NCBI GenBank assembly: GCA_949840885.1
Contig: CATKYJ010000002.1
Coordinates: 14,115-78,114, forward strand
Direction of reading: 5' to 3'
Length of the DNA: 64,000 nt
From: an uncultured Acetatifactor sp.
Lineage (GTDB): Bacteria; Bacillota; Clostridia; Lachnospirales; Lachnospiraceae
Shown here: positions 1 through 64,000 of the stretch, piece by piece
Layout of the letters: the number at the start of each line of letters is the position of its first letter
Position numbering within the stretch: the first letter of the stretch is position 1
Translations under genes and position numbers: made by a program
Notes under the pieces: model-generated
Databases searched by the model: none
What the model saw: the letters and a program-made list of their open reading frames with translations, nothing else
Told to the model about the DNA's origin: nothing

Positions 1-494
1 ACGAACACCAGCGCACTCTTCACGTCGATGGTGAAAGCCATGATCATGGCACCGAAGACGATGATGGGCGAGCGCAGGAACAGACGCAGCACCAGGTTCA
101 CGCCGGACTGAATCTGGTTCACATCGCTGGTCATGCGTGTGATCATGGTGGACGTCCCGGCCTTGTCGATATTAGTGAAGTCCAGGCCCTGGATATGGTC
201 GAACAGGGCCTGGCGGAGCTTTGCGGAAAACCCTACCGCCGCCTTGGCCGCGAAAAACTGGGCCGTAATGGAGGACACCAGTCCTATCACCGCCAGCGCA
301 AGGAGGCACAGGCCCATCCGCCAGATGTGGCCCTCGTCCGCCCCGCCGGCGCCTCCGGCATTGATGCCCCTGTCGATGATGCTTGCCATCACCAGCGGCA
401 CCAACAGCTCGAAGAAAGCTTCCAGGAGCTTAAACAGCGGCGCCAGGACGGATTCCTTTTTGTAGTCGCGTAAGTACTTCATTAACCTATTCAT
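1..494 (-). CDS. ABC transporter permease/ATP-binding protein, N-terminal part (runs off window)
   Basis: Reverse strand reads MNRLMKYLRDYKKESVLAPLFKLLEAFFELLVPLVMASIIDRGI...TMITRMTSDVNQIQ, typical ABC exporter TMD; AGAGG RBS upstream. Confidence 0.85.
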   Translation of the reverse strand, partial: MNRLMKYLRDYKKESVLAPLFKLLEAFFELLVPLVMASIIDRGINAGGAGGADEGHIWRMGLCLLALAVIGLVSSITAQFFAAKAAVGFSAKLRQALFDHIQGLDFTNIDKAGTSTMITRMTSDVNQIQSGVNLVLRLFLRSPIIVFGAMIMAFTIDVKSALVF

Positions 495-584
495 GCTTGC
501 ACCTCTAAATAATATTTTGTTCCCCGATTCTTTCCATCGGACCGATGACACCTAAGTCCCGGAAAGGGAATCTATCAACATATG

Positions 585-1163
585 TCAATGCTTTTTGGGA
601 GAAGTCTCTTTACCGGAAAGGACTCGATAATTGTGCCGGATATACAGGCTCCATGAGACCAGCATCACCACAACACACAGCATTATCAAACCATTGGAGA
701 CCGCTGCCGGAATATGGGGCCATAGCAGGTGAACCAGTATCGTAAGATACAGCAGCGCCGTGGTCACCTTGCCGTGCCAGACCGCTCCCGTCACCTTGCC
801 GGACTTGCGGATGACCAGGAGGGAGGTCAGCCCCACTGAGGCCTCTTTCACGGACAGCAGCGCCAGCGGGAAGACAATCATCGGAAACCGTGTCACAAGG
901 CAGACTAACATTGCCGCCTGGGTCAGCTTGTCCGCCACCGGATCCAGCATCTTGCCCAGATTGCTCACCATATGGAAACGCCTGGCGATGTATCCGTCCG
1001 CCAGATCTGTCAGTCCGGAGAGAAACAACAGCCCTGCTGTTGTCAGATATTCTTTCCTAACACAGTATGTCCATATAAATACCGGGATCAACACCAGCCG
1101 GAACGCGGACAAAAGATTGGGAATCGTGATCATTCTGTTTTCAACTTCCTTGTCAGAATGCAT
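585..1163 (-). CDS. CDP-alcohol phosphatidyltransferase (PgsA-like)
   Basis: TIPNLLSAFR and DLADGYIARR...SNLGKMLDPVADK signature; AAGGAG RBS. Confidence 0.9.
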   Translation of the reverse strand: MHSDKEVENRMITIPNLLSAFRLVLIPVFIWTYCVRKEYLTTAGLLFLSGLTDLADGYIARRFHMVSNLGKMLDPVADKLTQAAMLVCLVTRFPMIVFPLALLSVKEASVGLTSLLVIRKSGKVTGAVWHGKVTTALLYLTILVHLLWPHIPAAVSNGLIMLCVVVMLVSWSLYIRHNYRVLSGKETSPKKH

Positions 1164-1218
1164 GTTTATATCTCTCCTTTGTGCCTCTCTTCATGCCCAC
1201 TCAAATTCTCTCCCTGTC

Positions 1219-1797
1219 CTACATATGCAAATGCTCAAATTCTCTGCACTTGGTTTCCGCATATTTAAAGTCTACAGTATTCTTTATGTATTTGGGCATA
1301 TTCTCGTCCCCAAACAGCTTGTGCGAATTGGTCTTCTGCCTGTAAATAACATTGGCATTCTTTATAATCATGGATATATTAGCCGTAATGAAAGAATATT
1401 CTTTCATCACTACCTGTTTATAGCTGAAATCCGTTTCGTCAGAAATATAGTATTGTGTAAGTTCATCGGGCGGAACCGGAATCATGTTGCTCAGCTTCAA
1501 TGTCCCTTTCAATTCCAATGCACCGGAAACCGTATCCCTGGTGGTCATCCGTATAATCGGGACAATGCTTTTTCGTATCTCCCATGTTCCGTCTTGTTTT
1601 ATGAGATAATCCGATCTTTTGGGGGAAGAAAATGGAATATAGTAGTGAAATTCATCATGTCTGAATACGATGCCCGGATATTTTCGAGTATGGGAACGAT
1701 TCTCTTCCTTATTGTCAAATACATTCCGTAATCTGGAATCAGACCTGAGAAATGCAATATATCTGTCCGAAACACTGTAAATGCCAACCTTGCCCAT
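1219..1797 (-). CDS. Type III toxin-antitoxin toxin, ToxN/AbiQ family endoribonuclease
   Basis: Motifs YIAFLR, RKYPGIV, YYIPFSSPK, GTLKLSNMIPVP; preceded by terminator and antitoxin-like RNA. Confidence 0.85.
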   Translation of the reverse strand: MGKVGIYSVSDRYIAFLRSDSRLRNVFDNKEENRSHTRKYPGIVFRHDEFHYYIPFSSPKRSDYLIKQDGTWEIRKSIVPIIRMTTRDTVSGALELKGTLKLSNMIPVPPDELTQYYISDETDFSYKQVVMKEYSFITANISMIIKNANVIYRQKTNSHKLFGDENMPKYIKNTVDFKYAETKCREFEHLHM

Positions 1798-1814
1798 AGC
1801 TTCCTTTCACCTGC

Positions 1815-1842
1815 AAAAAGTGGGTGGGGAAATCCCACCCAC
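1815..1842 (-). terminator. Intrinsic terminator between antitoxin RNA and toxin gene
   Basis: GTGGGTGGG-ATTTC-CCCACCCAC followed by TTTTT on minus strand. Confidence 0.85.
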
Positions 1843-1885
1843 GATTTTAAAGCCTCCCGTTTTTGGCGGGGAAACACCTGATTTT
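1843..1885 (-). ncRNA. Putative type III antitoxin RNA (ToxI-like), one 37-nt unit
   Basis: AAAAUC-AGGUGUUUCCCCGCCAAAAACGGGAGGCUUU-AAAAUC; can form an H-type pseudoknot (GGUG/CGCC and UUCCC/GGGAG); lies between promoter and terminator upstream of toxin. Confidence 0.7.
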
Positions 1886-1908
1886 GAGCATCGCTGCTCT
1901 CTACTATT

Positions 1909-1937
1909 ATTTTACGAAATCGAAAGTTATATGTCAA
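1909..1937 (-). promoter_or_regulatory. sigma-A promoter of the type III TA operon
   Basis: TTGACA (1937-1932), 17 bp, TAAAAT (1914-1909). Confidence 0.8.
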
Positions 1938-3176
1938 TCCTTTTTGGCAATTTTTCCATTGTCCATGGCCAACACTCTGTCATACTTATCCAGTATCCCG
2001 TCCTTAATCCGATGGGTTATGGTAAGCAGGGTCAGATTCTCCATGTCCAGCAGCTCCTGCTCTATCTCGTTGGCGGTCTCCACGTCAATGGCAGAGACCC
2101 CCTCGTCCAGAATCAGAAAGTCAATCCCCCGTATGAGAGCCCTTGCCAGAGCAATCCTCTGCTTCTGCCCTCCGGACAGATTTGCCCTGTCCTCGCCGCA
2201 GTCCCCATCCGCTTTCGCCTGTCAATGCCAGCTTTTCTCCTTTCTCTATAATCAGGCTCAAATCCGTCAGAACCGGGATTTCTTCCCGGTACCGGAAGCA
2301 TAAATCATGGATACGGATTTCGTGAAAAAACGCCGGCTCTTTCGTCCACGCAAAGCATTCTTCCCTGCCGTCTATGATATCCAACAGCCTGTCTATCACC
2401 GGCTTGCACCCTCTAAGCAGCGGGACGCATTGGGAAAACAGCATGATTCCGCCCCCGAAGAACCCATAGAGCGACACGAACATCTGCAACGAAAACTGAT
2501 AGAAAGCCTCCGCCAACGCCCTGTTTACTTCCAGAAACCGAAGACGCATCTTCTGGAAGACCCCGAAAGCGGATACAACGTCATACCCATTCAATGCCTC
2601 TTTCAGCTGAACCGACAAGGCTGCTTCACCCACCGTTTTCTCTGCCATGCTCCTCTTTAGATATTTTGTAAGGATCTTTGGAACCACAAAAGATAGCAGG
2701 GAACACAGAACTGCCACCCCGGCCAGCGGCGGACTGTAGACTGTCATGACAGCCAAAGAGAGAACAACGGAGACCCCCGTGCCGGCCAGACTGAAAATGG
2801 GCGAAGAAAAATTGCTGGCCAGTGTGTTTACATCATTGTTTATCATAGAGATATATTCTGCCGTATCCCGTCCGTGAAAACCCCCAGTCCCTTTGCGCAT
2901 AATGCCGTCATACAAATCATTTCGCAAGTCCTCCATGAACCTGTTTTTAAACTTATTTTTTGTCATTGCCCCCAGGTAATACGCAAATCCTGCCACAACG
3001 ACTATCAGAACCACATACCACAGCATATTCCGGAATCCGTCCATATTTCCCTGTACAATGGCATCCAGCATGTTCTTCTCGAAAACAGCGGATACGGATG
3101 CGGCGGTGCTTTCGATGATACTGATGCATAGTGCCAGCAAGGCCAACAGGGAGTGCTTTTTCATGTATCGAAACAT
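1934..3176 (-). pseudogene. Degraded ABC exporter (TMD+NBD) with internal deletion and frameshift
   Basis: Reading frame breaks inside Walker A (ALTGESG-WGLRR); signature LSGGQKQRIALARALIRGIDFLILDEG continues immediately in another frame to TGA at 1934; TMD also looks shortened. Confidence 0.8.
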
Positions 3177-3196
3177 ACCCTCACCCCTCGTATTTT

Positions 3197-4036
3197 TTAC
3201 GGCGCATCCTTTTTCCGCAGAAGAGGAGCTTTCCTTTTATTGGCAATTACGGAAAAGCTGCCATAATTCTCCACCATCAGACGCGCTGCATAGAGAAAGG
3301 GGACAATGGTGCCTACAGCATTGATGCTGTACACTTTCGTATCCCCGTCCTCCGTCTCCAGATCCAGTTCGCGAACCAGCTGGAGACTGGCAAATTCCGC
3401 CAGAAGCGCCTGCGCTTCCTCCAGGCTGCTGCCCAGGCGCTTTGCTATGACATTTAACGTACAGTGCCTGGGAGGCCTTTGATACAAAAGCAATAGCAGT
3501 TCCAGGGCTTTGGGCTTTGAAAGCGCAGAAAACAGCCGGCGGTATGTATCGTTGTCGGCAAAGAACGAACCGTAGCCCTCCGCAGGCTCCGGAAACAGAG
3601 AGAGAAAGGACAGTCTCTCCGAATCAATGCCCAAAAGAATGCCCTCATCCGTGCCATAATAGATGCTGTAATTGTGTGAAATGTCATCGGAAATCGCATT
3701 CAGCCCCATGCTTCCCGATTTCACCGCAGCCCACATCAGGCGGCAGATTTCTTTCAGCCGCATCTCCTCCGGCAGCGCCGCAGCATAATGGGGCAGAGCC
3801 TCCTGCATATTTTCCTCCGTAATGTCCTCACGCCCGAACAGGACATTTACGGATATGCCCAGCCTGTCCGCTATGGAGGGGATCAGGGAAATGTCCGGCG
3901 TACCTCCGGTCTCCCATTGAGAGACTGCCGAGCTGCTGACCCCCAGCGCCTCTCCCAGCTCTTTCTGGGTCAGCTTTGCCTCTTTTCTGTACTTTTGAAT
4001 CTTTCCGCCCTTTTCTATTTTATATAGTTTTATCAT
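3197..4036 (-). CDS. XRE-family HTH transcriptional regulator with C-terminal winged-helix-like region
   Basis: IQKYRKEAKLTQKELGEALGVSSSAVSQWETGGTPDI HTH_3 motif. Confidence 0.85.
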   Translation of the reverse strand: MIKLYKIEKGGKIQKYRKEAKLTQKELGEALGVSSSAVSQWETGGTPDISLIPSIADRLGISVNVLFGREDITEENMQEALPHYAAALPEEMRLKEICRLMWAAVKSGSMGLNAISDDISHNYSIYYGTDEGILLGIDSERLSFLSLFPEPAEGYGSFFADNDTYRRLFSALSKPKALELLLLLYQRPPRHCTLNVIAKRLGSSLEEAQALLAEFASLQLVRELDLETEDGDTKVYSINAVGTIVPFLYAARLMVENYGSFSVIANKRKAPLLRKKDAP

Positions 4037-4082
4037 AAGCCCATTCTATCAAAACAGCGATTAACAAAAAACATGGGAATTG

Positions 4083-4099
4083 TTTAAGATTTCTTTAAG
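4083..4099. promoter_or_regulatory. Direct repeat TTTAAG-N5-TTTAAG, OmpR-family-type operator candidate
   Basis: Exact hexamer direct repeat with 11-bp period upstream of the XRE gene promoter. Confidence 0.4.
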
Positions 4100-4104
4100 A
4101 GGCC

Positions 4105-4137
4105 AAAAAAGGGACTGCCACCGAAGCGACAGCCCCT
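4105..4137 (-). terminator. Probable intrinsic terminator after ABC exporter
   Basis: Imperfect GC-rich hairpin (GGGGCTGTCGC...GTGGCAGTCCC) followed by T6 on minus strand. Confidence 0.55.
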
Positions 4138-4164
4138 CCTCTCTGAACCTTACAGAGGGCAGCA

Positions 4165-5778
4165 TCACTGCAATGTCACCACTTCATCGCAGGCCTCCCG
4201 AATCTGCCTGTCATGAGTGATCACAATTACTATCTTATCTTCCTTTATCTGCTGCAGCATTTCCGTAAACAAAAGGATGCCGTCACTGTCCAGGGCGCTG
4301 GTGGGCTCGTCAAAGCAGAGCACCTGCGTCTCTTTCAGCAAAGCCCTCACAATGGCAATACGCTGCTTTTGGCCGCCGCTTAAATTGCTGCTCTGGCTGT
4401 TGACCTGGGTTTCATACCCCTGGTCTTTTTCTGCCACAAAATCCAGCAGCGCGTAGCGGCTCAGTTCGTCTGCGGATTTTTTCGCCTCTTCCCGGCCGTA
4501 GAAGAGATTGTCGGAAATCGTGCCCTCCATCAGCAAAGGCTCCTGGTTCACAAAGCCCACCATGTCCTTTCTCAATTCCTCCATGTTGATTTCCGATATC
4601 TGCTGCCCGTCCCAGAGCACTTCCCCCGCTTCCGGCTGCAGAATGCCCATCATCAGCAAGAATAAGGTGGATTTGCCTGTTCCGTTTTCCCCGCAGAGCG
4701 CGTATACTTTTCCTTTTTCAAATTTGTAGGAGAACCGCTTCAGTATGTTCTTTTCGCCATAGGAAAATGTCACGTTCTGCAGTTCGACTGCATGTACTTC
4801 CTGCAAAACCCTCTCCCCGCACTGCTCTTTGGGCATTGCCAGCAGCTGGTCCATCATGTCGCAGGAAACCTTATATGTCTCATAGAACTTCCCGCCCTGG
4901 ACTATGTACTGAACCACTGCGATCAGCTGCTGCATGTAAAGGAGCGCCATAGCAAAGTTCTCCACCTGCGATGCCCCTCCGTTTTGTGTGCTGGTAAAAT
5001 AGAGCCCCAGCAGCAGCGCAGGAACCAGCGCTCTGCCTGTCACATTGGACATATTTGACGTAAAGTTGTCAAAGTCCAGATATTTCACTGCCACCTTTAC
5101 AAGTTTTTCCCCGGCTGCCTGGAAATCCCGCTGCGTGGCCTGGTACCAGGAATTCAGCTTTATCGTCAGTACCCTGGCCAGTTTTTTACATACCACGGCC
5201 ACAAACGAAAATTGTTCCTTTCTATGCGCTTCATTTAGCTGGTAATACCGCTTCCTTGTAAAAAAATAAATGGCAGCATATATGCCGATTCCTGCTAGAG
5301 CAAATATCCCCACATAGAAGCTGACCCTGAAAAGCAATATAAGTATCACGATACCCTGAATTGCCTTGAATGCAAGAAGTGGTACTTTCTCCACATAGAA
5401 ATCCATAATGTAGACCAGGTCATTGTTCATCCGCTGACCCAGATAAGAACTGTCTGCCCCCGAGATCTTCTGATAGCTGATCCGCAGCATCTGCTGGAGG
5501 GAGTCCTTTTCCGCCGCCACCAGCAGCTCGTTAGACAATTTGTAATTAAAATGCCCAAAGCAATGGGTTCCGATGGCCTCCGCTGCAATCAGGCACAGCA
5601 TCCACACCGTCAGCGTCCAAATTCCCGCCCCTCCCGCGGTGATGCCTGACAGCATCTTGGAAACCAGCTGGGGAATCAGAAGCTGCGTGATGATAACGCA
5701 CAGATAGGCCAGCAAAAGGATCAGGTATTGCCCTTTTCTTTCTTTCAGGTATTTTGAGTAACGTAGTTTTTGCTTCAT
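4165..5778 (-). CDS. ABC exporter, fused permease/ATP-binding (peptide/bacteriocin-type, no C39 peptidase domain)
   Basis: N-terminal TM helices; GENGTGKST, LSGGQKQR, CFDEPTSALD, ITHD motifs. Confidence 0.9.
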   Translation of the reverse strand: MKQKLRYSKYLKERKGQYLILLLAYLCVIITQLLIPQLVSKMLSGITAGGAGIWTLTVWMLCLIAAEAIGTHCFGHFNYKLSNELLVAAEKDSLQQMLRISYQKISGADSSYLGQRMNNDLVYIMDFYVEKVPLLAFKAIQGIVILILLFRVSFYVGIFALAGIGIYAAIYFFTRKRYYQLNEAHRKEQFSFVAVVCKKLARVLTIKLNSWYQATQRDFQAAGEKLVKVAVKYLDFDNFTSNMSNVTGRALVPALLLGLYFTSTQNGGASQVENFAMALLYMQQLIAVVQYIVQGGKFYETYKVSCDMMDQLLAMPKEQCGERVLQEVHAVELQNVTFSYGEKNILKRFSYKFEKGKVYALCGENGTGKSTLFLLMMGILQPEAGEVLWDGQQISEINMEELRKDMVGFVNQEPLLMEGTISDNLFYGREEAKKSADELSRYALLDFVAEKDQGYETQVNSQSSNLSGGQKQRIAIVRALLKETQVLCFDEPTSALDSDGILLFTEMLQQIKEDKIVIVITHDRQIREACDEVVTLQ

Positions 5779-5823
5779 TTTTCGTCCCTTTCTGTACTGT
5801 CAGTTTTTAAATACAACTCATAC

Positions 5824-5875
5824 TTTCATATGAAATTGCTAAATTTATTATAGCAGGTTATTTATATGACAGCAA
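5824..5875 (-). promoter_or_regulatory. Promoter of ABC exporter with downstream palindromic operator
   Basis: TTGCTG-17-TATAAT with extended TG; perfect palindrome TTTCATATGAAA at 5824-5835. Confidence 0.6.
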
Positions 5876-5921
5876 GGGCTAAGAATATTTTTCAGACAGT
5901 TCCCCCTGTGTCCCGGAACAA

Positions 5922-6560
5922 TTATGAAGTACCTGCTTCACTTAAAAATTGTGCAATTGCGCTTTCCGTACCAGACTGCATAAGGTTTTGAAATAACTGT
6001 ACTTTCTCCATCTGTATATCGCTTGCTTTTATTTTTAATGCGTCCAACAAAAATGTATGCTCCAGTATAACCACCAGTTCTTCTTTGGCAGCCTCCGGAA
6101 TCTCTGTCCCTTTATCCTTTTCAAATTGTCTAAAATAAGATTCCAATTCAGCATGCATAATTTCATGTGTCAAAATTGAAATCGTAGTTTCGATTTCCTC
6201 TGTATCATTTACCAGAACATAAAAACCGTCATCATATTCAAGCGCATATCCGGTGAGATTCTCGCCATTGGGAATCATGATTTCAGTTCCTATCAGCACC
6301 GCAACAATTCTGTCAAAGGGTACCGTATATAATCGATGCCTTCTAAGCCATCTTTCATAATATTCAAAATATGCATTACGTTCCGTATATGAAACTATTT
6401 TTTCGATTCTCTGATTTGCTGCCTCTTTTCCACTTAAAACAAGAGATATGATTATTCTCCGCATCAAAGCTAAAAAATCAGCATATTCCTCTCTCAATAC
6501 GATTCTTCTATTATAATCATTTATCCAGTTATCCACCTTAGTGCTGTAAATTATATGCAT
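5922..6560 (-). CDS. Putative zinc metallopeptidase (HExxH zincin)
   Basis: GYALEYDDGFYVLVND...ILTHEIMH plus downstream EE; start lies 7 bp after the rSAM stop. Confidence 0.6.
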   Translation of the reverse strand: MHIIYSTKVDNWINDYNRRIVLREEYADFLALMRRIIISLVLSGKEAANQRIEKIVSYTERNAYFEYYERWLRRHRLYTVPFDRIVAVLIGTEIMIPNGENLTGYALEYDDGFYVLVNDTEEIETTISILTHEIMHAELESYFRQFEKDKGTEIPEAAKEELVVILEHTFLLDALKIKASDIQMEKVQLFQNLMQSGTESAIAQFLSEAGTS

Positions 6561-6567
6561 TTTTATA

Positions 6568-7848
6568 CTAAAAGCTGCTCTGTAAAAAATTCATCACAGC
6601 TTCCGTATCATTATGTATCATCCAGATGAATTCACTATACACATGCTTATAGAATTCACAAAGCATTGATTTCTCTGACACACCTCCAGTCTCGCTATAA
6701 ACCCTGCAGGGACACGAACAGCAAAATTTCTTCCATGGACAATTCCTGCACTCCTCGACCAGAGTTGTCTGTCTGTTTCTCATTGTCTGAAACCAAGCAT
6801 CCTCCTGGATATTTTTTTCTATATCAATGTTTTGCATATTGACATTTCCTATACAGCCTTTGTCAATAAAGCAGGATTCTTGGCACAGATAAATATTACC
6901 ATTTGGAACAACAAACAATTGATTCATGCCTGCGCCGCAAGGTTCCTTGTAACACATAAAGGGATGAAATAGCAATAAGCTTAAAAAGTAATACATAGCA
7001 TTCGCCTCATAGTACTGCCTATCCTGCAGCATTTGCTTGCAAAAAGCCACATACTCTTTGGCAATCTCTTCCATACTAATTGTGTCTGCCAGAACCTCTT
7101 TGCCTCTTCCAATTGCGCTGATAAGGTTAGCGCGGAATTGATTACATCCTGTAAAGGCAAGCAAGTCTTTTACGCTCTTAAATTGCCCTTTTCGATGGAT
7201 CACTGATATTGTACTATAGCGAATCCCGCTCTCTTTCAATAACTGAATGTTATTGACCACTTCATCAAAAGTACTTCTTCCGTCAGCATAGATTCTGTTG
7301 TCGTTGAATTCCCCCACCCCGTCCAGGCTTAACCCAACAGAAAATTTATATGCCTTAAAAAAAGCAATCATTTCTGCCGTTAAAAGCGTTCCGTTTGTTT
7401 GGACAGTGAATCCTACTTTCTTTCCTGCCTTCTCTGCGATATGGAGGATTTGCGGCACTGCCTTGCTTATCATATTATAATTGAGCAAGGCTTCTCCCCC
7501 ATTGAATTCCACGCAAACCGATGTACTGCATTTTTCAAGTGAAATAAACTTTTCAAAGGCTTTAACTGCTGTCTCGCAGCTCATATTTTCGCCGCAATTC
7601 GTAGCACTTTCAAAGCAATATCTGCACCTCAGATTACATTTCTCGGAAGTTTCTAAAATCAATAAGTTAAACTCTTCGAGCTTTGCTTCATCAGAAACCT
7701 GGCTTATTAATTTATCTTCCATTAACTGATCATATATTGGGCCATTGCTGCCAATACGTATACCAGTGTTTTCTGTCTCAGCCATTTTAGCTAACTCTCT
7801 ATAGCCGGAATCTATCTTCCAGACTCCAGTATCGATATTCAGCACCAA
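6568..7848 (-). CDS. Radical SAM/SPASM-domain protein, peptide-maturase-like (probably extends to ATG 7950 through an in-frame TAG)
   Basis: CNLRCRYC, EFNGGEALL, QTNGTLL, SLDG; SPASM cysteines MCYKEPCGAG...YLCQES...CRNCPWKKFCCSCPCR...LC. Confidence 0.9.
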   Translation of the reverse strand: MVLNIDTGVWKIDSGYRELAKMAETENTGIRIGSNGPIYDQLMEDKLISQVSDEAKLEEFNLLILETSEKCNLRCRYCFESATNCGENMSCETAVKAFEKFISLEKCSTSVCVEFNGGEALLNYNMISKAVPQILHIAEKAGKKVGFTVQTNGTLLTAEMIAFFKAYKFSVGLSLDGVGEFNDNRIYADGRSTFDEVVNNIQLLKESGIRYSTISVIHRKGQFKSVKDLLAFTGCNQFRANLISAIGRGKEVLADTISMEEIAKEYVAFCKQMLQDRQYYEANAMYYFLSLLLFHPFMCYKEPCGAGMNQLFVVPNGNIYLCQESCFIDKGCIGNVNMQNIDIEKNIQEDAWFQTMRNRQTTLVEECRNCPWKKFCCSCPCRVYSETGGVSEKSMLCEFYKHVYSEFIWMIHNDTEAVMNFLQSSF

Positions 7849-7866
7849 AGCCTCTTCGCCTCTTTG

Positions 7867-7950
7867 CTAAAACATAAAATTGTAGCTTTGCTCTTTACCG
7901 TTCGATCCCTCTCTCTGTTCGATGATGAGTGTTTTGATAATCTGCCCCAT
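7867..7950 (-). CDS. 27-aa ORF MGQIIKTLIIEQREGSNGKEQSYNFMF, in frame with the rSAM gene and ending at TAG
   Basis: Strong AGAAAGGCGG RBS before ATG 7950; TAG at 7869-7867, then QRGEEALVLNIDTG continues in the same frame. Confidence 0.6.
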   Translation of the reverse strand: MGQIIKTLIIEQREGSNGKEQSYNFMF

Positions 7951-8149
7951 CTTTATATACCGCCTTTCTGCTGCCTTTTTATCTCTCGCTTGGAACTAAA
8001 TACAGTTTAATCCTTAACCATCCCATTTACCACTAACCAGACAGAAATCTTTTCGTTTCCATTTAGGTTGAGTACTTGTATTTTGTAGTTTTTCGTAATA
8101 TAATTATTTCTGTCACTAAAAACCAAACACACCCGATGGAGGATATCTC

Positions 8150-10057
8150 ATGCCAGTACATAACGCCAATCTGCTTATCAGGGAAGCCAGGATAAAAGCC
8201 GGACTCACGCAAGAACAGCTCTCCGAGGGCATCTGCACGCCGCAGGCGCTCTCCCGGATAGAGACTGGCACGGCAAACGTCAGCCATGTCACCTTTCAGG
8301 CGCTTATGGAGCGCGCCGGGGTGCAATATGGCCGTTTTCCGGTCTTCAGCAGCCGGGACGGGTTTGAATGCTTCTATGGATTGAAGCGTGTCCGTCTCTA
8401 TCTGGATGCCTGGCAGTTAGAGTCTGCCTATGAAGAGCTTGGCAAGCTGGAGGAGAAGAACTGGGCCGACAACCGGCTATACTATCAGGAGTGGCTGCTG
8501 CTCCACTGCAGGCTGCAATTTCTTTCGGGGTGCTGCTCTCATCAGGAGAATTATGACACTCTGCTGGACGCACTGCACATTACCAGGCCGGATATTGACT
8601 TGTCGGGCTTTCATGCGCTCCTCCTGTCGCAGAATGAGATTCAGCTTTTGACATTAATAGCCCAAGAGGCTCTCTGCCTGGATATGGCGACGCTCTGCCG
8701 CCAGATTTGTGCACAGCTGGATACCTGTCTGGCGGACAGTACCTTTGCACTGATCGAAAAAGAGAGGATGCAGGCGGATGCTGCCATTGTTTATGTAAAA
8801 TATCTGATTGGAGTAGAAGACTTTGACAATGCTTTTGAATTGGCTGACGCTTATCGCAAAAAGGCTGCTTTCAATGCCTATGATGCGCCTCTGGTCGAAC
8901 TGACCTTTTTGACCGGATTATGCAGTCATTATACCGGAAAGACCGAACTTGCGGATACCCATATTAAGGCGGCTTTCTACTCCGCCCAGGCAATCGAAAG
9001 CTGCTATGCTACCAGATGCAGGGATTATCTTAAAAAAGAGACTAGCTATTCGATTACCGGAAGTATGAAAGACTTTCCTACCATTCCCCTGACAGCATTC
9101 CCGCCTAAAGCTTTCACGGATTCCGTTCATGTTACGGACGGAATCCGTGAAGAAGATACTGCGGATGCCTATACCTTAGGACATCTGATTCAAGATTTGC
9201 GCTTGGAACAGAATGTTAGCCAGTCGGTTCTCTGTCATGGTTTGTGCAGCAAATCAAAACTTTCCAAAATAGAAAATGACTCTTTGCAGCCAGATATTGC
9301 CCTTGCTACTGCCTTGCTACAGAGACTTGGCATATCTGGGAAAATATTCCCTTCTTGGGGAAATAAAAAAGAAGCAGAATTTTATGATTTGCACTTCAAG
9401 GTGATACATAATCGAAATGTTTCAAAAGAGACACTAAAAAAATATTTAAGCCAAATGAAAACAATGCTTGATTCGAAAGATGTTCTGTATCATCAAGAAT
9501 ATCTCGCCAATGTAGCCTTTCAATCGGATTCTTCTGATGAAAGAATCCGCTGTCTGACCGAAGCATTACTACTTACGCTGCCAAGCTTTGATATACATGA
9601 AATCTACAGTTACAGACTGACATGCGAAGAATTATCTATCCTGAATAATATAGGCCATGAATACAGAAATACAACCAAGTCACATTTATGCTCTCTATAT
9701 TTTTTGCAGATATTATCCTATGTGCAAAAAACAGAACCTGACGTTTTATTACAAGCCGGATTTCTGCCACTTACTGATTATATGTACTGCCATAGCCTAT
9801 ATATATTAAAATTCTATCAGGAGACTACTATGCTCCCTGATTCCTTTGATATGTCTGTCATAAAACGCTATATCAATAGCTACGGTCTTTTCTTATTCTG
9901 TTATTCTCAAGCTTTGGGAGAATGTAGCCGCCGTGAAGAAGCACATACGACTGCGATACAATCGTTTGCTATTAGTATATTAACAGAACACCCCAAAAAT
10001 GCAACTGCGCTAAAACGATATCTTCATGACGATTTTGCCCTTGATTTGAAATATTAA
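8150..10057 (+). CDS. Rgg/PlcR (RRNPP)-like regulator with two tandem HTH+helical modules
   Basis: HTH1 IREARIKAGLTQEQLSEGICTPQALSRIETG; HTH2 IQDLRLEQNVSQSVLCHGLCSKSKLSKIEND; GGAGG RBS. Confidence 0.75.
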   Translation: MPVHNANLLIREARIKAGLTQEQLSEGICTPQALSRIETGTANVSHVTFQALMERAGVQYGRFPVFSSRDGFECFYGLKRVRLYLDAWQLESAYEELGKLEEKNWADNRLYYQEWLLLHCRLQFLSGCCSHQENYDTLLDALHITRPDIDLSGFHALLLSQNEIQLLTLIAQEALCLDMATLCRQICAQLDTCLADSTFALIEKERMQADAAIVYVKYLIGVEDFDNAFELADAYRKKAAFNAYDAPLVELTFLTGLCSHYTGKTELADTHIKAAFYSAQAIESCYATRCRDYLKKETSYSITGSMKDFPTIPLTAFPPKAFTDSVHVTDGIREEDTADAYTLGHLIQDLRLEQNVSQSVLCHGLCSKSKLSKIENDSLQPDIALATALLQRLGISGKIFPSWGNKKEAEFYDLHFKVIHNRNVSKETLKKYLSQMKTMLDSKDVLYHQEYLANVAFQSDSSDERIRCLTEALLLTLPSFDIHEIYSYRLTCEELSILNNIGHEYRNTTKSHLCSLYFLQILSYVQKTEPDVLLQAGFLPLTDYMYCHSLYILKFYQETTMLPDSFDMSVIKRYINSYGLFLFCYSQALGECSRREEAHTTAIQSFAISILTEHPKNATALKRYLHDDFALDLKY

Positions 10058-10086
10058 TTTCTCCACAGCCTGGCAAAATGTCCATA

Positions 10087-10317
10087 TTATAATGTTATAT
10101 ACTTAACATCATCTTCTTCCTCCCAATCCCCACAGGGCATAATCCCCTCATCGCCCTCATTGCCCGTCCCCGGCTGCTCGCTTCCGGTCAGAACCTCCCC
10201 GGGCAAGCCTCCCTCGCCAGTCCCTGTGGGAGGCAGCACTGCCGGAGCCAGCAACAGACTTGCAGCCAGAGCCTGTGTCAGAATCTTCTTGATCCCATTT
10301 TTCCATTTCATTCCCAT
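10087..10317 (-). CDS. 76-aa secreted acidic propeptide (signalling or precursor peptide candidate)
   Basis: AAAGGAG RBS, TGgTATAAT at 10363-10355; basic N-terminus plus hydrophobic signal-like stretch, Gly/Pro/Glu linker, C-terminal GIMPCGDWEEEDDVKYITL. Confidence 0.7.
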   Translation of the reverse strand: MGMKWKNGIKKILTQALAASLLLAPAVLPPTGTGEGGLPGEVLTGSEQPGTGNEGDEGIMPCGDWEEEDDVKYITL

Positions 10318-10537
10318 ATCAATCTTCTCCTTTGTGATATTTTTTCCAGCACACATTATACCACGGCTGTATCTTTAAGATTGATTATAGCAACATAATA
10401 AACCAGATAGAATATCCTGATCGGAAAACATTCTGTTTCTATTTATGTTGAATGCAGCGATAAAGCCTCTTAAAGCGGTGGCAAATTTGACCGTTCGTGA
10501 GTATAATAAAAGAAAAGGTTCCCACAGGAGACCGGCT

Positions 10538-10975
10538 ATGGCAATCACATCCCTGGACATTCTGAATCTGTCACATTCTCTGAAAGACATCTGCGAGGTA
10601 AACTGCAATACCCCCGAATGTCTTTCCCAGGCTTTGAAGCTTTTGATGCAGTACAACCTGATTCAGGCGAATCTGCAGTTCTCCAGGCAGTTCTGTCAGG
10701 CTGCCGATGCCCAGGCCTGTCTAACTGCAGCGCACGCTGCCCACACTCCGGCTGTACCCGCCTCGCCTTGCCCGCATGCTTCTGCTCTTCCTGCTGCTCC
10801 TGATGCACATGCATCCACTGCGTCCGCGGCTTTTTGTCCCCAGGTTTCCACTGCGCCTCCGGCTCCCTGTCCGCATAGCTCTGTTGCCCCTGCCGCCCCT
10901 GTCTCCCCCACCACCGACAGGCCTCCCATCCGGCTCGACATTGGCGACCCGTTTCTGGCGGACTATGAAGAATAA
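10538..10975 (+). CDS. Hypothetical 145-aa protein with five 11-aa Pro/Ala/His repeats
   Basis: AGGAG RBS, TATAAT upstream; repeat block at aa 67-121. Confidence 0.6.
   Translation: MAITSLDILNLSHSLKDICEVNCNTPECLSQALKLLMQYNLIQANLQFSRQFCQAADAQACLTAAHAAHTPAVPASPCPHASALPAAPDAHASTASAAFCPQVSTAPPAPCPHSSVAPAAPVSPTTDRPPIRLDIGDPFLADYEE
10736..10900 (+). repeat. Degenerate 33-bp (11-aa) coding tandem repeat, 5 units
   Basis: AAHTPAVPASP / CPHASALPAAP / DAHASTASAAF / CPQVSTAPPAP / CPHSSVAPAAP. Confidence 0.7.
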
Positions 10976-10979
10976 ATTT

Positions 10980-12185
10980 TCAGTATTCTTTCCTCAACAG
11001 AAAATCCGCTAAATACATGATCTTCACCCCATCAATATTGCCTGCGGCGAGTTCGTCAAGGGTGACGATATACTTCGGATAGTGGTCTCTGATTTCAAGC
11101 AGATTTGCAAGCTCGCGGTCAGATTCCTCCGGCAGGTTGCGGCACACCTGTACATAAATGCGCTCATCCCGCCGCACTGCCACAAAGTCGATTTCTTTTG
11201 TCTCGTTCTTGCCGATATAGACCTGGTAGCCCTTTCTGCGCAGTTCGAAATATACAATATTTTCAAGCATAGCCGCAACGGCTGTAGGGTGAAATCCCAT
11301 CATGCAATATTTCAGAGAAGCATCGGCAAGATAAAATTTCTCCTGGGTTTTCAGCACGGATTTTCCCTGCAGGTCGTACCGCTGACAGCGGTAGATGACA
11401 AAGGCTTTTTCCAGCCATTCCAGGTAGTTGTACACCGATTCCACAGAGAGGGCGCGTCCCTCGCTTTTCAGAAACTTCACGATAGCATTGGCGGAAAAGT
11501 TCTTGCCCACATTTTCAACCACATATTTTACAACGCGGTTGAATAGGTCAAAGTTTGTGATATGATGTCGTTTCGTTATATCGCTTGTGATAACGGAATG
11601 GTATATGCCCTCAATGATCTGATAGGCAGTTCTTTGATCAAACTGACTCAGCGCCACAACCGGGAAGCCGCCCATGCGAATGTATTCGGCAAGCATTTCT
11701 TTGGACGTGGCTCCGCTTTCTTTTTTGAACTCCATATACTCGGCAAAGGACAGCGTAAACACAGGAATAGAGACATAACGTCCCGTCAGATAGGTGGATA
11801 TCTCACTTGACATCAGCCTGGAATTGGATCCGGTTACATATAGATCCGTGTTGGCGTTTTCAAGCAGACTGTTGACGGCTTTTTCCCAACCGGTGATTTC
11901 CTGCACTTCGTCCAGCAAGAGATAATAGCGCTCTCCATCGGTCATTTTCTCCCTGATACCATGGTACATATCCTTATCCGTCATGCCGTCGTCAAAATCC
12001 TCTGAGGTATAGCGCATACGGATGATGTGGTCTGCAGGAATGCCGCTTTTTATCAAATCATTCTGCAGCATTTCCAAAATTGTGGATTTTCCGCAGCGGC
12101 GTATACCCGCTAGGATTTTCACCAGCGGCACGTCACGATAAGTTTTCAGCATATCTAAATAGTGGGGTCTAATAATAATTTTCAT
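10980..12185 (-). CDS. AAA+ ATPase (AAA_14 + DUF4143 type)
   Basis: GIRRCGKS Walker A, LLLDEVQ Walker B, TGSNS, GGFP, LENIVYFEL...EIDFV; GGAGG RBS. Confidence 0.88.
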   Translation of the reverse strand: MKIIIRPHYLDMLKTYRDVPLVKILAGIRRCGKSTILEMLQNDLIKSGIPADHIIRMRYTSEDFDDGMTDKDMYHGIREKMTDGERYYLLLDEVQEITGWEKAVNSLLENANTDLYVTGSNSRLMSSEISTYLTGRYVSIPVFTLSFAEYMEFKKESGATSKEMLAEYIRMGGFPVVALSQFDQRTAYQIIEGIYHSVITSDITKRHHITNFDLFNRVVKYVVENVGKNFSANAIVKFLKSEGRALSVESVYNYLEWLEKAFVIYRCQRYDLQGKSVLKTQEKFYLADASLKYCMMGFHPTAVAAMLENIVYFELRRKGYQVYIGKNETKEIDFVAVRRDERIYVQVCRNLPEESDRELANLLEIRDHYPKYIVTLDELAAGNIDGVKIMYLADFLLRKEY

Positions 12186-12272
12186 AGATGCCTCCTTTTT
12201 ATTAGTATATGTGAAAAACTTTGGAACAGTCAATAGTTTTTTCTTTTATACCATAAAAACTTTCCCATGTGT

Positions 12273-13208
12273 TCAGATGCCAAACTGGCAGAAAGCAATG
12301 CTGTAGTTATCTTCAGGATAGTTTTCCACATTGAAAGACATCTCTTTCATTATGTCATTCTCATAAGCGGTAAAATTTGCAGTCGGGGCATACTGTAAAT
12401 TTAACTGTCGTGCAAGTATATGTTGCTTTCCGCTCGTGAGTCGGGTAACTTGGCAAGTTTTAGCAACGGTCAATATAAATTCCTCCCAGAGCAGACGTCT
12501 GCCATTTGGCAAAACCGTGGCATCAATGTGTGCAGATTTCAGGCCAGCGCTGCCTTGCGGCTCCTGGGCCTCCCGGGGCAATAGTTCCGTCTCCAGAACC
12601 CCTGCAATGCCTTTGCCTGTCAGCTTCCCATAGGCCTCTTTCCTGGCCCACAGCCTGTAGAACAGCTTCTCCCGCTCCTCGCCCGCCTGCTCTGCCGCTA
12701 TCGCCTCCGCTTCCCGCTTCGAAAAAAAGCGCCCGGAAATCTTCTCCACGTTTTTCCCGCAGTGCTGCTGGATATCTGCTCCGATTTCCTCTTCGGAGAC
12801 GGCGCAGAGGACGTAGTTCCCTGAATGGGACAGGTTGAACTGTAATGGAAAATCCCTGAAATACGGTTTTCCGTTCTCCCCATATCGGTATGCAAGAGGG
12901 AAATATGGGAGATCCTCTAATCTCTCCAGCAATTCAGTGACAGAATATCTGCCTAAGTCGTAAAAACTGCCCGCGCTGCCTGCGCGGACCGCCTCCCCCA
13001 CAGCCAGCTGCAGCAAAAGCCCGCCTCCCAGGCAGGCCGCCCGTGCTTTGGTCGTTCTCATGCGCCCGGCTCTTTCGCGCCTCTCTTCGTCCACCCTGAA
13101 AGAGGCCCTCTGAAAGAGGGCCTCCCATCCTGAACCTTGTCCTAAATTTTGTTCCGGAACTTCTTTTATCAACTCTTCTATCGAAAGAAGATACCTAGCC
13201 TCATACAT
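12273..13208 (-). CDS. 4'-phosphopantetheinyl transferase (Sfp type) with C-terminal insertion
   Basis: YGENGKPY, FNLSHSG, IGADIQ, FYRLWARKEAYGKLTGKGI. Confidence 0.88.
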   Translation of the reverse strand: MYEARYLLSIEELIKEVPEQNLGQGSGWEALFQRASFRVDEERRERAGRMRTTKARAACLGGGLLLQLAVGEAVRAGSAGSFYDLGRYSVTELLERLEDLPYFPLAYRYGENGKPYFRDFPLQFNLSHSGNYVLCAVSEEEIGADIQQHCGKNVEKISGRFFSKREAEAIAAEQAGEEREKLFYRLWARKEAYGKLTGKGIAGVLETELLPREAQEPQGSAGLKSAHIDATVLPNGRRLLWEEFILTVAKTCQVTRLTSGKQHILARQLNLQYAPTANFTAYENDIMKEMSFNVENYPEDNYSIAFCQFGI

Positions 13209-13211
13209 CTC

Positions 13212-14993
<1,782 letters not shown>

Positions 14994-15038
14994 TTTGATT
15001 CCTCGTTTTCCGTGTCCTTGCTATGACGCTCTTCTATT

Positions 15039-15132
15039 CTGTATTTTCCCGTTTATTTCCTATCTGTATTTCGCATCCCTGTATTTCGCATTCCCGTATT
15101 TCATATTCCTGTATTTCGTATTTCTGTAATTC
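15039..15132. repeat. Intergenic 15-bp degenerate tandem repeat (CTGTATTTCGCATTC-like)
   Basis: Units start at 15064, 15079, 15094, 15109, 15124 plus a degenerate copy at 15039. Confidence 0.8.
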
Positions 15133-15187
15133 TTTTTTCGCTGTCCTGGAAATACTTCTGCCGTTTGCTGCGATCAGCCTTTGGCGT

Positions 15188-16456
15188 CTAGTTCTTCAAA
15201 GCCTCCCTATAGAACTCCACGAATTCTTGGTACCCCTCGGCCTCCAGCTGCTCTTTCTGGAATTTCTTGTTCTTGTTCATCCGAACCACCAGCACCTGCC
15301 CGCCCTCTTCTCTCGCTTTCTGGGCTTTGGCGATTACATCAGCCATGGCCTGGCCCTCTACGCCTTTCTCCACCAGGTAGGCTGTCTTTTTCGGCGCATT
15401 CGGCACCTGGAACCCGCTCTCCATCAAAAGCAGTATGATCCGCTCAAAGCCGATGGAGAATCCGCAGGCCGGCACATCCTTGCCGGTGAATTTCCCCACC
15501 ATCTTATCGTACCTGCCGCCGCCTCCGCAGCTTGCGCCCAGGCCAGGGATGGCGATCTCAAAGATGGGGCCCGTATAATAAGACATCCCCCGCACCAGCG
15601 TAGGGTCGAATACCATCCGAAAATCTGCCGTCTTCGCCGCCTCTACGCTGTCTATGATCTCCTGCAGGCCCTCCACCGCCGAAATCCCCTGAACTTGAGA
15701 TTCCCCCAGTTTCTCCGCCGCATACTGCAGACCATCTTCTGCCTGTTCCAGACCCGCGTACAGTTCCAGATAGCGCTCCACTGTGTCTGAAGCAAATCCG
15801 TTCTCCAGAAGTTCCGCCCTCACGCCGTCCATGCCGATCTTGTCCATCTTGTCCAAGGTAATAAAGACGCTATCGTAATCCTCCTCTTTAAACCCGCTGT
15901 CTGCCGCCATAGCTTTCAGAAGCTGCCTGTCGTTGATGCGGATTTCAAAGTCTTTGAAACCAATCTTCCCCAAAGTAGTAGTAGTAGCCAGGATAAGTTC
16001 GATCTCCGCCAGGTTGGAGGCCTCCCCGAAGATGTCAATATCGCATTGGGTAAACTGGCGGAACCGCCCTCTCTGGGGCCTGTCCGCCCGCCACACACTG
16101 CCCGTCTGCAGCGCCTTGAATGGGGCAGGCAGTTGGGCAACATTGTTGGAATAATACCGCACCAGTGGCACGGTCAGGTCATAGCGCAGCCCGCCGTCCA
16201 CCACTTCCTCCTCTGTAAGAGCCTCCGCTATCTTCAGCTTCTCACCCCTCTTTAAAATCTTGAAGATCAGCTTCTCATTGTCGCCGCCCTGCTTGTTGGT
16301 CAGGTTTGCAATGTTCTCCACGCAGGGAGTCTCAATGGAAGTAAATCCGTATTTGCCGTAGGTATCCTTGATCACGCCGATGACATAATCCCGAATCTGC
16401 ATCTCCTCCGGCAGGATATCCCGCATGCCCGTCACAGGCTTTTTACTCAGTGCCAT
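15188..16456 (-). CDS. hisS: Histidine--tRNA ligase
   Basis: GMRDILP, LRYDLTVP, WRADRPQRGRFRQFTQCDIDI, LVRGMSYYTG, GGGRYD, SIGFER; GGAG RBS before ATG 16456. Confidence 0.96.
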   Translation of the reverse strand: MALSKKPVTGMRDILPEEMQIRDYVIGVIKDTYGKYGFTSIETPCVENIANLTNKQGGDNEKLIFKILKRGEKLKIAEALTEEEVVDGGLRYDLTVPLVRYYSNNVAQLPAPFKALQTGSVWRADRPQRGRFRQFTQCDIDIFGEASNLAEIELILATTTTLGKIGFKDFEIRINDRQLLKAMAADSGFKEEDYDSVFITLDKMDKIGMDGVRAELLENGFASDTVERYLELYAGLEQAEDGLQYAAEKLGESQVQGISAVEGLQEIIDSVEAAKTADFRMVFDPTLVRGMSYYTGPIFEIAIPGLGASCGGGGRYDKMVGKFTGKDVPACGFSIGFERIILLLMESGFQVPNAPKKTAYLVEKGVEGQAMADVIAKAQKAREEGGQVLVVRMNKNKKFQKEQLEAEGYQEFVEFYREALKN

Positions 16457-16580
16457 ATCTCCTGTCAGGCAGTCTCTGCCCGACTTCCTCCTCTCTGTTT
16501 TCCAGCTTTTTTCTATCCATACTATAAAGACGCATATCCCTGATGTCTGCTTCTTATCATATGTTTTTTTCCGATATCTG

Positions 16581-17819
16581 TCAATCCCGTTTGAATAAAT
16601 CTCTGGTATACACCTTGTCCGCAACCGGATCCAGGCAGGCGTCGTAGCGGTTTGCGATAATGCAGTCCGACCGGCGGAAGAATTCCTCCAGGTCATTTAC
16701 CACCACACTGCCGAAAAAGGTGCTCCCATCCTCCAGGGTGGGCTCGTAAATCACGATATTAGCCCCTTTGCCCTTGATGCGCTTCATGACGCCCTGGATG
16801 GAGCTCTGGCGGAAGTTGTCGCTGTTGCTCTTCATGGTGAGACGGTATACGCCTACTGTCGTCGTCTTCTCATAGGAGCTGTCATAATCCGACTGCTCGG
16901 AATAAGAGTAATAGCCCGCTTTCCGCAATACCTGGTCCGCCACAAATTCCTTTCTGGTACGGTTGGATTCCACAATGGCCTCGATGAGATTCTCCGGAAC
17001 ATTGCTGTAATTGGCCAACAGCTGTTTGGTATCCTTAGGCAGGCAGTACCCGCCGTAACCAAAGGACGGATTGTTATAATGGTCCCCGATCCTGGGATCC
17101 AGGCAGACGCCCTCTATGATCTGCCTGGTGTCTAAGCCTTTCACCTCCGCGTATGTATCCAGCTCATTGAAAAAGCTCACCCGCAGCGCCAGATAGGTGT
17201 TGGCAAAGAGCTTCACGGCTTCGGCTTCCGTGGAGCCGACGAGAAGCACAGGCACCTCTTTCTTCAGGGCCGCCTCTGTCAAAAGGCCCGCAAAGCTTTC
17301 GGCTCTTTTGCGCATTTCCTGATTTCCCGTATCGTAACCCACGATAATCCTGGAGGGATACAGATTGTCATACAGAGCCTTTGTCTCCCGCAGGAATTCC
17401 GGACTGAACAGAATGCGGTCCGTCTGCTTCTGCGCACTGAGCTTAGCCGTGTATCCTACCGGGATGGTGGATTTTATCACGATGCTGGCCCTGGCATTGG
17501 CCTTTAGGGCCGCCTCCACTACGCTTTCCACCGCTGATGTGTCAAAATAGTTATTCTTGCTGTTGTAATTGGTAGGTGTGGCCACAACGATGATATCCGC
17601 GTCTGCGTATGCCGCCTGCGCATCCGTTGTAGCCGACAGATGGAGCGGTCTTTCCCGCAGGTATTCCTCCAGCTCCGCATCCCTTATGGGGGATTGTCTC
17701 TCATTGATCAGCTTCACCTTTTCGGGAACGATATCCAGCGCCGTCACTTCATTCTCCTGAGCCAGCAGCACTGCCAGCGACAGGCCCACATAGCCCGTTC
17801 CTACAACTGTAATCTTCAT
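16581..17819 (-). CDS. ugd: UDP-glucose 6-dehydrogenase
   Basis: GTGYVG Rossmann motif, [32 protein letters not shown]. Confidence 0.93.
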
Positions 17820-17905
17820 AATCCTCTACTCCACTCCTCTTCTGAAATCCATGAAAGCCCTATCATGATGGAGCCGTCCGGCCCTCTCCTGTCACGAATA
17901 CAGAG

Positions 17906-17934
17906 ATTATATCATAAAGAAAAAAAGAAGTCTA
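17906..17934 (-). promoter_or_regulatory. sigma-A promoter of ugd with T7 tract in spacer
   Basis: TAGACT-17-TATAAT with extended TG; -35 overlaps the recombinase stop codon. Confidence 0.6.
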
Positions 17935-18531
17935 CTGCCCCTTGCAATATCCGGCCTTTCGGTAAAAGGACGTATAGGGCATGCCGCAGAGCCTTGCCGC
18001 CTCCTTTCCCGTAATCTCTCCCGCCCTCCACCGCTCACAGGCCTCCTCAAAGTTCTCCGGCAGGGGTTTTAGAGGTCTTCCGAAATTTACGCCCCGCAGC
18101 TTTGCCGCCTCGATTCCCTCCCGCTGTCTTTCCCGGATGTTCTTCCGCTCATTCTCCGCCACAAAGGACAGCACCTGCAGCACGATATCACTTAAGAATG
18201 TCCCCACCAAGTCCTTGCCCCGTCTGGTATCCAGCAGGGGCATGTCCAGCACCACGATGTCCACTTTCTTCTCCTTGGTCAGAATCCGCCACTGCTCCAG
18301 CACTTCCCCATAATTTCTTCCCAGGCGGTCAATGCTTTTGATATAGAGCAGATCGTCCTGACGCAGACGCCGCAGCAATTTCTGGTACATGGGACGGTTA
18401 AAATCCTTTCCGGACTGCTTGTCCACATAAATGTTCTGTTTTGGCACTTCGGCACTGTTTAAGGCAATCATCTGCCTGTCCTCATTCTGCTCCCTTGTGC
18501 TTACGCGCACATATCCGTACTGATTTCCCAT
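17932..18531 (-). CDS. Small serine recombinase (resolvase/invertase family)
   Basis: YGYVRVST catalytic motif, SGKDFNRP, SIDRLGR, FGRP and C-terminal HTH. Confidence 0.93.
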   Translation of the reverse strand: MGNQYGYVRVSTREQNEDRQMIALNSAEVPKQNIYVDKQSGKDFNRPMYQKLLRRLRQDDLLYIKSIDRLGRNYGEVLEQWRILTKEKKVDIVVLDMPLLDTRRGKDLVGTFLSDIVLQVLSFVAENERKNIRERQREGIEAAKLRGVNFGRPLKPLPENFEEACERWRAGEITGKEAARLCGMPYTSFYRKAGYCKGQ

Positions 18532-18594
18532 CGGTTTCTCCTTTGTATTCCTGCAGTGTCTTACCGTCCGTTATAAACGGAAAATTTGGGGGAC

Positions 18595-18629
18595 AAAAAA
18601 AGGACAATCGAATCCGATTGCCCCTTTTA
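18595..18629 (-). terminator. Intrinsic terminator upstream of the recombinase
   Basis: AAAAGGGGCAATCG-GATT-CGATTGTCCTTTTTTT. Confidence 0.75.
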
Positions 18630-18643
18630 TCTCCGCTTACCTT

Positions 18644-18672
18644 ATACTACTATTTTCCCTGTCGGGAGTCAA
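18644..18672 (-). promoter_or_regulatory. sigma-A-like promoter immediately upstream of that terminator
   Basis: TTGACT-17-TAGTAT. Confidence 0.5.
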
Positions 18673-18687
18673 TACTTACCTCTCGTG

Positions 18688-19557
18688 CTACCAGAAACTC
18701 AGCTGTTCACCGGCGCTTTTTTCCTCAAAAGTCTGCAGGTATCCAAAGACCTCGTCAACCTCATGGACAATTCCGTGCTCTGCGCATCTTTCCCTGAAAA
18801 GCCTCATCAGATGCCTGCCGTTTGGGCTTTCGATGCTGTACTGATTTCCGTATGTCCAAATATATCTTTCCTTTAATCCAGGAAACATTCTGTCTAGCTG
18901 CGCATAAAAGTATTCCCGGTTTCCCTCTCTTAAGGTCATCCCCATGCCAAAGCAGATGATGCCGTAGACCTTTGCCTCAATGCACATGTCCAGTATGCCG
19001 CAAATATTCTCTTCCGTATCGTTGAGAAAGGGCAGGATGGGGGACAGCCATACCACGGTAGGGACACCCTCGTCCCGCAGCCGTTTCAGCACCGCAAAGC
19101 GTTCTTTTGTGGTGCTTACATTAGGCTCTATTTTTTTACACAGATCCTCATCGTAGGTGGTCAAGGTCATCTGCACCACACATTTTGTCTTCTCATTTAT
19201 TTTCCGGAAAAGGTCTAAATCCCTCAAAATACGGTCTGATTTTGTCTGCACCGTAACCCCGAAACCGTGCCGGCAGATCAGCTCCAGGGCTTTGCGCATA
19301 TTGCCGATTTCCATCTCCAGCGGAATGTACGGATCCGTCATGGCCCCTGTGCCGATCATGCATTTTTTGCGCTTATGGATAAGAGCATGCTCCAACAGGT
19401 CAATGGCATTTTCCTTGATCTCGATGTCCTCAAAAGCATGATCCATGTGATAGCATTTGCTCCTGGAATCACAATAAATACAGCCGTGGGTACAGCCTCT
19501 GTAGAGATTCATTCCATTTTGAGGCGATAAGATTCCTTTTGCTTTTACATAGTGCAT
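18688..19557 (-). CDS. Radical SAM protein, SplB/Rv2578c-like (DNA-repair-associated family)
   Basis: NLYRGCTHGCIYCDS, GAMTDPY, QTKS, IEP; GGGAGG RBS. Confidence 0.85.
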   Translation of the reverse strand: MHYVKAKGILSPQNGMNLYRGCTHGCIYCDSRSKCYHMDHAFEDIEIKENAIDLLEHALIHKRKKCMIGTGAMTDPYIPLEMEIGNMRKALELICRHGFGVTVQTKSDRILRDLDLFRKINEKTKCVVQMTLTTYDEDLCKKIEPNVSTTKERFAVLKRLRDEGVPTVVWLSPILPFLNDTEENICGILDMCIEAKVYGIICFGMGMTLREGNREYFYAQLDRMFPGLKERYIWTYGNQYSIESPNGRHLMRLFRERCAEHGIVHEVDEVFGYLQTFEEKSAGEQLSFW

Positions 19558-19594
19558 GACAGGCTGCCTCCCCATTTGCCCGCACGGAGCAAAT

Positions 19595-20365
19595 TTATTC
19601 AAAACGTTTAAAATACTTCTTGACCAAAACACTGCCTAAGATAAGCGCTGCCGCCACACATCCTCCTCCGAAAAGAGAAAATACCCCTCCTGACGTAAGA
19701 GCCCCATACCCGGTGAAAACGCCAAATACCATAAGCCAGGTCCGTGCCGAGCCGCAGACAATGTTCCATTTCCCCTCATCGAGGCTTTTATAAAGCGATT
19801 TTGCGAGACGATGGATGGAGCGTATTCCCGCCACATTTATAATTGTGAAGATTATCGCAGCCATTATCAGCATAACCGCCATTATGGCCAGGAATTGGTA
19901 TGCATAATCCCCGCCGATTCTGCTATATCTGTCTATATACGGGCTGATGATATAATAGAACTTCCTCCACTGGCTTGACGTCTCCATCATAGCGGCTACG
20001 GCAACCAGGAAAAATCCGAAAACTACAAGCAGGCCGCCCAAAATGCATCTCACCACACAGGAAGCAAAAATGGTACCGCTAATACAGCGCATATACTTTG
20101 AATCTACAATCCCGTTCTTGCACTGCGCAGAAAGCAGCCAGAGAAAAATGACCATCAGTATTTTTATAATGGGCAGTTCCCTGCTGATTAGCAACAAGAC
20201 TACGCCTGCCGTATATAAAATACACATTACGGTAAAAAGGCTGTCTTTCACTAACTGAGTCATTATTCCCTCCAACGGATTCCGGTTATATGCCAGACTC
20301 GAACCACATTTTATACAAAAATGGGCGTTTTCATCGTTTTCATATCCGCAATTGATACACCTCAT
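19595..20365 (-). CDS. Zinc-ribbon domain membrane protein
   Basis: N-terminal CINCG...FCIKCG followed by several TM segments. Confidence 0.8.
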   Translation of the reverse strand: MRCINCGYENDENAHFCIKCGSSLAYNRNPLEGIMTQLVKDSLFTVMCILYTAGVVLLLISRELPIIKILMVIFLWLLSAQCKNGIVDSKYMRCISGTIFASCVVRCILGGLLVVFGFFLVAVAAMMETSSQWRKFYYIISPYIDRYSRIGGDYAYQFLAIMAVMLIMAAIIFTIINVAGIRSIHRLAKSLYKSLDEGKWNIVCGSARTWLMVFGVFTGYGALTSGGVFSLFGGGCVAAALILGSVLVKKYFKRFE

Positions 20366-20642
20366 ATCATTCCCTCCCGCTCATCATCTGTAATAGAATC
20401 CAATGCAGGATTCTACTATTAACTTTCTATTGTAACATTTCTACTATAACACAGACCGGCTTATCTATCAAGAATCATAAAATAATAAAATGTATTATGA
20501 AAATGTATTATTGCACTTTTCCGCACTTCATAGCACAATTCCGATCAGATTTCTCTCCCGGCTTGTCTGCCGGGGACTTGTATATTAAAATAGAAGAAGC
20601 GTATTCTATGGAAACAGAGGAAAATGTCTTTACGGAGGTTCC

Positions 20643-21719
20643 ATGTTAAAGGTAATGATCATAGATGATGATATGAATGTGCGGAAATGTCTCAGGCAGC
20701 TCATCCCCTGGCCGGAGACAGGCTGCGAGATCGTGGCGGAGGCGTCTAACGGGGCGGAGGGACTGGAGCGCTTCCACGCCGCCCGGCCAGATGTGGTCAT
20801 CTCCGACCTGAAAATGCCGGAGATGAGCGGAGAAGAGCTGTGCGCCAGGATCCGGGCTGTCTCCGACCATGTGGCCATCATTTTCCTAAGCGCCTATGAG
20901 GATTTCAACGCTGCCCGACATGCCTTGCACTATGGCGTCACCGAATATATCCTGAAACCCATAGACTCAAAAAAGCTCCGGCAGATCACCGAAATCCTGA
21001 GCCAGCTGTCTTCTGCTTTCGACAACCGCACTTTCGTCCGTGGCCTGCTGCAGGGAAATTCCATTTTGGAGGAGGTGTCCCTGGAGCTTCGGAACAGGAA
21101 TACCGAATATTTTAAGACGCTTTTTCAAAACATTTCGGACAGCCCGGAAGCGGATTTCTCCCTCCTGCTCAATCTCTGCACTGTCCTGCTCAACCTCCTC
21201 TTCGACACTCTGGAAAAACTGGATGAGAGCGTGGAATCCCTGAGCAGACTGCGGCAGACTGCGCTGGCAGAACTCTCCGGCTTTTCCAGAAAGACAGAGG
21301 CCGCGGCTTTCTGCCGGGAGCTGTATTTCGACTATCTTACGGGCCGGGCGCCTGGGACAAAGGAGCAAAGCTTTGGCGGCAGAACCGTGGAGCAGGTGAA
21401 GCTCTATATCATGCAAAATCTAAACTGGCAGCAACTGGGGCTGCCCGCCATAGCGGCCCATTTCGGCTTCTCGGAGGATTATCTCAGCAAGCTTTTCAAG
21501 AGGGAGACTGGTGAAAATATCAGTTCTTATATTACCTGTCTGCGCCTGAATCATGCCTGCAGGCTCTTAAAAAATACGCAGCTAACCATATCGGAGATTG
21601 CGCTGGCCTGTGGGTATTCCAGCAGCAATTATTTCTGCAGAAGTTTTAAAAAACAACTGGATCTGACCCCCAACGAATATAGACTGCACGAAATATCCCG
21701 TACAGCCACACATGAATAG
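20643..21719 (+). CDS. Response regulator, receiver + AraC HTH (YesN-like)
   Basis: IIDDD, DLKMP, YILKP; C-terminal YLSKLFKRETG...YFCRSFKK. Confidence 0.92.
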   Translation: MLKVMIIDDDMNVRKCLRQLIPWPETGCEIVAEASNGAEGLERFHAARPDVVISDLKMPEMSGEELCARIRAVSDHVAIIFLSAYEDFNAARHALHYGVTEYILKPIDSKKLRQITEILSQLSSAFDNRTFVRGLLQGNSILEEVSLELRNRNTEYFKTLFQNISDSPEADFSLLLNLCTVLLNLLFDTLEKLDESVESLSRLRQTALAELSGFSRKTEAAAFCRELYFDYLTGRAPGTKEQSFGGRTVEQVKLYIMQNLNWQQLGLPAIAAHFGFSEDYLSKLFKRETGENISSYITCLRLNHACRLLKNTQLTISEIALACGYSSSNYFCRSFKKQLDLTPNEYRLHEISRTATHE

Positions 21720-21772
21720 TGCGGCAATAAAGGGAATCGCAAATGCCGCCATAACCACAACAGGAGTTTTCC

Positions 21773-23611
21773 ATGACCATTCACAGATACAAACGCCTTA
21801 CCGTCAAATTGTTTCTTCTCTTTCTCCTGATCCTCCTGCTGTCCCTGTTTTTTCAGGGAAGCGTCATCTACAGGAGTTTTCTGGGATATGTGACGGAGTC
21901 TCTGGACGCCTCAACCCAGTTGGTGATGGAGGGCCACTCCCGGCAGGTAAATGATTTCTTCCACAGGACCGAGACCCTCTGCGATCTGATTGGCACAGAG
22001 ATTCCCTTTATGGCGCCCCTTTTGGAGGAGGACACTGGGAATTTCTACGATGCCTGGCACAATTACCGCTATCTCCACAAAAGACTGCAGGTTCTGTGCG
22101 ACTCTGTCATCGGTTCGGATATCCGGTACAAAGCGGTTCTGTTTTTGCATGACGCTTTTCCCATGACGAACTTCCTCTCCTCCCCAGAGGAAATCTTCCT
22201 GAAAAAATCGGTAAAGGAGTATGCCAGTTCCCCTTTCCACATCCTTTCCGAGCGAAATCTCCTGGACTCTGCCTGGTTCCGGAATACAATACAGGCGGAT
22301 TCCTCTTTCTGGTTCATGGAACTGGAAAACAATGATACCATCTGGATTGCAAAGAGCATGGATGGCCTCTTTCTCATTGACGGGCTCCCCCGGCATTACT
22401 CCATCGGCACTTTTCTCATCGGCATTGATGTCTCCTGGATCACCGGCCAGATGGAGGGGCTGTTCTCAGAAAGCGATTCGCTCTTTTTCATCACGGATCG
22501 CTATGGGCGCATTGTCTATACAAAGGATCCCGCGCTTCTGAACCAGAATATAGAGGATATCTGTGCATTCAAAGACACAGATGTCTCCGGTTTTTCCGGT
22601 CAGGTGAAGCGCTATGTACGGATGCAGGATGTGTCCTATCTCTCCTGGGAACAGAATCTGGAGAGCAATGTACGGCTCTGCTGTCTCATGCCAGTGCAGT
22701 TCTACAACAGGCAAATCCGTATTCAGCTGCAGACATTTCTGGGGATGAGTCTGCTGGTAATCCTTGTAGGCATTCTCCTCACGGCTCTGTTCTCCCAGTA
22801 TGTGACGCGCCCTGTGAAAGCTTTGAGCCGTCATATGGAAAAGCAGAGTCTTACTCCCATTGCGCCCTATCGCTCTCAGGACGAAATCGGTATCCTTTAC
22901 CGAAGTTTTAATCAGATGGTGGAAAAGCAGGAGGCGCTGATTCAGCAGACTATGGACTATGTGGAGAGGCAAAAGCAATTGAAATTCCAGATTCTCCAGG
23001 CTCAGATAAATCCCCATTTTCTCTACAATGCCCTGGACTCCGTGGGCTGTGCTGCCATGATTCAGGGGCAGACGGATCTTACCGACACCCTCTCCTGCCT
23101 GGTAAGCCTGCTACGCTACAATATCAACGACCCGGAGCAGCTTGTGACGCTGGTGGAAGAACTGCAAATAGTGGAGGACTATATCTCCATCCAGCGGTTC
23201 CGCTACGGGGACCTGCTGCTGTATTCCAGCCAGGTCAGCCAGGAGGCGGCATCGTGTAAAATCCCCAAAACCATCATCCAACCTCTGGTAGAGAATGCGG
23301 TCCAGTACGGCGGGCGGGATTCCAACGGCGCATGCCGGGTATCGCTTCGGGTTATAAATGATGCGGAAAAAGGAAACATCCTCATTCACATTTGGAATGA
23401 TGTGCCCTCGGAAAAGACAGCAAAAGATTTGGCTGCACTTTTGAATGCCTGTCTGTCAGGCAAGAGGGAGCTGACCCGAAACAGCAGTGGACTGGGCATC
23501 ACCAATGTACAGCAGCGCATTCAGTTCGTGTTCGGTGAGGCCTATGGGCTGCGGTACGAGGGGGATGGGGAGGAGATTGTCTGTGTTGTAACGCTTCCCT
23601 GTTTTGATTGA
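21773..23611 (+). CDS. Sensor histidine kinase (YesM-like)
   Basis: Two TM segments, HAMP DEIGIL, QAQINPHFLYNAL, IQPLVENA, GLGITNV. Confidence 0.92.
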   Translation: MTIHRYKRLTVKLFLLFLLILLLSLFFQGSVIYRSFLGYVTESLDASTQLVMEGHSRQVNDFFHRTETLCDLIGTEIPFMAPLLEEDTGNFYDAWHNYRYLHKRLQVLCDSVIGSDIRYKAVLFLHDAFPMTNFLSSPEEIFLKKSVKEYASSPFHILSERNLLDSAWFRNTIQADSSFWFMELENNDTIWIAKSMDGLFLIDGLPRHYSIGTFLIGIDVSWITGQMEGLFSESDSLFFITDRYGRIVYTKDPALLNQNIEDICAFKDTDVSGFSGQVKRYVRMQDVSYLSWEQNLESNVRLCCLMPVQFYNRQIRIQLQTFLGMSLLVILVGILLTALFSQYVTRPVKALSRHMEKQSLTPIAPYRSQDEIGILYRSFNQMVEKQEALIQQTMDYVERQKQLKFQILQAQINPHFLYNALDSVGCAAMIQGQTDLTDTLSCLVSLLRYNINDPEQLVTLVEELQIVEDYISIQRFRYGDLLLYSSQVSQEAASCKIPKTIIQPLVENAVQYGGRDSNGACRVSLRVINDAEKGNILIHIWNDVPSEKTAKDLAALLNACLSGKRELTRNSSGLGITNVQQRIQFVFGEAYGLRYEGDGEEIVCVVTLPCFD

Positions 23612-23704
23612 AAGCTTAGGGGATTCGCTTTCTGCCAAAAAGGGGGGAGCGGGAGGGAGAGGAGCTGCTGCCCCTGGAAAAGCTTTACCGCAGTGTGACC
23701 GGCT

Positions 23705-26125
23705 TTAACCTGGCTCAGAATCTGACTCACATGCGGGAGGTGGAGCAAAGAATAGCCCATGCCGAACCTGCAGACAAATCTTTCTCCTGCCCTCGCAGTT
23801 AGAGGAAGCAAAGTCTTCTGCCCTGCCCTCCAGCCAGGAATTGCCGTTTTTCACAAACACATACCCCGGCTCCAGTTCCAGGTCACAGAATATGTCCTTG
23901 GGCCATTCCGCTTCCAGGAGGATCCCTTTCTCCTCCCGCTTCCATGCCACGCTTACCTCTCCTGCCGGAAGTCTGTGGCTGGCTTTCACAAACTCCAGTC
24001 CCGGGATGAAGCACGGTTTCACGAGAACCTTTCTGCTGTTTTTCACATGAATGCCTCCCGGCCACTGCAAATACCATCCAGCCACATCTCCCAGAAAATG
24101 GTGATTCCCGGAAAGCATTCTCCGCCTTTCATCCGGCTGTATCTGCTCCGGAAGCGTGGTATCTCCCCTCTGCGCAAAATATCCGTAAGAGGGATATTCC
24201 GTACCTGTAATCATTTCATAGGCCAGCTGTGCCCCACCGAAAGCGGCCAGCACATGAAACAGCACCCGGGCCCCCAGGAATCCGCAGGTCATCTTCCCTC
24301 CATCCTTTTCTATGATTTCCAGAAGACGCCGGAATGCCTCCGGTTTCTCCGCACTGTCAAAGATATCATAGTAAATCCCCATGGCCTGGGCGCTTTGACA
24401 GTTTCCTTCCACCAGCATTGTGTCAAAATCAACGTAGTTTCTCCTCACTGCCGCCCTGAATGCAGCGCCCAGCTGCCTGGCAAAGGTTTCGTGGAGTTTC
24501 AGTCCCACTGCCTCGAACATCTCCGCTGCTTCCGCGCACATACAGACTGCCATCACGCTGTCCGTAAAGCCCACAGACAGCATATAGTCGGAACTGTTCT
24601 CCCGATCCACAGGTCCCAAATCTCCCAGCCCCAGCGATACAATGCCCTCCCCGTCCCGGACTCTGGAGAGATATTCCAGATAGGAAAGCATGGCATGGGC
24701 ATTCTCCAAAATGATTTCCTTATCCCCGCGATAGCGGAATGTCATATAGGGCAGTTCAAACAAAACCCGGTCCCATGCCGGTCCGTTCCCCCAGTCATAC
24801 CCCCAACTTCCCGTGGGCACAATGCCAGGAAGCATGCCGTCAGGCCGCTGGGCCAGGCGGATATTGTGCAGCCATTCTCTCCAGCTTCTCTCCACGCCCA
24901 TAGTCAGCATCATGTGCTCCGCAGAAACCTGCGCATCCCCCGTCCAGCCGTTCTTCTCCCGGTGGGGGCAGTCTGTAGGGAAATAGTAAAAATTCGCACG
25001 GTCACTGCGTCGGGCCATCTGAAAAATCCGGTTGGCTGTCTTATCCGAACAGGAAAAGCTGCCTCTCTCCTCCAACCCTGAACTCATCACCAGATAAGTG
25101 AGAAATCCCTCTTCAAAAGCCTGTTCCCCGGTAATGCCGGACACATACAGATACCGAAAACCGTGATAGGTAAAGAAAGGCTCATAAATCTCCTCCTCTC
25201 TGCTTCCTACAATGTAAATATCACGCTGCACATACCCGTCTGGGAAAAAATTGATATTGTTATAGTCGGCCTTTCCGTCCACAAGCTGCTCCGCGCACTG
25301 AATATCGATTCTCTGCCCGGGCTCCCCCTTGATTCGCAGCTGGAAAATACCGGCATTGTTCTCCCCGAAATCAAACAGGTATCCTCCGGTGCCGGAGGGC
25401 TTTTTCTCCTGAGTATTCCGGCCCGAAAGCCATCTGCGCACATCTTCCCTGGGCTGATAATCAGTCAGTTCTCCCTCACGGACGCTTACGGGAGGCAGTT
25501 TTTCTGTCACTGCTATGGGCTCCGCCTCACAGTATTTGGCCTGTCCCCTGGGTCTGTCTGCCGCAAGCGGCTCGTGCCAGCTTTCATCCTCCAAAAAGCC
25601 CGGCCGATTCCAGCCCGCATCCTCCAGCCTCCTGTCATAAAAGGTGCCGGAGCGCAGGTCATTAAACAACACCGGACCTTTTTTACATTTAAAATCCCAG
25701 GCGTCAAATCGCATGTTTCCCCCGATTCTCGCCAGAAAAGCCAGTTTGGGTGAGGCATTGAATCTATTGCTGTCAAAATCCCATACGCATGTCTTGCTGT
25801 TTTGAAAGCCGTCCCCAAGCATAATGCCGATAACATTCTCCCCGGACCGCAGCCATGGCGTGATGACATAGGAATCGTAATACACTATGTGATCCGGATT
25901 GGAAATATAGGGGGCCAAACGCCCTTTGGTAATTCTGCTGCCGTTCACAAAAAGTTCGTAAAATCCCAGGCCACAGATGGAGAGTTCTCCAAAGGCCTCT
26001 CCTTTCTCCACCTGAAAGCTTTTGCGGAAAAGGGGCGCCGCCACATGCTTAAAATAGGTAGACCGCTCCCTGTCCTCACACACAAATACATCTGACCGTT
26101 CCATTCTGTCTTTCTTTTCTTCCAT
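23705..26125 (-). CDS. Alpha-L-rhamnosidase, GH78
   Basis: APLFRKSF, DFGEN, FTYHGFRY, PTDCPHREKNGWTGD, YPSYGY; no signal peptide. Confidence 0.9.
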   Translation of the reverse strand: MEEKKDRMERSDVFVCEDRERSTYFKHVAAPLFRKSFQVEKGEAFGELSICGLGFYELFVNGSRITKGRLAPYISNPDHIVYYDSYVITPWLRSGENVIGIMLGDGFQNSKTCVWDFDSNRFNASPKLAFLARIGGNMRFDAWDFKCKKGPVLFNDLRSGTFYDRRLEDAGWNRPGFLEDESWHEPLAADRPRGQAKYCEAEPIAVTEKLPPVSVREGELTDYQPREDVRRWLSGRNTQEKKPSGTGGYLFDFGENNAGIFQLRIKGEPGQRIDIQCAEQLVDGKADYNNINFFPDGYVQRDIYIVGSREEEIYEPFFTYHGFRYLYVSGITGEQAFEEGFLTYLVMSSGLEERGSFSCSDKTANRIFQMARRSDRANFYYFPTDCPHREKNGWTGDAQVSAEHMMLTMGVERSWREWLHNIRLAQRPDGMLPGIVPTGSWGYDWGNGPAWDRVLFELPYMTFRYRGDKEIILENAHAMLSYLEYLSRVRDGEGIVSLGLGDLGPVDRENSSDYMLSVGFTDSVMAVCMCAEAAEMFEAVGLKLHETFARQLGAAFRAAVRRNYVDFDTMLVEGNCQSAQAMGIYYDIFDSAEKPEAFRRLLEIIEKDGGKMTCGFLGARVLFHVLAAFGGAQLAYEMITGTEYPSYGYFAQRGDTTLPEQIQPDERRRMLSGNHHFLGDVAGWYLQWPGGIHVKNSRKVLVKPCFIPGLEFVKASHRLPAGEVSVAWKREEKGILLEAEWPKDIFCDLELEPGYVFVKNGNSWLEGRAEDFASSNCEGRRKICLQVRHGLFFAPPPACESDSEPG

Positions 26126-26252
26126 AAAAACTCCTTTTGCTGTTTCCGGTGTCTTCCCCAGATAAGAAGCCGCCATACCGAAAGTCCGCATCCCACTGTC
26201 CCATGGACAGTCATTTCCAGTACGGCGGCCCCTTTTACCGCGCTTCCTTATT

Positions 26253-27803
26253 TTACTTATTCTTTAAAAAATCCTGGTACTGCGCATCCTGAACTGCGAT
26301 GACATCATCTATACCCGCATCTTTCAGCTTCTGCTGAAGCTGAAAGATGCCGCTTTCCGGCTCCACAAAGCCTAAGATTAAAGGCATCAGATACTCTTCC
26401 AGCACAGCTGTGCAGTTGGTGACCTTATCGCTGACCTCATCAAAATTGTATACAATACCCAGATCCGCTGCCGGAATCGCGCTCTGGTTCCATTTCTCGT
26501 ACTGCTCATACTTATCCTTTGGCTCACTGACGGTGGTATAGCTAAGCATCACATTGCCGCTGGCCCAGTTCATGCACACATAGGAAGACTCCTTGTTCAG
26601 ATCCTCCAGCTGTCCGTCCACCAGCCTGTAATGCACATCAGGAATTCCCCATGTGATAGCATTCTTTATCTCCGGATCCGTATTCCACAGCTTCAGGAAC
26701 TGATATGCCTTTTCCGGATTCTTACACTTCTTGTAAATACCGAAGATAGAGCCTCTGGTGGCATCATTGGTGACCACGGGCTGTTCCAGGAAAATAGGTT
26801 CCAGGTCGTAGTCCACATTATTTTTCTCTGTGTAAGGAGCGTAAGAGCAATACCTGAGGCAGTAATTCCCATACAACTCCTGCTGGCTGTTTACCCAGTT
26901 GACGTTGTCCGTCAAAGCCTCCTCCGGAATATATCCTTTCTGGTTCCAGTCATACATCAGCTTCACATAATCAGCAAACTTTTGAGTCTCATAAAGGTTT
27001 TCCACTTTTGCGGTGTCACTGCGATTGATTACGCCCAAATAATACGGTGTGAAATCATAGGCGTCAAACATTCCAAGCTTCAGAAACTCCTGGTAATTTG
27101 CAATATACATGGCGCCTAGGCTCTGTTCCTGCATGGCTTTCAAAAGCGGCTCCGCATCGGCCATGCTATGGATGAAAGCGGCATCAATGCCTGTCTTTTC
27201 CAGCACGTTTTTGTCCACCAGCAGAGCCCACTGTTCTCCCAATTCTTTATAAGTGGGCACTCCATAGATACCGCCGTTCAAAGTGGTTCCGGCCCACAGC
27301 GCCTCCGGTATGGCGTTGTAGAATTCTGGATCTTTTTCCAGATACTCCGAGATATCCGTATAGGCGTCCATATTCACCCGGTTGATAAAGTCCGAGCCGC
27401 CGTCCCAGCCGATATCCATCTGCTCATCTCCCGCAATTTGCAACGGCAGGTTGCTCCGATCCCAGTTCCACTTGCAGATTTCAATTTTCACATTCAGTGC
27501 TTTCACCTGGGGCAGTTCATTGATATAATCCGAGATTTTTCCCTCATCTCCCAGCACTACTTCCTGAAACCAAATCCGCAGGGTCACAGGCTCCCCTGAA
27601 GCTTCTCCCGACGCCTGCTGACCGGATTGTCCGGATTCCTCCGCTGCCGGCTCCTCTTTCTGTGATTCTTTCGCCTCTGACTTCTGCTCTGTGGACGATT
27701 CCTTGCTGTTCTCCTGATTTCCCGCTCCCTCACTGCCACCGCATCCTGCTACAGAAAGCGCCATAACAGCCGCCAACGTCAATGCCAATAATTTTTTCTT
27801 CAT
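26253..27803 (-). CDS. Carbohydrate ABC transporter solute-binding lipoprotein
   Basis: Lipobox VAGC, S/E/Q-rich linker, IYGVP, WGIPDVHY, KLKDAGIDDVI. Confidence 0.9.
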   Translation of the reverse strand: MKKKLLALTLAAVMALSVAGCGGSEGAGNQENSKESSTEQKSEAKESQKEEPAAEESGQSGQQASGEASGEPVTLRIWFQEVVLGDEGKISDYINELPQVKALNVKIEICKWNWDRSNLPLQIAGDEQMDIGWDGGSDFINRVNMDAYTDISEYLEKDPEFYNAIPEALWAGTTLNGGIYGVPTYKELGEQWALLVDKNVLEKTGIDAAFIHSMADAEPLLKAMQEQSLGAMYIANYQEFLKLGMFDAYDFTPYYLGVINRSDTAKVENLYETQKFADYVKLMYDWNQKGYIPEEALTDNVNWVNSQQELYGNYCLRYCSYAPYTEKNNVDYDLEPIFLEQPVVTNDATRGSIFGIYKKCKNPEKAYQFLKLWNTDPEIKNAITWGIPDVHYRLVDGQLEDLNKESSYVCMNWASGNVMLSYTTVSEPKDKYEQYEKWNQSAIPAADLGIVYNFDEVSDKVTNCTAVLEEYLMPLILGFVEPESGIFQLQQKLKDAGIDDVIAVQDAQYQDFLKNK

Positions 27804-27975
27804 TGCTTCCTCCTCTTTCCATTTTCAAAGTAAACATATTTCGTAAACACTCCTGGGAAAAAACTCCCGTTTTATAAACAGTCCCATTTTTCAAACGGCT
27901 TCTGCCCGGCCGGCGCAGAACATTTTGCGGGACAATTTACCGAATAATGTTCTCAGTTTGCTGCATTCGCAGCAC

Positions 27976-28872
27976 TCATCCTTTCACCGCACCAATGGTA
28001 ATTCCCTTGATAAAATATTTCTGAAAGAATGGATAAACGATGATAATCGGCCCGGTGACCACCGCAAGCACCGCCATTTTCGTGGCCACAGAGGGCATCT
28101 GTGCCAGCTGCTTTGCCAGTTCCGGGGATGCATTCATATTCCGCTTCAGATATTCCATGCCGTTTTCTATTCTCATGAGAATCTGCTGGAGAGTGGAAAG
28201 ATTCGGCTCGCTCATATATAAGTAAGAGGTCTGCCACTGGTTCCAGTGTCCAATGGCCTCCATAAAGCCCAGAGCGGCCAACACCGGCTTAATCAGAGGT
28301 AGCACAATTCTCACATAGATATAGAATTCCCCGGCCCCGTCTATTTTTGCCGACTCAATGAGGGAATCATGCACATTTGCCTTGATAAAGGTCCGCATGA
28401 CAATGCAGGTGTACGCCCCCACCCCAGGCAGGATCAATACCAGCAGATTGTTGCGCAGATGGTATATGTTAGATTTGATAATGAACTCCGACAGGCCGCC
28501 TCCGTGGAACAGCATGGTAATCAGCAGAAATACCGTCAGGGCATTGCGCAGCCGGAACGTGCTGCGGCTTAGGGCATATCCGAACATGCTGCACAACAGA
28601 ATGGTCCACACAGAGCCTATCACCGTCTCAAAAAGCGTCACTCCATAGGCTCTGACAATCTGATCTCCAAATTTGCCAATGTATTTATAACCATCCAGCG
28701 TCCACCCCGTGGGGAAAAAGCTGAAGCCTTTCTCATAGATGCTGGCGTCCGTGCTGAAAGAAGCAATCACCACCAGAATCATGGGCAGGAGACATGTCAC
28801 CGCAAACAGCCCGAGAACCACATACAGAACCGCCTGTCCTGCCGAAAAATGTTTTACTGTCCTGTTTCCCAT
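27976..28872 (-). CDS. Carbohydrate ABC transporter permease (MalG-like)
   Basis: EAA loop SLIESAKIDGAGE, YPFFQKYFIKGITIGAVKG; GGAGG RBS. Confidence 0.92.
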   Translation of the reverse strand: MGNRTVKHFSAGQAVLYVVLGLFAVTCLLPMILVVIASFSTDASIYEKGFSFFPTGWTLDGYKYIGKFGDQIVRAYGVTLFETVIGSVWTILLCSMFGYALSRSTFRLRNALTVFLLITMLFHGGGLSEFIIKSNIYHLRNNLLVLILPGVGAYTCIVMRTFIKANVHDSLIESAKIDGAGEFYIYVRIVLPLIKPVLAALGFMEAIGHWNQWQTSYLYMSEPNLSTLQQILMRIENGMEYLKRNMNASPELAKQLAQMPSVATKMAVLAVVTGPIIIVYPFFQKYFIKGITIGAVKG

Positions 28873-28961
28873 TGTTTTCCTCCAATCTGTTTTCCATCCA
28901 TTTCCCAGCTGTTTCATTTGGCAGAACGCAAATCTTTCCATGCCCTGTCTGAACTGTTCCA

Positions 28962-29924
28962 TCAGAACAATGCGTTCTCCGGCGAGACTTTCCTGGTCAC
29001 CGCATTGGCCGCCAGACAGGCCATACAGCCCACCACCGACTGGAACATGGTCACCGCCGTACTGGGCCCGAAGTCGTTGAGGCCGCTTTTCACCAGCGTC
29101 TTCAGCACATAGGTGTCTATGGTCTGGGTGGTCTCGTAGAGCATGGAAGAATCCTTGGTGACCTGATAGAACAGGCCTGTGTTGGAACTCATAATACCGC
29201 CTACCCCCATCAGCGTCACGATGCAGATCATGGACACCAGCATGGGAATGTCAATATATCTGACTTTCTGCCAGCCCGTGGCGCCGTCCAAATCCGCCGC
29301 CTCATACAGTTCCCCATCGATTCCGCTTAAGGCGGACAGATACAGAACCGCCCCATAGCCCGTACCTTTCCAGACATTTACAATGGTCAGGATAAGCGGC
29401 CAGTATTTGGCCTCCGCATACCATCTCACAGGATCCTTTCCAAAGGTCTGAAGCATTTGATTCAGCATCCCGTTGGTATGGTTCAGGAAGCACTCCACAA
29501 TGTAGGTCACTGCGATAAAGGAGATAAAGGTGGGCAGAATCATCACCGCATGGGAATATTTGGTGAAATATTTATTGCGGCACTGGTTCAGTCCCAGGGC
29601 CAGAACCACGTTCAGCACTGTGCCCACCGCGGTAAACAGCAGATAGTACCCCACCGTATTGCGAAGCATCCGTATGGTCAGGTCTTTCATGGAAAAAAGG
29701 AACTTAAAATTCTGAAATCCAGCCCAGGGGCTGTGGAGGATGCCGTCCGTATAGTTAAAATTCTTAAAAGCCACCAGCAGCCCGAACATGGGGACATAGT
29801 TAAACAGAATCAGCAAAATCACCACCGGCAGCACCATACAGACCAGTGTGCGGTTTTTCCAGGTGTTGCGCAGCAGACTTTCCTGTTTCACCCCATAGGG
29901 AACTTTCTTTTTTCCAGCTGACAT
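28962..29924 (-). CDS. Carbohydrate ABC transporter permease (LplB/MalF-like)
   Basis: YVPMFG, PWAGFQNF, ELYEAADLDGA, TIDTYV. Confidence 0.92.
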   Translation of the reverse strand: MSAGKKKVPYGVKQESLLRNTWKNRTLVCMVLPVVILLILFNYVPMFGLLVAFKNFNYTDGILHSPWAGFQNFKFLFSMKDLTIRMLRNTVGYYLLFTAVGTVLNVVLALGLNQCRNKYFTKYSHAVMILPTFISFIAVTYIVECFLNHTNGMLNQMLQTFGKDPVRWYAEAKYWPLILTIVNVWKGTGYGAVLYLSALSGIDGELYEAADLDGATGWQKVRYIDIPMLVSMICIVTLMGVGGIMSSNTGLFYQVTKDSSMLYETTQTIDTYVLKTLVKSGLNDFGPSTAVTMFQSVVGCMACLAANAVTRKVSPENALF

Positions 29925-30116
29925 CTCTTTCTCCTTTCCTGTTACCATCTATTTGTGGCTGTGCTACCTTTCGAGGCTTTCCATAACCGATGTCTATATG
30001 TAGATTGTACCGCTTTCTTTCCCGCTCCGATATAGTACATTCCCTGTATGAATAGCACACTGCCGCACACTGTCAAAAATCTGCGGCAGGCAATGCCGTT
30101 AGACTTTTCTTACAGA

Positions 30117-30689
30117 TCAGGTCTCCTCCGGCCTGTCCATTAACGCCAGTGGATATTCTCCCAGTCTTTTTACTACAAATCCATCTTTCTTAAAGGCATC
30201 ATAATCGAATGCATTCAGTTCGTCGATGGCAAGCTTATGAAATTCATAGAAATTCGGCCACCACTCGTAACCCTCTCCCAGGCTGTGGCTTAGATAGGCA
30301 TCCGCAATGTCTTTTCCCATCTGTGGCGCCACGTAAAAGGCTCCCATGGCCAGCACATTGACGCCGTTTCCCGTAATGGCCCTAAGCGCTGCGGGAACGC
30401 TCTCCACCACCCCGGCGTGGACCCCGGGACATTTGCTGGCGGCGATGTGGATCCCCATTCCCGTGCCGCAGAAAAGCAGGGCCCGCTCAAATTCTTTTTC
30501 GGAAATCATGGCCCCGGCCCGCAAGCCGATTCTGTAGAACATTTCCGGGTTCTCCTCCTCTGCCGACTTTACGCCGATGTCCGTCACTGTCCAGCCCTTT
30601 TTCTTCAAGTGGGCAACCACCGCCTCTTTCAGGGGAAATCCCACGAAATCTGCGCCTACCAAAATCTGTTTGTCCTTTACCAGCTTCAT
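30117..30689 (-). CDS. RpiB/LacA/LacB-family sugar isomerase, divergent active site
   Basis: VGADFVGFPLK, LFCGTGMG, NVLAMGA; GGAGG RBS. Confidence 0.85.
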   Translation of the reverse strand: MKLVKDKQILVGADFVGFPLKEAVVAHLKKKGWTVTDIGVKSAEEENPEMFYRIGLRAGAMISEKEFERALLFCGTGMGIHIAASKCPGVHAGVVESVPAALRAITGNGVNVLAMGAFYVAPQMGKDIADAYLSHSLGEGYEWWPNFYEFHKLAIDELNAFDYDAFKKDGFVVKRLGEYPLALMDRPEET

Positions 30690-30721
30690 ACTACTTTGCC
30701 TCCTTTTGGATTCTTTCATTT

Positions 30722-33310
30722 TCAGATTTCTGTCTCTTCCACATCTGTCTCCTCCGCCTCAAAGACATGGAACCCGCTGCCCACCGCGCTCCGCTTCCCG
30801 GCAAAGATCACCTCCGCCTCTGTGGAAAAGGGCACCGTCACATATAGCCTGCACTTTCCATAGCTTTTTACCCAGCGCACCGCCACTGTTCCTCTCACAG
30901 TCTCCACTTTCGCATTGACGGACAATAGCTTTTTCGGAAAACAGGGCTGAATCCGCATCCGCCCGAACCCTCTCTGCGTTGGCCTGATTCCCGCCAGATA
31001 AGCATAGAACCAGTAGCCTATAGAACCGTACATGGGATGGTTGTGGGAATTCATGTTGGGGCTTTTCTTCAGTTCGAAACGCTCCCAGACAGTGGTGGCC
31101 TCATTTTGAATCATATAGCCCAATGAGGGGTATTCCTCCCTGGTCACAAAGGCCCAGGCGTCGTCCACATAGCCGTACCGAGTCAGGGCTTCCAGCAGAT
31201 ATCTGGTGCAGAGATTCCCGGTGGTTATTTTCCCTCCCCTCATTTCCAGGTCTTCATGAATCCGCCTTGCCGCCTCCCTGCAGCGATCCTCAGGAACAAT
31301 GCCCAGCCAAAGGGCAAAACTCTGGCAGCCCTGGGAGCCTGTGGCCATCACTGCCCGCTCCTCATCCCACCACTGGTTCAGCATGGCACAGCGTATCTCC
31401 TCTGCCAGCTTCCCGTAGGAAACCGCCTCCTTTCGCTTTCCCAGAATTTCGGAAAATTCCTTTAGCAATACAGCATTGTAGTAATAATATCCTGTGGACA
31501 TAAAGCTTCCCGGGGTGCAGCCGGATGTGGTGGCATCAATATTCTCATCCCCGCCCTCACAGGCATAGACCGGCGCCACCCAGTCTCCATAGCGGGAGTA
31601 AGAAAGGATGTGTCCTGTGGCCATCTGCCCCAGCTTTTCCTCCCACTTTGCAAAGCCGTCATACGCCCTGCGGATGATCTGCGTATTCCCTGTATAGAGC
31701 ATGGCCTGCCTGGCGGCGATGAGGAAAGAGGAGCACACCGGATCCCCGGGCCGCCAGCCCAATACATAAGGAGCGGTACAGGTAATGGCGCCGTCCTTTG
31801 ACTGTGTATCCAGAATATCCTCCACCACCTTAGGGAACAGCCTGCCAATGTCGAACTGGTAGGGCACTGCCTCAAAGCGCACCGTGGCATCATTGAGCCA
31901 CCCCAGGCGTTCGTCCCTCTGGGGACAATCCGTGAAGATACTGTGGATGTTGGACTTTTCCGTCTGAAGGATATTTTTCATGACCGCATTGGCCAATCCG
32001 CTTCCACATCGAAAAAAGCTGTCCAGTGCCGCGTCCGTGTAGCAGCTCACGGCGGTAATGTCCTCCGGCCCCAGTTCCTTTAGCCCCTCTATCTGGACGT
32101 AGCGGAATCCGTGGTAGGTGAACTTCGGGCTCCATTCTTTCAAGTCTCTCCCATCTCTTGCCGCAATATAAGTATCTGTGCTGCGAGCACTCCGCAGGGT
32201 ATCCATGTACACGGTTCCGTTCTCGTCCAGGCGCTCGGAAAATTTCAGGGTAATCTCCTGTCCCTGTCTCAATTCCCACGGAATCTTCAGGGAGCAAAAC
32301 CCCGCCATGTTCTGTCCGAAATCCGCCAGCCATACCCCCGGTCTAAGGGAATGCAGAAGCTGCACCCCATAACGCTCCCTGGCGGTGACGGGCTCCAGTG
32401 TCATAGACACCGCCTGCCCTCCCGGCGGCTCCAGGGTTCTTACCCGGGAAAAGCCGGGAGAGGCGGATCCAAAGCGGTTCCAGGTATCGTCCCTCCTGCG
32501 GGCGTCGAAAGTCTCCCCGTGAAACAGATGGCTGTAAACCACGGGGCCCGTCCCCCACAGCCAGGTATCATCCGTGCCCATAACCTGGGTGGTGCCGTCC
32601 TCATAGGTAAGGCTTAGCACCAGCGCCACCTGGGGAACCCCGAAAAAGCGCACCGGATTCCATCCCCGGGAGGCACATTCCTCGTTCCGCCGCCAGCCCT
32701 GCCCCAGGATGACACTGATGCAGTTTTCATCTTTCAACAGTCCCTCCGCCTCCGGGAATACCACAAAGTAGCAGTGTCTGGTATAGTCGGAAATGGCCGG
32801 GTCCAAGAGAGCCTCCCCCAGCCTGGCGCCATTGAGGTACACTTCGTGGAACCCCAGGCCGCAGGCATATATGCAGGCATGGGTTACCTTTTTGTGCAGC
32901 AGGAAATCTTTCTTAAAATATACCGCTCTGTCTTTTTGGTCCTCTGAGGCAGCCACCCAGGTTTTTTCATATTTTTGCAGAGCAGACCGGAAAAAGAATT
33001 CCTCACGTTCTGTGCTGACTTCCCCTCTATGGTCCTGTACCGCCACCGCCAGACATATTCTTCTCTCCTCCGGCAGCGCAGTTCCCCCATAGACAGCCTC
33101 CTGGGCATCGCTCTCCACCCAGCCTGTGTCCCACAGCGTCTGTGTCCCACACCATACTCTCAGCCGGTAGGCCGCCTGGCTCACATTCCTGCCGTCCGCC
33201 TCCGCCGCCCAGGAGAATACGGGATTTTCCCGCTCTGTTATCCGATATCTGCCCTGGCCTTTTAGCTGTCCGTAGTCCAGTCTGATGTTCTTTACACGCA
33301 GCATTTTCAC
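30722..33310 (-). CDS. Alpha-L-rhamnosidase, GH78
   Basis: PVFSW, LWDTGWV, DFGQN, FTYHGFRY, FTDCPQRDERLGWLND, ATTVWE, NSHNHPM. Confidence 0.92.
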   Translation of the reverse strand: MKMLRVKNIRLDYGQLKGQGRYRITERENPVFSWAAEADGRNVSQAAYRLRVWCGTQTLWDTGWVESDAQEAVYGGTALPEERRICLAVAVQDHRGEVSTEREEFFFRSALQKYEKTWVAASEDQKDRAVYFKKDFLLHKKVTHACIYACGLGFHEVYLNGARLGEALLDPAISDYTRHCYFVVFPEAEGLLKDENCISVILGQGWRRNEECASRGWNPVRFFGVPQVALVLSLTYEDGTTQVMGTDDTWLWGTGPVVYSHLFHGETFDARRRDDTWNRFGSASPGFSRVRTLEPPGGQAVSMTLEPVTARERYGVQLLHSLRPGVWLADFGQNMAGFCSLKIPWELRQGQEITLKFSERLDENGTVYMDTLRSARSTDTYIAARDGRDLKEWSPKFTYHGFRYVQIEGLKELGPEDITAVSCYTDAALDSFFRCGSGLANAVMKNILQTEKSNIHSIFTDCPQRDERLGWLNDATVRFEAVPYQFDIGRLFPKVVEDILDTQSKDGAITCTAPYVLGWRPGDPVCSSFLIAARQAMLYTGNTQIIRRAYDGFAKWEEKLGQMATGHILSYSRYGDWVAPVYACEGGDENIDATTSGCTPGSFMSTGYYYYNAVLLKEFSEILGKRKEAVSYGKLAEEIRCAMLNQWWDEERAVMATGSQGCQSFALWLGIVPEDRCREAARRIHEDLEMRGGKITTGNLCTRYLLEALTRYGYVDDAWAFVTREEYPSLGYMIQNEATTVWERFELKKSPNMNSHNHPMYGSIGYWFYAYLAGIRPTQRGFGRMRIQPCFPKKLLSVNAKVETVRGTVAVRWVKSYGKCRLYVTVPFSTEAEVIFAGKRSAVGSGFHVFEAEETDVEETEI

Positions 33311-33668
33311 TCCCTCATTTCCTCATGATTCTAAAACCGTCTCTGCTGTCTCTGTCTGCCAGTTTCTCATAACTGGTATTATAGGAAACAAATGCAGCTT
33401 CCTATAATCGAACATGGCACAAAGAACGCGCCTTTTATCAGAAGCGTAAGGATTGCTTCTGGTCAGTTATATTACAGGAACCGCTTCGCGAACCCTGTAA
33501 TCGGGCATGGCATGAAACAGGCAATTTCTCATAGCTGTTATTATACTGGCACGGCGGCATAAACTGAAATTGCATTTCTCCGTCATCTATAGCATTCTCC
33601 AGGCCGAACCGCAATTCCTTACAACCACCACTACGGCTTAATCTCCCAGACTTACTTTACTACAGCTT

Positions 33669-34214
33669 TTGGGCCGAAAAATACTGACGCTTTCCGATTC
33701 CTATCTTGAAAAGATCTCTCTGCCTATGCTAGAATGTAAAGTGAAAGTGATCAATATCAATCTGCCGCAGAATCACGTTATCCTGCAAAAATGCCGGCCG
33801 CTGTATGAGTATTCCTGGTTCATACAGCACATCCGGCGATACATGGCAGAGGGTGTGGGCCAGGATGCCGCAATCATCCATGCCGTGAAAGATTGCGAGA
33901 AAGAGAACATACTGGCAGAATTCATGCGGGAGCATAGCTCGGAGGTAATAAATATGCTGTATACACAGTTTAATATGGAAGACGCGCTGGAAGTCCGATA
34001 TGAAGAGGGGTTTGAAGACGGCGAAATAACGGGAGCAGAGAAGAAGCTGGTAGAACTGGTATGCCGGAAACTGGCAAAAGGAAAATCCCCCAAAACCATT
34101 GCGGAGGAATTGGAGGAAGCTCTTGAGACTGTGACAAAAATATGTGACGCCGCTGAAAAATGCGGTTCCTGTTCTGATGCGGATGTGGTTTTCCGCGTAT
34201 TGCAAAATATATAA
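33669..34214 (+). pseudogene. C-terminal fragment of an Rpn/PD-(D/E)XK transposase-like protein
   Basis: LECKVKVININ...ILQKCRPLYEYSWF...EVINML...RYEEGFEDG...KLAKGKS tail; no N-terminal nuclease domain, no clear RBS. Confidence 0.55.
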
Positions 34215-34241
34215 GCATTTCGTAGGTCCCGGTACCTGGTT

Positions 34242-34967
34242 TCACAATACCCCGAACAATGCCCCCAGATCCTCGCCCTCAATGATCCTGCTGCTGGGCC
34301 TGCCCTCATTGGCCAGCATGGCCTCTACACGGTTTGCAATGGTCACGTCAATGAACCGTCCGATTTCAATGCCCCGCAGTTCAAAGAAAAGCAGCGGCTG
34401 CTCATCCAGGCGCACCCCAACCCCGTAAAGCGCTGCGGCCACATGCTTGCACAAAAGCGCCCAGTCCGGACAGCTGCACTGAAAGCTGATTTCCCTGGGG
34501 GTGGGAAACAGCCCGTCCTTTCCCTGGAACAGTTCCTGCATCTGAACCGGGAAATTCCCGTTCAGCAGTTCTTCCATATTTTCAATCTTACTGCCGCATT
34601 TTTCGATGATGCTCTGACATTTTTCCTCTGAAAGGGGACTGATGCGGATCTCCACCTTGTAGGGCACCTTGCGGGTGCCCTGGACCCTGGCCAGTATCTT
34701 CCCTTTCTGAATCTTTAAATCCAGCACCGCGCCGGCCCGCACATACCGCTTTCCCCGATCCAGCCGGCTTTCATAATCCGCATACTGCTCCAGATTCTCG
34801 CACCATGCCCTGCCCCACCAGTTCTGTACGATATTTCTTCCCTGTACCGTCACCGGCTCCAGCTGATTTCCTTTCTTTTTTTCTTTCTTTTTGCTCTCCG
34901 CCGCATTCTTTTGAATTTCTGCGGCAGTGGGCTGCCCGTAAACCGTCGTATCCCAGTACCTGCTCAT
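34242..34967 (-). CDS. SWIM zinc-finger protein
   Basis: WWGRAW, RLDRGKRY, CSCPDW...CKH, PLLFFELRG. Confidence 0.9.
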   Translation of the reverse strand: MSRYWDTTVYGQPTAAEIQKNAAESKKKEKKKGNQLEPVTVQGRNIVQNWWGRAWCENLEQYADYESRLDRGKRYVRAGAVLDLKIQKGKILARVQGTRKVPYKVEIRISPLSEEKCQSIIEKCGSKIENMEELLNGNFPVQMQELFQGKDGLFPTPREISFQCSCPDWALLCKHVAAALYGVGVRLDEQPLLFFELRGIEIGRFIDVTIANRVEAMLANEGRPSSRIIEGEDLGALFGVL

Positions 34968-34986
34968 CCGCTTCCCACCGTTCCTT

Positions 34987-37611
34987 TCAAGCCCTCGGCA
35001 GTTCCAGCCGCAGCATGGCCATCAGCTCTTCATTGTTTAGCTCCGTAATCCATTTCTCGCCGCCGGAACCTATGACATGCTCCGCCAACTCCTTTTTGGA
35101 GGCAATCATGGCATCAATCTTCTCCTCGATAGTCCCCTGGCACACCAGCTTATGAACCACCACGTTTTTCTTCTGGCCAATCCGGAAAGCCCTGTCCGTT
35201 GCCTGATTCTCCACTGCCGGATTCCACCACCTGTCAAAATGAATCACATGATTTGCTTTCGTCAGATTCAGGCCTGTCCCTCCCGCTTTCACAGATACAA
35301 CCATAAAGGGCACATATTTCTCTCCCTGAAATTCCTCCACAATCTTCCCCCGCTTTGCCACTGGTGTCCCGCCGTGAAGCACATAGCCCTTGTGCCCGAA
35401 CACTTGCGCCAGAAAAGCAGCCAGATATTCCGTAATCTCCTTAAACTGCGTGAATACAATGACCCTCTCCCGCTTCTCGTAGATAGTCTCGCAGATATCC
35501 TTTAACAGCAGCAACTTCCCGCTCTCCTCCATGGCATAGGCTTCCTGCCCCAGATACTGATCCGGGTGATTGCAGATCTGCTTCAGCTTCATGATAGTGG
35601 TAAGGATGATGCCGCTGCGCTGGATCCCTTGCGTCTCCGAAATCTTCTGCTCCATGTCCGCCACGGCTTTCCGGTACAGGACTACCTGCTTCTTTGTCAA
35701 TGTGACATAATCAACGCTCTCCAGCTTCTCCGGCAGATCGGAGATAATCTTCTTATCCGTCTTCACCCGCCTGAGCATAAACGGCGATACCATTGTCTTT
35801 AGCCGCATGTAACCCTCCGGATGGTCGTCCAGGGCTTTGCAGTATTCATGAAATTCCTTTGCGGAACCCAAAAGCCCCTTATTCAGGAAATCAAACAAGG
35901 ACCAGAGATTCATCAGTTCATTTTCAATAGGCGTCCCCGTCATCACAATGCGCATTCTGGCGGACAGCTTCTTAATCTCTCTGGTCTGCTTCGTACCGGG
36001 ATTCTTGATAGCCTGAGCTTCATCCAAAATCACGCAGTCCCAGGAAATCTCCTGCAATCCCTTGACCCGGGCCGCCATGCCATATGTGGTAATGGTTAAA
36101 AATGCGCTGTTTTCCGTCAGTTCTTTTTCCAGCGCCGCTGCGGTCTTTCCATGAAGAATCTGAAAGTCCATCCGGGGAGCAAACTTCTGGGCCTCCCTCT
36201 GCCAGTTCCCCAGCAGGGAAGCAGGCAGCACCAGCAGCACCCTGGCAGAAGCTTTGGCGTTCCGCAGTCTCTCCAGATAGGCCAGCACCTGCACCGTTTT
36301 TCCCAGTCCCATATCGTCCGCCAGACAGGCCCCGAACCCTAACTGGTCCATATAGTCCAGCCAGGTATACCCGTTCTTCTGATAAGGCCGCAGGGTGGCC
36401 TGAAAGCTTTTGGGAACCGGTGCTTTCCGGATGGTCTCCGGCTTTCTCAAATGCATCAAAAACTCCGAAAGCCATTCCCCGTTAGATACCGCAGTCCCCA
36501 CATCAAACAGCTTATTCTTCTGCCCCAGCTCTATCTGCATGGCATCAAAAAGCGTCATCTCCCCGGGTATCCCCTGAAGCCGCGCCAGAAGTTCGCGCAG
36601 CTTTTCATGATCCACTTCCACCCATTTCCCTTTTAAAAGCGCCAGCCCGTCAGTCTGCTCTAACAGCTTCCTGATATCCTCCTCCGTCAATTCCATCCCG
36701 TCCACCACCAGCTTAGGGCGCACGGAAATCAATGTCTCAAAGCCCAGCATAGCGGGCTTGTTCTCTCCCAGGCTGGCCTCCAGCGACACGGAGGATGCTT
36801 TCTTTTTCCACCAGTTGGGAATCCGGCAAAGAATCCCCACCTGCTCTATGGCCTCAATATCTTTCAAAAAAGTGTACGCTTCCTGTGCCGTCAGCCGGAG
36901 CGCATGGAACATCTCCCCGGTATCCACAAAGCCGCCGATGAGCTCAGAGACCTCTGCCGCGCGGTTTAGGCAGGACAGAAGCTTTAACAGCTTCTCCCTC
37001 TCATTCTGATACTCTGTCAGGGCATACTTTAAGGGCACATGACGCACCTTTCCGTCCTTTCCCTTTGTGGCGTAGGTGGCCAGGAACGCAAATGGGAAAG
37101 TTTCGTCCTTATGCTCCACCAGATGGAAGAAAATCCGCTCCGGCACATGGAGATGCTGATTTTTCTCCGTGAGATACATTTCTACGGTTCCGTTGTAGTC
37201 TGCGATCTCCCTGCGAAAAATCTCCAGAAGCCTTTTAAAGATATTGCTAATCCATTTGGCATTTATGTACTCCGCACCGATGGCAAAAGGCACTGCCTTT
37301 AGCAGGGTCTCCACATCCTCCCCGGAAAGCTTAAACTCCACCTTTTCCCTGGCAAGCTCCAGCTCCGGGAGACTGGTCAGACCCTTTAAGAATACTTCCG
37401 ATACCAGCCGCAGAAAGTTCCCTGTGGCCGTAAGTTCAGCCGGCTTCTCCGCAAAGCCCATCTGATACAGGGCATAATACCTGTCCGATGTAAACCGGTG
37501 TCCCCAGGAATCCTCTTCCCCGGTATTCCAGGAGGCCTGGGCGTCCAGACAGAATTCTTTTTCCGTAAAAATGAATTGCAGAATTTCTGTCCGTTCCTGT
37601 GTTTTTTCCAT
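34987..37611 (-). CDS. SNF2-family helicase/ATPase
   Basis: LRPYQ, LADDMGLGKT, ILDEAQ, TGTPIEN, LKQICNHP, GTGLNL, WWNPAVENQATDRAFRIGQ. Confidence 0.95.
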   Translation of the reverse strand: MEKTQERTEILQFIFTEKEFCLDAQASWNTGEEDSWGHRFTSDRYYALYQMGFAEKPAELTATGNFLRLVSEVFLKGLTSLPELELAREKVEFKLSGEDVETLLKAVPFAIGAEYINAKWISNIFKRLLEIFRREIADYNGTVEMYLTEKNQHLHVPERIFFHLVEHKDETFPFAFLATYATKGKDGKVRHVPLKYALTEYQNEREKLLKLLSCLNRAAEVSELIGGFVDTGEMFHALRLTAQEAYTFLKDIEAIEQVGILCRIPNWWKKKASSVSLEASLGENKPAMLGFETLISVRPKLVVDGMELTEEDIRKLLEQTDGLALLKGKWVEVDHEKLRELLARLQGIPGEMTLFDAMQIELGQKNKLFDVGTAVSNGEWLSEFLMHLRKPETIRKAPVPKSFQATLRPYQKNGYTWLDYMDQLGFGACLADDMGLGKTVQVLAYLERLRNAKASARVLLVLPASLLGNWQREAQKFAPRMDFQILHGKTAAALEKELTENSAFLTITTYGMAARVKGLQEISWDCVILDEAQAIKNPGTKQTREIKKLSARMRIVMTGTPIENELMNLWSLFDFLNKGLLGSAKEFHEYCKALDDHPEGYMRLKTMVSPFMLRRVKTDKKIISDLPEKLESVDYVTLTKKQVVLYRKAVADMEQKISETQGIQRSGIILTTIMKLKQICNHPDQYLGQEAYAMEESGKLLLLKDICETIYEKRERVIVFTQFKEITEYLAAFLAQVFGHKGYVLHGGTPVAKRGKIVEEFQGEKYVPFMVVSVKAGGTGLNLTKANHVIHFDRWWNPAVENQATDRAFRIGQKKNVVVHKLVCQGTIEEKIDAMIASKKELAEHVIGSGGEKWITELNNEELMAMLRLELPRA

Positions 37612-37723
37612 AGAAGCTCCTCTTTCGCTATGATTGCGCTGAACCTGCGCTACTATATTCCGATACTCTTTTCAACCAATCTTTTCCCCGAAATGGGCCA
37701 AAATGTCCTCTTTGGTACAGAAC

Positions 37724-39196
37724 TTATCTTTCTTTCTGCCGCTTCTCCGCAGTCTTCAGGATCCAGTCCACCGCCGCCTCCCCATGGGTGGGCAGGTTGT
37801 GGGGTGTTTGCCCGGCCGCTCCGGCCTCCGGGTTCCGGGACGCTTCTGCCCCCGTGCGGAAAGTCTGAAGAGCATAGGTAGCTAACAACCCCGCCACCCG
37901 GCCCCGCTCAATAGAATTCTCCGCCCCCAAAAGCACCACCACCAGGTCATGTTCAACAGCCCCATCCTCCCCCCGCAGGGATGTGACCAGACAGGCTCCG
38001 GCTTTATTGGTGGTTCCGGTTTTCAGGCCCGTGACCGCGGCCATATTGTGCAAGAGCGGGTTAGAATTCTTCACTTCCACCCCAAGGGATTCTATCACGG
38101 CGGATTTCAGGGAAGTTATATCCGTAATTTGGGGATATACTTTCAGCATATACGATACCATCCGGAACATATCCTCTGCGCTCATACGGTTCTGCCGCTT
38201 CGAGGGAACCGGATCCTGGGTATAGGCAGGCAGACCATGGCTATTGTAGAACATTGCCTGGGACAGCCCCAGCTCCAGCGCTTTCTGATTCATCCTCTCC
38301 ACAAAAGCTTCTTCTGAACCTGCGATGGTTTCCGCCAGGCTAAAGGCGCATTCGTTGCTGGAGGGTAAAAGAGCCCCCAGTAAAAGTTCCTGCACAGTGA
38401 TCTGCTTTCCGGCTTTCAAGGGAAGCACCCCATCTGCCGACTCTGCCAGCATCTGGGCAGCCTCGGAAATGGTGACTGACTGATTGAGGGAAAGCTGCCC
38501 CGTTGAGATAGCTTCCATAGCCAGGAGACAGGTCATCAGTTTGGAGGTGCTTGCTATGGGGTAGGCTGCATCTGACTGATACCTGTAGTAAATCTCCCCC
38601 GTGGTGGCATCTCCTGCCAGCACGCTGTTGACCCCGTAAAAATACCCGGCCTGTTCCAAAGACTCCGGAGAGATCCGGAAAGGTTCCTGCGTATAAATCT
38701 CCAGGGAACCTGCCGCAGGCACGCTGAGATTTACATCCAGAATCATGGCCAGATCCGCGGCCATCATAAAGCAGTCGTAATAACCGGAGGACATAGGCAG
38801 GATCAGGGTATAGTAGATTGTCTTTTCTCCATTTACCGTGAATTCGTTTCTCCGCACAGAAAGCTCCGGTAATTCCTCCTCGCCCCATGGAGCATTTTCC
38901 GTTCCCACAGGCGCGTAGGCCCCTCCCAGGTTCAGGGCGACTGATGCTTTCGCAATATCCAGAGAGAACCCTTTCTCCGTACCGCTCAGAACCATGGCTA
39001 TATCCCGCAGGGAAAGGTAGGCATTGTTGGCATAGTCGCAGTCCAGGGTTTTTACCGTACCGGAAGCGCCGGAATCTGTCTGCACCAGGCAGCTCCCGGG
39101 AATCTCGTAGCCTGCAGCTGCCTGGATAGACGGCATGGCACATACCAGAGTAACACAGACTAACATGGCGCATATTTTCTGCAGTATTCGTTTCAT
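37724..39196 (-). CDS. D-alanyl-D-alanine carboxypeptidase (S11) with extra N-terminal domain
   Basis: Signal peptide; ASTSK (SxxK), SSN (SxN), KTG motifs. Confidence 0.88.
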   Translation of the reverse strand: MKRILQKICAMLVCVTLVCAMPSIQAAAGYEIPGSCLVQTDSGASGTVKTLDCDYANNAYLSLRDIAMVLSGTEKGFSLDIAKASVALNLGGAYAPVGTENAPWGEEELPELSVRRNEFTVNGEKTIYYTLILPMSSGYYDCFMMAADLAMILDVNLSVPAAGSLEIYTQEPFRISPESLEQAGYFYGVNSVLAGDATTGEIYYRYQSDAAYPIASTSKLMTCLLAMEAISTGQLSLNQSVTISEAAQMLAESADGVLPLKAGKQITVQELLLGALLPSSNECAFSLAETIAGSEEAFVERMNQKALELGLSQAMFYNSHGLPAYTQDPVPSKRQNRMSAEDMFRMVSYMLKVYPQITDITSLKSAVIESLGVEVKNSNPLLHNMAAVTGLKTGTTNKAGACLVTSLRGEDGAVEHDLVVVLLGAENSIERGRVAGLLATYALQTFRTGAEASRNPEAGAAGQTPHNLPTHGEAAVDWILKTAEKRQKER

Positions 39197-39394
39197 TTGC
39201 TCTCTTTCCTCTCCTTATCTACCGGTAAAAGGCTTTCGCTGACCATATAAACCATCGCCTCACCGCTTATTTCTGCTTTCCTCATCCGCAATTCCCGACT
39301 CCGGAGCCATCCCCCATTCCCTTTCCCTTTCCTAAAATGATATCATCTTTGCCTTCCAATCATGTACCATTTTATCCGGCACGATGAAAGCATC

Positions 39395-40126
39395 TTACTG
39401 GCTTTCAGATTGTATTAATTGGTACACAATCGGGTATCGCTCCGGGAAGAGGCTGACCGCAGTCCCGGCCTCCCCGGACAAAACCAGCGTGGAGCCTTTT
39501 CGGACATAGCTCTCCTCCCTTATGGCAGCAGTGCCTCCCTCACTAAACTGCCGCAGCAGCACGCTCTCCCCTGCTTCGTAGGTGCCGCTGCTGTCATACT
39601 CGGCCTGAAGTTCTTCCAGCGAGGGCAGCAGCGCCGGGCCGCAGGCCATCAGATAGGAGACCGTGGACATTCCAAAGGCCTCATTGATCAGCGCCTCTAC
39701 ATTGTCCGCATCCGTACTCTCCGCATAGCCCGCCATACGGAGCCTTTCCGCCACCAGCTCTTCAAAGGCCGCCGCAAAGGCCTCATAAGCTGCCTGGTTA
39801 CAGGCCTCGTAGCTTTCCGGCAGGACACTATTGCGAAAAGTCCCTTGAAAGCGGGCAATTTGCTCAAAAGATAAATTGACCTGTATAGTCAACTCCGGCA
39901 TATGAGCCTCCACGTCCTCCTGAGAAACCCGGACAGCCTCTATGTCCTGCAGCCAGCCATACGCCTGAGCGGCGGCATACTGCGTCATGGACAGTTCCGT
40001 CGTCCACTCCCCGGAAAGGTCTCTGTCCCCCGGCCTGTAAAAATACAGGTAAGCCAAAAACGCAATGGCAGCGCTTAAAGACAGAAACAATAGGGTAAAT
40101 ATGATGCTTTTCATGGCCTTTCTCAT
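39395..40126 (-). CDS. Hypothetical membrane-anchored protein
   Basis: Long ORF with N-terminal TM helix, co-oriented with neighbours. Confidence 0.7.
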   Translation of the reverse strand: MRKAMKSIIFTLLFLSLSAAIAFLAYLYFYRPGDRDLSGEWTTELSMTQYAAAQAYGWLQDIEAVRVSQEDVEAHMPELTIQVNLSFEQIARFQGTFRNSVLPESYEACNQAAYEAFAAAFEELVAERLRMAGYAESTDADNVEALINEAFGMSTVSYLMACGPALLPSLEELQAEYDSSGTYEAGESVLLRQFSEGGTAAIREESYVRKGSTLVLSGEAGTAVSLFPERYPIVYQLIQSESQ

Positions 40127-40262
40127 GGCAATCCCCCTGTATACCGTATGCAATCCGGCAGTGCCTCAGGATTCACTGTCCTTCGGAACGCTCTCCATAG
40201 CATATAATGCATCTTCACCAGGTCGCTGATAAAGCTGTCTTATCTACATTGTAAAAGTCGTC

Positions 40263-41528
40263 TCAAGGCGTTTTTTCGGATTTCTCCTCCCGGTGGAAAT
40301 ACTTATCCAGCTCTTTCCTGGTGTCCTCCGGCATGCCTTTCTTTACAGGCAAAACTGCAGCATTCGCCACATCCCCGATAATCCGGACTGCGAATTCCAC
40401 ATTTTTGTCCATAGCTTTTTCGCTTAAGGTAGGCAGCAGGTCGTGGATGGTATGTATCTCTGCTGTGGAAGTCCCCCTGCCAAGGCCCAGCGCCGGAATT
40501 TCCTTATCGCAGAAAGGAGCGGAATCGCTGGAGTGAACCCTGGCCTGAATTTCCGCGGAATATCCTGAGAGCTTACAATACTGCTCCACAAATGTCTGCA
40601 GTTCTTTCTCTCCCGTGACGCAGATTCTGTTCCCGCCCAGTGCAGTGCCGCACATGTCAAAATTGAAACAAAAACCTATCTTGTCTAACAGTTCCTCCTG
40701 CTGCTCCACATAAGCCTTTGACCCCAAAAGTCCCAGTTCCTCGCTGCCGCACCAAATAAACCGCAGCGTCCTCCTGGGAGGATTCGCCGCAAAATGCCGG
40801 AAAATCCCTAATAACGCCGCAGAACCGGTGGCATTGTCCCAGGAGCCGGTGCCCACCGGAACGGAATCATAATGGGCTGTGAGCACAATGCTCTCCTCTT
40901 TCAGGTCCGTTCCCTCAATCACGGCCAGCACATTCTGGCTCTCGGGTTCCGTGTCCTCCTGCTCCAGGGTAAGAGATACCTTTTCCACTTCCTCCTGAAT
41001 CAGCCACAGCGCTTCCGCCGCCGGAATCGCAAAGCCGGGAATACGCCCGTTTCTGGTAAAATGCTCCCGCAGTCTCCGGGGATACAGAGAAGCCTCCTCT
41101 TCCGTGTAATAATACTTGCCCTGCATCACCAGGAACGCCGATGCCTTATGTTCCACCAGCCTCTTGTAGCATTTCTCGTTGGTGAGATTATTTAACAGCA
41201 CCACCTTGCCCTCCAGGCTTCCGACTCCGGCGAAGTCAATCTCCGAAGCATCCTCCAGATACACCAATGCGCACTCCCTGTCAATGCAGCCTGACTGCAG
41301 GAAAGGCACACAGGGGATCTCCCGACCTGCCGCCTGCACGGAACATTTCGTCACCTTTGCGTCCGGTATCCGGAATGTCATGTATTCCCCCCGGATGTGC
41401 TCCCGGCCTGCCTCCCGGGCAGCCTGGTTGATCTCCTCCTGAATCAGTTTTGCAGCCTGCTTCTCCTCCTGGCTTCCGCCTATCCGGACGAAGCTCAGTT
41501 CTTTTACCAGATCCATCAGTTTCTTCAT
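40263..41528 (-). CDS. M28-family aminopeptidase (PA domain)
   Basis: TAHYDS, WDNATGS, SEELGLLGS, NFDM, SDSAPF, IHTIHD. Confidence 0.9.
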   Translation of the reverse strand: MKKLMDLVKELSFVRIGGSQEEKQAAKLIQEEINQAAREAGREHIRGEYMTFRIPDAKVTKCSVQAAGREIPCVPFLQSGCIDRECALVYLEDASEIDFAGVGSLEGKVVLLNNLTNEKCYKRLVEHKASAFLVMQGKYYYTEEEASLYPRRLREHFTRNGRIPGFAIPAAEALWLIQEEVEKVSLTLEQEDTEPESQNVLAVIEGTDLKEESIVLTAHYDSVPVGTGSWDNATGSAALLGIFRHFAANPPRRTLRFIWCGSEELGLLGSKAYVEQQEELLDKIGFCFNFDMCGTALGGNRICVTGEKELQTFVEQYCKLSGYSAEIQARVHSSDSAPFCDKEIPALGLGRGTSTAEIHTIHDLLPTLSEKAMDKNVEFAVRIIGDVANAAVLPVKKGMPEDTRKELDKYFHREEKSEKTP

Positions 41529-41567
41529 TTTCTACCTCCTCATATTCCCGTCTGTATGGAAATTCTT

Positions 41568-43064
41568 CTATAGTAACGTATGTTTTCTTTCTATCATTTC
41601 CCCGATTCTCTCGATATATTGGGAAACATCCTTCACATTCTCACACCGCTCGATGAGCCCGTCCGGGTACACCCTTTTGGTAATCGCCCCGGCCCCTAAC
41701 GCCACAATGGTCTGCACTTCCTCCATAATCAAAATATTGTACAATCCGAACTTCCCCTCTTTGGCGTACCCCACATTCTCGAAGTTCCCGGACATGTTCT
41801 TCTGGCGGTAGAGATAGTAAGGCGCCAGCCCCAGGTTCTTTGCACCCTCTGCGGCTATCTGCATGGTTTCATCCGTGTTGTGGAGGACCGGCATTCCGTT
41901 CTCCTGAATCCACCGGTTCAGCATGGAGGCCCGCTTGATGGCCAGGGAATGCACGGTAAGGCTGTCCGGCGCCAGCTCCACCACCCGGTCTATGGTACGC
42001 TGCACGTCTGCCTCCAGTTCCCCCGGCAGCCCCAATATCAAATCCATATTGATATTGTCGAAGCCCACTCTGCGAGCCAGCTCATAGGCGGCCTCCACCT
42101 GCTCTACAGTAGCTTTCCGGCCGATAATGTCCAGGGTCTCCTGCTTCATGGTCTGGGGATTCACGGATATCCTGTCCACCCCGAAATCATGCAGCACCCG
42201 GAGTTTTTCTTCCGTAATGCTGTCCGCCCGGCCCGCCTCCACAGTGAACTCCCTGACGTTGGTAAAGTCGAACAGGGCTTTCAGCCTTGCCAGCAGCCGC
42301 TCTAGTTGCCCTGCCTCCAGAGTGGTAGGCGTACCGCCGCCTATATAGACGCAGTCCAGCCGCCTGTCCCGGTAATGTCCGGACACGAATTCCATTTCTT
42401 TTATGAGGCAGTCTATATAACGTTCTACTTCTTTTCGATATATTCCAATCGGAAAAGAGGTAAAGGAGCAGTAGAGGCAGGTGCTGGGGCAGAACGGAAT
42501 TCCTATATAAAGGCTGTAGCCGGCAGCACCCTGGCCGCACAGGCCGGAGAGCAGCTTCCGCTCTCTTCTGGCGATATCCACCGACAGCTTTGCTTTTTCC
42601 TGGCTGACATAGTATCTCTGCATGTAATGGTCAATGATTTCCTGCTCGCCCACCCCCTGCTCCAGCAGCTGATACGCTATCTTGGTGGGCCGTATCCCGG
42701 TCAGATTCCCCCAGGGAAGTTCCTTGCCTGTCTCCTGGCGCAGGGCGCGGTATAGGAAGCATTTGAATGCATATTTATACGTTTTACCGTCTACTTTCTC
42801 TTCATCTGCCACACCGCCGACAGATTCCGGGATGTCCGCCCCATCCTCTCTCCAGTCCCAGCGATGCTCCTTTCCGTCCACGGACAGCAATGCCCCGTCC
42901 TCACGGAGCTGTACCTTGATGCGCACGCTCCCTCCCAGCTCCTCCCACTTCTCTTCCCTGCACTCCGGGGTCAGCACATACACCTGCTCCTCCGGGTAAA
43001 AGGACCTCACAATGGAATTCACATCATATTCAAAATTCGCCCTGTTCAGCTCCACAACCAGCAT
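41568..43064 (-). CDS. hemZ: Coproporphyrinogen dehydrogenase-like radical SAM protein HemZ
   Basis: PWGNLTGIRPTK, YIGIPFCPSTCLYC, GGGTPT, EAGRAD, PYYLYRQKN; GGAGG RBS at 43064. Confidence 0.92.
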   Translation of the reverse strand: MLVVELNRANFEYDVNSIVRSFYPEEQVYVLTPECREEKWEELGGSVRIKVQLREDGALLSVDGKEHRWDWREDGADIPESVGGVADEEKVDGKTYKYAFKCFLYRALRQETGKELPWGNLTGIRPTKIAYQLLEQGVGEQEIIDHYMQRYYVSQEKAKLSVDIARRERKLLSGLCGQGAAGYSLYIGIPFCPSTCLYCSFTSFPIGIYRKEVERYIDCLIKEMEFVSGHYRDRRLDCVYIGGGTPTTLEAGQLERLLARLKALFDFTNVREFTVEAGRADSITEEKLRVLHDFGVDRISVNPQTMKQETLDIIGRKATVEQVEAAYELARRVGFDNINMDLILGLPGELEADVQRTIDRVVELAPDSLTVHSLAIKRASMLNRWIQENGMPVLHNTDETMQIAAEGAKNLGLAPYYLYRQKNMSGNFENVGYAKEGKFGLYNILIMEEVQTIVALGAGAITKRVYPDGLIERCENVKDVSQYIERIGEMIERKHTLL

Positions 43065-43414
43065 TTTCTGTCTCCTCCGGAATGCTTCTGTTCTATCGGA
43101 TTTATTTGTCCAAAGCCTTTGAATTCCTAATCCTGAATTCCAGCTGCATGGTTTCTTTTCCGCAAAGCAGTTTATCTCACGTTCATCGCCCTCCGGATAG
43201 CACGCAAATCCGATTTTGCGCATGGCATAATCCAAGCATTTGATTTTCAATCAGAAACATATTTTTACCTCTATTCCCAAAAGGCGGTTCCCAGATTTCC
43301 GGCCATGGGGCATCTGATGCAAAATGCACATCGCCCCTGCCAAAACCTGACCACCGCCCTGCCTGTGCGGCCTCGCCGCCCTTAGCCTCCGCCCCGGAAC
43401 CCGTTTCTGCCCTC

Positions 43415-44077
43415 TTATACGCAGAACGGATTATTTTTCTTCTCATATCCGATAGTAGTGCTCTCCCCATGCCCGGAGTACACCCTTGTCTCATCCGGCA
43501 GCACGAAAAGCTTCTCCTTGACGGAGCGCACCAGCGTGCCCATGCTGCCCGTAGGAAAGTCCGTCCGCCCCACAGATTCCGCGAACAAGGTATCCCCGCT
43601 GACCAGAATGCCCGCCTCTTCAAAATAATAGCAGCACCCTCCCGCCGTATGTCCGGGCGTAGCAATCACCTTACAGGTCATGCCCGCCAGCGAAATCTCC
43701 TCCCCATCTTTCACATAAACATCCGCATAAGTAGAACAAGCCCTGCCCGCCTGCTCCGAAACGTTCAGCCCTGGATTCTTCAAAAGCTCCCGCTCCGCCT
43801 CACAAGCATATGCTTTCACAGGCTCTTGTCCCTCTGCCTCAGTCGCCGCATTCGCCGCATCCCGCAAAGCATCCAGCCCCCAGATATGATCGAAATGCCC
43901 ATGAGTCAGCACAATCCCCACTACCCGGAACCCATTCTTGCACAAAGCGGCATAAATATTAGCCCCCTTGTCCGCCGGATCCACTACAATAGCGTCCTGC
44001 TCCCCCTCACGATACAGAAAATAGCAATTGGTCTGGCAAACCCCCAGCACCATCCGCCCTATCTTAATCTCACCCAT
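43415..44077 (-). CDS. MBL-fold metallo-hydrolase (glyoxalase II-like)
   Basis: THGHFDH, TPGHT, SGDTLF, GRTDF, GHG. Confidence 0.92.
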   Translation of the reverse strand: MGEIKIGRMVLGVCQTNCYFLYREGEQDAIVVDPADKGANIYAALCKNGFRVVGIVLTHGHFDHIWGLDALRDAANAATEAEGQEPVKAYACEAERELLKNPGLNVSEQAGRACSTYADVYVKDGEEISLAGMTCKVIATPGHTAGGCCYYFEEAGILVSGDTLFAESVGRTDFPTGSMGTLVRSVKEKLFVLPDETRVYSGHGESTTIGYEKKNNPFCV

Positions 44078-44114
44078 CTCATTTCCCCTCCCCAAAATCT
44101 CTGTTAACAAAAAA

Positions 44115-46418
44115 TCAGCCCGTGGCCCTCTCAATGTCCACCACGCTCTCAATCCCCCGGATCTTGTCAATGACCCGGTTCAGCTCCTCCTTGCTCTCCA
44201 CCTCAAAAGAAATCTGTATGGTGGCCAGGCCCTGTCTGCTGATCCTGGTATTCAGGGAAAGGATGCTGATGTTCTTTTCCGTCAGGGCCTTGGTGACATC
44301 CGCCAGAAGCCCGTTGCGGTTGTTGGCGTAGATGTCGATCTCCGCCACATATTTCTCCGTGGCGTCCTCGGGCGCCTGCCACTCCGCATCAATGATCCTG
44401 GCCCGCTCCATCTCCGGCAGGTTCATCATGTTCACGCAGTCCGTGCGGTGGATGGAGATGCCCCGCCCTCTGGTGACAAAGCCCACGATCTCGTCCCCGG
44501 GCACCGGGGAACAGCACTTGGAGAAGCGCACCGACAAATCCGCGATGCCCCGCACCACGATGCCGCTCTTGGCCTTGATGGTTGCAGGCTTTGCAGCGGA
44601 TAGGGCTCCGCTCTCCGCGATGCTGGCCAGGACTTCCTCATTGGTCAGCTCCCTCTTGTGCTCCCTGTCATAGAGATCCTGCATCTTATTGACCACCTGG
44701 CCCTCTTTCAGGGCTCCATGGCCGATGGCAGCCAGCACGGAATCCCAGTCCCGGAACCCGTATTTTCGCATGACCGCATTCATATAGTCGGTTTTCAGTA
44801 AATCGGACAGAACCACTCCCCTGGCCTTGCAGTAACCGGACAGCAGGTCTTTGCCCTTTACAATATTGTCTTCTTTTAGTTCGTTTTTGAACCATTGATT
44901 GATCTTGTTCTTGGCCTGGGTGCTCTTCACTACGTTCAGCCAGTCCCGGCTGGGGCCCTTGGAGTTCTGGGATGTGATGATCTCGATCCGGTCGCCGTTC
45001 TTGATCTCGTAATCAATGGTTACCAGCTTGTCGTTGACCCTGGCGCCCACCATCCGGTTGCCCACCGCGGAGTGTATGCTGTAGGCGAAATCAATGGTGG
45101 TGGAGCCCGCAGGGAGGTTCTTTACCTCGCCGGTGGGCGTAAAGCAGTAGACATTGTCGGAGAACAGATCCAGATCGTTCTTTAGAAGCTTCATGAATTC
45201 CCGGTTGTCCGACATGTCCCGCTGCCATTCCAGAATCTGGCGCAGCCACACCAGCTTCTCCTCCTCCTGGGCAGCCACCTTCTTGCCGTCCGAGGCCTCC
45301 TTGTACTTCCAGTGGGCAGCAATGCCGTACTCGGCCGCCTTGTGCATCTCAAAGGTACGGATCTGTATCTCAAAAGGCTGGCCGGAGCTGCCGATGAGGG
45401 TGGTGTGCAGGGACTGGTACATGTTGGCTTTCGGCATGGCGATATAGTCCTTGAACCGCCCCGGGATGGGCTTATACATCTCATGGATGACCCCAAGAGC
45501 CGCATAACAGTCCCTGACGCTGTCCACGATAATGCGCACCGCAAACAGATCGTATATCTGATCCAGGGTCTTGTCCTGATTCTTCATTTTTTTGTAAATG
45601 CTGAAAAAATGCTTCACCCGGCCATCAATCTTGGCTTTGATGCCCGCATTGCTGATATGCTCGCTGACTTCGTCCACGATGCTCTGGATATACTTCTCCC
45701 GCACGCTCTTGCGCACGGAAATTTTGTCTACAAGATCGTAATATACATCCGGCTCCAAATACTTTAAGGACAGATCGTCCAGTTCGATCTTCACCTTGCT
45801 GATGCCCAGCCGCTGGGCGATGGGACAGTAGATCTCCAGAGTCTCCTTTGCGATGCGCTGTCTGCTCTCCGGCTTCTTGTACTGGAGGGTGCGCATGTTG
45901 TGGAGACGGTCTGCCAGCTTGATCAGGATCACGCGGATGTCCTTTGCCATGGCCAGGAACATCTTCCGCAGGTTCTCCGCCTGCATCTCCAGCTTCTCGT
46001 CCGGCTGGTCGGCTCCGGCGGACAGAGGAATCTTCTCCAGTTTCGTAACGCCGTCCACCAACAGCGCCACATCGTCCCCGAATTCCCGCTTCAGATCTTC
46101 CTCCGTCATGACAGTGTCCTCCACCACGTCATGGAGGAGCCCTGCCACAATGGTCTCCTTATCCAGTTCCAGCTCCGCCAGAATGATAGCCACATTAAGA
46201 GGATGAATGATATAGGGTTCCCCTGACTTGCGCATCTGATCCTTATGTGCCTCTGCCGCAACCCGGTAAGCTTTCTGAATCATGGAAATGTCATCGCTTG
46301 GGTGGTATTTTTGGACGCGCTGAACCAACTCCTGATACAGGTCATCAGGATTCACGAATTCATGATACTCGCTCATCTTCCCATCGTCAAAAAAATCATC
46401 AAGTTTCTCTTCAGCCAT
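44115..46418 (-). CDS. relA: Bifunctional (p)ppGpp synthetase/hydrolase (RelA/SpoT)
   Basis: RKSGEPYIIHP, LHDVVED, KLADRLHN, YQSLHT, EIQIRT, TGS and ACT domains. Confidence 0.96.
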   Translation of the reverse strand: MAEEKLDDFFDDGKMSEYHEFVNPDDLYQELVQRVQKYHPSDDISMIQKAYRVAAEAHKDQMRKSGEPYIIHPLNVAIILAELELDKETIVAGLLHDVVEDTVMTEEDLKREFGDDVALLVDGVTKLEKIPLSAGADQPDEKLEMQAENLRKMFLAMAKDIRVILIKLADRLHNMRTLQYKKPESRQRIAKETLEIYCPIAQRLGISKVKIELDDLSLKYLEPDVYYDLVDKISVRKSVREKYIQSIVDEVSEHISNAGIKAKIDGRVKHFFSIYKKMKNQDKTLDQIYDLFAVRIIVDSVRDCYAALGVIHEMYKPIPGRFKDYIAMPKANMYQSLHTTLIGSSGQPFEIQIRTFEMHKAAEYGIAAHWKYKEASDGKKVAAQEEEKLVWLRQILEWQRDMSDNREFMKLLKNDLDLFSDNVYCFTPTGEVKNLPAGSTTIDFAYSIHSAVGNRMVGARVNDKLVTIDYEIKNGDRIEIITSQNSKGPSRDWLNVVKSTQAKNKINQWFKNELKEDNIVKGKDLLSGYCKARGVVLSDLLKTDYMNAVMRKYGFRDWDSVLAAIGHGALKEGQVVNKMQDLYDREHKRELTNEEVLASIAESGALSAAKPATIKAKSGIVVRGIADLSVRFSKCCSPVPGDEIVGFVTRGRGISIHRTDCVNMMNLPEMERARIIDAEWQAPEDATEKYVAEIDIYANNRNGLLADVTKALTEKNISILSLNTRISRQGLATIQISFEVESKEELNRVIDKIRGIESVVDIERATG

Positions 46419-46504
46419 AGATGCCCACGCTTTCTGCCATGTCTTCCGCCCAAATCCGACACAATTCTATCTCTTCTCCCCAAGCCTGCGCTTTTGTGGT
46501 TCAC

Positions 46505-47029
46505 TTATTTACCAGGATAATGGATAGCCGAATCCAGGCGGTATCCCGCGATCTTCTCCCGGCCTTTTAAGCCTGCCAGCTCCATCAGCACAACGACTCC
46601 CACTACCTGGCCGCCAAGGCTCTCCACCAACTTGATCATTGCCTCCGTGGTACCGCCCGTGGCGATCAGGTCGTCCACGATCAGAACCCTCTGCCCCGGT
46701 CTGATGCTGTCCTTGTGCATCTCAATGGTGGCCTGGCCGTATTCCAGGTCATAGGAGACGGAGACAGTCTCTCTCGGAAGCTTGCCGGCCTTGCGGATCA
46801 GCACAAAGGGCTTTTTATTATTATAGGCTATAGGGGTTCCAAATATAAATCCCCTGGACTCAGGCCCGGCCACCACATCGTACTCCAGATCCTTTACCAA
46901 ATCCTGCATGGTGTCCACTGCCAGCTGCAGCCCCTCCGCGTCCTGAAGGACGCTGGTCACATCGCGGAAAATGATTCCCTCCTCCGGAAAATCAGGTATG
47001 CTTACCACATATTCCTCCAGCTTCTTCAT
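46505..47029 (-). CDS. apt: Adenine phosphoribosyltransferase
   Basis: IPDFP, ESRGF, LEYG, VDDLIATGGT. Confidence 0.96.
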   Translation of the reverse strand: MKKLEEYVVSIPDFPEEGIIFRDVTSVLQDAEGLQLAVDTMQDLVKDLEYDVVAGPESRGFIFGTPIAYNNKKPFVLIRKAGKLPRETVSVSYDLEYGQATIEMHKDSIRPGQRVLIVDDLIATGGTTEAMIKLVESLGGQVVGVVVLMELAGLKGREKIAGYRLDSAIHYPGK

Positions 47030-47081
47030 CTTCGTCTACCTCTCTTCCATGTATCTTTTTGTATCTCTCCAAACCGGCCTC

Positions 47082-47549
47082 TCATCCCCTCGCCGCGGGT
47101 GCGCCGGCTTTCTTCTCCTTTTTGTCTTCCAACCGGAAATTCGTCTTGTCCACAAAGTACTTGATGATGTCGCTGCGGGTGACGATCCCGATGAATACGT
47201 TCCTATCATCGATAACCGGCACGAAATTCTGGTTCTTCGCCCGCTCTAGCAGGTTCTCCATGGGGGTATCGATGCAGGCAGGTTTTACCTTGCCGCTCTG
47301 CAGAAAGTCCCGCACACATGCATGCTCTAAATTCTTTAATGTAATATTTTCCAGGCTCTGGTTATATGCCAGTATGTTCCAGAGAAAATCTGCCACGCCC
47401 ACAACGCCCACATACCGGTCTTCCATGTCGATGACAGGTATGGCGGAAAAGCCGCTCCTGCGCAGCTTTTCCAGCCCCTGGCGCAGCGTCATGTCATCCC
47501 GCAGATAAGCCACCTCTGCCTTGGGCAGTAAAAAGGATGCTATATTCAT
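47082..47549 (-). CDS. CBS domain protein
   Basis: Two CBS motifs (SAIPVID...YVG; NFVPVID...FIGIVTRSD). Confidence 0.88.
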   Translation of the reverse strand: MNIASFLLPKAEVAYLRDDMTLRQGLEKLRRSGFSAIPVIDMEDRYVGVVGVADFLWNILAYNQSLENITLKNLEHACVRDFLQSGKVKPACIDTPMENLLERAKNQNFVPVIDDRNVFIGIVTRSDIIKYFVDKTNFRLEDKKEKKAGAPAARG

Positions 47550-47629
47550 TGTCCCATTCCTTCCCTGTTTCCGCGCACAGTCAGAGCCGCGATTTCCGCA
47601 GGCTCCGATCTCCCGGGCTTTTGAGGTTT

Positions 47630-48241
47630 TCAGTTTTTCGGTTCATCCGGTTCCACCACCTCTGCAAAAGTGCTGTCCACCGCGTTCAGTTCATCGAAAT
47701 ACCCTTTCGCTTTCTTTGCCAGGTAAAAGCAGGTGATACAATCCGTAATGCCGCTGAAGATCAGCCCTGCGCCCACCAGCTGCAGAAAGAACAGCGCGGC
47801 ATTCAGAGAGTTGAAGATGAGCGCCACTCCCACCACCACGTTGATTGCTGCCAAAATCAATACTGTCACCCAGTTGCCATAGCCCAGACGCTTCATGTCG
47901 ATCACGTCCTGGAGCTTGCGGCAGCCGCTGGCTACCACCAAAATCCCCAGTATCACCGGCACCAGCGAAATGATCCACTCCACCTTGTAGAGGAAAAGGA
48001 TTCCCACCGCTATGCTCACCAGCCCGTATCCAAAGTCGTTTCGGTAGTAATTCTGGCTGGCCTCCCGCAGCAGATAGCAGATCATAGACACAGCCCCCGC
48101 CACGATCAGCAGGATGCCGATCAGGTATCCAAGGGTCTTTACCATGGTATCCGGAATCACCAGCGCCACGATTCCCAGCACAATATACAGCGCAGACGAC
48201 AAAAGTGTCTCCCATTTCATCTGTTTCAAGAGTTTTTTCAT
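47630..48241 (-). CDS. HdeD/DUF308-family membrane protein
   Basis: About six TM segments with repeated GI..L pattern; GGAGG RBS. Confidence 0.75.
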   Translation of the reverse strand: MKKLLKQMKWETLLSSALYIVLGIVALVIPDTMVKTLGYLIGILLIVAGAVSMICYLLREASQNYYRNDFGYGLVSIAVGILFLYKVEWIISLVPVILGILVVASGCRKLQDVIDMKRLGYGNWVTVLILAAINVVVGVALIFNSLNAALFFLQLVGAGLIFSGITDCITCFYLAKKAKGYFDELNAVDSTFAEVVEPDEPKN

Positions 48242-48309
48242 GTCTGCCAACCTCCCCATCCAGAATATGCCCTAAAATACCATTCTTCCATGGAATGCCG
48301 TTCTTCCAT

Positions 48310-48813
48310 TTATTTCCTGCCGCAGCACTTCTTATATTTCTTGCCGCTTCCGCAGGGGCAGGGATCATTGGGATATACCTTTGCATCCTTTACGATGGTG
48401 GTGGAGGATTTCTGCTCCTTGTAGAGGGCCTTTCTGGTCTCCTCATCGAAGATGTCGTTCCACTCCTCCAGATTATAAAGCCAGTCGGCCTCTGCTGCCA
48501 CCATGTTCTTATAGAGCAGAGCCGTATCGAACCCCAGGTTCACCACCGTGTCCTCTTCCATCTCCTCAATTGGGTTGGGCTCTTTTAAACTGTCGTTTAT
48601 GCCGTCCAGAAAGCCTGTCATGGTCTTCACGGACACCTGATATTTATCCGCCAGTTCCCGCACCGTGCCCTGCACCACTTCCTCCGGGTTCTTCAAAAGC
48701 TGGGCATAGATGTCTTTCTCTTCCTGAAAATATGCGGCCCAGAGCTTCTGCAGCTTGTCCTGTCCCACGGACTCGTTATATGCCTCTTCTCTCCATTTTT
48801 CCAATAATGCCAT
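48310..48813 (-). CDS. SEC-C metal-binding domain protein
   Basis: C-terminal [16 protein letters not shown]. Confidence 0.9.
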
Positions 48814-49060
48814 ATCTACCACCTTTTTCAATTCCACCGGACTCTTGCCGGCTGTATTTTACCGGACGTTCCCAAAGGTACGCCACATGTACCAGTATAT
48901 AACAGATTATCCTTTTAGACAATAAAAATATTTTCAAAAATTTTCACTGACAGGTATAAAAGCCAGGTTTGTGTCCAAACTATTGAATGTCAAGGAACCC
49001 CCTCCTTTGATACTGATCCCGGGACCTGCTTCCCTGCAGGCCCGGGATTATTGTGTTATA

Positions 49061-50788
49061 CTACAGCCGTATGGGCAGCCGCACCTCCGCCACGGCACCG
49101 AAATTCTCGTCCATGTTGAAAAAAATGATGGAAGCCTCACTGCCGTACAGCAGGCGCAGCCGCTTCCCGATATTCTGCAGTCCCACATGTCTGCGCCCAT
49201 TGTATACGATTGGCTCGTCCTTTTCGATAGCCTCCAGAATCTGCGGGGAGAAGCCCTGTCCCGTATCCGACACGCAGATATAGAGGTTCTCCCTCTCCCC
49301 CTGGCGCTCCCTGGTGATATACAGCGTGACCTCCACGGCTCCGTCCAGCGTGACACCATGGACGATGGCGTTCTCCACCAGAATCTGCAGCAGCAGGAAA
49401 GGCACTTTCATGTCGTCCAACTCCCCGTCCTGGATGACCTCGAAGCGAAAGGACTCCTCCCCGTAGCGCAGTTTCTGAATATCCACATAAGATCTGATAT
49501 AGGCCAGTTCCTCAGAAATCAGCCGTTCTTTTTGGCCGCTGCTTAAGAACGTGTGCCGAATATACTCCGAAAGCCGCTCCGACATCCCCACAATCTCCGG
49601 CACCCCTCGCCTGTCCGCCATACCGTGGATAACGCTTAGACAGTTGATGAAGAAATGGGGCTTCATCTGCTCCTGCATGAACTCCAGCTCCACCTGCTGC
49701 TCCCTCAATTCCTTTTCATAGACCGCGATCCGCAGGGACTGTATCTTCCCCAGAAGCTCCCGAAACTTCCCGTTCACGGACTGCAGTTCCAGCAGACGGC
49801 TGTCCCCGCTGCCATCCAGATACTGTCCCTCCTCCAGATTCTCCAGTCCCTCCACCAGATTCTTCATGGGTTCTACGATTCTTCTGTAATACATTCTCAT
49901 GATAACGGCGCACAGCAAAAGCAGTGCGGCCACCATGGTCAGCAATACCAGCTGCATGTTCCGGATATTGTCCGTGATTCCGCCTCCCGGCACGATATGC
50001 AGGTACAGCTTCCCGATGGTGCCCAGCCGGAACTCATAGAGCGTCTTCTTTCCCTGACGGAAAATCTTATCATATTCTTCCTCCGACATGGCCGGGAACA
50101 ATACATTGCCGTCCGCCACCTCCAAAAAGGGAACTACCGCGTATTTCTCCACCGCTTTTCGCAGTTGCTCAAAGACCGTATCCAGCTTGACCGCGCAGCC
50201 CACGGCCTTTCCTTTCTTCATGCAGTATCCCACCGCATAGGATTCCCCCTCCACCTCCATCAGGATCCAGTCCGTGTACTTGGAGTCCGTGCGTTCGTCT
50301 GCTTCCAGCAGATCCATCAGCTGTCTGTTGATGGGAATCTTCACCGGGCTGCTCCGGAACACCACTCCCGTATCCGTAATCAAAAGCCCCGGTTCCCTTG
50401 CATAGGTAAAAAAGAACTGTACCTCGCCGTAACGCAGCTTCATCAGCATCATCTTGTCCCGGAGCCTGGTCAGCAGTTCATAATGCGCCCCATCCCTGGG
50501 CCCGATCTCTCCCACCAGAGCTTCCACGTCAAAATCTTTTCCGGCCACATGGAACACTTCGCTGTTGATCTGGCTGATGTCCCTGTTAATCTGATCCACA
50601 TACAGCCTAGCCGTATCTGCAATATACCTGTCAACGGATTTCTGGTTCTCCACGATTCCCCACACATAGCAGGCCAGCACACCCGTCAGGGCCGCCCCGA
50701 TCAGGGCTAAGAGACGTACCGTGACTTTCGTCAGGCTCTCCGCTTTCCGCTCCCGGCTCTCCGTACCTCTGCTGTGTCCCCACTTCAT
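49061..50788 (-). CDS. Sensor histidine kinase (YesM/LytS-like)
   Basis: Two TM segments, QMKPHFFINCL, QILVENAIVHG, DTGQGF, VGLQNI; GGAGGG RBS before ATG 50788. Confidence 0.9.
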   Translation of the reverse strand: MKWGHSRGTESRERKAESLTKVTVRLLALIGAALTGVLACYVWGIVENQKSVDRYIADTARLYVDQINRDISQINSEVFHVAGKDFDVEALVGEIGPRDGAHYELLTRLRDKMMLMKLRYGEVQFFFTYAREPGLLITDTGVVFRSSPVKIPINRQLMDLLEADERTDSKYTDWILMEVEGESYAVGYCMKKGKAVGCAVKLDTVFEQLRKAVEKYAVVPFLEVADGNVLFPAMSEEEYDKIFRQGKKTLYEFRLGTIGKLYLHIVPGGGITDNIRNMQLVLLTMVAALLLLCAVIMRMYYRRIVEPMKNLVEGLENLEEGQYLDGSGDSRLLELQSVNGKFRELLGKIQSLRIAVYEKELREQQVELEFMQEQMKPHFFINCLSVIHGMADRRGVPEIVGMSERLSEYIRHTFLSSGQKERLISEELAYIRSYVDIQKLRYGEESFRFEVIQDGELDDMKVPFLLLQILVENAIVHGVTLDGAVEVTLYITRERQGERENLYICVSDTGQGFSPQILEAIEKDEPIVYNGRRHVGLQNIGKRLRLLYGSEASIIFFNMDENFGAVAEVRLPIRL

Positions 50789-50806
50789 TCCGCGCCCTCC
50801 CCTCTC

Positions 50807-50908
50807 CCTGGTTCCTGGTTCCTGGTTCCTGGTTCCTGGTTCCTGGTTCCTGGTTCCTGGTTCCTGGTTCCTGGTTCCTGGTTCCTGGTTCCTGGTTCCT
50901 GGTTCCTG
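50807..50908. repeat. Perfect heptanucleotide SSR (CCTGGTT)14 + CCTG
   Basis: 14 exact copies 50807-50904 plus a partial unit; one more copy near 50933. Confidence 0.97.
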
Positions 50909-50949
50909 AGAATATTCTACCATATACTGTCCCCTGGTTTCCATACATC

Positions 50950-50991
50950 AAAAAGCGGCAGGGGCCTCTCAATCCAGCCAATCCCTGCCGC
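50950..50991 (-). terminator. Intrinsic terminator after solute-binding protein gene
   Basis: GCGGCAGGG...CCCTGCCGC followed by TTTTT on minus strand. Confidence 0.75.
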
Positions 50992-51006
50992 CAATGTCCT
51001 ATATTC

Positions 51007-52701
51007 CTATTTCATGGATTCCTTATATGCCGCAAATGCCGCTTCCTGAATCTGGATGTACTCGTCCAGTCCCATCTCTTTCAGCTTCTGGATATAGCCA
51101 TCCCATTCTTCCTCGATGCCTCCGTCTACTACCCAGTGGGAATACTGAGTGTTTACATAGGGGCTGATGTCCGAAGAAAGAGTGGTCAGGCGTTCCAGTT
51201 CCTCATCCGTATAATGTACCATGGGCAAGCCTATGTTCCGATCCAAGGTCACATACTGCTCATTGATGGAATCCTCCGCGCGCTTCACGCCATCCCCCTC
51301 CTCCACGGGAAGAATCACGTTTTCCTCAAATGCAGGATCCATCCACTTGGGACCGTAGTCCCTCAGGGAATGGCACCATGCGAACGTATCCATGGAAGTG
51401 CCGTCTGTAGGCCTGTCTACGGAATAGGTGCCATCGCCATTGTCCGTGATGGCCACGCCGATTTCCCCATAGGTCATTTGCAGAGATGCCAGATCTGTAT
51501 AAAAGCTGTCCGCCCAACGCAGCAGCGCGTCCGGATCCTTACAGTTCTTTGTAATCACAAGTTCCCTGTCCGTCACATCCAGATAGTCCGTAGCAGATTC
51601 CAGATAATGGATGCCATTCCATCCCTCTACGGCTTCCAGCACTTCAAACTGCCCCACATTCATTCCCACCTGAGAGTCGGCCGTCCAGCCAAAAATCAAC
51701 CCTACCTGGGAGCCTCCCTCTGCCTGCTGCTTGGCCTGTCTGGTAGAACCGTCCTGGGTAAACCGCTCCGGATCCACGATGCCCTGCTCCCACAGACTCC
51801 GCATCCACTTCACTGCCTCTTTATAATTCTCCTGTACCGGCACGAATACAGGCTCGCCATCGTTGTTCAGCCCCATCCAGTTCCCGTCGCGGCTCACCAT
51901 GGTTCCGAAAGGACTCAACACATGCCACAGGTCATCGAACAGGGGCGCGCCTGAATCCCCCGTGAGAGGGAATTCATTGTTGGGATCCCCGTCGCCGTCC
52001 GCATCCTCCTCTTTGAATTTCAACAGCACCTCTGTAAGTTCGTCTATCGTCGTAGGCATCTCCAGGTTCAGACGCTCCAGCCATTCCCTGTTGATATACG
52101 CCATGTCGCCGTTCACCTTGGGCCGCATGGCAAGACGCTTAGGCAGGCTGTATATCTTTCCGTCACGGCCTGTACAGATGGCGCGCAGCACCGGGTCTGC
52201 CTCCATAGCTTTGGTCAGGTTCGGCATATCCGCAATCTTGTCTGTCAAGTCTACAAAATACTCCCTGTTCATCGCGATATCGCTGGCGGTGAGGGTGATG
52301 GACCCCAGGAACGCATCCGGCAGATCCTCAGAGGCCAAAAGCAGGGACCTCTGTTCGCTCCAGTCGCCGTAGGAATAAATCTCCCACTCAATGTTAATGC
52401 CTGCCTTTTCCTCCATCTCTTTCATAAAGCCCTCAGACAGGAAGTCCGTAGGCCAATTGCCGTCCCAGCGCACTGTCACTATTTTAAATGTGGGACGCTC
52501 ATCCTGGGAAGATGCTTCACCGGAAGCCTCACCGCCCTTATCCGCCTGCCCTGATGACTGCTCTTTCGTCTGCTCCTCCACACTGTTTCCCTGGGATTCC
52601 TGAGTCTTGTCCCCGTCCCCTGAGCCGCATCCTGTGAGCGTGCCAGCAGCCATGGCGGCCGCCAGCATCAGGCTAAACCACTTTTTCGTGTTCTTTCTCA
52701 T
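51007..52701 (-). CDS. Carbohydrate ABC transporter solute-binding lipoprotein
   Basis: Lipobox LTGC, DGKIYSLP, YINREWLERL, DADGDGDPNNE Ca-binding-like loop. Confidence 0.9.
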   Translation of the reverse strand: MRKNTKKWFSLMLAAAMAAGTLTGCGSGDGDKTQESQGNSVEEQTKEQSSGQADKGGEASGEASSQDERPTFKIVTVRWDGNWPTDFLSEGFMKEMEEKAGINIEWEIYSYGDWSEQRSLLLASEDLPDAFLGSITLTASDIAMNREYFVDLTDKIADMPNLTKAMEADPVLRAICTGRDGKIYSLPKRLAMRPKVNGDMAYINREWLERLNLEMPTTIDELTEVLLKFKEEDADGDGDPNNEFPLTGDSGAPLFDDLWHVLSPFGTMVSRDGNWMGLNNDGEPVFVPVQENYKEAVKWMRSLWEQGIVDPERFTQDGSTRQAKQQAEGGSQVGLIFGWTADSQVGMNVGQFEVLEAVEGWNGIHYLESATDYLDVTDRELVITKNCKDPDALLRWADSFYTDLASLQMTYGEIGVAITDNGDGTYSVDRPTDGTSMDTFAWCHSLRDYGPKWMDPAFEENVILPVEEGDGVKRAEDSINEQYVTLDRNIGLPMVHYTDEELERLTTLSSDISPYVNTQYSHWVVDGGIEEEWDGYIQKLKEMGLDEYIQIQEAAFAAYKESMK

Positions 52702-52777
52702 AACCTTTCTCCTTTTCATTTTTGTTTTTTCCTTTTTGTTACCTTTATAAAAATTTTTCATCTTTATAAACTATAGA

Positions 52778-53692
52778 TCATCCTTTCAGTGATCCCAGCA
52801 TGACGCCCTGATTGAAGTACTTCTGTACGAATGGATACATGCACATGATGGGCGCGGAGGATACCACGATCACCGCGTACTTGATCAGATCCGACAGGGC
52901 CTTTGCCTCCTGACCGGCCATGCCCGTGAGCATGTTCCCCATGTTCTTGTTCACGATCAGGATATTCCGCAGTGCGATCTGCAGAGGCTGCAGTTCCGGA
53001 CTCCTTAAGTAGATCAGCGCGTTGAAATAGGCGTTCCACTGCCCCACAGCCGTCCACAAAGCGATCACCGACAGGATGGCCTTGGACAGAGGGAGCGTAA
53101 TCCGGAAGAAAAACCCGATGTACCCGCAGCCGTCCAATTGGGCCGCCTCCCAGAGATCCTCCGGAATGCTGTTGTCGAAGAACGTCCTGGCCACGATGAT
53201 GTAGTAAGTCACCACCGCAAAGGGCACGAACATCACCCAGACCGTATCCAGCAGGGAAAATCCCTTGATCACCAAGTAGGTGGGAATCAGTCCCCCGGAG
53301 AAGAACATGGGAATCAGATAAAACACATGAAAGAACTTCCGCCCGTACATCCGCTTCCGGGAAAGGGCATAAGCCGCGGGAATGTTCACCGCCAAGGTGG
53401 TCAAAGTTCCCGCAATCACATAAAATATGGTATTCCGGTAACCGATCCACAGTTGCTCGTATTCCATGATCTTCCGGTAGGCTTTCAGGCTCACGTTCCG
53501 GGGGATGAGGAAAATCTCCCCCGTAGAGACCAGGAAAGGATCGCTGAAAGATGCTATCACTATGAAATACATAGGATACAGCACAATCAGCGCAATAACT
53601 CCTGCCAGGGCATACATGAAGAAATCGAAAATCCTGTCTTCCCTTGACTTTTTGACCTTGACCCCTACCCGGGACACCGCGTTTCGTTTCAT
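52778..53692 (-). CDS. Carbohydrate ABC transporter permease
   Basis: FFSGGLIPTY, DLWEAAQLDG, YPFVQKYF. Confidence 0.92.
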   Translation of the reverse strand: MKRNAVSRVGVKVKKSREDRIFDFFMYALAGVIALIVLYPMYFIVIASFSDPFLVSTGEIFLIPRNVSLKAYRKIMEYEQLWIGYRNTIFYVIAGTLTTLAVNIPAAYALSRKRMYGRKFFHVFYLIPMFFSGGLIPTYLVIKGFSLLDTVWVMFVPFAVVTYYIIVARTFFDNSIPEDLWEAAQLDGCGYIGFFFRITLPLSKAILSVIALWTAVGQWNAYFNALIYLRSPELQPLQIALRNILIVNKNMGNMLTGMAGQEAKALSDLIKYAVIVVSSAPIMCMYPFVQKYFNQGVMLGSLKG

Positions 53693-53707
53693 GTTGACCA
53701 CCTTTCT

Positions 53708-54649
53708 CTATAGAAGCGATGTATCGCTGAGCTTCCTGGAAATCCAGTTCACCAGTAGCAGCAGAACCAGATTGATGGCATTGTTGAACAGGCCAATAGC
53801 CGAGGACAGGCTGTACTGGCTGCTGAGAAGCCCCATTTTGTATACATATGTAGAAATAATCTCGCTGGTACTGCTGTTTAAGGAATTCTGCAGCAGATAC
53901 ACTTTCTCGAATCCCACGTTCATGACGCCGCCCATGCGCAGGATGAACATCACCGTAGCCGTAGGGAGCAGGTGAGGGATGTCGATGTAGCGCATCCTGT
54001 GCCACTTGGAGGCGCCGTCCATCCTGGCGGCCTCGTACAGCTCCGGGTCTACGGAGGAGAGGGCCGCTATGTACACGATGCTGTCCCAGCCCACATGCTG
54101 CCAGGCCTCCGTCCACACGTAGATATGGGGGAAAGCCGGTGCGGAGCCCATAAGATTTGGCAGCTTGAAGCCGAACAGTCCCACGATTTTCGCAATCACC
54201 CCGCTGCTGGGCGACAGGAACAGTATAATCATTCCCGCCATGACCACTGTGGAGATGAAATGGGGCAGATAAGTGGACACCTGAAAAAATTTTTTGAACT
54301 TCAGCGCTTTCATCTGGTTGCACATCAGCGCCAGGGCCACTGGCAGGGGAAATGTGACCAGGATAGTATAAAGGCTGATCACCACAGTGTTGCGGATGGT
54401 GGGAATGAACTGATAGGAGCTGAAGAACTGCCTGAAATATTTCAGTCCCGCCCAGTCGCTGTCCAGGATCCCCCTGGCCGGCTTGAAATCCTTGAAAGCG
54501 ATGACCACGCCGTACATGGGGTAATAGGTGAATACCAGAAACAGGAGAATGGAGGGCAGCAACAGAAGATAGAGAGGCCAGCTCTTCTGTACGCCTTTCA
54601 CAAATCCTGTGGAGTTTGGTTTTCTGACACTGCTCTTCATGGCTGACAT
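53708..54649 (-). CDS. Carbohydrate ABC transporter permease
   Basis: YYPMYG, YLPHFIS, ELYEAARMDGA, IISTYVY. Confidence 0.92.
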   Translation of the reverse strand: MSAMKSSVRKPNSTGFVKGVQKSWPLYLLLLPSILLFLVFTYYPMYGVVIAFKDFKPARGILDSDWAGLKYFRQFFSSYQFIPTIRNTVVISLYTILVTFPLPVALALMCNQMKALKFKKFFQVSTYLPHFISTVVMAGMIILFLSPSSGVIAKIVGLFGFKLPNLMGSAPAFPHIYVWTEAWQHVGWDSIVYIAALSSVDPELYEAARMDGASKWHRMRYIDIPHLLPTATVMFILRMGGVMNVGFEKVYLLQNSLNSSTSEIISTYVYKMGLLSSQYSLSSAIGLFNNAINLVLLLLVNWISRKLSDTSLL

Positions 54650-54908
54650 CCTTTCCTGTATGGCTTTCGGTTTTGTTTCGGTTCCCTGAGTTGTATTTAT
54701 CTTACCTTATTTTTCCCCTTGTATCTGTAACAGAACCGTTCTCTTTGTATCAAAAATAAGGTTTTTTTACTTATTAGTGTTTTCCCGGCTTTTCATGGCG
54801 GCCGGGCAAAGCGCATTTTTGTCATTCCATGTCATATTTTTGTTATTGCATCCTGTACCCGCCCTTATGCCGCGCACGGCAAACTTCCCATTGCGGGCAT
54901 TCGCATAG

Positions 54909-54943
54909 AAAAAGCCGGGCTTCCGCTTTTCGGAAATCCGGCT
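54909..54943 (-). terminator. Probable terminator after response regulator
   Basis: AGCCGGATTTCCG...CGGAAGCCCGGCT followed by a T run on minus strand. Confidence 0.6.
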
Positions 54944-54962
54944 CTTTACGCTTCTATCTCTC

Positions 54963-56528
54963 TTATTGATTTCTGTATTCATTGGGGGTACACCCCACCA
55001 ACTCCCGGAACGTTTTGCTGAAGTAGGAGAAATTGCTGTATCCTACTTTCATTGCCACCTCTCCGATAGTAAGGGACGTTCCGTCCAGATACTCTTTTGC
55101 CCGCTCCATCCTCCGGGAGGCAATGTAGGCAGGTATGGACATACCCGTCTCCCTGGCGAACAGCTTCGACAGATAGTCCTCCGACAGACAGGCCTTTCTG
55201 GCCAGGAGCGAGCGGCTGATATCCTCTCCCAGACACTGCTCGATATACCCTTTTACCACCTCAATGGCATTTTCCGTCTGGCCCTCCTCCCTCCAGGCCT
55301 CCTCCAGCGCCCCGAACAGATATCCCACATATCCTTTCATGTGCTTCAGGGAAATCATGGATTCAAATTTCCTCCGCCCCATCTCGTCCCTGTCATAGAT
55401 CTGCTCCATGTTTCTGCCCTGTATGCTTATGGCTCTGAGCAGGAAAATGGACATCTCCTGCTGGAATGTATTCAGGTATTCCCGCTTCCACCCGCCGCCA
55501 GCCTGAACTTCCTCCAGAAAAGCACAAATCGCTTCTTTCACTGCCGCCCTGCTTCCCAGATGGTTCAGCATCCGCCACCATGTCTCCCAGGGCGGCTGGG
55601 GGCAGGCCTCCGCACAGGTCCAGTCGGCTGCATAGATGACGCCGTATCCGTCGTCCAGCGCATTTTCCTCCACGTATTCCAAGCAGCCAAAGAGCGCCTC
55701 CGCCTCCGGGAATCTGCCGTCCTCCCCGATGTAGATACAGCTTCCCTCGAAGACACTCTGTTCCAGGTTCCGCTTCAGGTCACTGATGCAGGCAGCAAAG
55801 GTCTCATCCTCCCTCTCCTCCAGTACCAGCACCCACTGGTAATCCTGAATACCCACGATGGCTTCCAGCCTTTTTCCGGCGTTGCCGAAAATCTCCAGCG
55901 CGATATTGTTCAGCACGAAATCATAGAGGGCTATGTCTTTTTTGTAATGCTCGCCTGACGGGTTCACCCAGGCCCGCAGGATCACCAGCTTTAAGGGGGA
56001 GTCCTCTTTGTATAAGCCCTCCAAAAGCGCCGTCTCCACCAGCTTTCTGCCATCGCTTCTGACCCGCAGGAGGCTGTTCCAGAACGCCTCCTTGCGCCCC
56101 TCCAGGGATTTCCGCCCCTGCTTCTTTTTCTTTCTCACTATGTCCGCCACTTGGGCAATCCGCTCCTCAAGCCCTGCATTGGAGATGGGCTTGAGCAGAT
56201 AATCCCTGGCGGAATACCGCACGGCGGCCTGGGCGTAGGCGAAATTGGCATAGCTGCTTAAGAAGACACATTCTATGTCCTGATTCCGGTTCCGAAGCCA
56301 CTCCAAAAGCTCCAGGCCGCTGCCCTGGGGCATGTCCACATCGCACAGCAGGATGTCGATGGGATATTCCTGGAACTGCGCTTTGGCCTGGCGGATATTG
56401 TAGGCGGTGAATACCATGGATATCCCGCAGATGTCCCAGTTTACGGTGTCTTTGTATTTTTCTACGAGAAGTTTGTCGTCGTCCACAAGCAATATACTCA
56501 CGCCCGGCGCTGAATCTTTCATTTCCAT
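54963..56528 (-). CDS. Response regulator, receiver + AraC HTH (YesN-like)
   Basis: LVDDD, CDVDMP, YLLKP; YLSKLFARETG...YFSKTF. Confidence 0.92.
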   Translation of the reverse strand: MEMKDSAPGVSILLVDDDKLLVEKYKDTVNWDICGISMVFTAYNIRQAKAQFQEYPIDILLCDVDMPQGSGLELLEWLRNRNQDIECVFLSSYANFAYAQAAVRYSARDYLLKPISNAGLEERIAQVADIVRKKKKQGRKSLEGRKEAFWNSLLRVRSDGRKLVETALLEGLYKEDSPLKLVILRAWVNPSGEHYKKDIALYDFVLNNIALEIFGNAGKRLEAIVGIQDYQWVLVLEEREDETFAACISDLKRNLEQSVFEGSCIYIGEDGRFPEAEALFGCLEYVEENALDDGYGVIYAADWTCAEACPQPPWETWWRMLNHLGSRAAVKEAICAFLEEVQAGGGWKREYLNTFQQEMSIFLLRAISIQGRNMEQIYDRDEMGRRKFESMISLKHMKGYVGYLFGALEEAWREEGQTENAIEVVKGYIEQCLGEDISRSLLARKACLSEDYLSKLFARETGMSIPAYIASRRMERAKEYLDGTSLTIGEVAMKVGYSNFSYFSKTFRELVGCTPNEYRNQ

Positions 56529-56535
56529 GTCCTGC

Positions 56536-58263
56536 CTACCCAATCAATACCTTTTTTCCCTCAAATGCAAAGCCATACTTGCGTATCCGCTCCGCGGGTA
56601 TGCCCTTTGCCTCCAGCGAGGCGGCATACTGCTTTTCTTCAATCTGTTCCAGTGCGGCTGCTACGGTGTCCTGAAGCGTCTTTTCATCTTCCGGGTCATA
56701 GACTTTGAATTCGATAATAATTGCATCTTTGCTGCGATTATTTTTGATGGCATCTTTGGCATATCCCCCACAGGGCTCCAGCATCACGTCATAGCGGCCA
56801 AATCCGCTCTCCCGATTGGACGTAATCGCATACTGCCCCGCCAAGTCTACCATCAGCCCCAGCACAAAGCCATGGTAGAATCGCTCTGGCTCCGTATATT
56901 CAGAGGGCTTGTTTCCTGTGTCGAAGCAGCTGAATGTAGCCAAAGCCACCCGGTTCATGTAAGAATTCATAGCCTTTTTGTCCCCCAGAAGCAGTGCCTT
57001 GATAAAGTCATTGTAGGCAGGGGTATAGCGGGCGAACCACTCTTCTATCATAGTTTTGAACATCTGACAGACTTCCCGGTTGGTCAGCGCCAGCTCGTAT
57101 TCCTCCCTGCCGTCTTTTAAGATGTAATCCACCGCTTTCAGATAGCCGCTGGCCAAAAGCAGGCTCCAAATGGCGCTTTCGTTATGGGGCAGCTGGTTGA
57201 ATATGATTTGTTCGTCTATTTCGGTACGGAACGATTTCCCCTCAAGCAAATCCTCCATGATCAATTTAACACTTGCGCTCCCTTCGCGAATCAGCTTTCC
57301 CACCAGGCCGTTGGAGCTGGTGTTAGCCCAGTAGGAGGCGCATTTTTTCTTGTCCAGGAAGTTCAGAATCGACCAGGGATTATAGATATCCTTTTTCCCC
57401 CCAAATATAAAACCGTCATACCAGTTCTTCACTTCTTCCCTGCTGTCTTCCATCCCGTATTCGTCCAGCGCCGCGAATACCTCCCGCTCCGTGAATCCAA
57501 ATGCGTCTGTATATTTATCAGAGGTGGTAGACACTACTTCCAGATTATTCAGGTCAGAAAAAATAGATTCCTTGCTGATTCTCGTAATCCCTGTCATGAT
57601 CGCCCGTTCAAAGTAGGGGTTGGTCTTGAAAGTCGTGTTAAATAGATTTCTGATGAACCCCACCATCTCCTCCCAGAACCCATGTATATACGCCTCCTGC
57701 ATGGGAGTATCGTATTCGTCCAGCAGGATGATGACTTTCTTTCCATAATATCGGTACAGATATTCCGACATCCTATGCAGCGCCATGGTGGCAATGACCT
57801 CCGGCATATCCATGCGCACACTATTATATTCCGCTTTCTCTGCATCTGACAGGAAATTCCCCTCCAACAGGAACGTATTTTTATGATATAAGTTTGTTAA
57901 AATCTGGCCGAAACGCAATTTGGTGTTCTGATAGTCAGACTCTTTCACATTGGCAAACGACAGGCTTATAACCGGCCATGTCCCCTGGAGTCTACGGTAC
58001 TTGTAATCTCCGTCAGGACATTTTTCCTGCCAAATCTCCAGCCCCTCAAACAAATCCCCCCGGCCCGCATACTCTATGGAAAAAAACTTCTCCAGCATGC
58101 TCATATTCAGGGTCTTTCCAAAACGCCTGGGGCGGGTAATCAAGGTCACAGCGTCCTCATTCTCCCACCACTCCCGGATGAACATGGTCTTATCCACATA
58201 AAAAATTTTCTTTGTAATAACCTGCTCAAAATCCTGATGGCCTATTCCAACGGTTCTTGCCAT
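56536..58263 (-). CDS. AAA ATPase fused to C-terminal PD-(D/E)XK nuclease
   Basis: YVDKT, RPRRFGKT, LLDEYD, YNPWS, SNRESGFGRYDV...IIIEFK, QIEEKQY; GGAGG RBS. Confidence 0.9.
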   Translation of the reverse strand: MARTVGIGHQDFEQVITKKIFYVDKTMFIREWWENEDAVTLITRPRRFGKTLNMSMLEKFFSIEYAGRGDLFEGLEIWQEKCPDGDYKYRRLQGTWPVISLSFANVKESDYQNTKLRFGQILTNLYHKNTFLLEGNFLSDAEKAEYNSVRMDMPEVIATMALHRMSEYLYRYYGKKVIILLDEYDTPMQEAYIHGFWEEMVGFIRNLFNTTFKTNPYFERAIMTGITRISKESIFSDLNNLEVVSTTSDKYTDAFGFTEREVFAALDEYGMEDSREEVKNWYDGFIFGGKKDIYNPWSILNFLDKKKCASYWANTSSNGLVGKLIREGSASVKLIMEDLLEGKSFRTEIDEQIIFNQLPHNESAIWSLLLASGYLKAVDYILKDGREEYELALTNREVCQMFKTMIEEWFARYTPAYNDFIKALLLGDKKAMNSYMNRVALATFSCFDTGNKPSEYTEPERFYHGFVLGLMVDLAGQYAITSNRESGFGRYDVMLEPCGGYAKDAIKNNRSKDAIIIEFKVYDPEDEKTLQDTVAAALEQIEEKQYAASLEAKGIPAERIRKYGFAFEGKKVLIG

Positions 58264-58480
58264 ATAACACCTCCCCAATATGCGCGTTCCGCTTTCCGAA
58301 TCCCAGTCCTGTCTCATTCTGCCTTAAGCAAATAGTACCATATTTCCGGTCGGCTTTCAACATTGCTTTTCCGTGCATCCTCCTGTTGCCAACCGGAGGC
58401 AAACATGCTACAATCACGAAAGAGACCTGTCGAAACAGGGATGCCCTGAAAAAGAAAATATTTGTAGAAACGAGGAAACT

Positions 58481-58786
58481 ATGAAAGAGACAAGGAAACA
58501 GAATGAAAAAAAGAAAAGAAACTCCCGGCAGATTGTGGCCATGGCCGGCGTGGTGCTGCTGGTTCTTTTGTATGTGGTCACCCTTATCACCGCTATTGCG
58601 GACAACTCCCAGTCCGCCAAGTGGTTTCGGATCTGCCTGGTAGCCACTTTTGCCCTGCCGCTGATCCTCTGGCTCTATTCCTGGTTGCACGGCAGGCTCA
58701 CGGGGAAGTCCGCCATCGGCGACCCCCAGAACGCATCGCCCGAGGGAAATGCTTCTGGGAAAGCCGAAGAAAAGGCTATCGACTGA
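58481..58786 (+). CDS. Small hypothetical membrane protein (2 TM)
   Basis: GAGG RBS; basic N-terminus, two hydrophobic helices. Confidence 0.7.
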   Translation: MKETRKQNEKKKRNSRQIVAMAGVVLLVLLYVVTLITAIADNSQSAKWFRICLVATFALPLILWLYSWLHGRLTGKSAIGDPQNASPEGNASGKAEEKAID

Positions 58787-58859
58787 AACCAGATTACTGA
58801 ACGTGGACAAGGCTGGGTATCCGGATCCCATTCAGCAGATATGCCTGAATCAGATATTG

Positions 58860-59462
58860 TCAGTGAACCCCCAGCTCCCGCAGTTCTTCCTCCGCCTGCT
58901 CTTTGGTCTGAAAACAGATTCCGTAAAGCCCTAGCGCTCTGGCCGCCTCCACGTTGCCCGGGGTGTCGTCCAGGAACACGCTCTCCTCCTCTTTCAGGGA
59001 ATATCGGGTAAGCAGCCGCCTGTAGATCTCAGGGTCAGGTTTGACTACATTCTCCTGATAAGAAAGGATGCCGCCGTCCATAAAGGGCAGGAAATCCAGA
59101 GCATCCGCGCAGTCATCATAGGCTTTCTCCGAGAAATTGGACAGGTAGTATACCCGGTATCCTTTTGCCTGCAACTCCTGAATCCAGGGGATGGCGTAAT
59201 CCCGCCGTGTGACCATGCCTGTCACATTGGCGTAAGCCCTGCGAAGTTCCTCTTCTATCTCCGGATCTCTCGCGATAAATGCCTGCATCAGTTCCTCCAG
59301 GGACCATACGCCCCGGTCGATTTCGTTCCAGACAGGACTCTGGACGGAGGCTTTGGCAATGCGATCCACCATGGCCTCATTGAAGCCTTTCTTCTGCAAA
59401 AACTTCCTCCAGCTGAAATCCGTCAATACATTACCGATATCAAATATAATATTCCGAATCAT
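58860..59462 (-). CDS. HAD-family phosphatase
   Basis: IFDIGNV, YLSN, KPDPEIY, FLDD. Confidence 0.9.
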   Translation of the reverse strand: MIRNIIFDIGNVLTDFSWRKFLQKKGFNEAMVDRIAKASVQSPVWNEIDRGVWSLEELMQAFIARDPEIEEELRRAYANVTGMVTRRDYAIPWIQELQAKGYRVYYLSNFSEKAYDDCADALDFLPFMDGGILSYQENVVKPDPEIYRRLLTRYSLKEEESVFLDDTPGNVEAARALGLYGICFQTKEQAEEELRELGVH

Positions 59463-59481
59463 ATTTTTACCCCCCAGCCTG

Positions 59482-60375
59482 TTACTCCCGGCCGTCACGC
59501 ATGATTTCCAGCAGCTTCCCGGCCGCCGCCCCAAGGGGGCCTTTCCGGCTGGTGACCACACAGAACTCCCTTTTCGGTATCATTTTATTGAAGCGCAGCT
59601 CGAACAGCAGCCCGCTGTCCAGGGCTTCCGTGGCAAAGTCCCTGACCACGCAGCCTATCCCCAGGCTGCGCAGGGCGAACTGTACGATCATATCGCTGGT
59701 GGACAGCTCAAACTCCGGCTGCACCCACACGCCGTTCTCGGCCAGATAGGCGTCCATGTATGCCCTGGTGCTGGTGCTCCCCTCCAGGCAGATCAGGGGC
59801 AGCTTCTCCAACTCCTGGAGATCCAGCATCTTATTTTTATAAGAAATAAACCTGCGTCCGGCTACAAATACATCTTCTATCTCCCTGACCGGTTCCGCAC
59901 GGATATCACCCTCCTCCGGGAAAGGAGTGCTCACCACGCCGAAATCAATCTCTCCGGCCCGCAGGAGCTTCAGGGTCTCCGGGGTGGGCGCGTTGGCCAC
60001 GATGACCTTGATACCCGGGTATCTTTCGTGGAACGCCTCCAAAAAAGGGAGCAAATAAAATCGCAGGGTCATGTCGCTGGCGCCGATATGCACCTCCCCC
60101 AGTTCCAGGTTGAGCATCTGCCGCACCTTTTCCACGCCCCGCTCTATCTCCTCATAGCCTTTCTCCACATAGGCGTACAAAAGCTGCCCCTCTCCGGTAA
60201 GGCGCACGCCCCTGGAGGCCCGCTGGAACAATGTCACGCCCAGGCTCATCTCCAGGGCTTTCAGGGACTGGCTCACCGCGGGTTGGGAGAGGGAGAGCGC
60301 ATTGGCGGCTCCCGTAACGCTTCCTAATTTGGCAGTATAGTAAAACACCTTGAAATACTCCAGGTTTCCCACCAT
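59482..60375 (-). CDS. LysR-family transcriptional regulator
   Basis: GSVTGAANALSLSQPAVSQSLKALE...LF.R..RGVRLT HTH. Confidence 0.95.
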   Translation of the reverse strand: MVGNLEYFKVFYYTAKLGSVTGAANALSLSQPAVSQSLKALEMSLGVTLFQRASRGVRLTGEGQLLYAYVEKGYEEIERGVEKVRQMLNLELGEVHIGASDMTLRFYLLPFLEAFHERYPGIKVIVANAPTPETLKLLRAGEIDFGVVSTPFPEEGDIRAEPVREIEDVFVAGRRFISYKNKMLDLQELEKLPLICLEGSTSTRAYMDAYLAENGVWVQPEFELSTSDMIVQFALRSLGIGCVVRDFATEALDSGLLFELRFNKMIPKREFCVVTSRKGPLGAAAGKLLEIMRDGRE

Positions 60376-60449
60376 GGCTCTCCATGTGCCTCCTCTCCTG
60401 TCAACCCACAGGCACAGCGCTTTCTTTCAGCCGCCGCGGAATGTACCTC

Positions 60450-61742
60450 TCACCGCGCCAGCGCAGACTCCCTGTAAATGATATCATCCCGGCCCGGGCC
60501 ATTGCTGACCATGGTGATGGGATATCCGATCTGTTCTTCAATGAATTCAATGTAGTTCCGGCAGTTCTCCGGCAGATCTTCATATCTGCGGATGCCCCTG
60601 ATCTCACATTTCCAGCCGGGCAAGGTTTTCAGCACAGGTTTTGCCTTGGATAATTTACTGGTCACCGGGAAGTCCGTGGTGACCTCCCCATCGATCTCAT
60701 AGCCCACGCACACGGGAATCTCGTCCAGATAGCCCAGCACGTCCAGCACGGTAAAGGCCACGTCCGTGGTTCCCTGGAGGCGGCAGCCGTATTTGGAGGC
60801 CACACAGTCAAACCAACCCACTCTCCTGGGCCGGCCGGTGGTGGCGCCGTACTCCCCGCCGTCTCCGCCCCGACGGCGCAGCTCCTCCGCCCGATCCCCG
60901 AAGAGCTCGGACACAAAGGCTCCCGCGCCTACCGCGGAGGAATATGCCTTGCAGACCGTCACGATCTGTCTGATTGCATAGGGCGGCAGGCCTGCTCCGA
61001 TGGCGCCGAAAGCCGCCAGGGTGGAGGAAGAGGTCACCATGGGATAGATGCCGTGATCAGGGTCTTTCAGGGTGCCCAACTGGCCCTCCAGCAGCACCGT
61101 TTTGCCCTCTTTCAGGGCTTTGTCCAGAAATGCTGACACGTCACACACGTAAGGCGCTACCATGTCTCTGTAGGAGTGCAGCGTTTCCAGAAGTTCCTCT
61201 GGTTTTATTATAGGTTTGTGGTATAAATGCTCCAGCAGCGCGTTCTTCAGTTCGCAGACCCGTTTCGTTTTCTCTTCCAGTACTTCATCATCAAAAAGCT
61301 CGCTGACCTGGAAGCCGATTTTCGCATATTTGTCGGAATAGAAAGGCGCTATGCCGGACTTGGTGGAGCCAAAGGACTTTCCGCCCAGCCTTTCCTCCTC
61401 GTACTGGTCCAGCAAAATATGGTAGGGCATGACGATCTGCGCCCGGTCGGACACCAGCAGCTTAGGGGCAGGGACACCCCGCTCCACCAGGGACTGTACC
61501 TCCCCAAACAACAGAGGGATATTCAACGCCACCCCATTGCCGATGATATTCGTGATATGGCTGTAGAATACGCCGGACGGAAGCGTGTGCAGCGCGAACT
61601 TTCCGTAATCGTTCACGATGGTATGTCCCGCGTTGGCACCGCCCTGGAACCGGATGACGATATCCGCCTCCTGCGCCATCATGTCCGTAATCTTGCCTTT
61701 TCCCTCATCGCCCCAGTTGGCCCCTACGATTGCTTTGACCAT
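60450..61742 (-). CDS. purA: Adenylosuccinate synthetase
   Basis: GANWGDEGKGK, GGANAGHT, EGQLG, YGATTGRPRRVGWFD; GGAGG RBS. Confidence 0.96.
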   Translation of the reverse strand: MVKAIVGANWGDEGKGKITDMMAQEADIVIRFQGGANAGHTIVNDYGKFALHTLPSGVFYSHITNIIGNGVALNIPLLFGEVQSLVERGVPAPKLLVSDRAQIVMPYHILLDQYEEERLGGKSFGSTKSGIAPFYSDKYAKIGFQVSELFDDEVLEEKTKRVCELKNALLEHLYHKPIIKPEELLETLHSYRDMVAPYVCDVSAFLDKALKEGKTVLLEGQLGTLKDPDHGIYPMVTSSSTLAAFGAIGAGLPPYAIRQIVTVCKAYSSAVGAGAFVSELFGDRAEELRRRGGDGGEYGATTGRPRRVGWFDCVASKYGCRLQGTTDVAFTVLDVLGYLDEIPVCVGYEIDGEVTTDFPVTSKLSKAKPVLKTLPGWKCEIRGIRRYEDLPENCRNYIEFIEEQIGYPITMVSNGPGRDDIIYRESALAR

Positions 61743-61895
61743 AGTTCTCCTCCATTCCCTGCCCTCAGGCGGCAGGCTGTCATCCATTTCAATCTATGCT
61801 CCCGCACAGGAAGAGGCAGTTGTTCCCGTCAATGCGAAGATGCCATCCTGGAATCCCGGACAAGCCCGGATCCTATTATCTTCCTTTGCCATGCT

Positions 61896-61961
61896 ATTAT
61901 ACTATATTTCGTTCCATAAGTAAAATCAATAAATATTATATTTATTATAAGTACTACTTAT
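61896..61961 (-). promoter_or_regulatory. purA promoter with two LysR-type T-N11-A boxes
   Basis: TTTACT-17-TATAAT; ATAAGTAAAATCAAT (61916-61930) over -35 and palindromic ATAAGTACTACTTAT (61947-61961) near -65. Confidence 0.6.
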
Positions 61962-63117
61962 TTAATCTCTCGAAATACGGTTTCATCCCATCGGACATCT
62001 CAAGTTTTCCGTCCGCCATGACGAACAGCACTTCCGCCCCGTACTGTTCGGCCAGCGCCATTCCTTTCTCCGGCCCAAGGATGTAGCAGGCCGTGGACAG
62101 GCCGTCGCTGAGCAGACCGTCTTTCATGAGGATGGTCACGCCCCGCACGTCGCTGACGGCAGGGGAACCCATCTTGGGATCCAGGATGTGGTGATATCGC
62201 ACGCCGTTCAAATCTACGTATCGCTCGTAGTCCCCGGAAGTAGATATGCACCACTGGCCCTCCAGGGTCAGTATGCCGATGCTGGACGAGGTATCAAAGG
62301 GGTTGACGATTCCCACCCGCCAGGGGCTGTCGTCCGGTTTGCTGCCATAAGTGAGGATACTGCCACCCAGGGATATCACGGCTCCTGTCACATGGGGATG
62401 TTCTGCCAGGAGGCTGCCGAGTTTTTCCATGGCAAAGCCCTTGCCTACGGCTCCCAGATCCAGCTGTGTGCCCTCGGGCAGGAAGAGACGAGTCGGATTT
62501 CCGGCGGAGGGTGCTTGCGCTGCGGGAGCCTCCTGTACAAGCAGCATTTTCTGGCTTCCGCATGTATCCAGAGCCTGGGCCAGCGTCTCCTCCGCGGGCG
62601 GCAGGAATCCCTCCACGGTCTCCCCTGCGGCCCATTTGTCAATATTCCACAGCCGGGTCACCGCCCCCAGGGTCACATCGAAAGCCCCCTCCGAGCGTTC
62701 CCACAATTCCAGGCAGTTCTCCAACAGCGCTGCCATATCCTCTGACAGCAGGAACCCCTCTTTGCTGCCTGCGGCTCCATTGGCGCGGTACACTTCGGAA
62801 GTGTCCAGCCGCCAGGATATTTCCTCCCTCTCCAGCCGCGCAAGCATCTCCATGGCCTGCCTGGAAAAGTCTGCCGCCGCGGTCTCATCCTTTGCATAAA
62901 TGGTCTGCTGCACCACTGTACCCATGGCAATGTCCGCGTACTGCCATGGCTTAGCAGCGCTTTTCCCGGTTCTGTCCGCGCTCTCTTCATTCCCCTGTTC
63001 GGCGCCTGCCCCGCTTTCCGCCGGCTGCGGCCTCTCCGCCCCGTTATATGCACAGCCGCAGCACAGGACAATTGCTGCCAGGGCTCCGGCGATTGATCTC
63101 CTCAAAAAAAACTTCAT
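61954..63117 (-). CDS. apbE: FAD:protein FMN transferase (ApbE), lipoprotein
   Basis: AMGT, GAFDVT, LDLGAVGKG, SLGG, STSGDYERY, YHHILDP, DGLSTA. Confidence 0.92.
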   Translation of the reverse strand: MKFFLRRSIAGALAAIVLCCGCAYNGAERPQPAESGAGAEQGNEESADRTGKSAAKPWQYADIAMGTVVQQTIYAKDETAAADFSRQAMEMLARLEREEISWRLDTSEVYRANGAAGSKEGFLLSEDMAALLENCLELWERSEGAFDVTLGAVTRLWNIDKWAAGETVEGFLPPAEETLAQALDTCGSQKMLLVQEAPAAQAPSAGNPTRLFLPEGTQLDLGAVGKGFAMEKLGSLLAEHPHVTGAVISLGGSILTYGSKPDDSPWRVGIVNPFDTSSSIGILTLEGQWCISTSGDYERYVDLNGVRYHHILDPKMGSPAVSDVRGVTILMKDGLLSDGLSTACYILGPEKGMALAEQYGAEVLFVMADGKLEMSDGMKPYFERLNK

Positions 63118-63236
63118 TTTCCGATTCCTTTTTGCTATACTATTTACTGTAACCGACTTTCCGGCCATATACCCGGCAGCGCTGCCAGCCCGGGCATGCA
63201 GAAAGTCGACCATGACAGAAAGGCCGTTTAACTTAT

Positions 63237-63647
63237 ATGAAAAAGAATACAGCCTGGCGAAAGCCGGCAGTGATCATTACAGCATTTCTTCTGCTTCTGT
63301 CCACCGCAAGCCTGCTCTGTCTGTTGGCCAGGAGAGAGAAATCCGATTATGCCGCGGAAATTTTTCAGGACGGTGTACTGATAAAAAGTGTTTATCTCAA
63401 TGATATTTCGCAGACGGGAACTTTCATCATACAGGGAGAAAACGGCTGCGTCAACGAGATCGAAATCCGTCCCGGCAGCATTGCCATTATCTCCGCGGAC
63501 TGCCCCGACAAACTCTGCGTCCGCCAGGGTTTCATTAGCGACTCAAAGCTCCCCATCACCTGCCTGCCCAACCGGCTTGTCATCCGGCTGCGGCCCGTGT
63601 CCGATTCTTCGGAAACCACGGCAGTACCGGATGCCGTCACCTATTAA
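63237..63647 (+). CDS. NusG domain II-containing membrane protein
   Basis: N-terminal TM; ADCPDKLCVRQG...PITCLPNRLVI. Confidence 0.88.
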   Translation: MKKNTAWRKPAVIITAFLLLLSTASLLCLLARREKSDYAAEIFQDGVLIKSVYLNDISQTGTFIIQGENGCVNEIEIRPGSIAIISADCPDKLCVRQGFISDSKLPITCLPNRLVIRLRPVSDSSETTAVPDAVTY

Positions 63648-63740
63648 TTCCCGGGCAGGGCCCTGCACCTTTCCGGCCCAATGTACGAGCCCCATGTACC
63701 GGAATCGCCGGGAGTAAGCCGCAAAAGAAAGGAAATCCCT

Positions 63741-64000
63741 ATGTCTGTTCGAAAAACCGCTTTTTTAGCTCTCTTCACCACGTTCTCTCTGGCCGTCTTC
63801 GCCATTGAGCACGCCATCCCGCCCCTGGTGCCCATTCCGGGCATCAAGCTGGGACTGGCCAATGTGGTCACATTGATCCTGCTGCGGCATTTCCGTGCCA
63901 GAGACGCTATATTCGTGCTCATTTCCAGGATCCTGCTGTCCTCCTTTTTGTTCGGGCAGGCCCTGTCCCTGCTCTACAGCCTGGCCGGGGGACTGCTCAG
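63741..64000 (+). CDS. Gx transporter / heptaprenyl diphosphate synthase component I family (partial)
   Basis: IEHAIPPLVPIPGIKLGLANVVTL; AAAGGA RBS. Confidence 0.88.
   Translation, partial: MSVRKTAFLALFTTFSLAVFAIEHAIPPLVPIPGIKLGLANVVTLILLRHFRARDAIFVLISRILLSSFLFGQALSLLYSLAGGLL

Follow-up and report, generated by a model that had tools for sequence, protein, structure and literature searches.

A broken radical SAM peptide cluster beside a twin-module receptor in an uncultured Acetatifactor

Overview of the locus

The 64,000-nucleotide stretch of DNA analysed here (the window) probably holds, in broken form, a four-gene cluster that when intact would cross-link and export a short His-rich peptide, its control being predicted to lie with an adjacent twin receptor and that receptor's own secreted signal. 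The gene order, both lesions, the missing 39-aa precursor gene and the precursor family were observed directly. When intact the cluster is composed of a SPASM radical SAM enzyme with a putative RRE, a precursor, an HExxH zincin and a peptidase-less ABC exporter. Eight distinct related clusters, with radical SAM identities of 31-100%, were found, of which all carried the zincin and the ABC gene (8/8 each) and 7/8 the precursor; the contig of the eighth starts at the radical SAM gene, placing the precursor position beyond the contig end. A preliminary description of the window had recognised a radical SAM/SPASM protein, an HExxH protein and an ABC exporter on the minus strand and all three are present as follows.

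4165..5778, minus strand: ABC exporter, 537 aa, open frame, with ABC_membrane (PF00664) and ABC_tran (PF00005) and no C39 peptidase domain
5922..6560, minus strand: stand-alone HExxH zincin-like protein, 212 aa, HEIMH motif; ribosome-binding site lost in the deletion
6561..6567, no strand: joint left by a 223-bp deletion in which the gene for the 39-aa precursor, a stem-loop and the Shine-Dalgarno site of the zincin were lost, all found in the related locus L001 (L001:9282-9511)
6568..7950, minus strand: radical SAM/SPASM maturase with an N-terminal RRE-like region, 460 codons, with an in-frame TAG at codon 28 (7867-7869)

The proposal of a RaS-RiPP cluster linked with a receptor of RRNPP type and a propeptide was supported, and the genes co-occur in 8/8 related clusters. 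The locus had also been described as an AT-rich block, which holds for the zincin (35.5% GC), the maturase (40.0%) and the 3' half of the regulator (36.8%) but not for the ABC gene (49.6%), the 5' half of the regulator (51.1%) or the peptide gene (54.5%), against 51.4% for the window. No Rfam match was found in window positions 1-16000. The source organism is a mouse-gut bacterium. It should be borne in mind that the loci from its genus are kin and not independent.

The maturase and its precursor family

The maturase contains PF04055 and PF13186, and CxxxCxxC together with eight SPASM Cys residues is invariant in 18/18 family members. The eight Cys we take to ligate two auxiliary clusters fully, as in the C-C forming SuiB and unlike the thioether-forming CteB. 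There is an N-terminal extension of ~95 aa; the closest solved sequence is 5WGG, to which the profile aligns from position 46, and in the Atlas the extension led to a cluster of which 11% are PqqD members, at a score of 0.90 and with 154 features shared. The enzymes of the related clusters form one clade (support 100/99), with one radical SAM enzyme per cluster in 8/8. Among metagenome loci 91 were confirmed and 80 kept; 70 were distant radical SAM enzymes without the precursor motif and were set aside, and three of these fell outside the clade when placed in the tree. Curated cyclophane-maturase models were all failed by the enzyme (e.g. YhhB, 83 vs 445 bits), and the curated 3-CyFE families (XyeB, GrrM/OscB, FxsB, YhhB, AmcB) gave scores far below cut-off for 6 enzymes. 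Kinship with sulfatase maturases, named at the outset as evidence that would count against the proposal, was not found: the model scored 119.5 bits against a cut-off of 349 (TIGR03942) and no ORF with a sulfatase signature was present in 9/9 loci. The sole sulfatase-signature regex match in the nine loci was the radical SAM gene itself.

In L001 a 39-aa ORF with a strong Shine-Dalgarno site lies directly after the stop of the radical SAM gene, and this precursor is very likely the substrate, with a leader that the putative RRE would bind. Precursor cores contain 2-3 repeats of (His/Tyr)-x-(His/Asn/Asp)-x, and 18/19 precursor hits have 2-3 such tetrads, with 2-3 aromatic-X2-X3 motifs each in 18/19. 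All three divergent core types have His, Asn or Asp at position 3, without exception. Cores of the window's lineage read HTN/YIN/HFD and HTD/HID/HAD, with no HGH. A caveat that must be applied is that the tetrad rule was derived from the sequences post hoc and that the hits were retrieved with a profile built on the first seven precursors, so that the conservation of HGHGH is partly by construction. A DNA pattern for the GEHGHGH core gave no match in viral contigs.

With 2-3 tetrads and mostly no core Cys, i-to-i+2 cross-links are likely, and we lean towards ring-to-C-beta linkage as the chemistry. After binding of the leader by the RRE the enzyme would abstract a hydrogen from the activated C-beta of residue 3 in each (His/Tyr)-x-(His/Asn/Asp)-x unit and this C-beta would be joined to the ring of residue 1. 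The predicted mass loss is -2 Da per unit, giving -6 Da for the HTN-V-YIN-G-HFD core of the intact allele and -4 Da for HGH-G-H[WY]H cores. There is precedent for i/i+2 links involving His-C2, Tyr-C3 and the C-beta of Asn and Asp (PMC11002830), and WprB makes chaperone-dependent i/i+2 links outside the 3-CyFE families (PMC11851443).

The alternative that deserves most attention, which we regard as unlikely, is that the same cluster under the same regulation performs another reaction, such as a bicyclostreptin-like ether from Ser-O to His-C-beta, backbone N-C-alpha rings, His desaturation or epimerisation. HGH occurs in most cores, the last tetrad ends in Ser/Thr in 16/18 intact precursors, and a His-Gly-His at the C-terminus is the target of HghC and HghB from streptococci (PMC11002830). 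However, bicyclostreptin has the sequence SWSKSHGH, in which Ser precedes His by three residues and HGH is C-terminal, and its cluster encodes two radical SAM enzymes and a separate RRE. In the present precursors Ser comes after the His residues and HGH lies internally, each cluster has a single radical SAM enzyme, and HGH is absent from the window's own lineage. That the product is a ranthipeptide or sactipeptide, with a Cys thioether formed as by PapB and CteB, is hardly credible: the best NCBIfam model is the thioether-forming PapB, the closest solved sequence is 5WGG and the intact allele's core has a single Cys (two residues after Asp), but the PapB score is far below cut-off (135 vs 340 bits) and only 2/19 precursor hits have a Cys after the G-G/G-E anchor, the 17 without one including P0137, which has the intact allele's leader.

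Two neighbouring peptides that had been put forward as substrates fared poorly. The 76-aa propeptide travels with the regulator and is found beside unrelated cargo as well. The other is the following neighbour, which we place outside the system.

10445..10975, plus strand: Ala/Pro-rich ORF carrying 11-aa repeats of degenerate sequence; 145 aa from the likely start at 10538

Its 11-aa period, as described earlier, is real (24 matches at lag 11 vs 10.3 expected, 0/2000 shuffles), with no repeats underlying it in the DNA, no Pfam, NCBIfam or Atlas hit to the ORF, and the repeat region missing in L032. It occurs in 14/121 genus genomes, often far from the regulator, and the radical SAM enzyme was found in only 2/151 relatives. 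The radical SAM family was also not found in 400 family and 398 class genomes, with up to four candidates scored per genome and two genomes unscored.

Leader removal and export

The stand-alone zincin is likely a leader peptidase. In its model, which is of poor quality (pLDDT 65), strands (104-118) are followed by the HExxH helix (123-150), as in zincin metallopeptidases. Its G..HExxH is invariant in 8/8 homologs. Fold matches were weak (Z 5-7), and Foldseek with the model returned no hit at E<=0.001. The zincin would remove the leader near G-G/G-E and the ABC transporter, a homolog of which follows the zincin in 8/8 related clusters, would then export the product, probably a narrow-spectrum growth inhibitor; this account of the release step we hold to be somewhat likely. 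The HExxH protein could instead be an alpha-ketoglutarate HExxH tailoring enzyme (a beta-hydroxylase or one of oxidative cleavage), members of which adopt a zincin-like fold and act on pre-formed cyclophanes by hydroxylating His and Asp (PMC12636437). His and Asp are the residues carried by the present cores. This reading is improbable, since the hosts of the clusters are anaerobes, no NCBIfam match to the alpha-ketoglutarate HExxH family was found (window protein at E<=0.1, four homologs at E<=0.05; the zincin model itself is of low confidence), the proteins measure only 145-240 aa, and the cluster holds no other protease.

The twin receptor and its signal

Upstream of the operon and divergent from it lies a regulatory module with the following features.

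8004..8009, minus strand: TAAACT, the predicted -10 hexamer for the biosynthetic operon; box A lies 34 nt upstream of it
8044..8070, minus strand: box A, 27-bp candidate operator upstream of the biosynthetic operon; top hit genome-wide
8150..10057, plus strand: twin regulator, 635 aa, PlcR/ComR-like, HTH-TPR (1-310) plus HTH-TPR (341-635), two HTH_3 hits
9300..10116 (ends approximate), no strand: tract exchanged between strains, covering the 3' ends of the regulator (module 2) and the converging peptide gene
10087..10317, minus strand: probably secreted propeptide, 76 aa; residues 62-76 (10090-10134), which follow a conserved I-x-P motif, are the predicted mature signal
10384..10389, minus strand: TATAAT, the predicted -10 hexamer for the propeptide gene; box B lies 34 nt upstream of it
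10424..10450, minus strand: box B, second candidate operator copy, upstream of the propeptide gene

The two modules of the regulator, each of about 300 aa, are 26% alike (E 1.5e-12). An AlphaFold model (pLDDT 89) had PlcR as best Foldseek hit (E 3.9e-5, TM to target 0.57) and the helical-repeat model matches PlcR, ComR and PrgX, with no Pfam TPR hit in the protein. The earlier view of a double-module Rgg/RRNPP-like regulator thus stands as to the twin HTH and the RRNPP type, but the best fold match is PlcR and not Rgg. Across 120 homologs TPR2 is more variable than TPR1 (2.02 vs 1.51 bits).

The converging acidic propeptide, probably secreted, was likewise confirmed, with four K/R in the first 11 residues, a hydrophobic stretch from residue 16 and a net charge of -11 after residue 29; the pattern is conserved. 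Its gene ends 29 bp from the receptor stop and a convergent signal-sequence peptide was found in 16/17 genus loci. Direct comparison of strains showed that module 2 of the receptor and the peptide tail have been swapped jointly. Window and L001 share 62-70% nucleotide identity in the exchanged tract against 94-99% in the first 750 nt of the regulator gene, and in the propeptide codons 1-67 are 94.5% identical and codons 68-75 52%. A complex model docked the propeptide tail in module 2 with a score of 0.72 (best of three controls 0.01), above a pass mark attained by 116/157 solved complexes and 2/215 mismatched pairs; runs agreed in at least 77% of contacts, with partner pLDDT at least 56. Of 42 receptor contacts 39 fall within residues 398-628, and those of the peptide solely within residues 62-76. 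The complex is similar to PlcR-PapR and ComR-ComS, pairs of known structure, and may have passed on account of that similarity. Predicted contact residues were no more strain-variable than the rest of module 2 (15/38 vs 65-77/197, p 0.46-1.0).

A conserved box stands before both the operon and the propeptide gene. From 26 regulator matches 20 regions were fetched, of which 19 entered the cargo-box test (L041 and L045 excluded) and 16 the peptide-box test. Box A scored 19-38 bits under leave-one-out in 15/19 regions (shuffle maxima 3-14), being below full strength in the other four, and a -10-like hexamer lay at the same offset in 16/19. Box B, which was outside the training set, is the second-best hit in the 4.4-Mb genome (26.9 bits vs 18.1 for the next) and was present in 13/16 loci and not found in 3/16 peptide regions, with the -10 at the same offset in 12/16. 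In L051, L052 and L058, which are distant clusters, no box was found (10.2 bits or less). A generic promoter scan carried no information, giving 7 sites against 12.5 in shuffled sequence.

These observations fit a model that we consider quite likely. The 76-aa propeptide would leave the cell through Sec and be cleaved near I-x-P, and the acidic ~15-mer from its C-terminus would return to the cell and bind TPR module 2. Both HTHs belong to a single chain and would contact the 27-bp box as a built-in dimer, and the regulator would activate two promoters with poor -35 elements, that of the propeptide gene (positive feedback) and that of the operon. A twin or split HTH-TPR regulator with a converging secreted peptide was present in 4/7 assessable clusters, L058 having two adjacent genes instead of a single twin chain; regulator identity between clusters is low, L052 showing about 22-26% in short stretches. 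It is quite improbable that regulator and propeptide are a real signalling pair that does not control the operon, the cluster having landed in an adjoining variable slot. Cargo beside the regulator does vary across genus genomes, and the regulator was absent from the fetched flank in 3/7 assessable clusters (L053, L055, L057). Against this, box A and its -10 point into cargo of whatever kind, with the 34-nt spacing seen at the propeptide gene, and distantly related twin regulators occur at the same cluster type in three other lineages.

Lesions of the window copy

The gap between the maturase and zincin genes is 7 bp in the window vs 230 bp with the 39-aa ORF in L001, and near-identical strains retain the precursor gene. 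No copy was found elsewhere in the window's genome by regex or blastn. The preliminary description, made from sequence alone, could not have revealed the absence of this gene. The TAG at codon 28 corresponds to Glu in the 99%-identical L001, whose enzyme is open at 460 aa, and the 27-aa 'uORF' (7867-7950) proposed as a further peptide substrate is therefore the N-terminus of the maturase, in frame with it. Read-through of the stop was rejected because the codon is Glu in L001 and three other runs.

Among sequencing runs the joint (9284-9508 in L001 coordinates) was present in X1 only, which carries both the G>T change and the 223-bp joint; the precursor was covered without the joint in 6/7 runs and the intact maturase codon was read in 3/4. 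It is very unlikely that both lesions are assembly errors and the strain intact. They appear in just 1/7 runs, with a contig depth of 4-7, and X1 may be the window's own source, but the deletion ends at a 4-base microhomology, the bridging contig has 135 bases on its short side, X1 shows a second deletion (1344 bp) matching the window, and no intact allele appears in X1. The window copy is most likely unable to make the product, and its strain would retain signalling with the product absent.

Comparison with known systems

The streptococcal SHP/Rgg RaS-RiPP operons (HGH subfamily, bicyclostreptin) are alike in having an HTH-TPR receptor divergent from an operon of radical SAM, precursor and exporter genes, a peptide signal and His-Gly-His in many precursors. 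They differ in that here the receptor is a 635-aa twin and the signal, encoded by a converging gene, combines a predicted Sec-type leader with an acidic tail. Relative to the HGH subfamily there is one radical SAM enzyme with a putative fused RRE, a stand-alone zincin, internal repeated tetrads and no Ser-x-x-His; its C-terminal His-Gly-His with Ser three residues before His is not in the precursor cores, and its two radical SAM enzymes with a stand-alone RRE were found in none of the eight clusters. Triceptides (3-CyFE: XncB, OscB, YxdB, HaaB, YhhB; MicB) and WprB share several aromatic-x-X3 core motifs, with His/Tyr first and Asn/Asp third and some four apart, whereas the enzyme here is a CteB-like SPASM protein with a putative RRE, far below every 3-CyFE cut-off, and its cross-link is a prediction; His at position 3 is not among the triceptide and WprB links listed in the accessible parts of the sources. 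CteB/PapB ranthipeptide maturases share the radical SAM and SPASM layout, probably with the RRE as well, and are the best sequence matches, but there is here no conserved substrate Cys, eight SPASM Cys are invariant, and scores are well under cut-off.

PlcR-PapR and ComR-ComS (HTH-5TPR RRNPPA clan A) share the PlcR-like module fold, a probable Sec-type propeptide with a predicted C-terminal active part and a box before target and peptide genes; here a single chain contains both modules, which L058 encodes as two neighbouring genes, and module 2 alone is predicted to bind peptide. RRNPP systems have been delimited by a propeptide of 10-100 aa directly adjacent to the receptor, a Sec-type signal, TPRs and a receptor of 250-500 aa (PMC10075063). 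The present pair agrees in propeptide size and adjacency and in TPRs and differs in receptor length (635 aa). No Lachnospiraceae are named in a list of 196 RRNPP-linked clusters (PMC10075063). In the literature searched no paper was found on the precursor family, which may be listed in tables of the primary RaS-RiPP papers, nor any on a twin HTH-TPR receptor, nor any that combines HGHGH, 'radical SAM' and 'precursor peptide'.

Significance

SHP/Rgg has been linked to radical SAM operons in about 600 streptococcal clusters with many new reactions (PMC11002830). The regulator-propeptide cassette fronts varied cargo across the genus and may be a parallel mining handle in gut Clostridia, one that standard RRNPP detection misses through length. 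Tentatively, gut Lachnospiraceae may possess a large undescribed class of single-chain twin RRNPP receptors, numbering 584 sequence clusters at E<=1e-10, in which an acidic peptide open to swapping would be sensed by one module, a 27-bp operator would be read by the two HTHs together and each receptor would have exchangeable biosynthetic cargo, one cargo being a new RiPP family whose CteB-like RRE enzyme would form serial His-x-His/Asn/Asp rings including His-to-His C-beta links. Among the parts now open to testing are the candidate operator and the putative signal of 15 residues, together with two natural alleles suited to a specificity swap and the precursor family, for which a loss of -4 or -6 Da is predicted. 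A strain that keeps the signal system without the product, together with other lesions in sister strains, points to the possible repeated loss of a costly secreted good.

Gene content of the window and the cluster family

The six ORFs of note were located where the preliminary description had placed them; they are listed here with their Pfam content and with the two copies of a candidate operator.

4165..5778, minus strand, ABC exporter (ABC_membrane and ABC_tran, without C39)
5922..6560, minus strand, HExxH zincin (sub-threshold zincin match)
6568..7950, minus strand, radical SAM/SPASM enzyme, rSAM (Radical_SAM and SPASM)
8044..8070, minus strand, box A, 27-bp candidate operator before the operon
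8150..10057, plus strand, 635-aa twin regulator (HTH_3, twice)
10087..10317, minus strand, 76-aa propeptide (no match)
10424..10450, minus strand, box B, second copy of the operator before the propeptide gene
10445..10975, plus strand, repeat ORF (no match)

No family reached its cut-off in an NCBIfam scan of the window proteins. The block had been called AT-rich; among its parts this is true of the rSAM, the zincin and the regulator's 3' half, and of no other. Outside it lie a ToxN-family type III toxin gene at 1219-1797 on the minus strand (PF13958, E 5e-30), with no toxI RNA at Rfam gathering thresholds, and a truncated ABC exporter gene (2121-3176, minus strand) that has its membrane domain and lacks a complete ATPase; comparison of the latter with the related locus L050 breaks at 2482.

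The rSAM alignment was used to scan metagenomes; 80 loci were kept, of which ten represent eight distinct clusters (L050, L051/L080, L052, L053/L056, L054, L055, L057 and L058). In all eight the rSAM is followed by an HExxH protein and this by an ABC exporter, and seven encode a precursor of 36-40 aa; the contig of the eighth, L054, starts at the rSAM. In a tree without L054 the cluster rSAMs and their close protein matches formed a single clade (support 100/99), the named members of which are Lachnospiraceae, Caldanaerobacter subterraneus, Peptoanaerobacter stomatis and Catonella. Search scores set the same family apart, about ten 50%-identity clusters scoring above 368 bits and the next falling to 322. 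The family is scarce, being found in 2 of 151 relatives and, beyond the window's genome, in none of 400 genomes of the taxonomic family and none of 398 of the class. The contig of L057 also carries another rSAM operon, which includes a 32-aa peptide ending in Cys (8410-10106).

Precursors and predicted chemistry

A precursor profile search gave 22 candidates and from these 19 precursors, several of which were seed sequences. In all but one of the 19, the G-E or G-G anchor is followed by two or three units of four residues. Position 1 of the unit is His in 40 of 41 cases and Tyr in the other; position 3 holds His, Asn or Asp. L057, a type whose named members belong to Caldanaerobacter subterraneus, pairs its rSAM with an HGH-G-HWH core.

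Core motifs of the His-tetrad precursors
HGHG-H[WY]H[STA]: 14 precursors
HEHG-HGHS-HINR: 1 precursor
HTNV-YING-HFDS: the window's lineage
HTDA-HIDG-HADS: 2 precursors

PapB and 5WGG are the closest sequence matches of the rSAM. Despite this a thioether product is unlikely from the precursor sequences, because a Cys follows the anchor in only 2 of 19. The eight SPASM Cys are invariant in 18/18 enzymes, which would point to full ligation of two clusters, the situation in SuiB. Known three-residue cross-links, in the available part of PMC11002830, join Trp or Phe to the C-beta of Asn/Asp, Tyr-C3 to Asp, or His-C2 to Ala or Arg, and the same source gives a His-N to Tyr C-beta link in dynobactin; three such motifs read as -6 Da in the accessible portion of PMC12912966. 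The tetrad pattern fits three-residue cross-links, a chemistry towards which we lean slightly. Scores against the curated 3-CyFE family models place the rSAM in none of these families, and the letters HGH are the sole likeness between bicyclostreptin, as described in the available text of PMC12445099, PMC13361665 and PMC11002830, and the His-tetrad precursors.

The G and the HExxH motif of the zincin are invariant in 8/8 homologs. Its structure was modelled at low confidence (pLDDT 65), and the matches of the model, YbeY, Wss1, M1 peptidases and thermolysin at Z 5-7, show a zincin-like arrangement only. Leader removal is the likeliest role, because the exporter has no C39 domain. The leader proteases named in the part of the review PMC10885120 available are M1, M16, M50, M61 and M103 enzymes, and the term HEXXH is absent from that part. 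A rival reading would make the protein an alpha-KG HExxH oxygenase of the type in the accessible text of PMC12636437; leader removal is preferred to it.

Lesions of the window's copy

The 27-aa uORF, once read as a peptide gene, proved to be in frame with the rSAM across a single TAG. L001, labelled uncultured Acetatifactor and the sole related locus in the genome collection, has Glu at that position and an open 460-aa rSAM frame. The gap between rSAM and zincin is 7 bp in the window as against 230 bp in L001. There it contains the Shine-Dalgarno site of the zincin, a stem-loop (z -2.9) and a 39-aa ORF that has a strong Shine-Dalgarno site of its own. Contigs of sequencing run X1, possibly the window's own source, carry the base change as well as the 223-bp joint. 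Neither was found in runs X2, X4 and X14, and in X3, X6 and X11 the precursor was covered and the joint absent. No precursor copy was found elsewhere in the window's genome (89% complete). The window's copy is a remnant that most likely makes no product. Holders with a habitat label are all mouse or gut metagenomes.

A second deletion, of 1344 bp (L050:10169-11512, junction at window 4002) and also seen in X1, eliminated an ABC ATPase gene together with an ABC permease fragment, and with them the native start of a 279-aa HTH gene (3197-4036). Sister copies show a 4-bp frameshift at the exporter start (L050:8427), a 1-base rSAM deletion in one X14 contig (L001:8486), a repeated element and contig break between zincin and exporter in a related genome (G061 C5/C44), an apparently frameshifted precursor in Caldanaerobacter subterraneus subsp. 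tengcongensis MB4 (P0132) and a 455-aa ORF located between precursor and rSAM (L057:1633-3000). Such lesions may reflect repeated loss; changes on single contigs are possibly errors.

The twin regulator and its candidate operator

The regulator is a tandem repeat (halves 26% alike, E 1.5e-12), modelled by AlphaFold as two modules of HTH and helical repeats (pLDDT 89), and PlcR ranks top in Foldseek with ComR and PrgX below. At E<=1e-10 the family comprises 584 clusters; the 120 best homologs from these are 44-98% identical and 114 of the 120 carry two HTH signatures. It is present in 20 of 201 genus genomes. RRNPP cores consist of five or nine TPRs, to which an HTH may be added; the available part of the source for this (PMC12700828) describes no twin form. 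Receptor length is given as 250-500 aa in the accessible text of PMC10075063. The window's genome encodes a second, distant twin-HTH regulator of 677 aa (G000:C19:63997-71813), upstream of and co-directional with genes for 335-aa, carrier-like 98-aa, 429-aa and 477-aa proteins, which resemble the rSAM/acyl-carrier cargo of L034 and L035.

Alignment of the regions upstream of the regulators revealed a 27-bp box. In leave-one-out scoring of these related, in some cases near-identical, loci, 15 of the 19 regions scored 19-38 bits for it and two scored 12. The two regions where the box is missing have truncated regulators. A -10-like hexamer lies on the cargo strand 34 nt 3' of the box in 16/19 regions, and box A ranks first in a scan of the window's whole genome. 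Box B (10424-10450) was outside the training set; it precedes the propeptide gene, with a TATAAT 34 nt further on, and this gene has a box in 13 of 16 loci, 12 with the -10 at that distance. The layout is that of a predicted activator which would drive its own signal gene and the adjacent operon.

The predicted signal peptide and allele exchange

An ORF converging on the regulator's 3' end was found in 16/17 genus loci, with a basic-hydrophobic N-terminus, [IV]-x-[PVT]-[CY] and then an acidic tail. Window and L001 share 94-100% identity in module 1 of the regulator and 57-63% in module 2 past its HTH, and the peptide gene falls from 94.5% identity over codons 1-67 to 52% over codons 68-75; these drops show that a single tract spanning both 3' ends was exchanged.

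The receptor was modelled in complex with peptide residues 45-76, giving a score of 0.72 as compared with 0.01 for the best control. Of the solved pairs 116 of 157 reached the mark, of the mismatched pairs 2 of 215; contact agreement between runs was at least 77% and partner pLDDT at least 56. Residues 62-76, exactly the stretch after I-M-P, are placed in module 2. Since similar complexes have already been solved, the model demonstrates likeness to these and not binding. Variability at the predicted contact residues does not exceed that of module 2 elsewhere. Secreted 95-96-aa cargo proteins with I-x-P-H after the signal sequence (L038:9990-10280, L040:5412-5699; compare the propeptide's I-x-P) possibly share a processing site with the propeptides.

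Cargo beside the regulator

Other rSAM operons stand beside the same regulator in six loci (L033, L034, L035, L039, L044 and L048), two with acyl-carrier proteins; elsewhere the cargo consists of solute-binding lipoproteins, ABC exporters, or an S8 peptidase together with DUF1611. Four of the rSAM operons contain small ORFs that have ribosome-binding sites (L044:5366-5506, L048:6714-6836, L033:6818-6916, L034:7619-7768) and are candidate precursors of further uncharacterised RiPP families. Three other His-tetrad lineages have distantly related regulators with converging peptides, twin in L051 (601 aa) and L052 (604 aa) and split in L058 (315 + 316 aa); the 27-bp box was not found in these three, and no such regulator was seen in L053, L055 and L057.

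The 11-aa-repeat protein had been counted as part of the system. Its period is real, and its membership did not stand: the repeats are absent in L032, homologs lie distant from the regulator in several genomes and carriers are mostly without the rSAM, so that it is a mere neighbour.

Standing of the system

The proposed RaS-RiPP system under predicted peptide-signal control is upheld in part, its copy in the window being a remnant. Neither the precursor family nor the twin-module receptor was found in the literature searched, and the available part of PMC9389541 does not mention the precursor family. Relative to known RaS-RiPP systems, the precursor family and the twin-module receptor would be the new elements.
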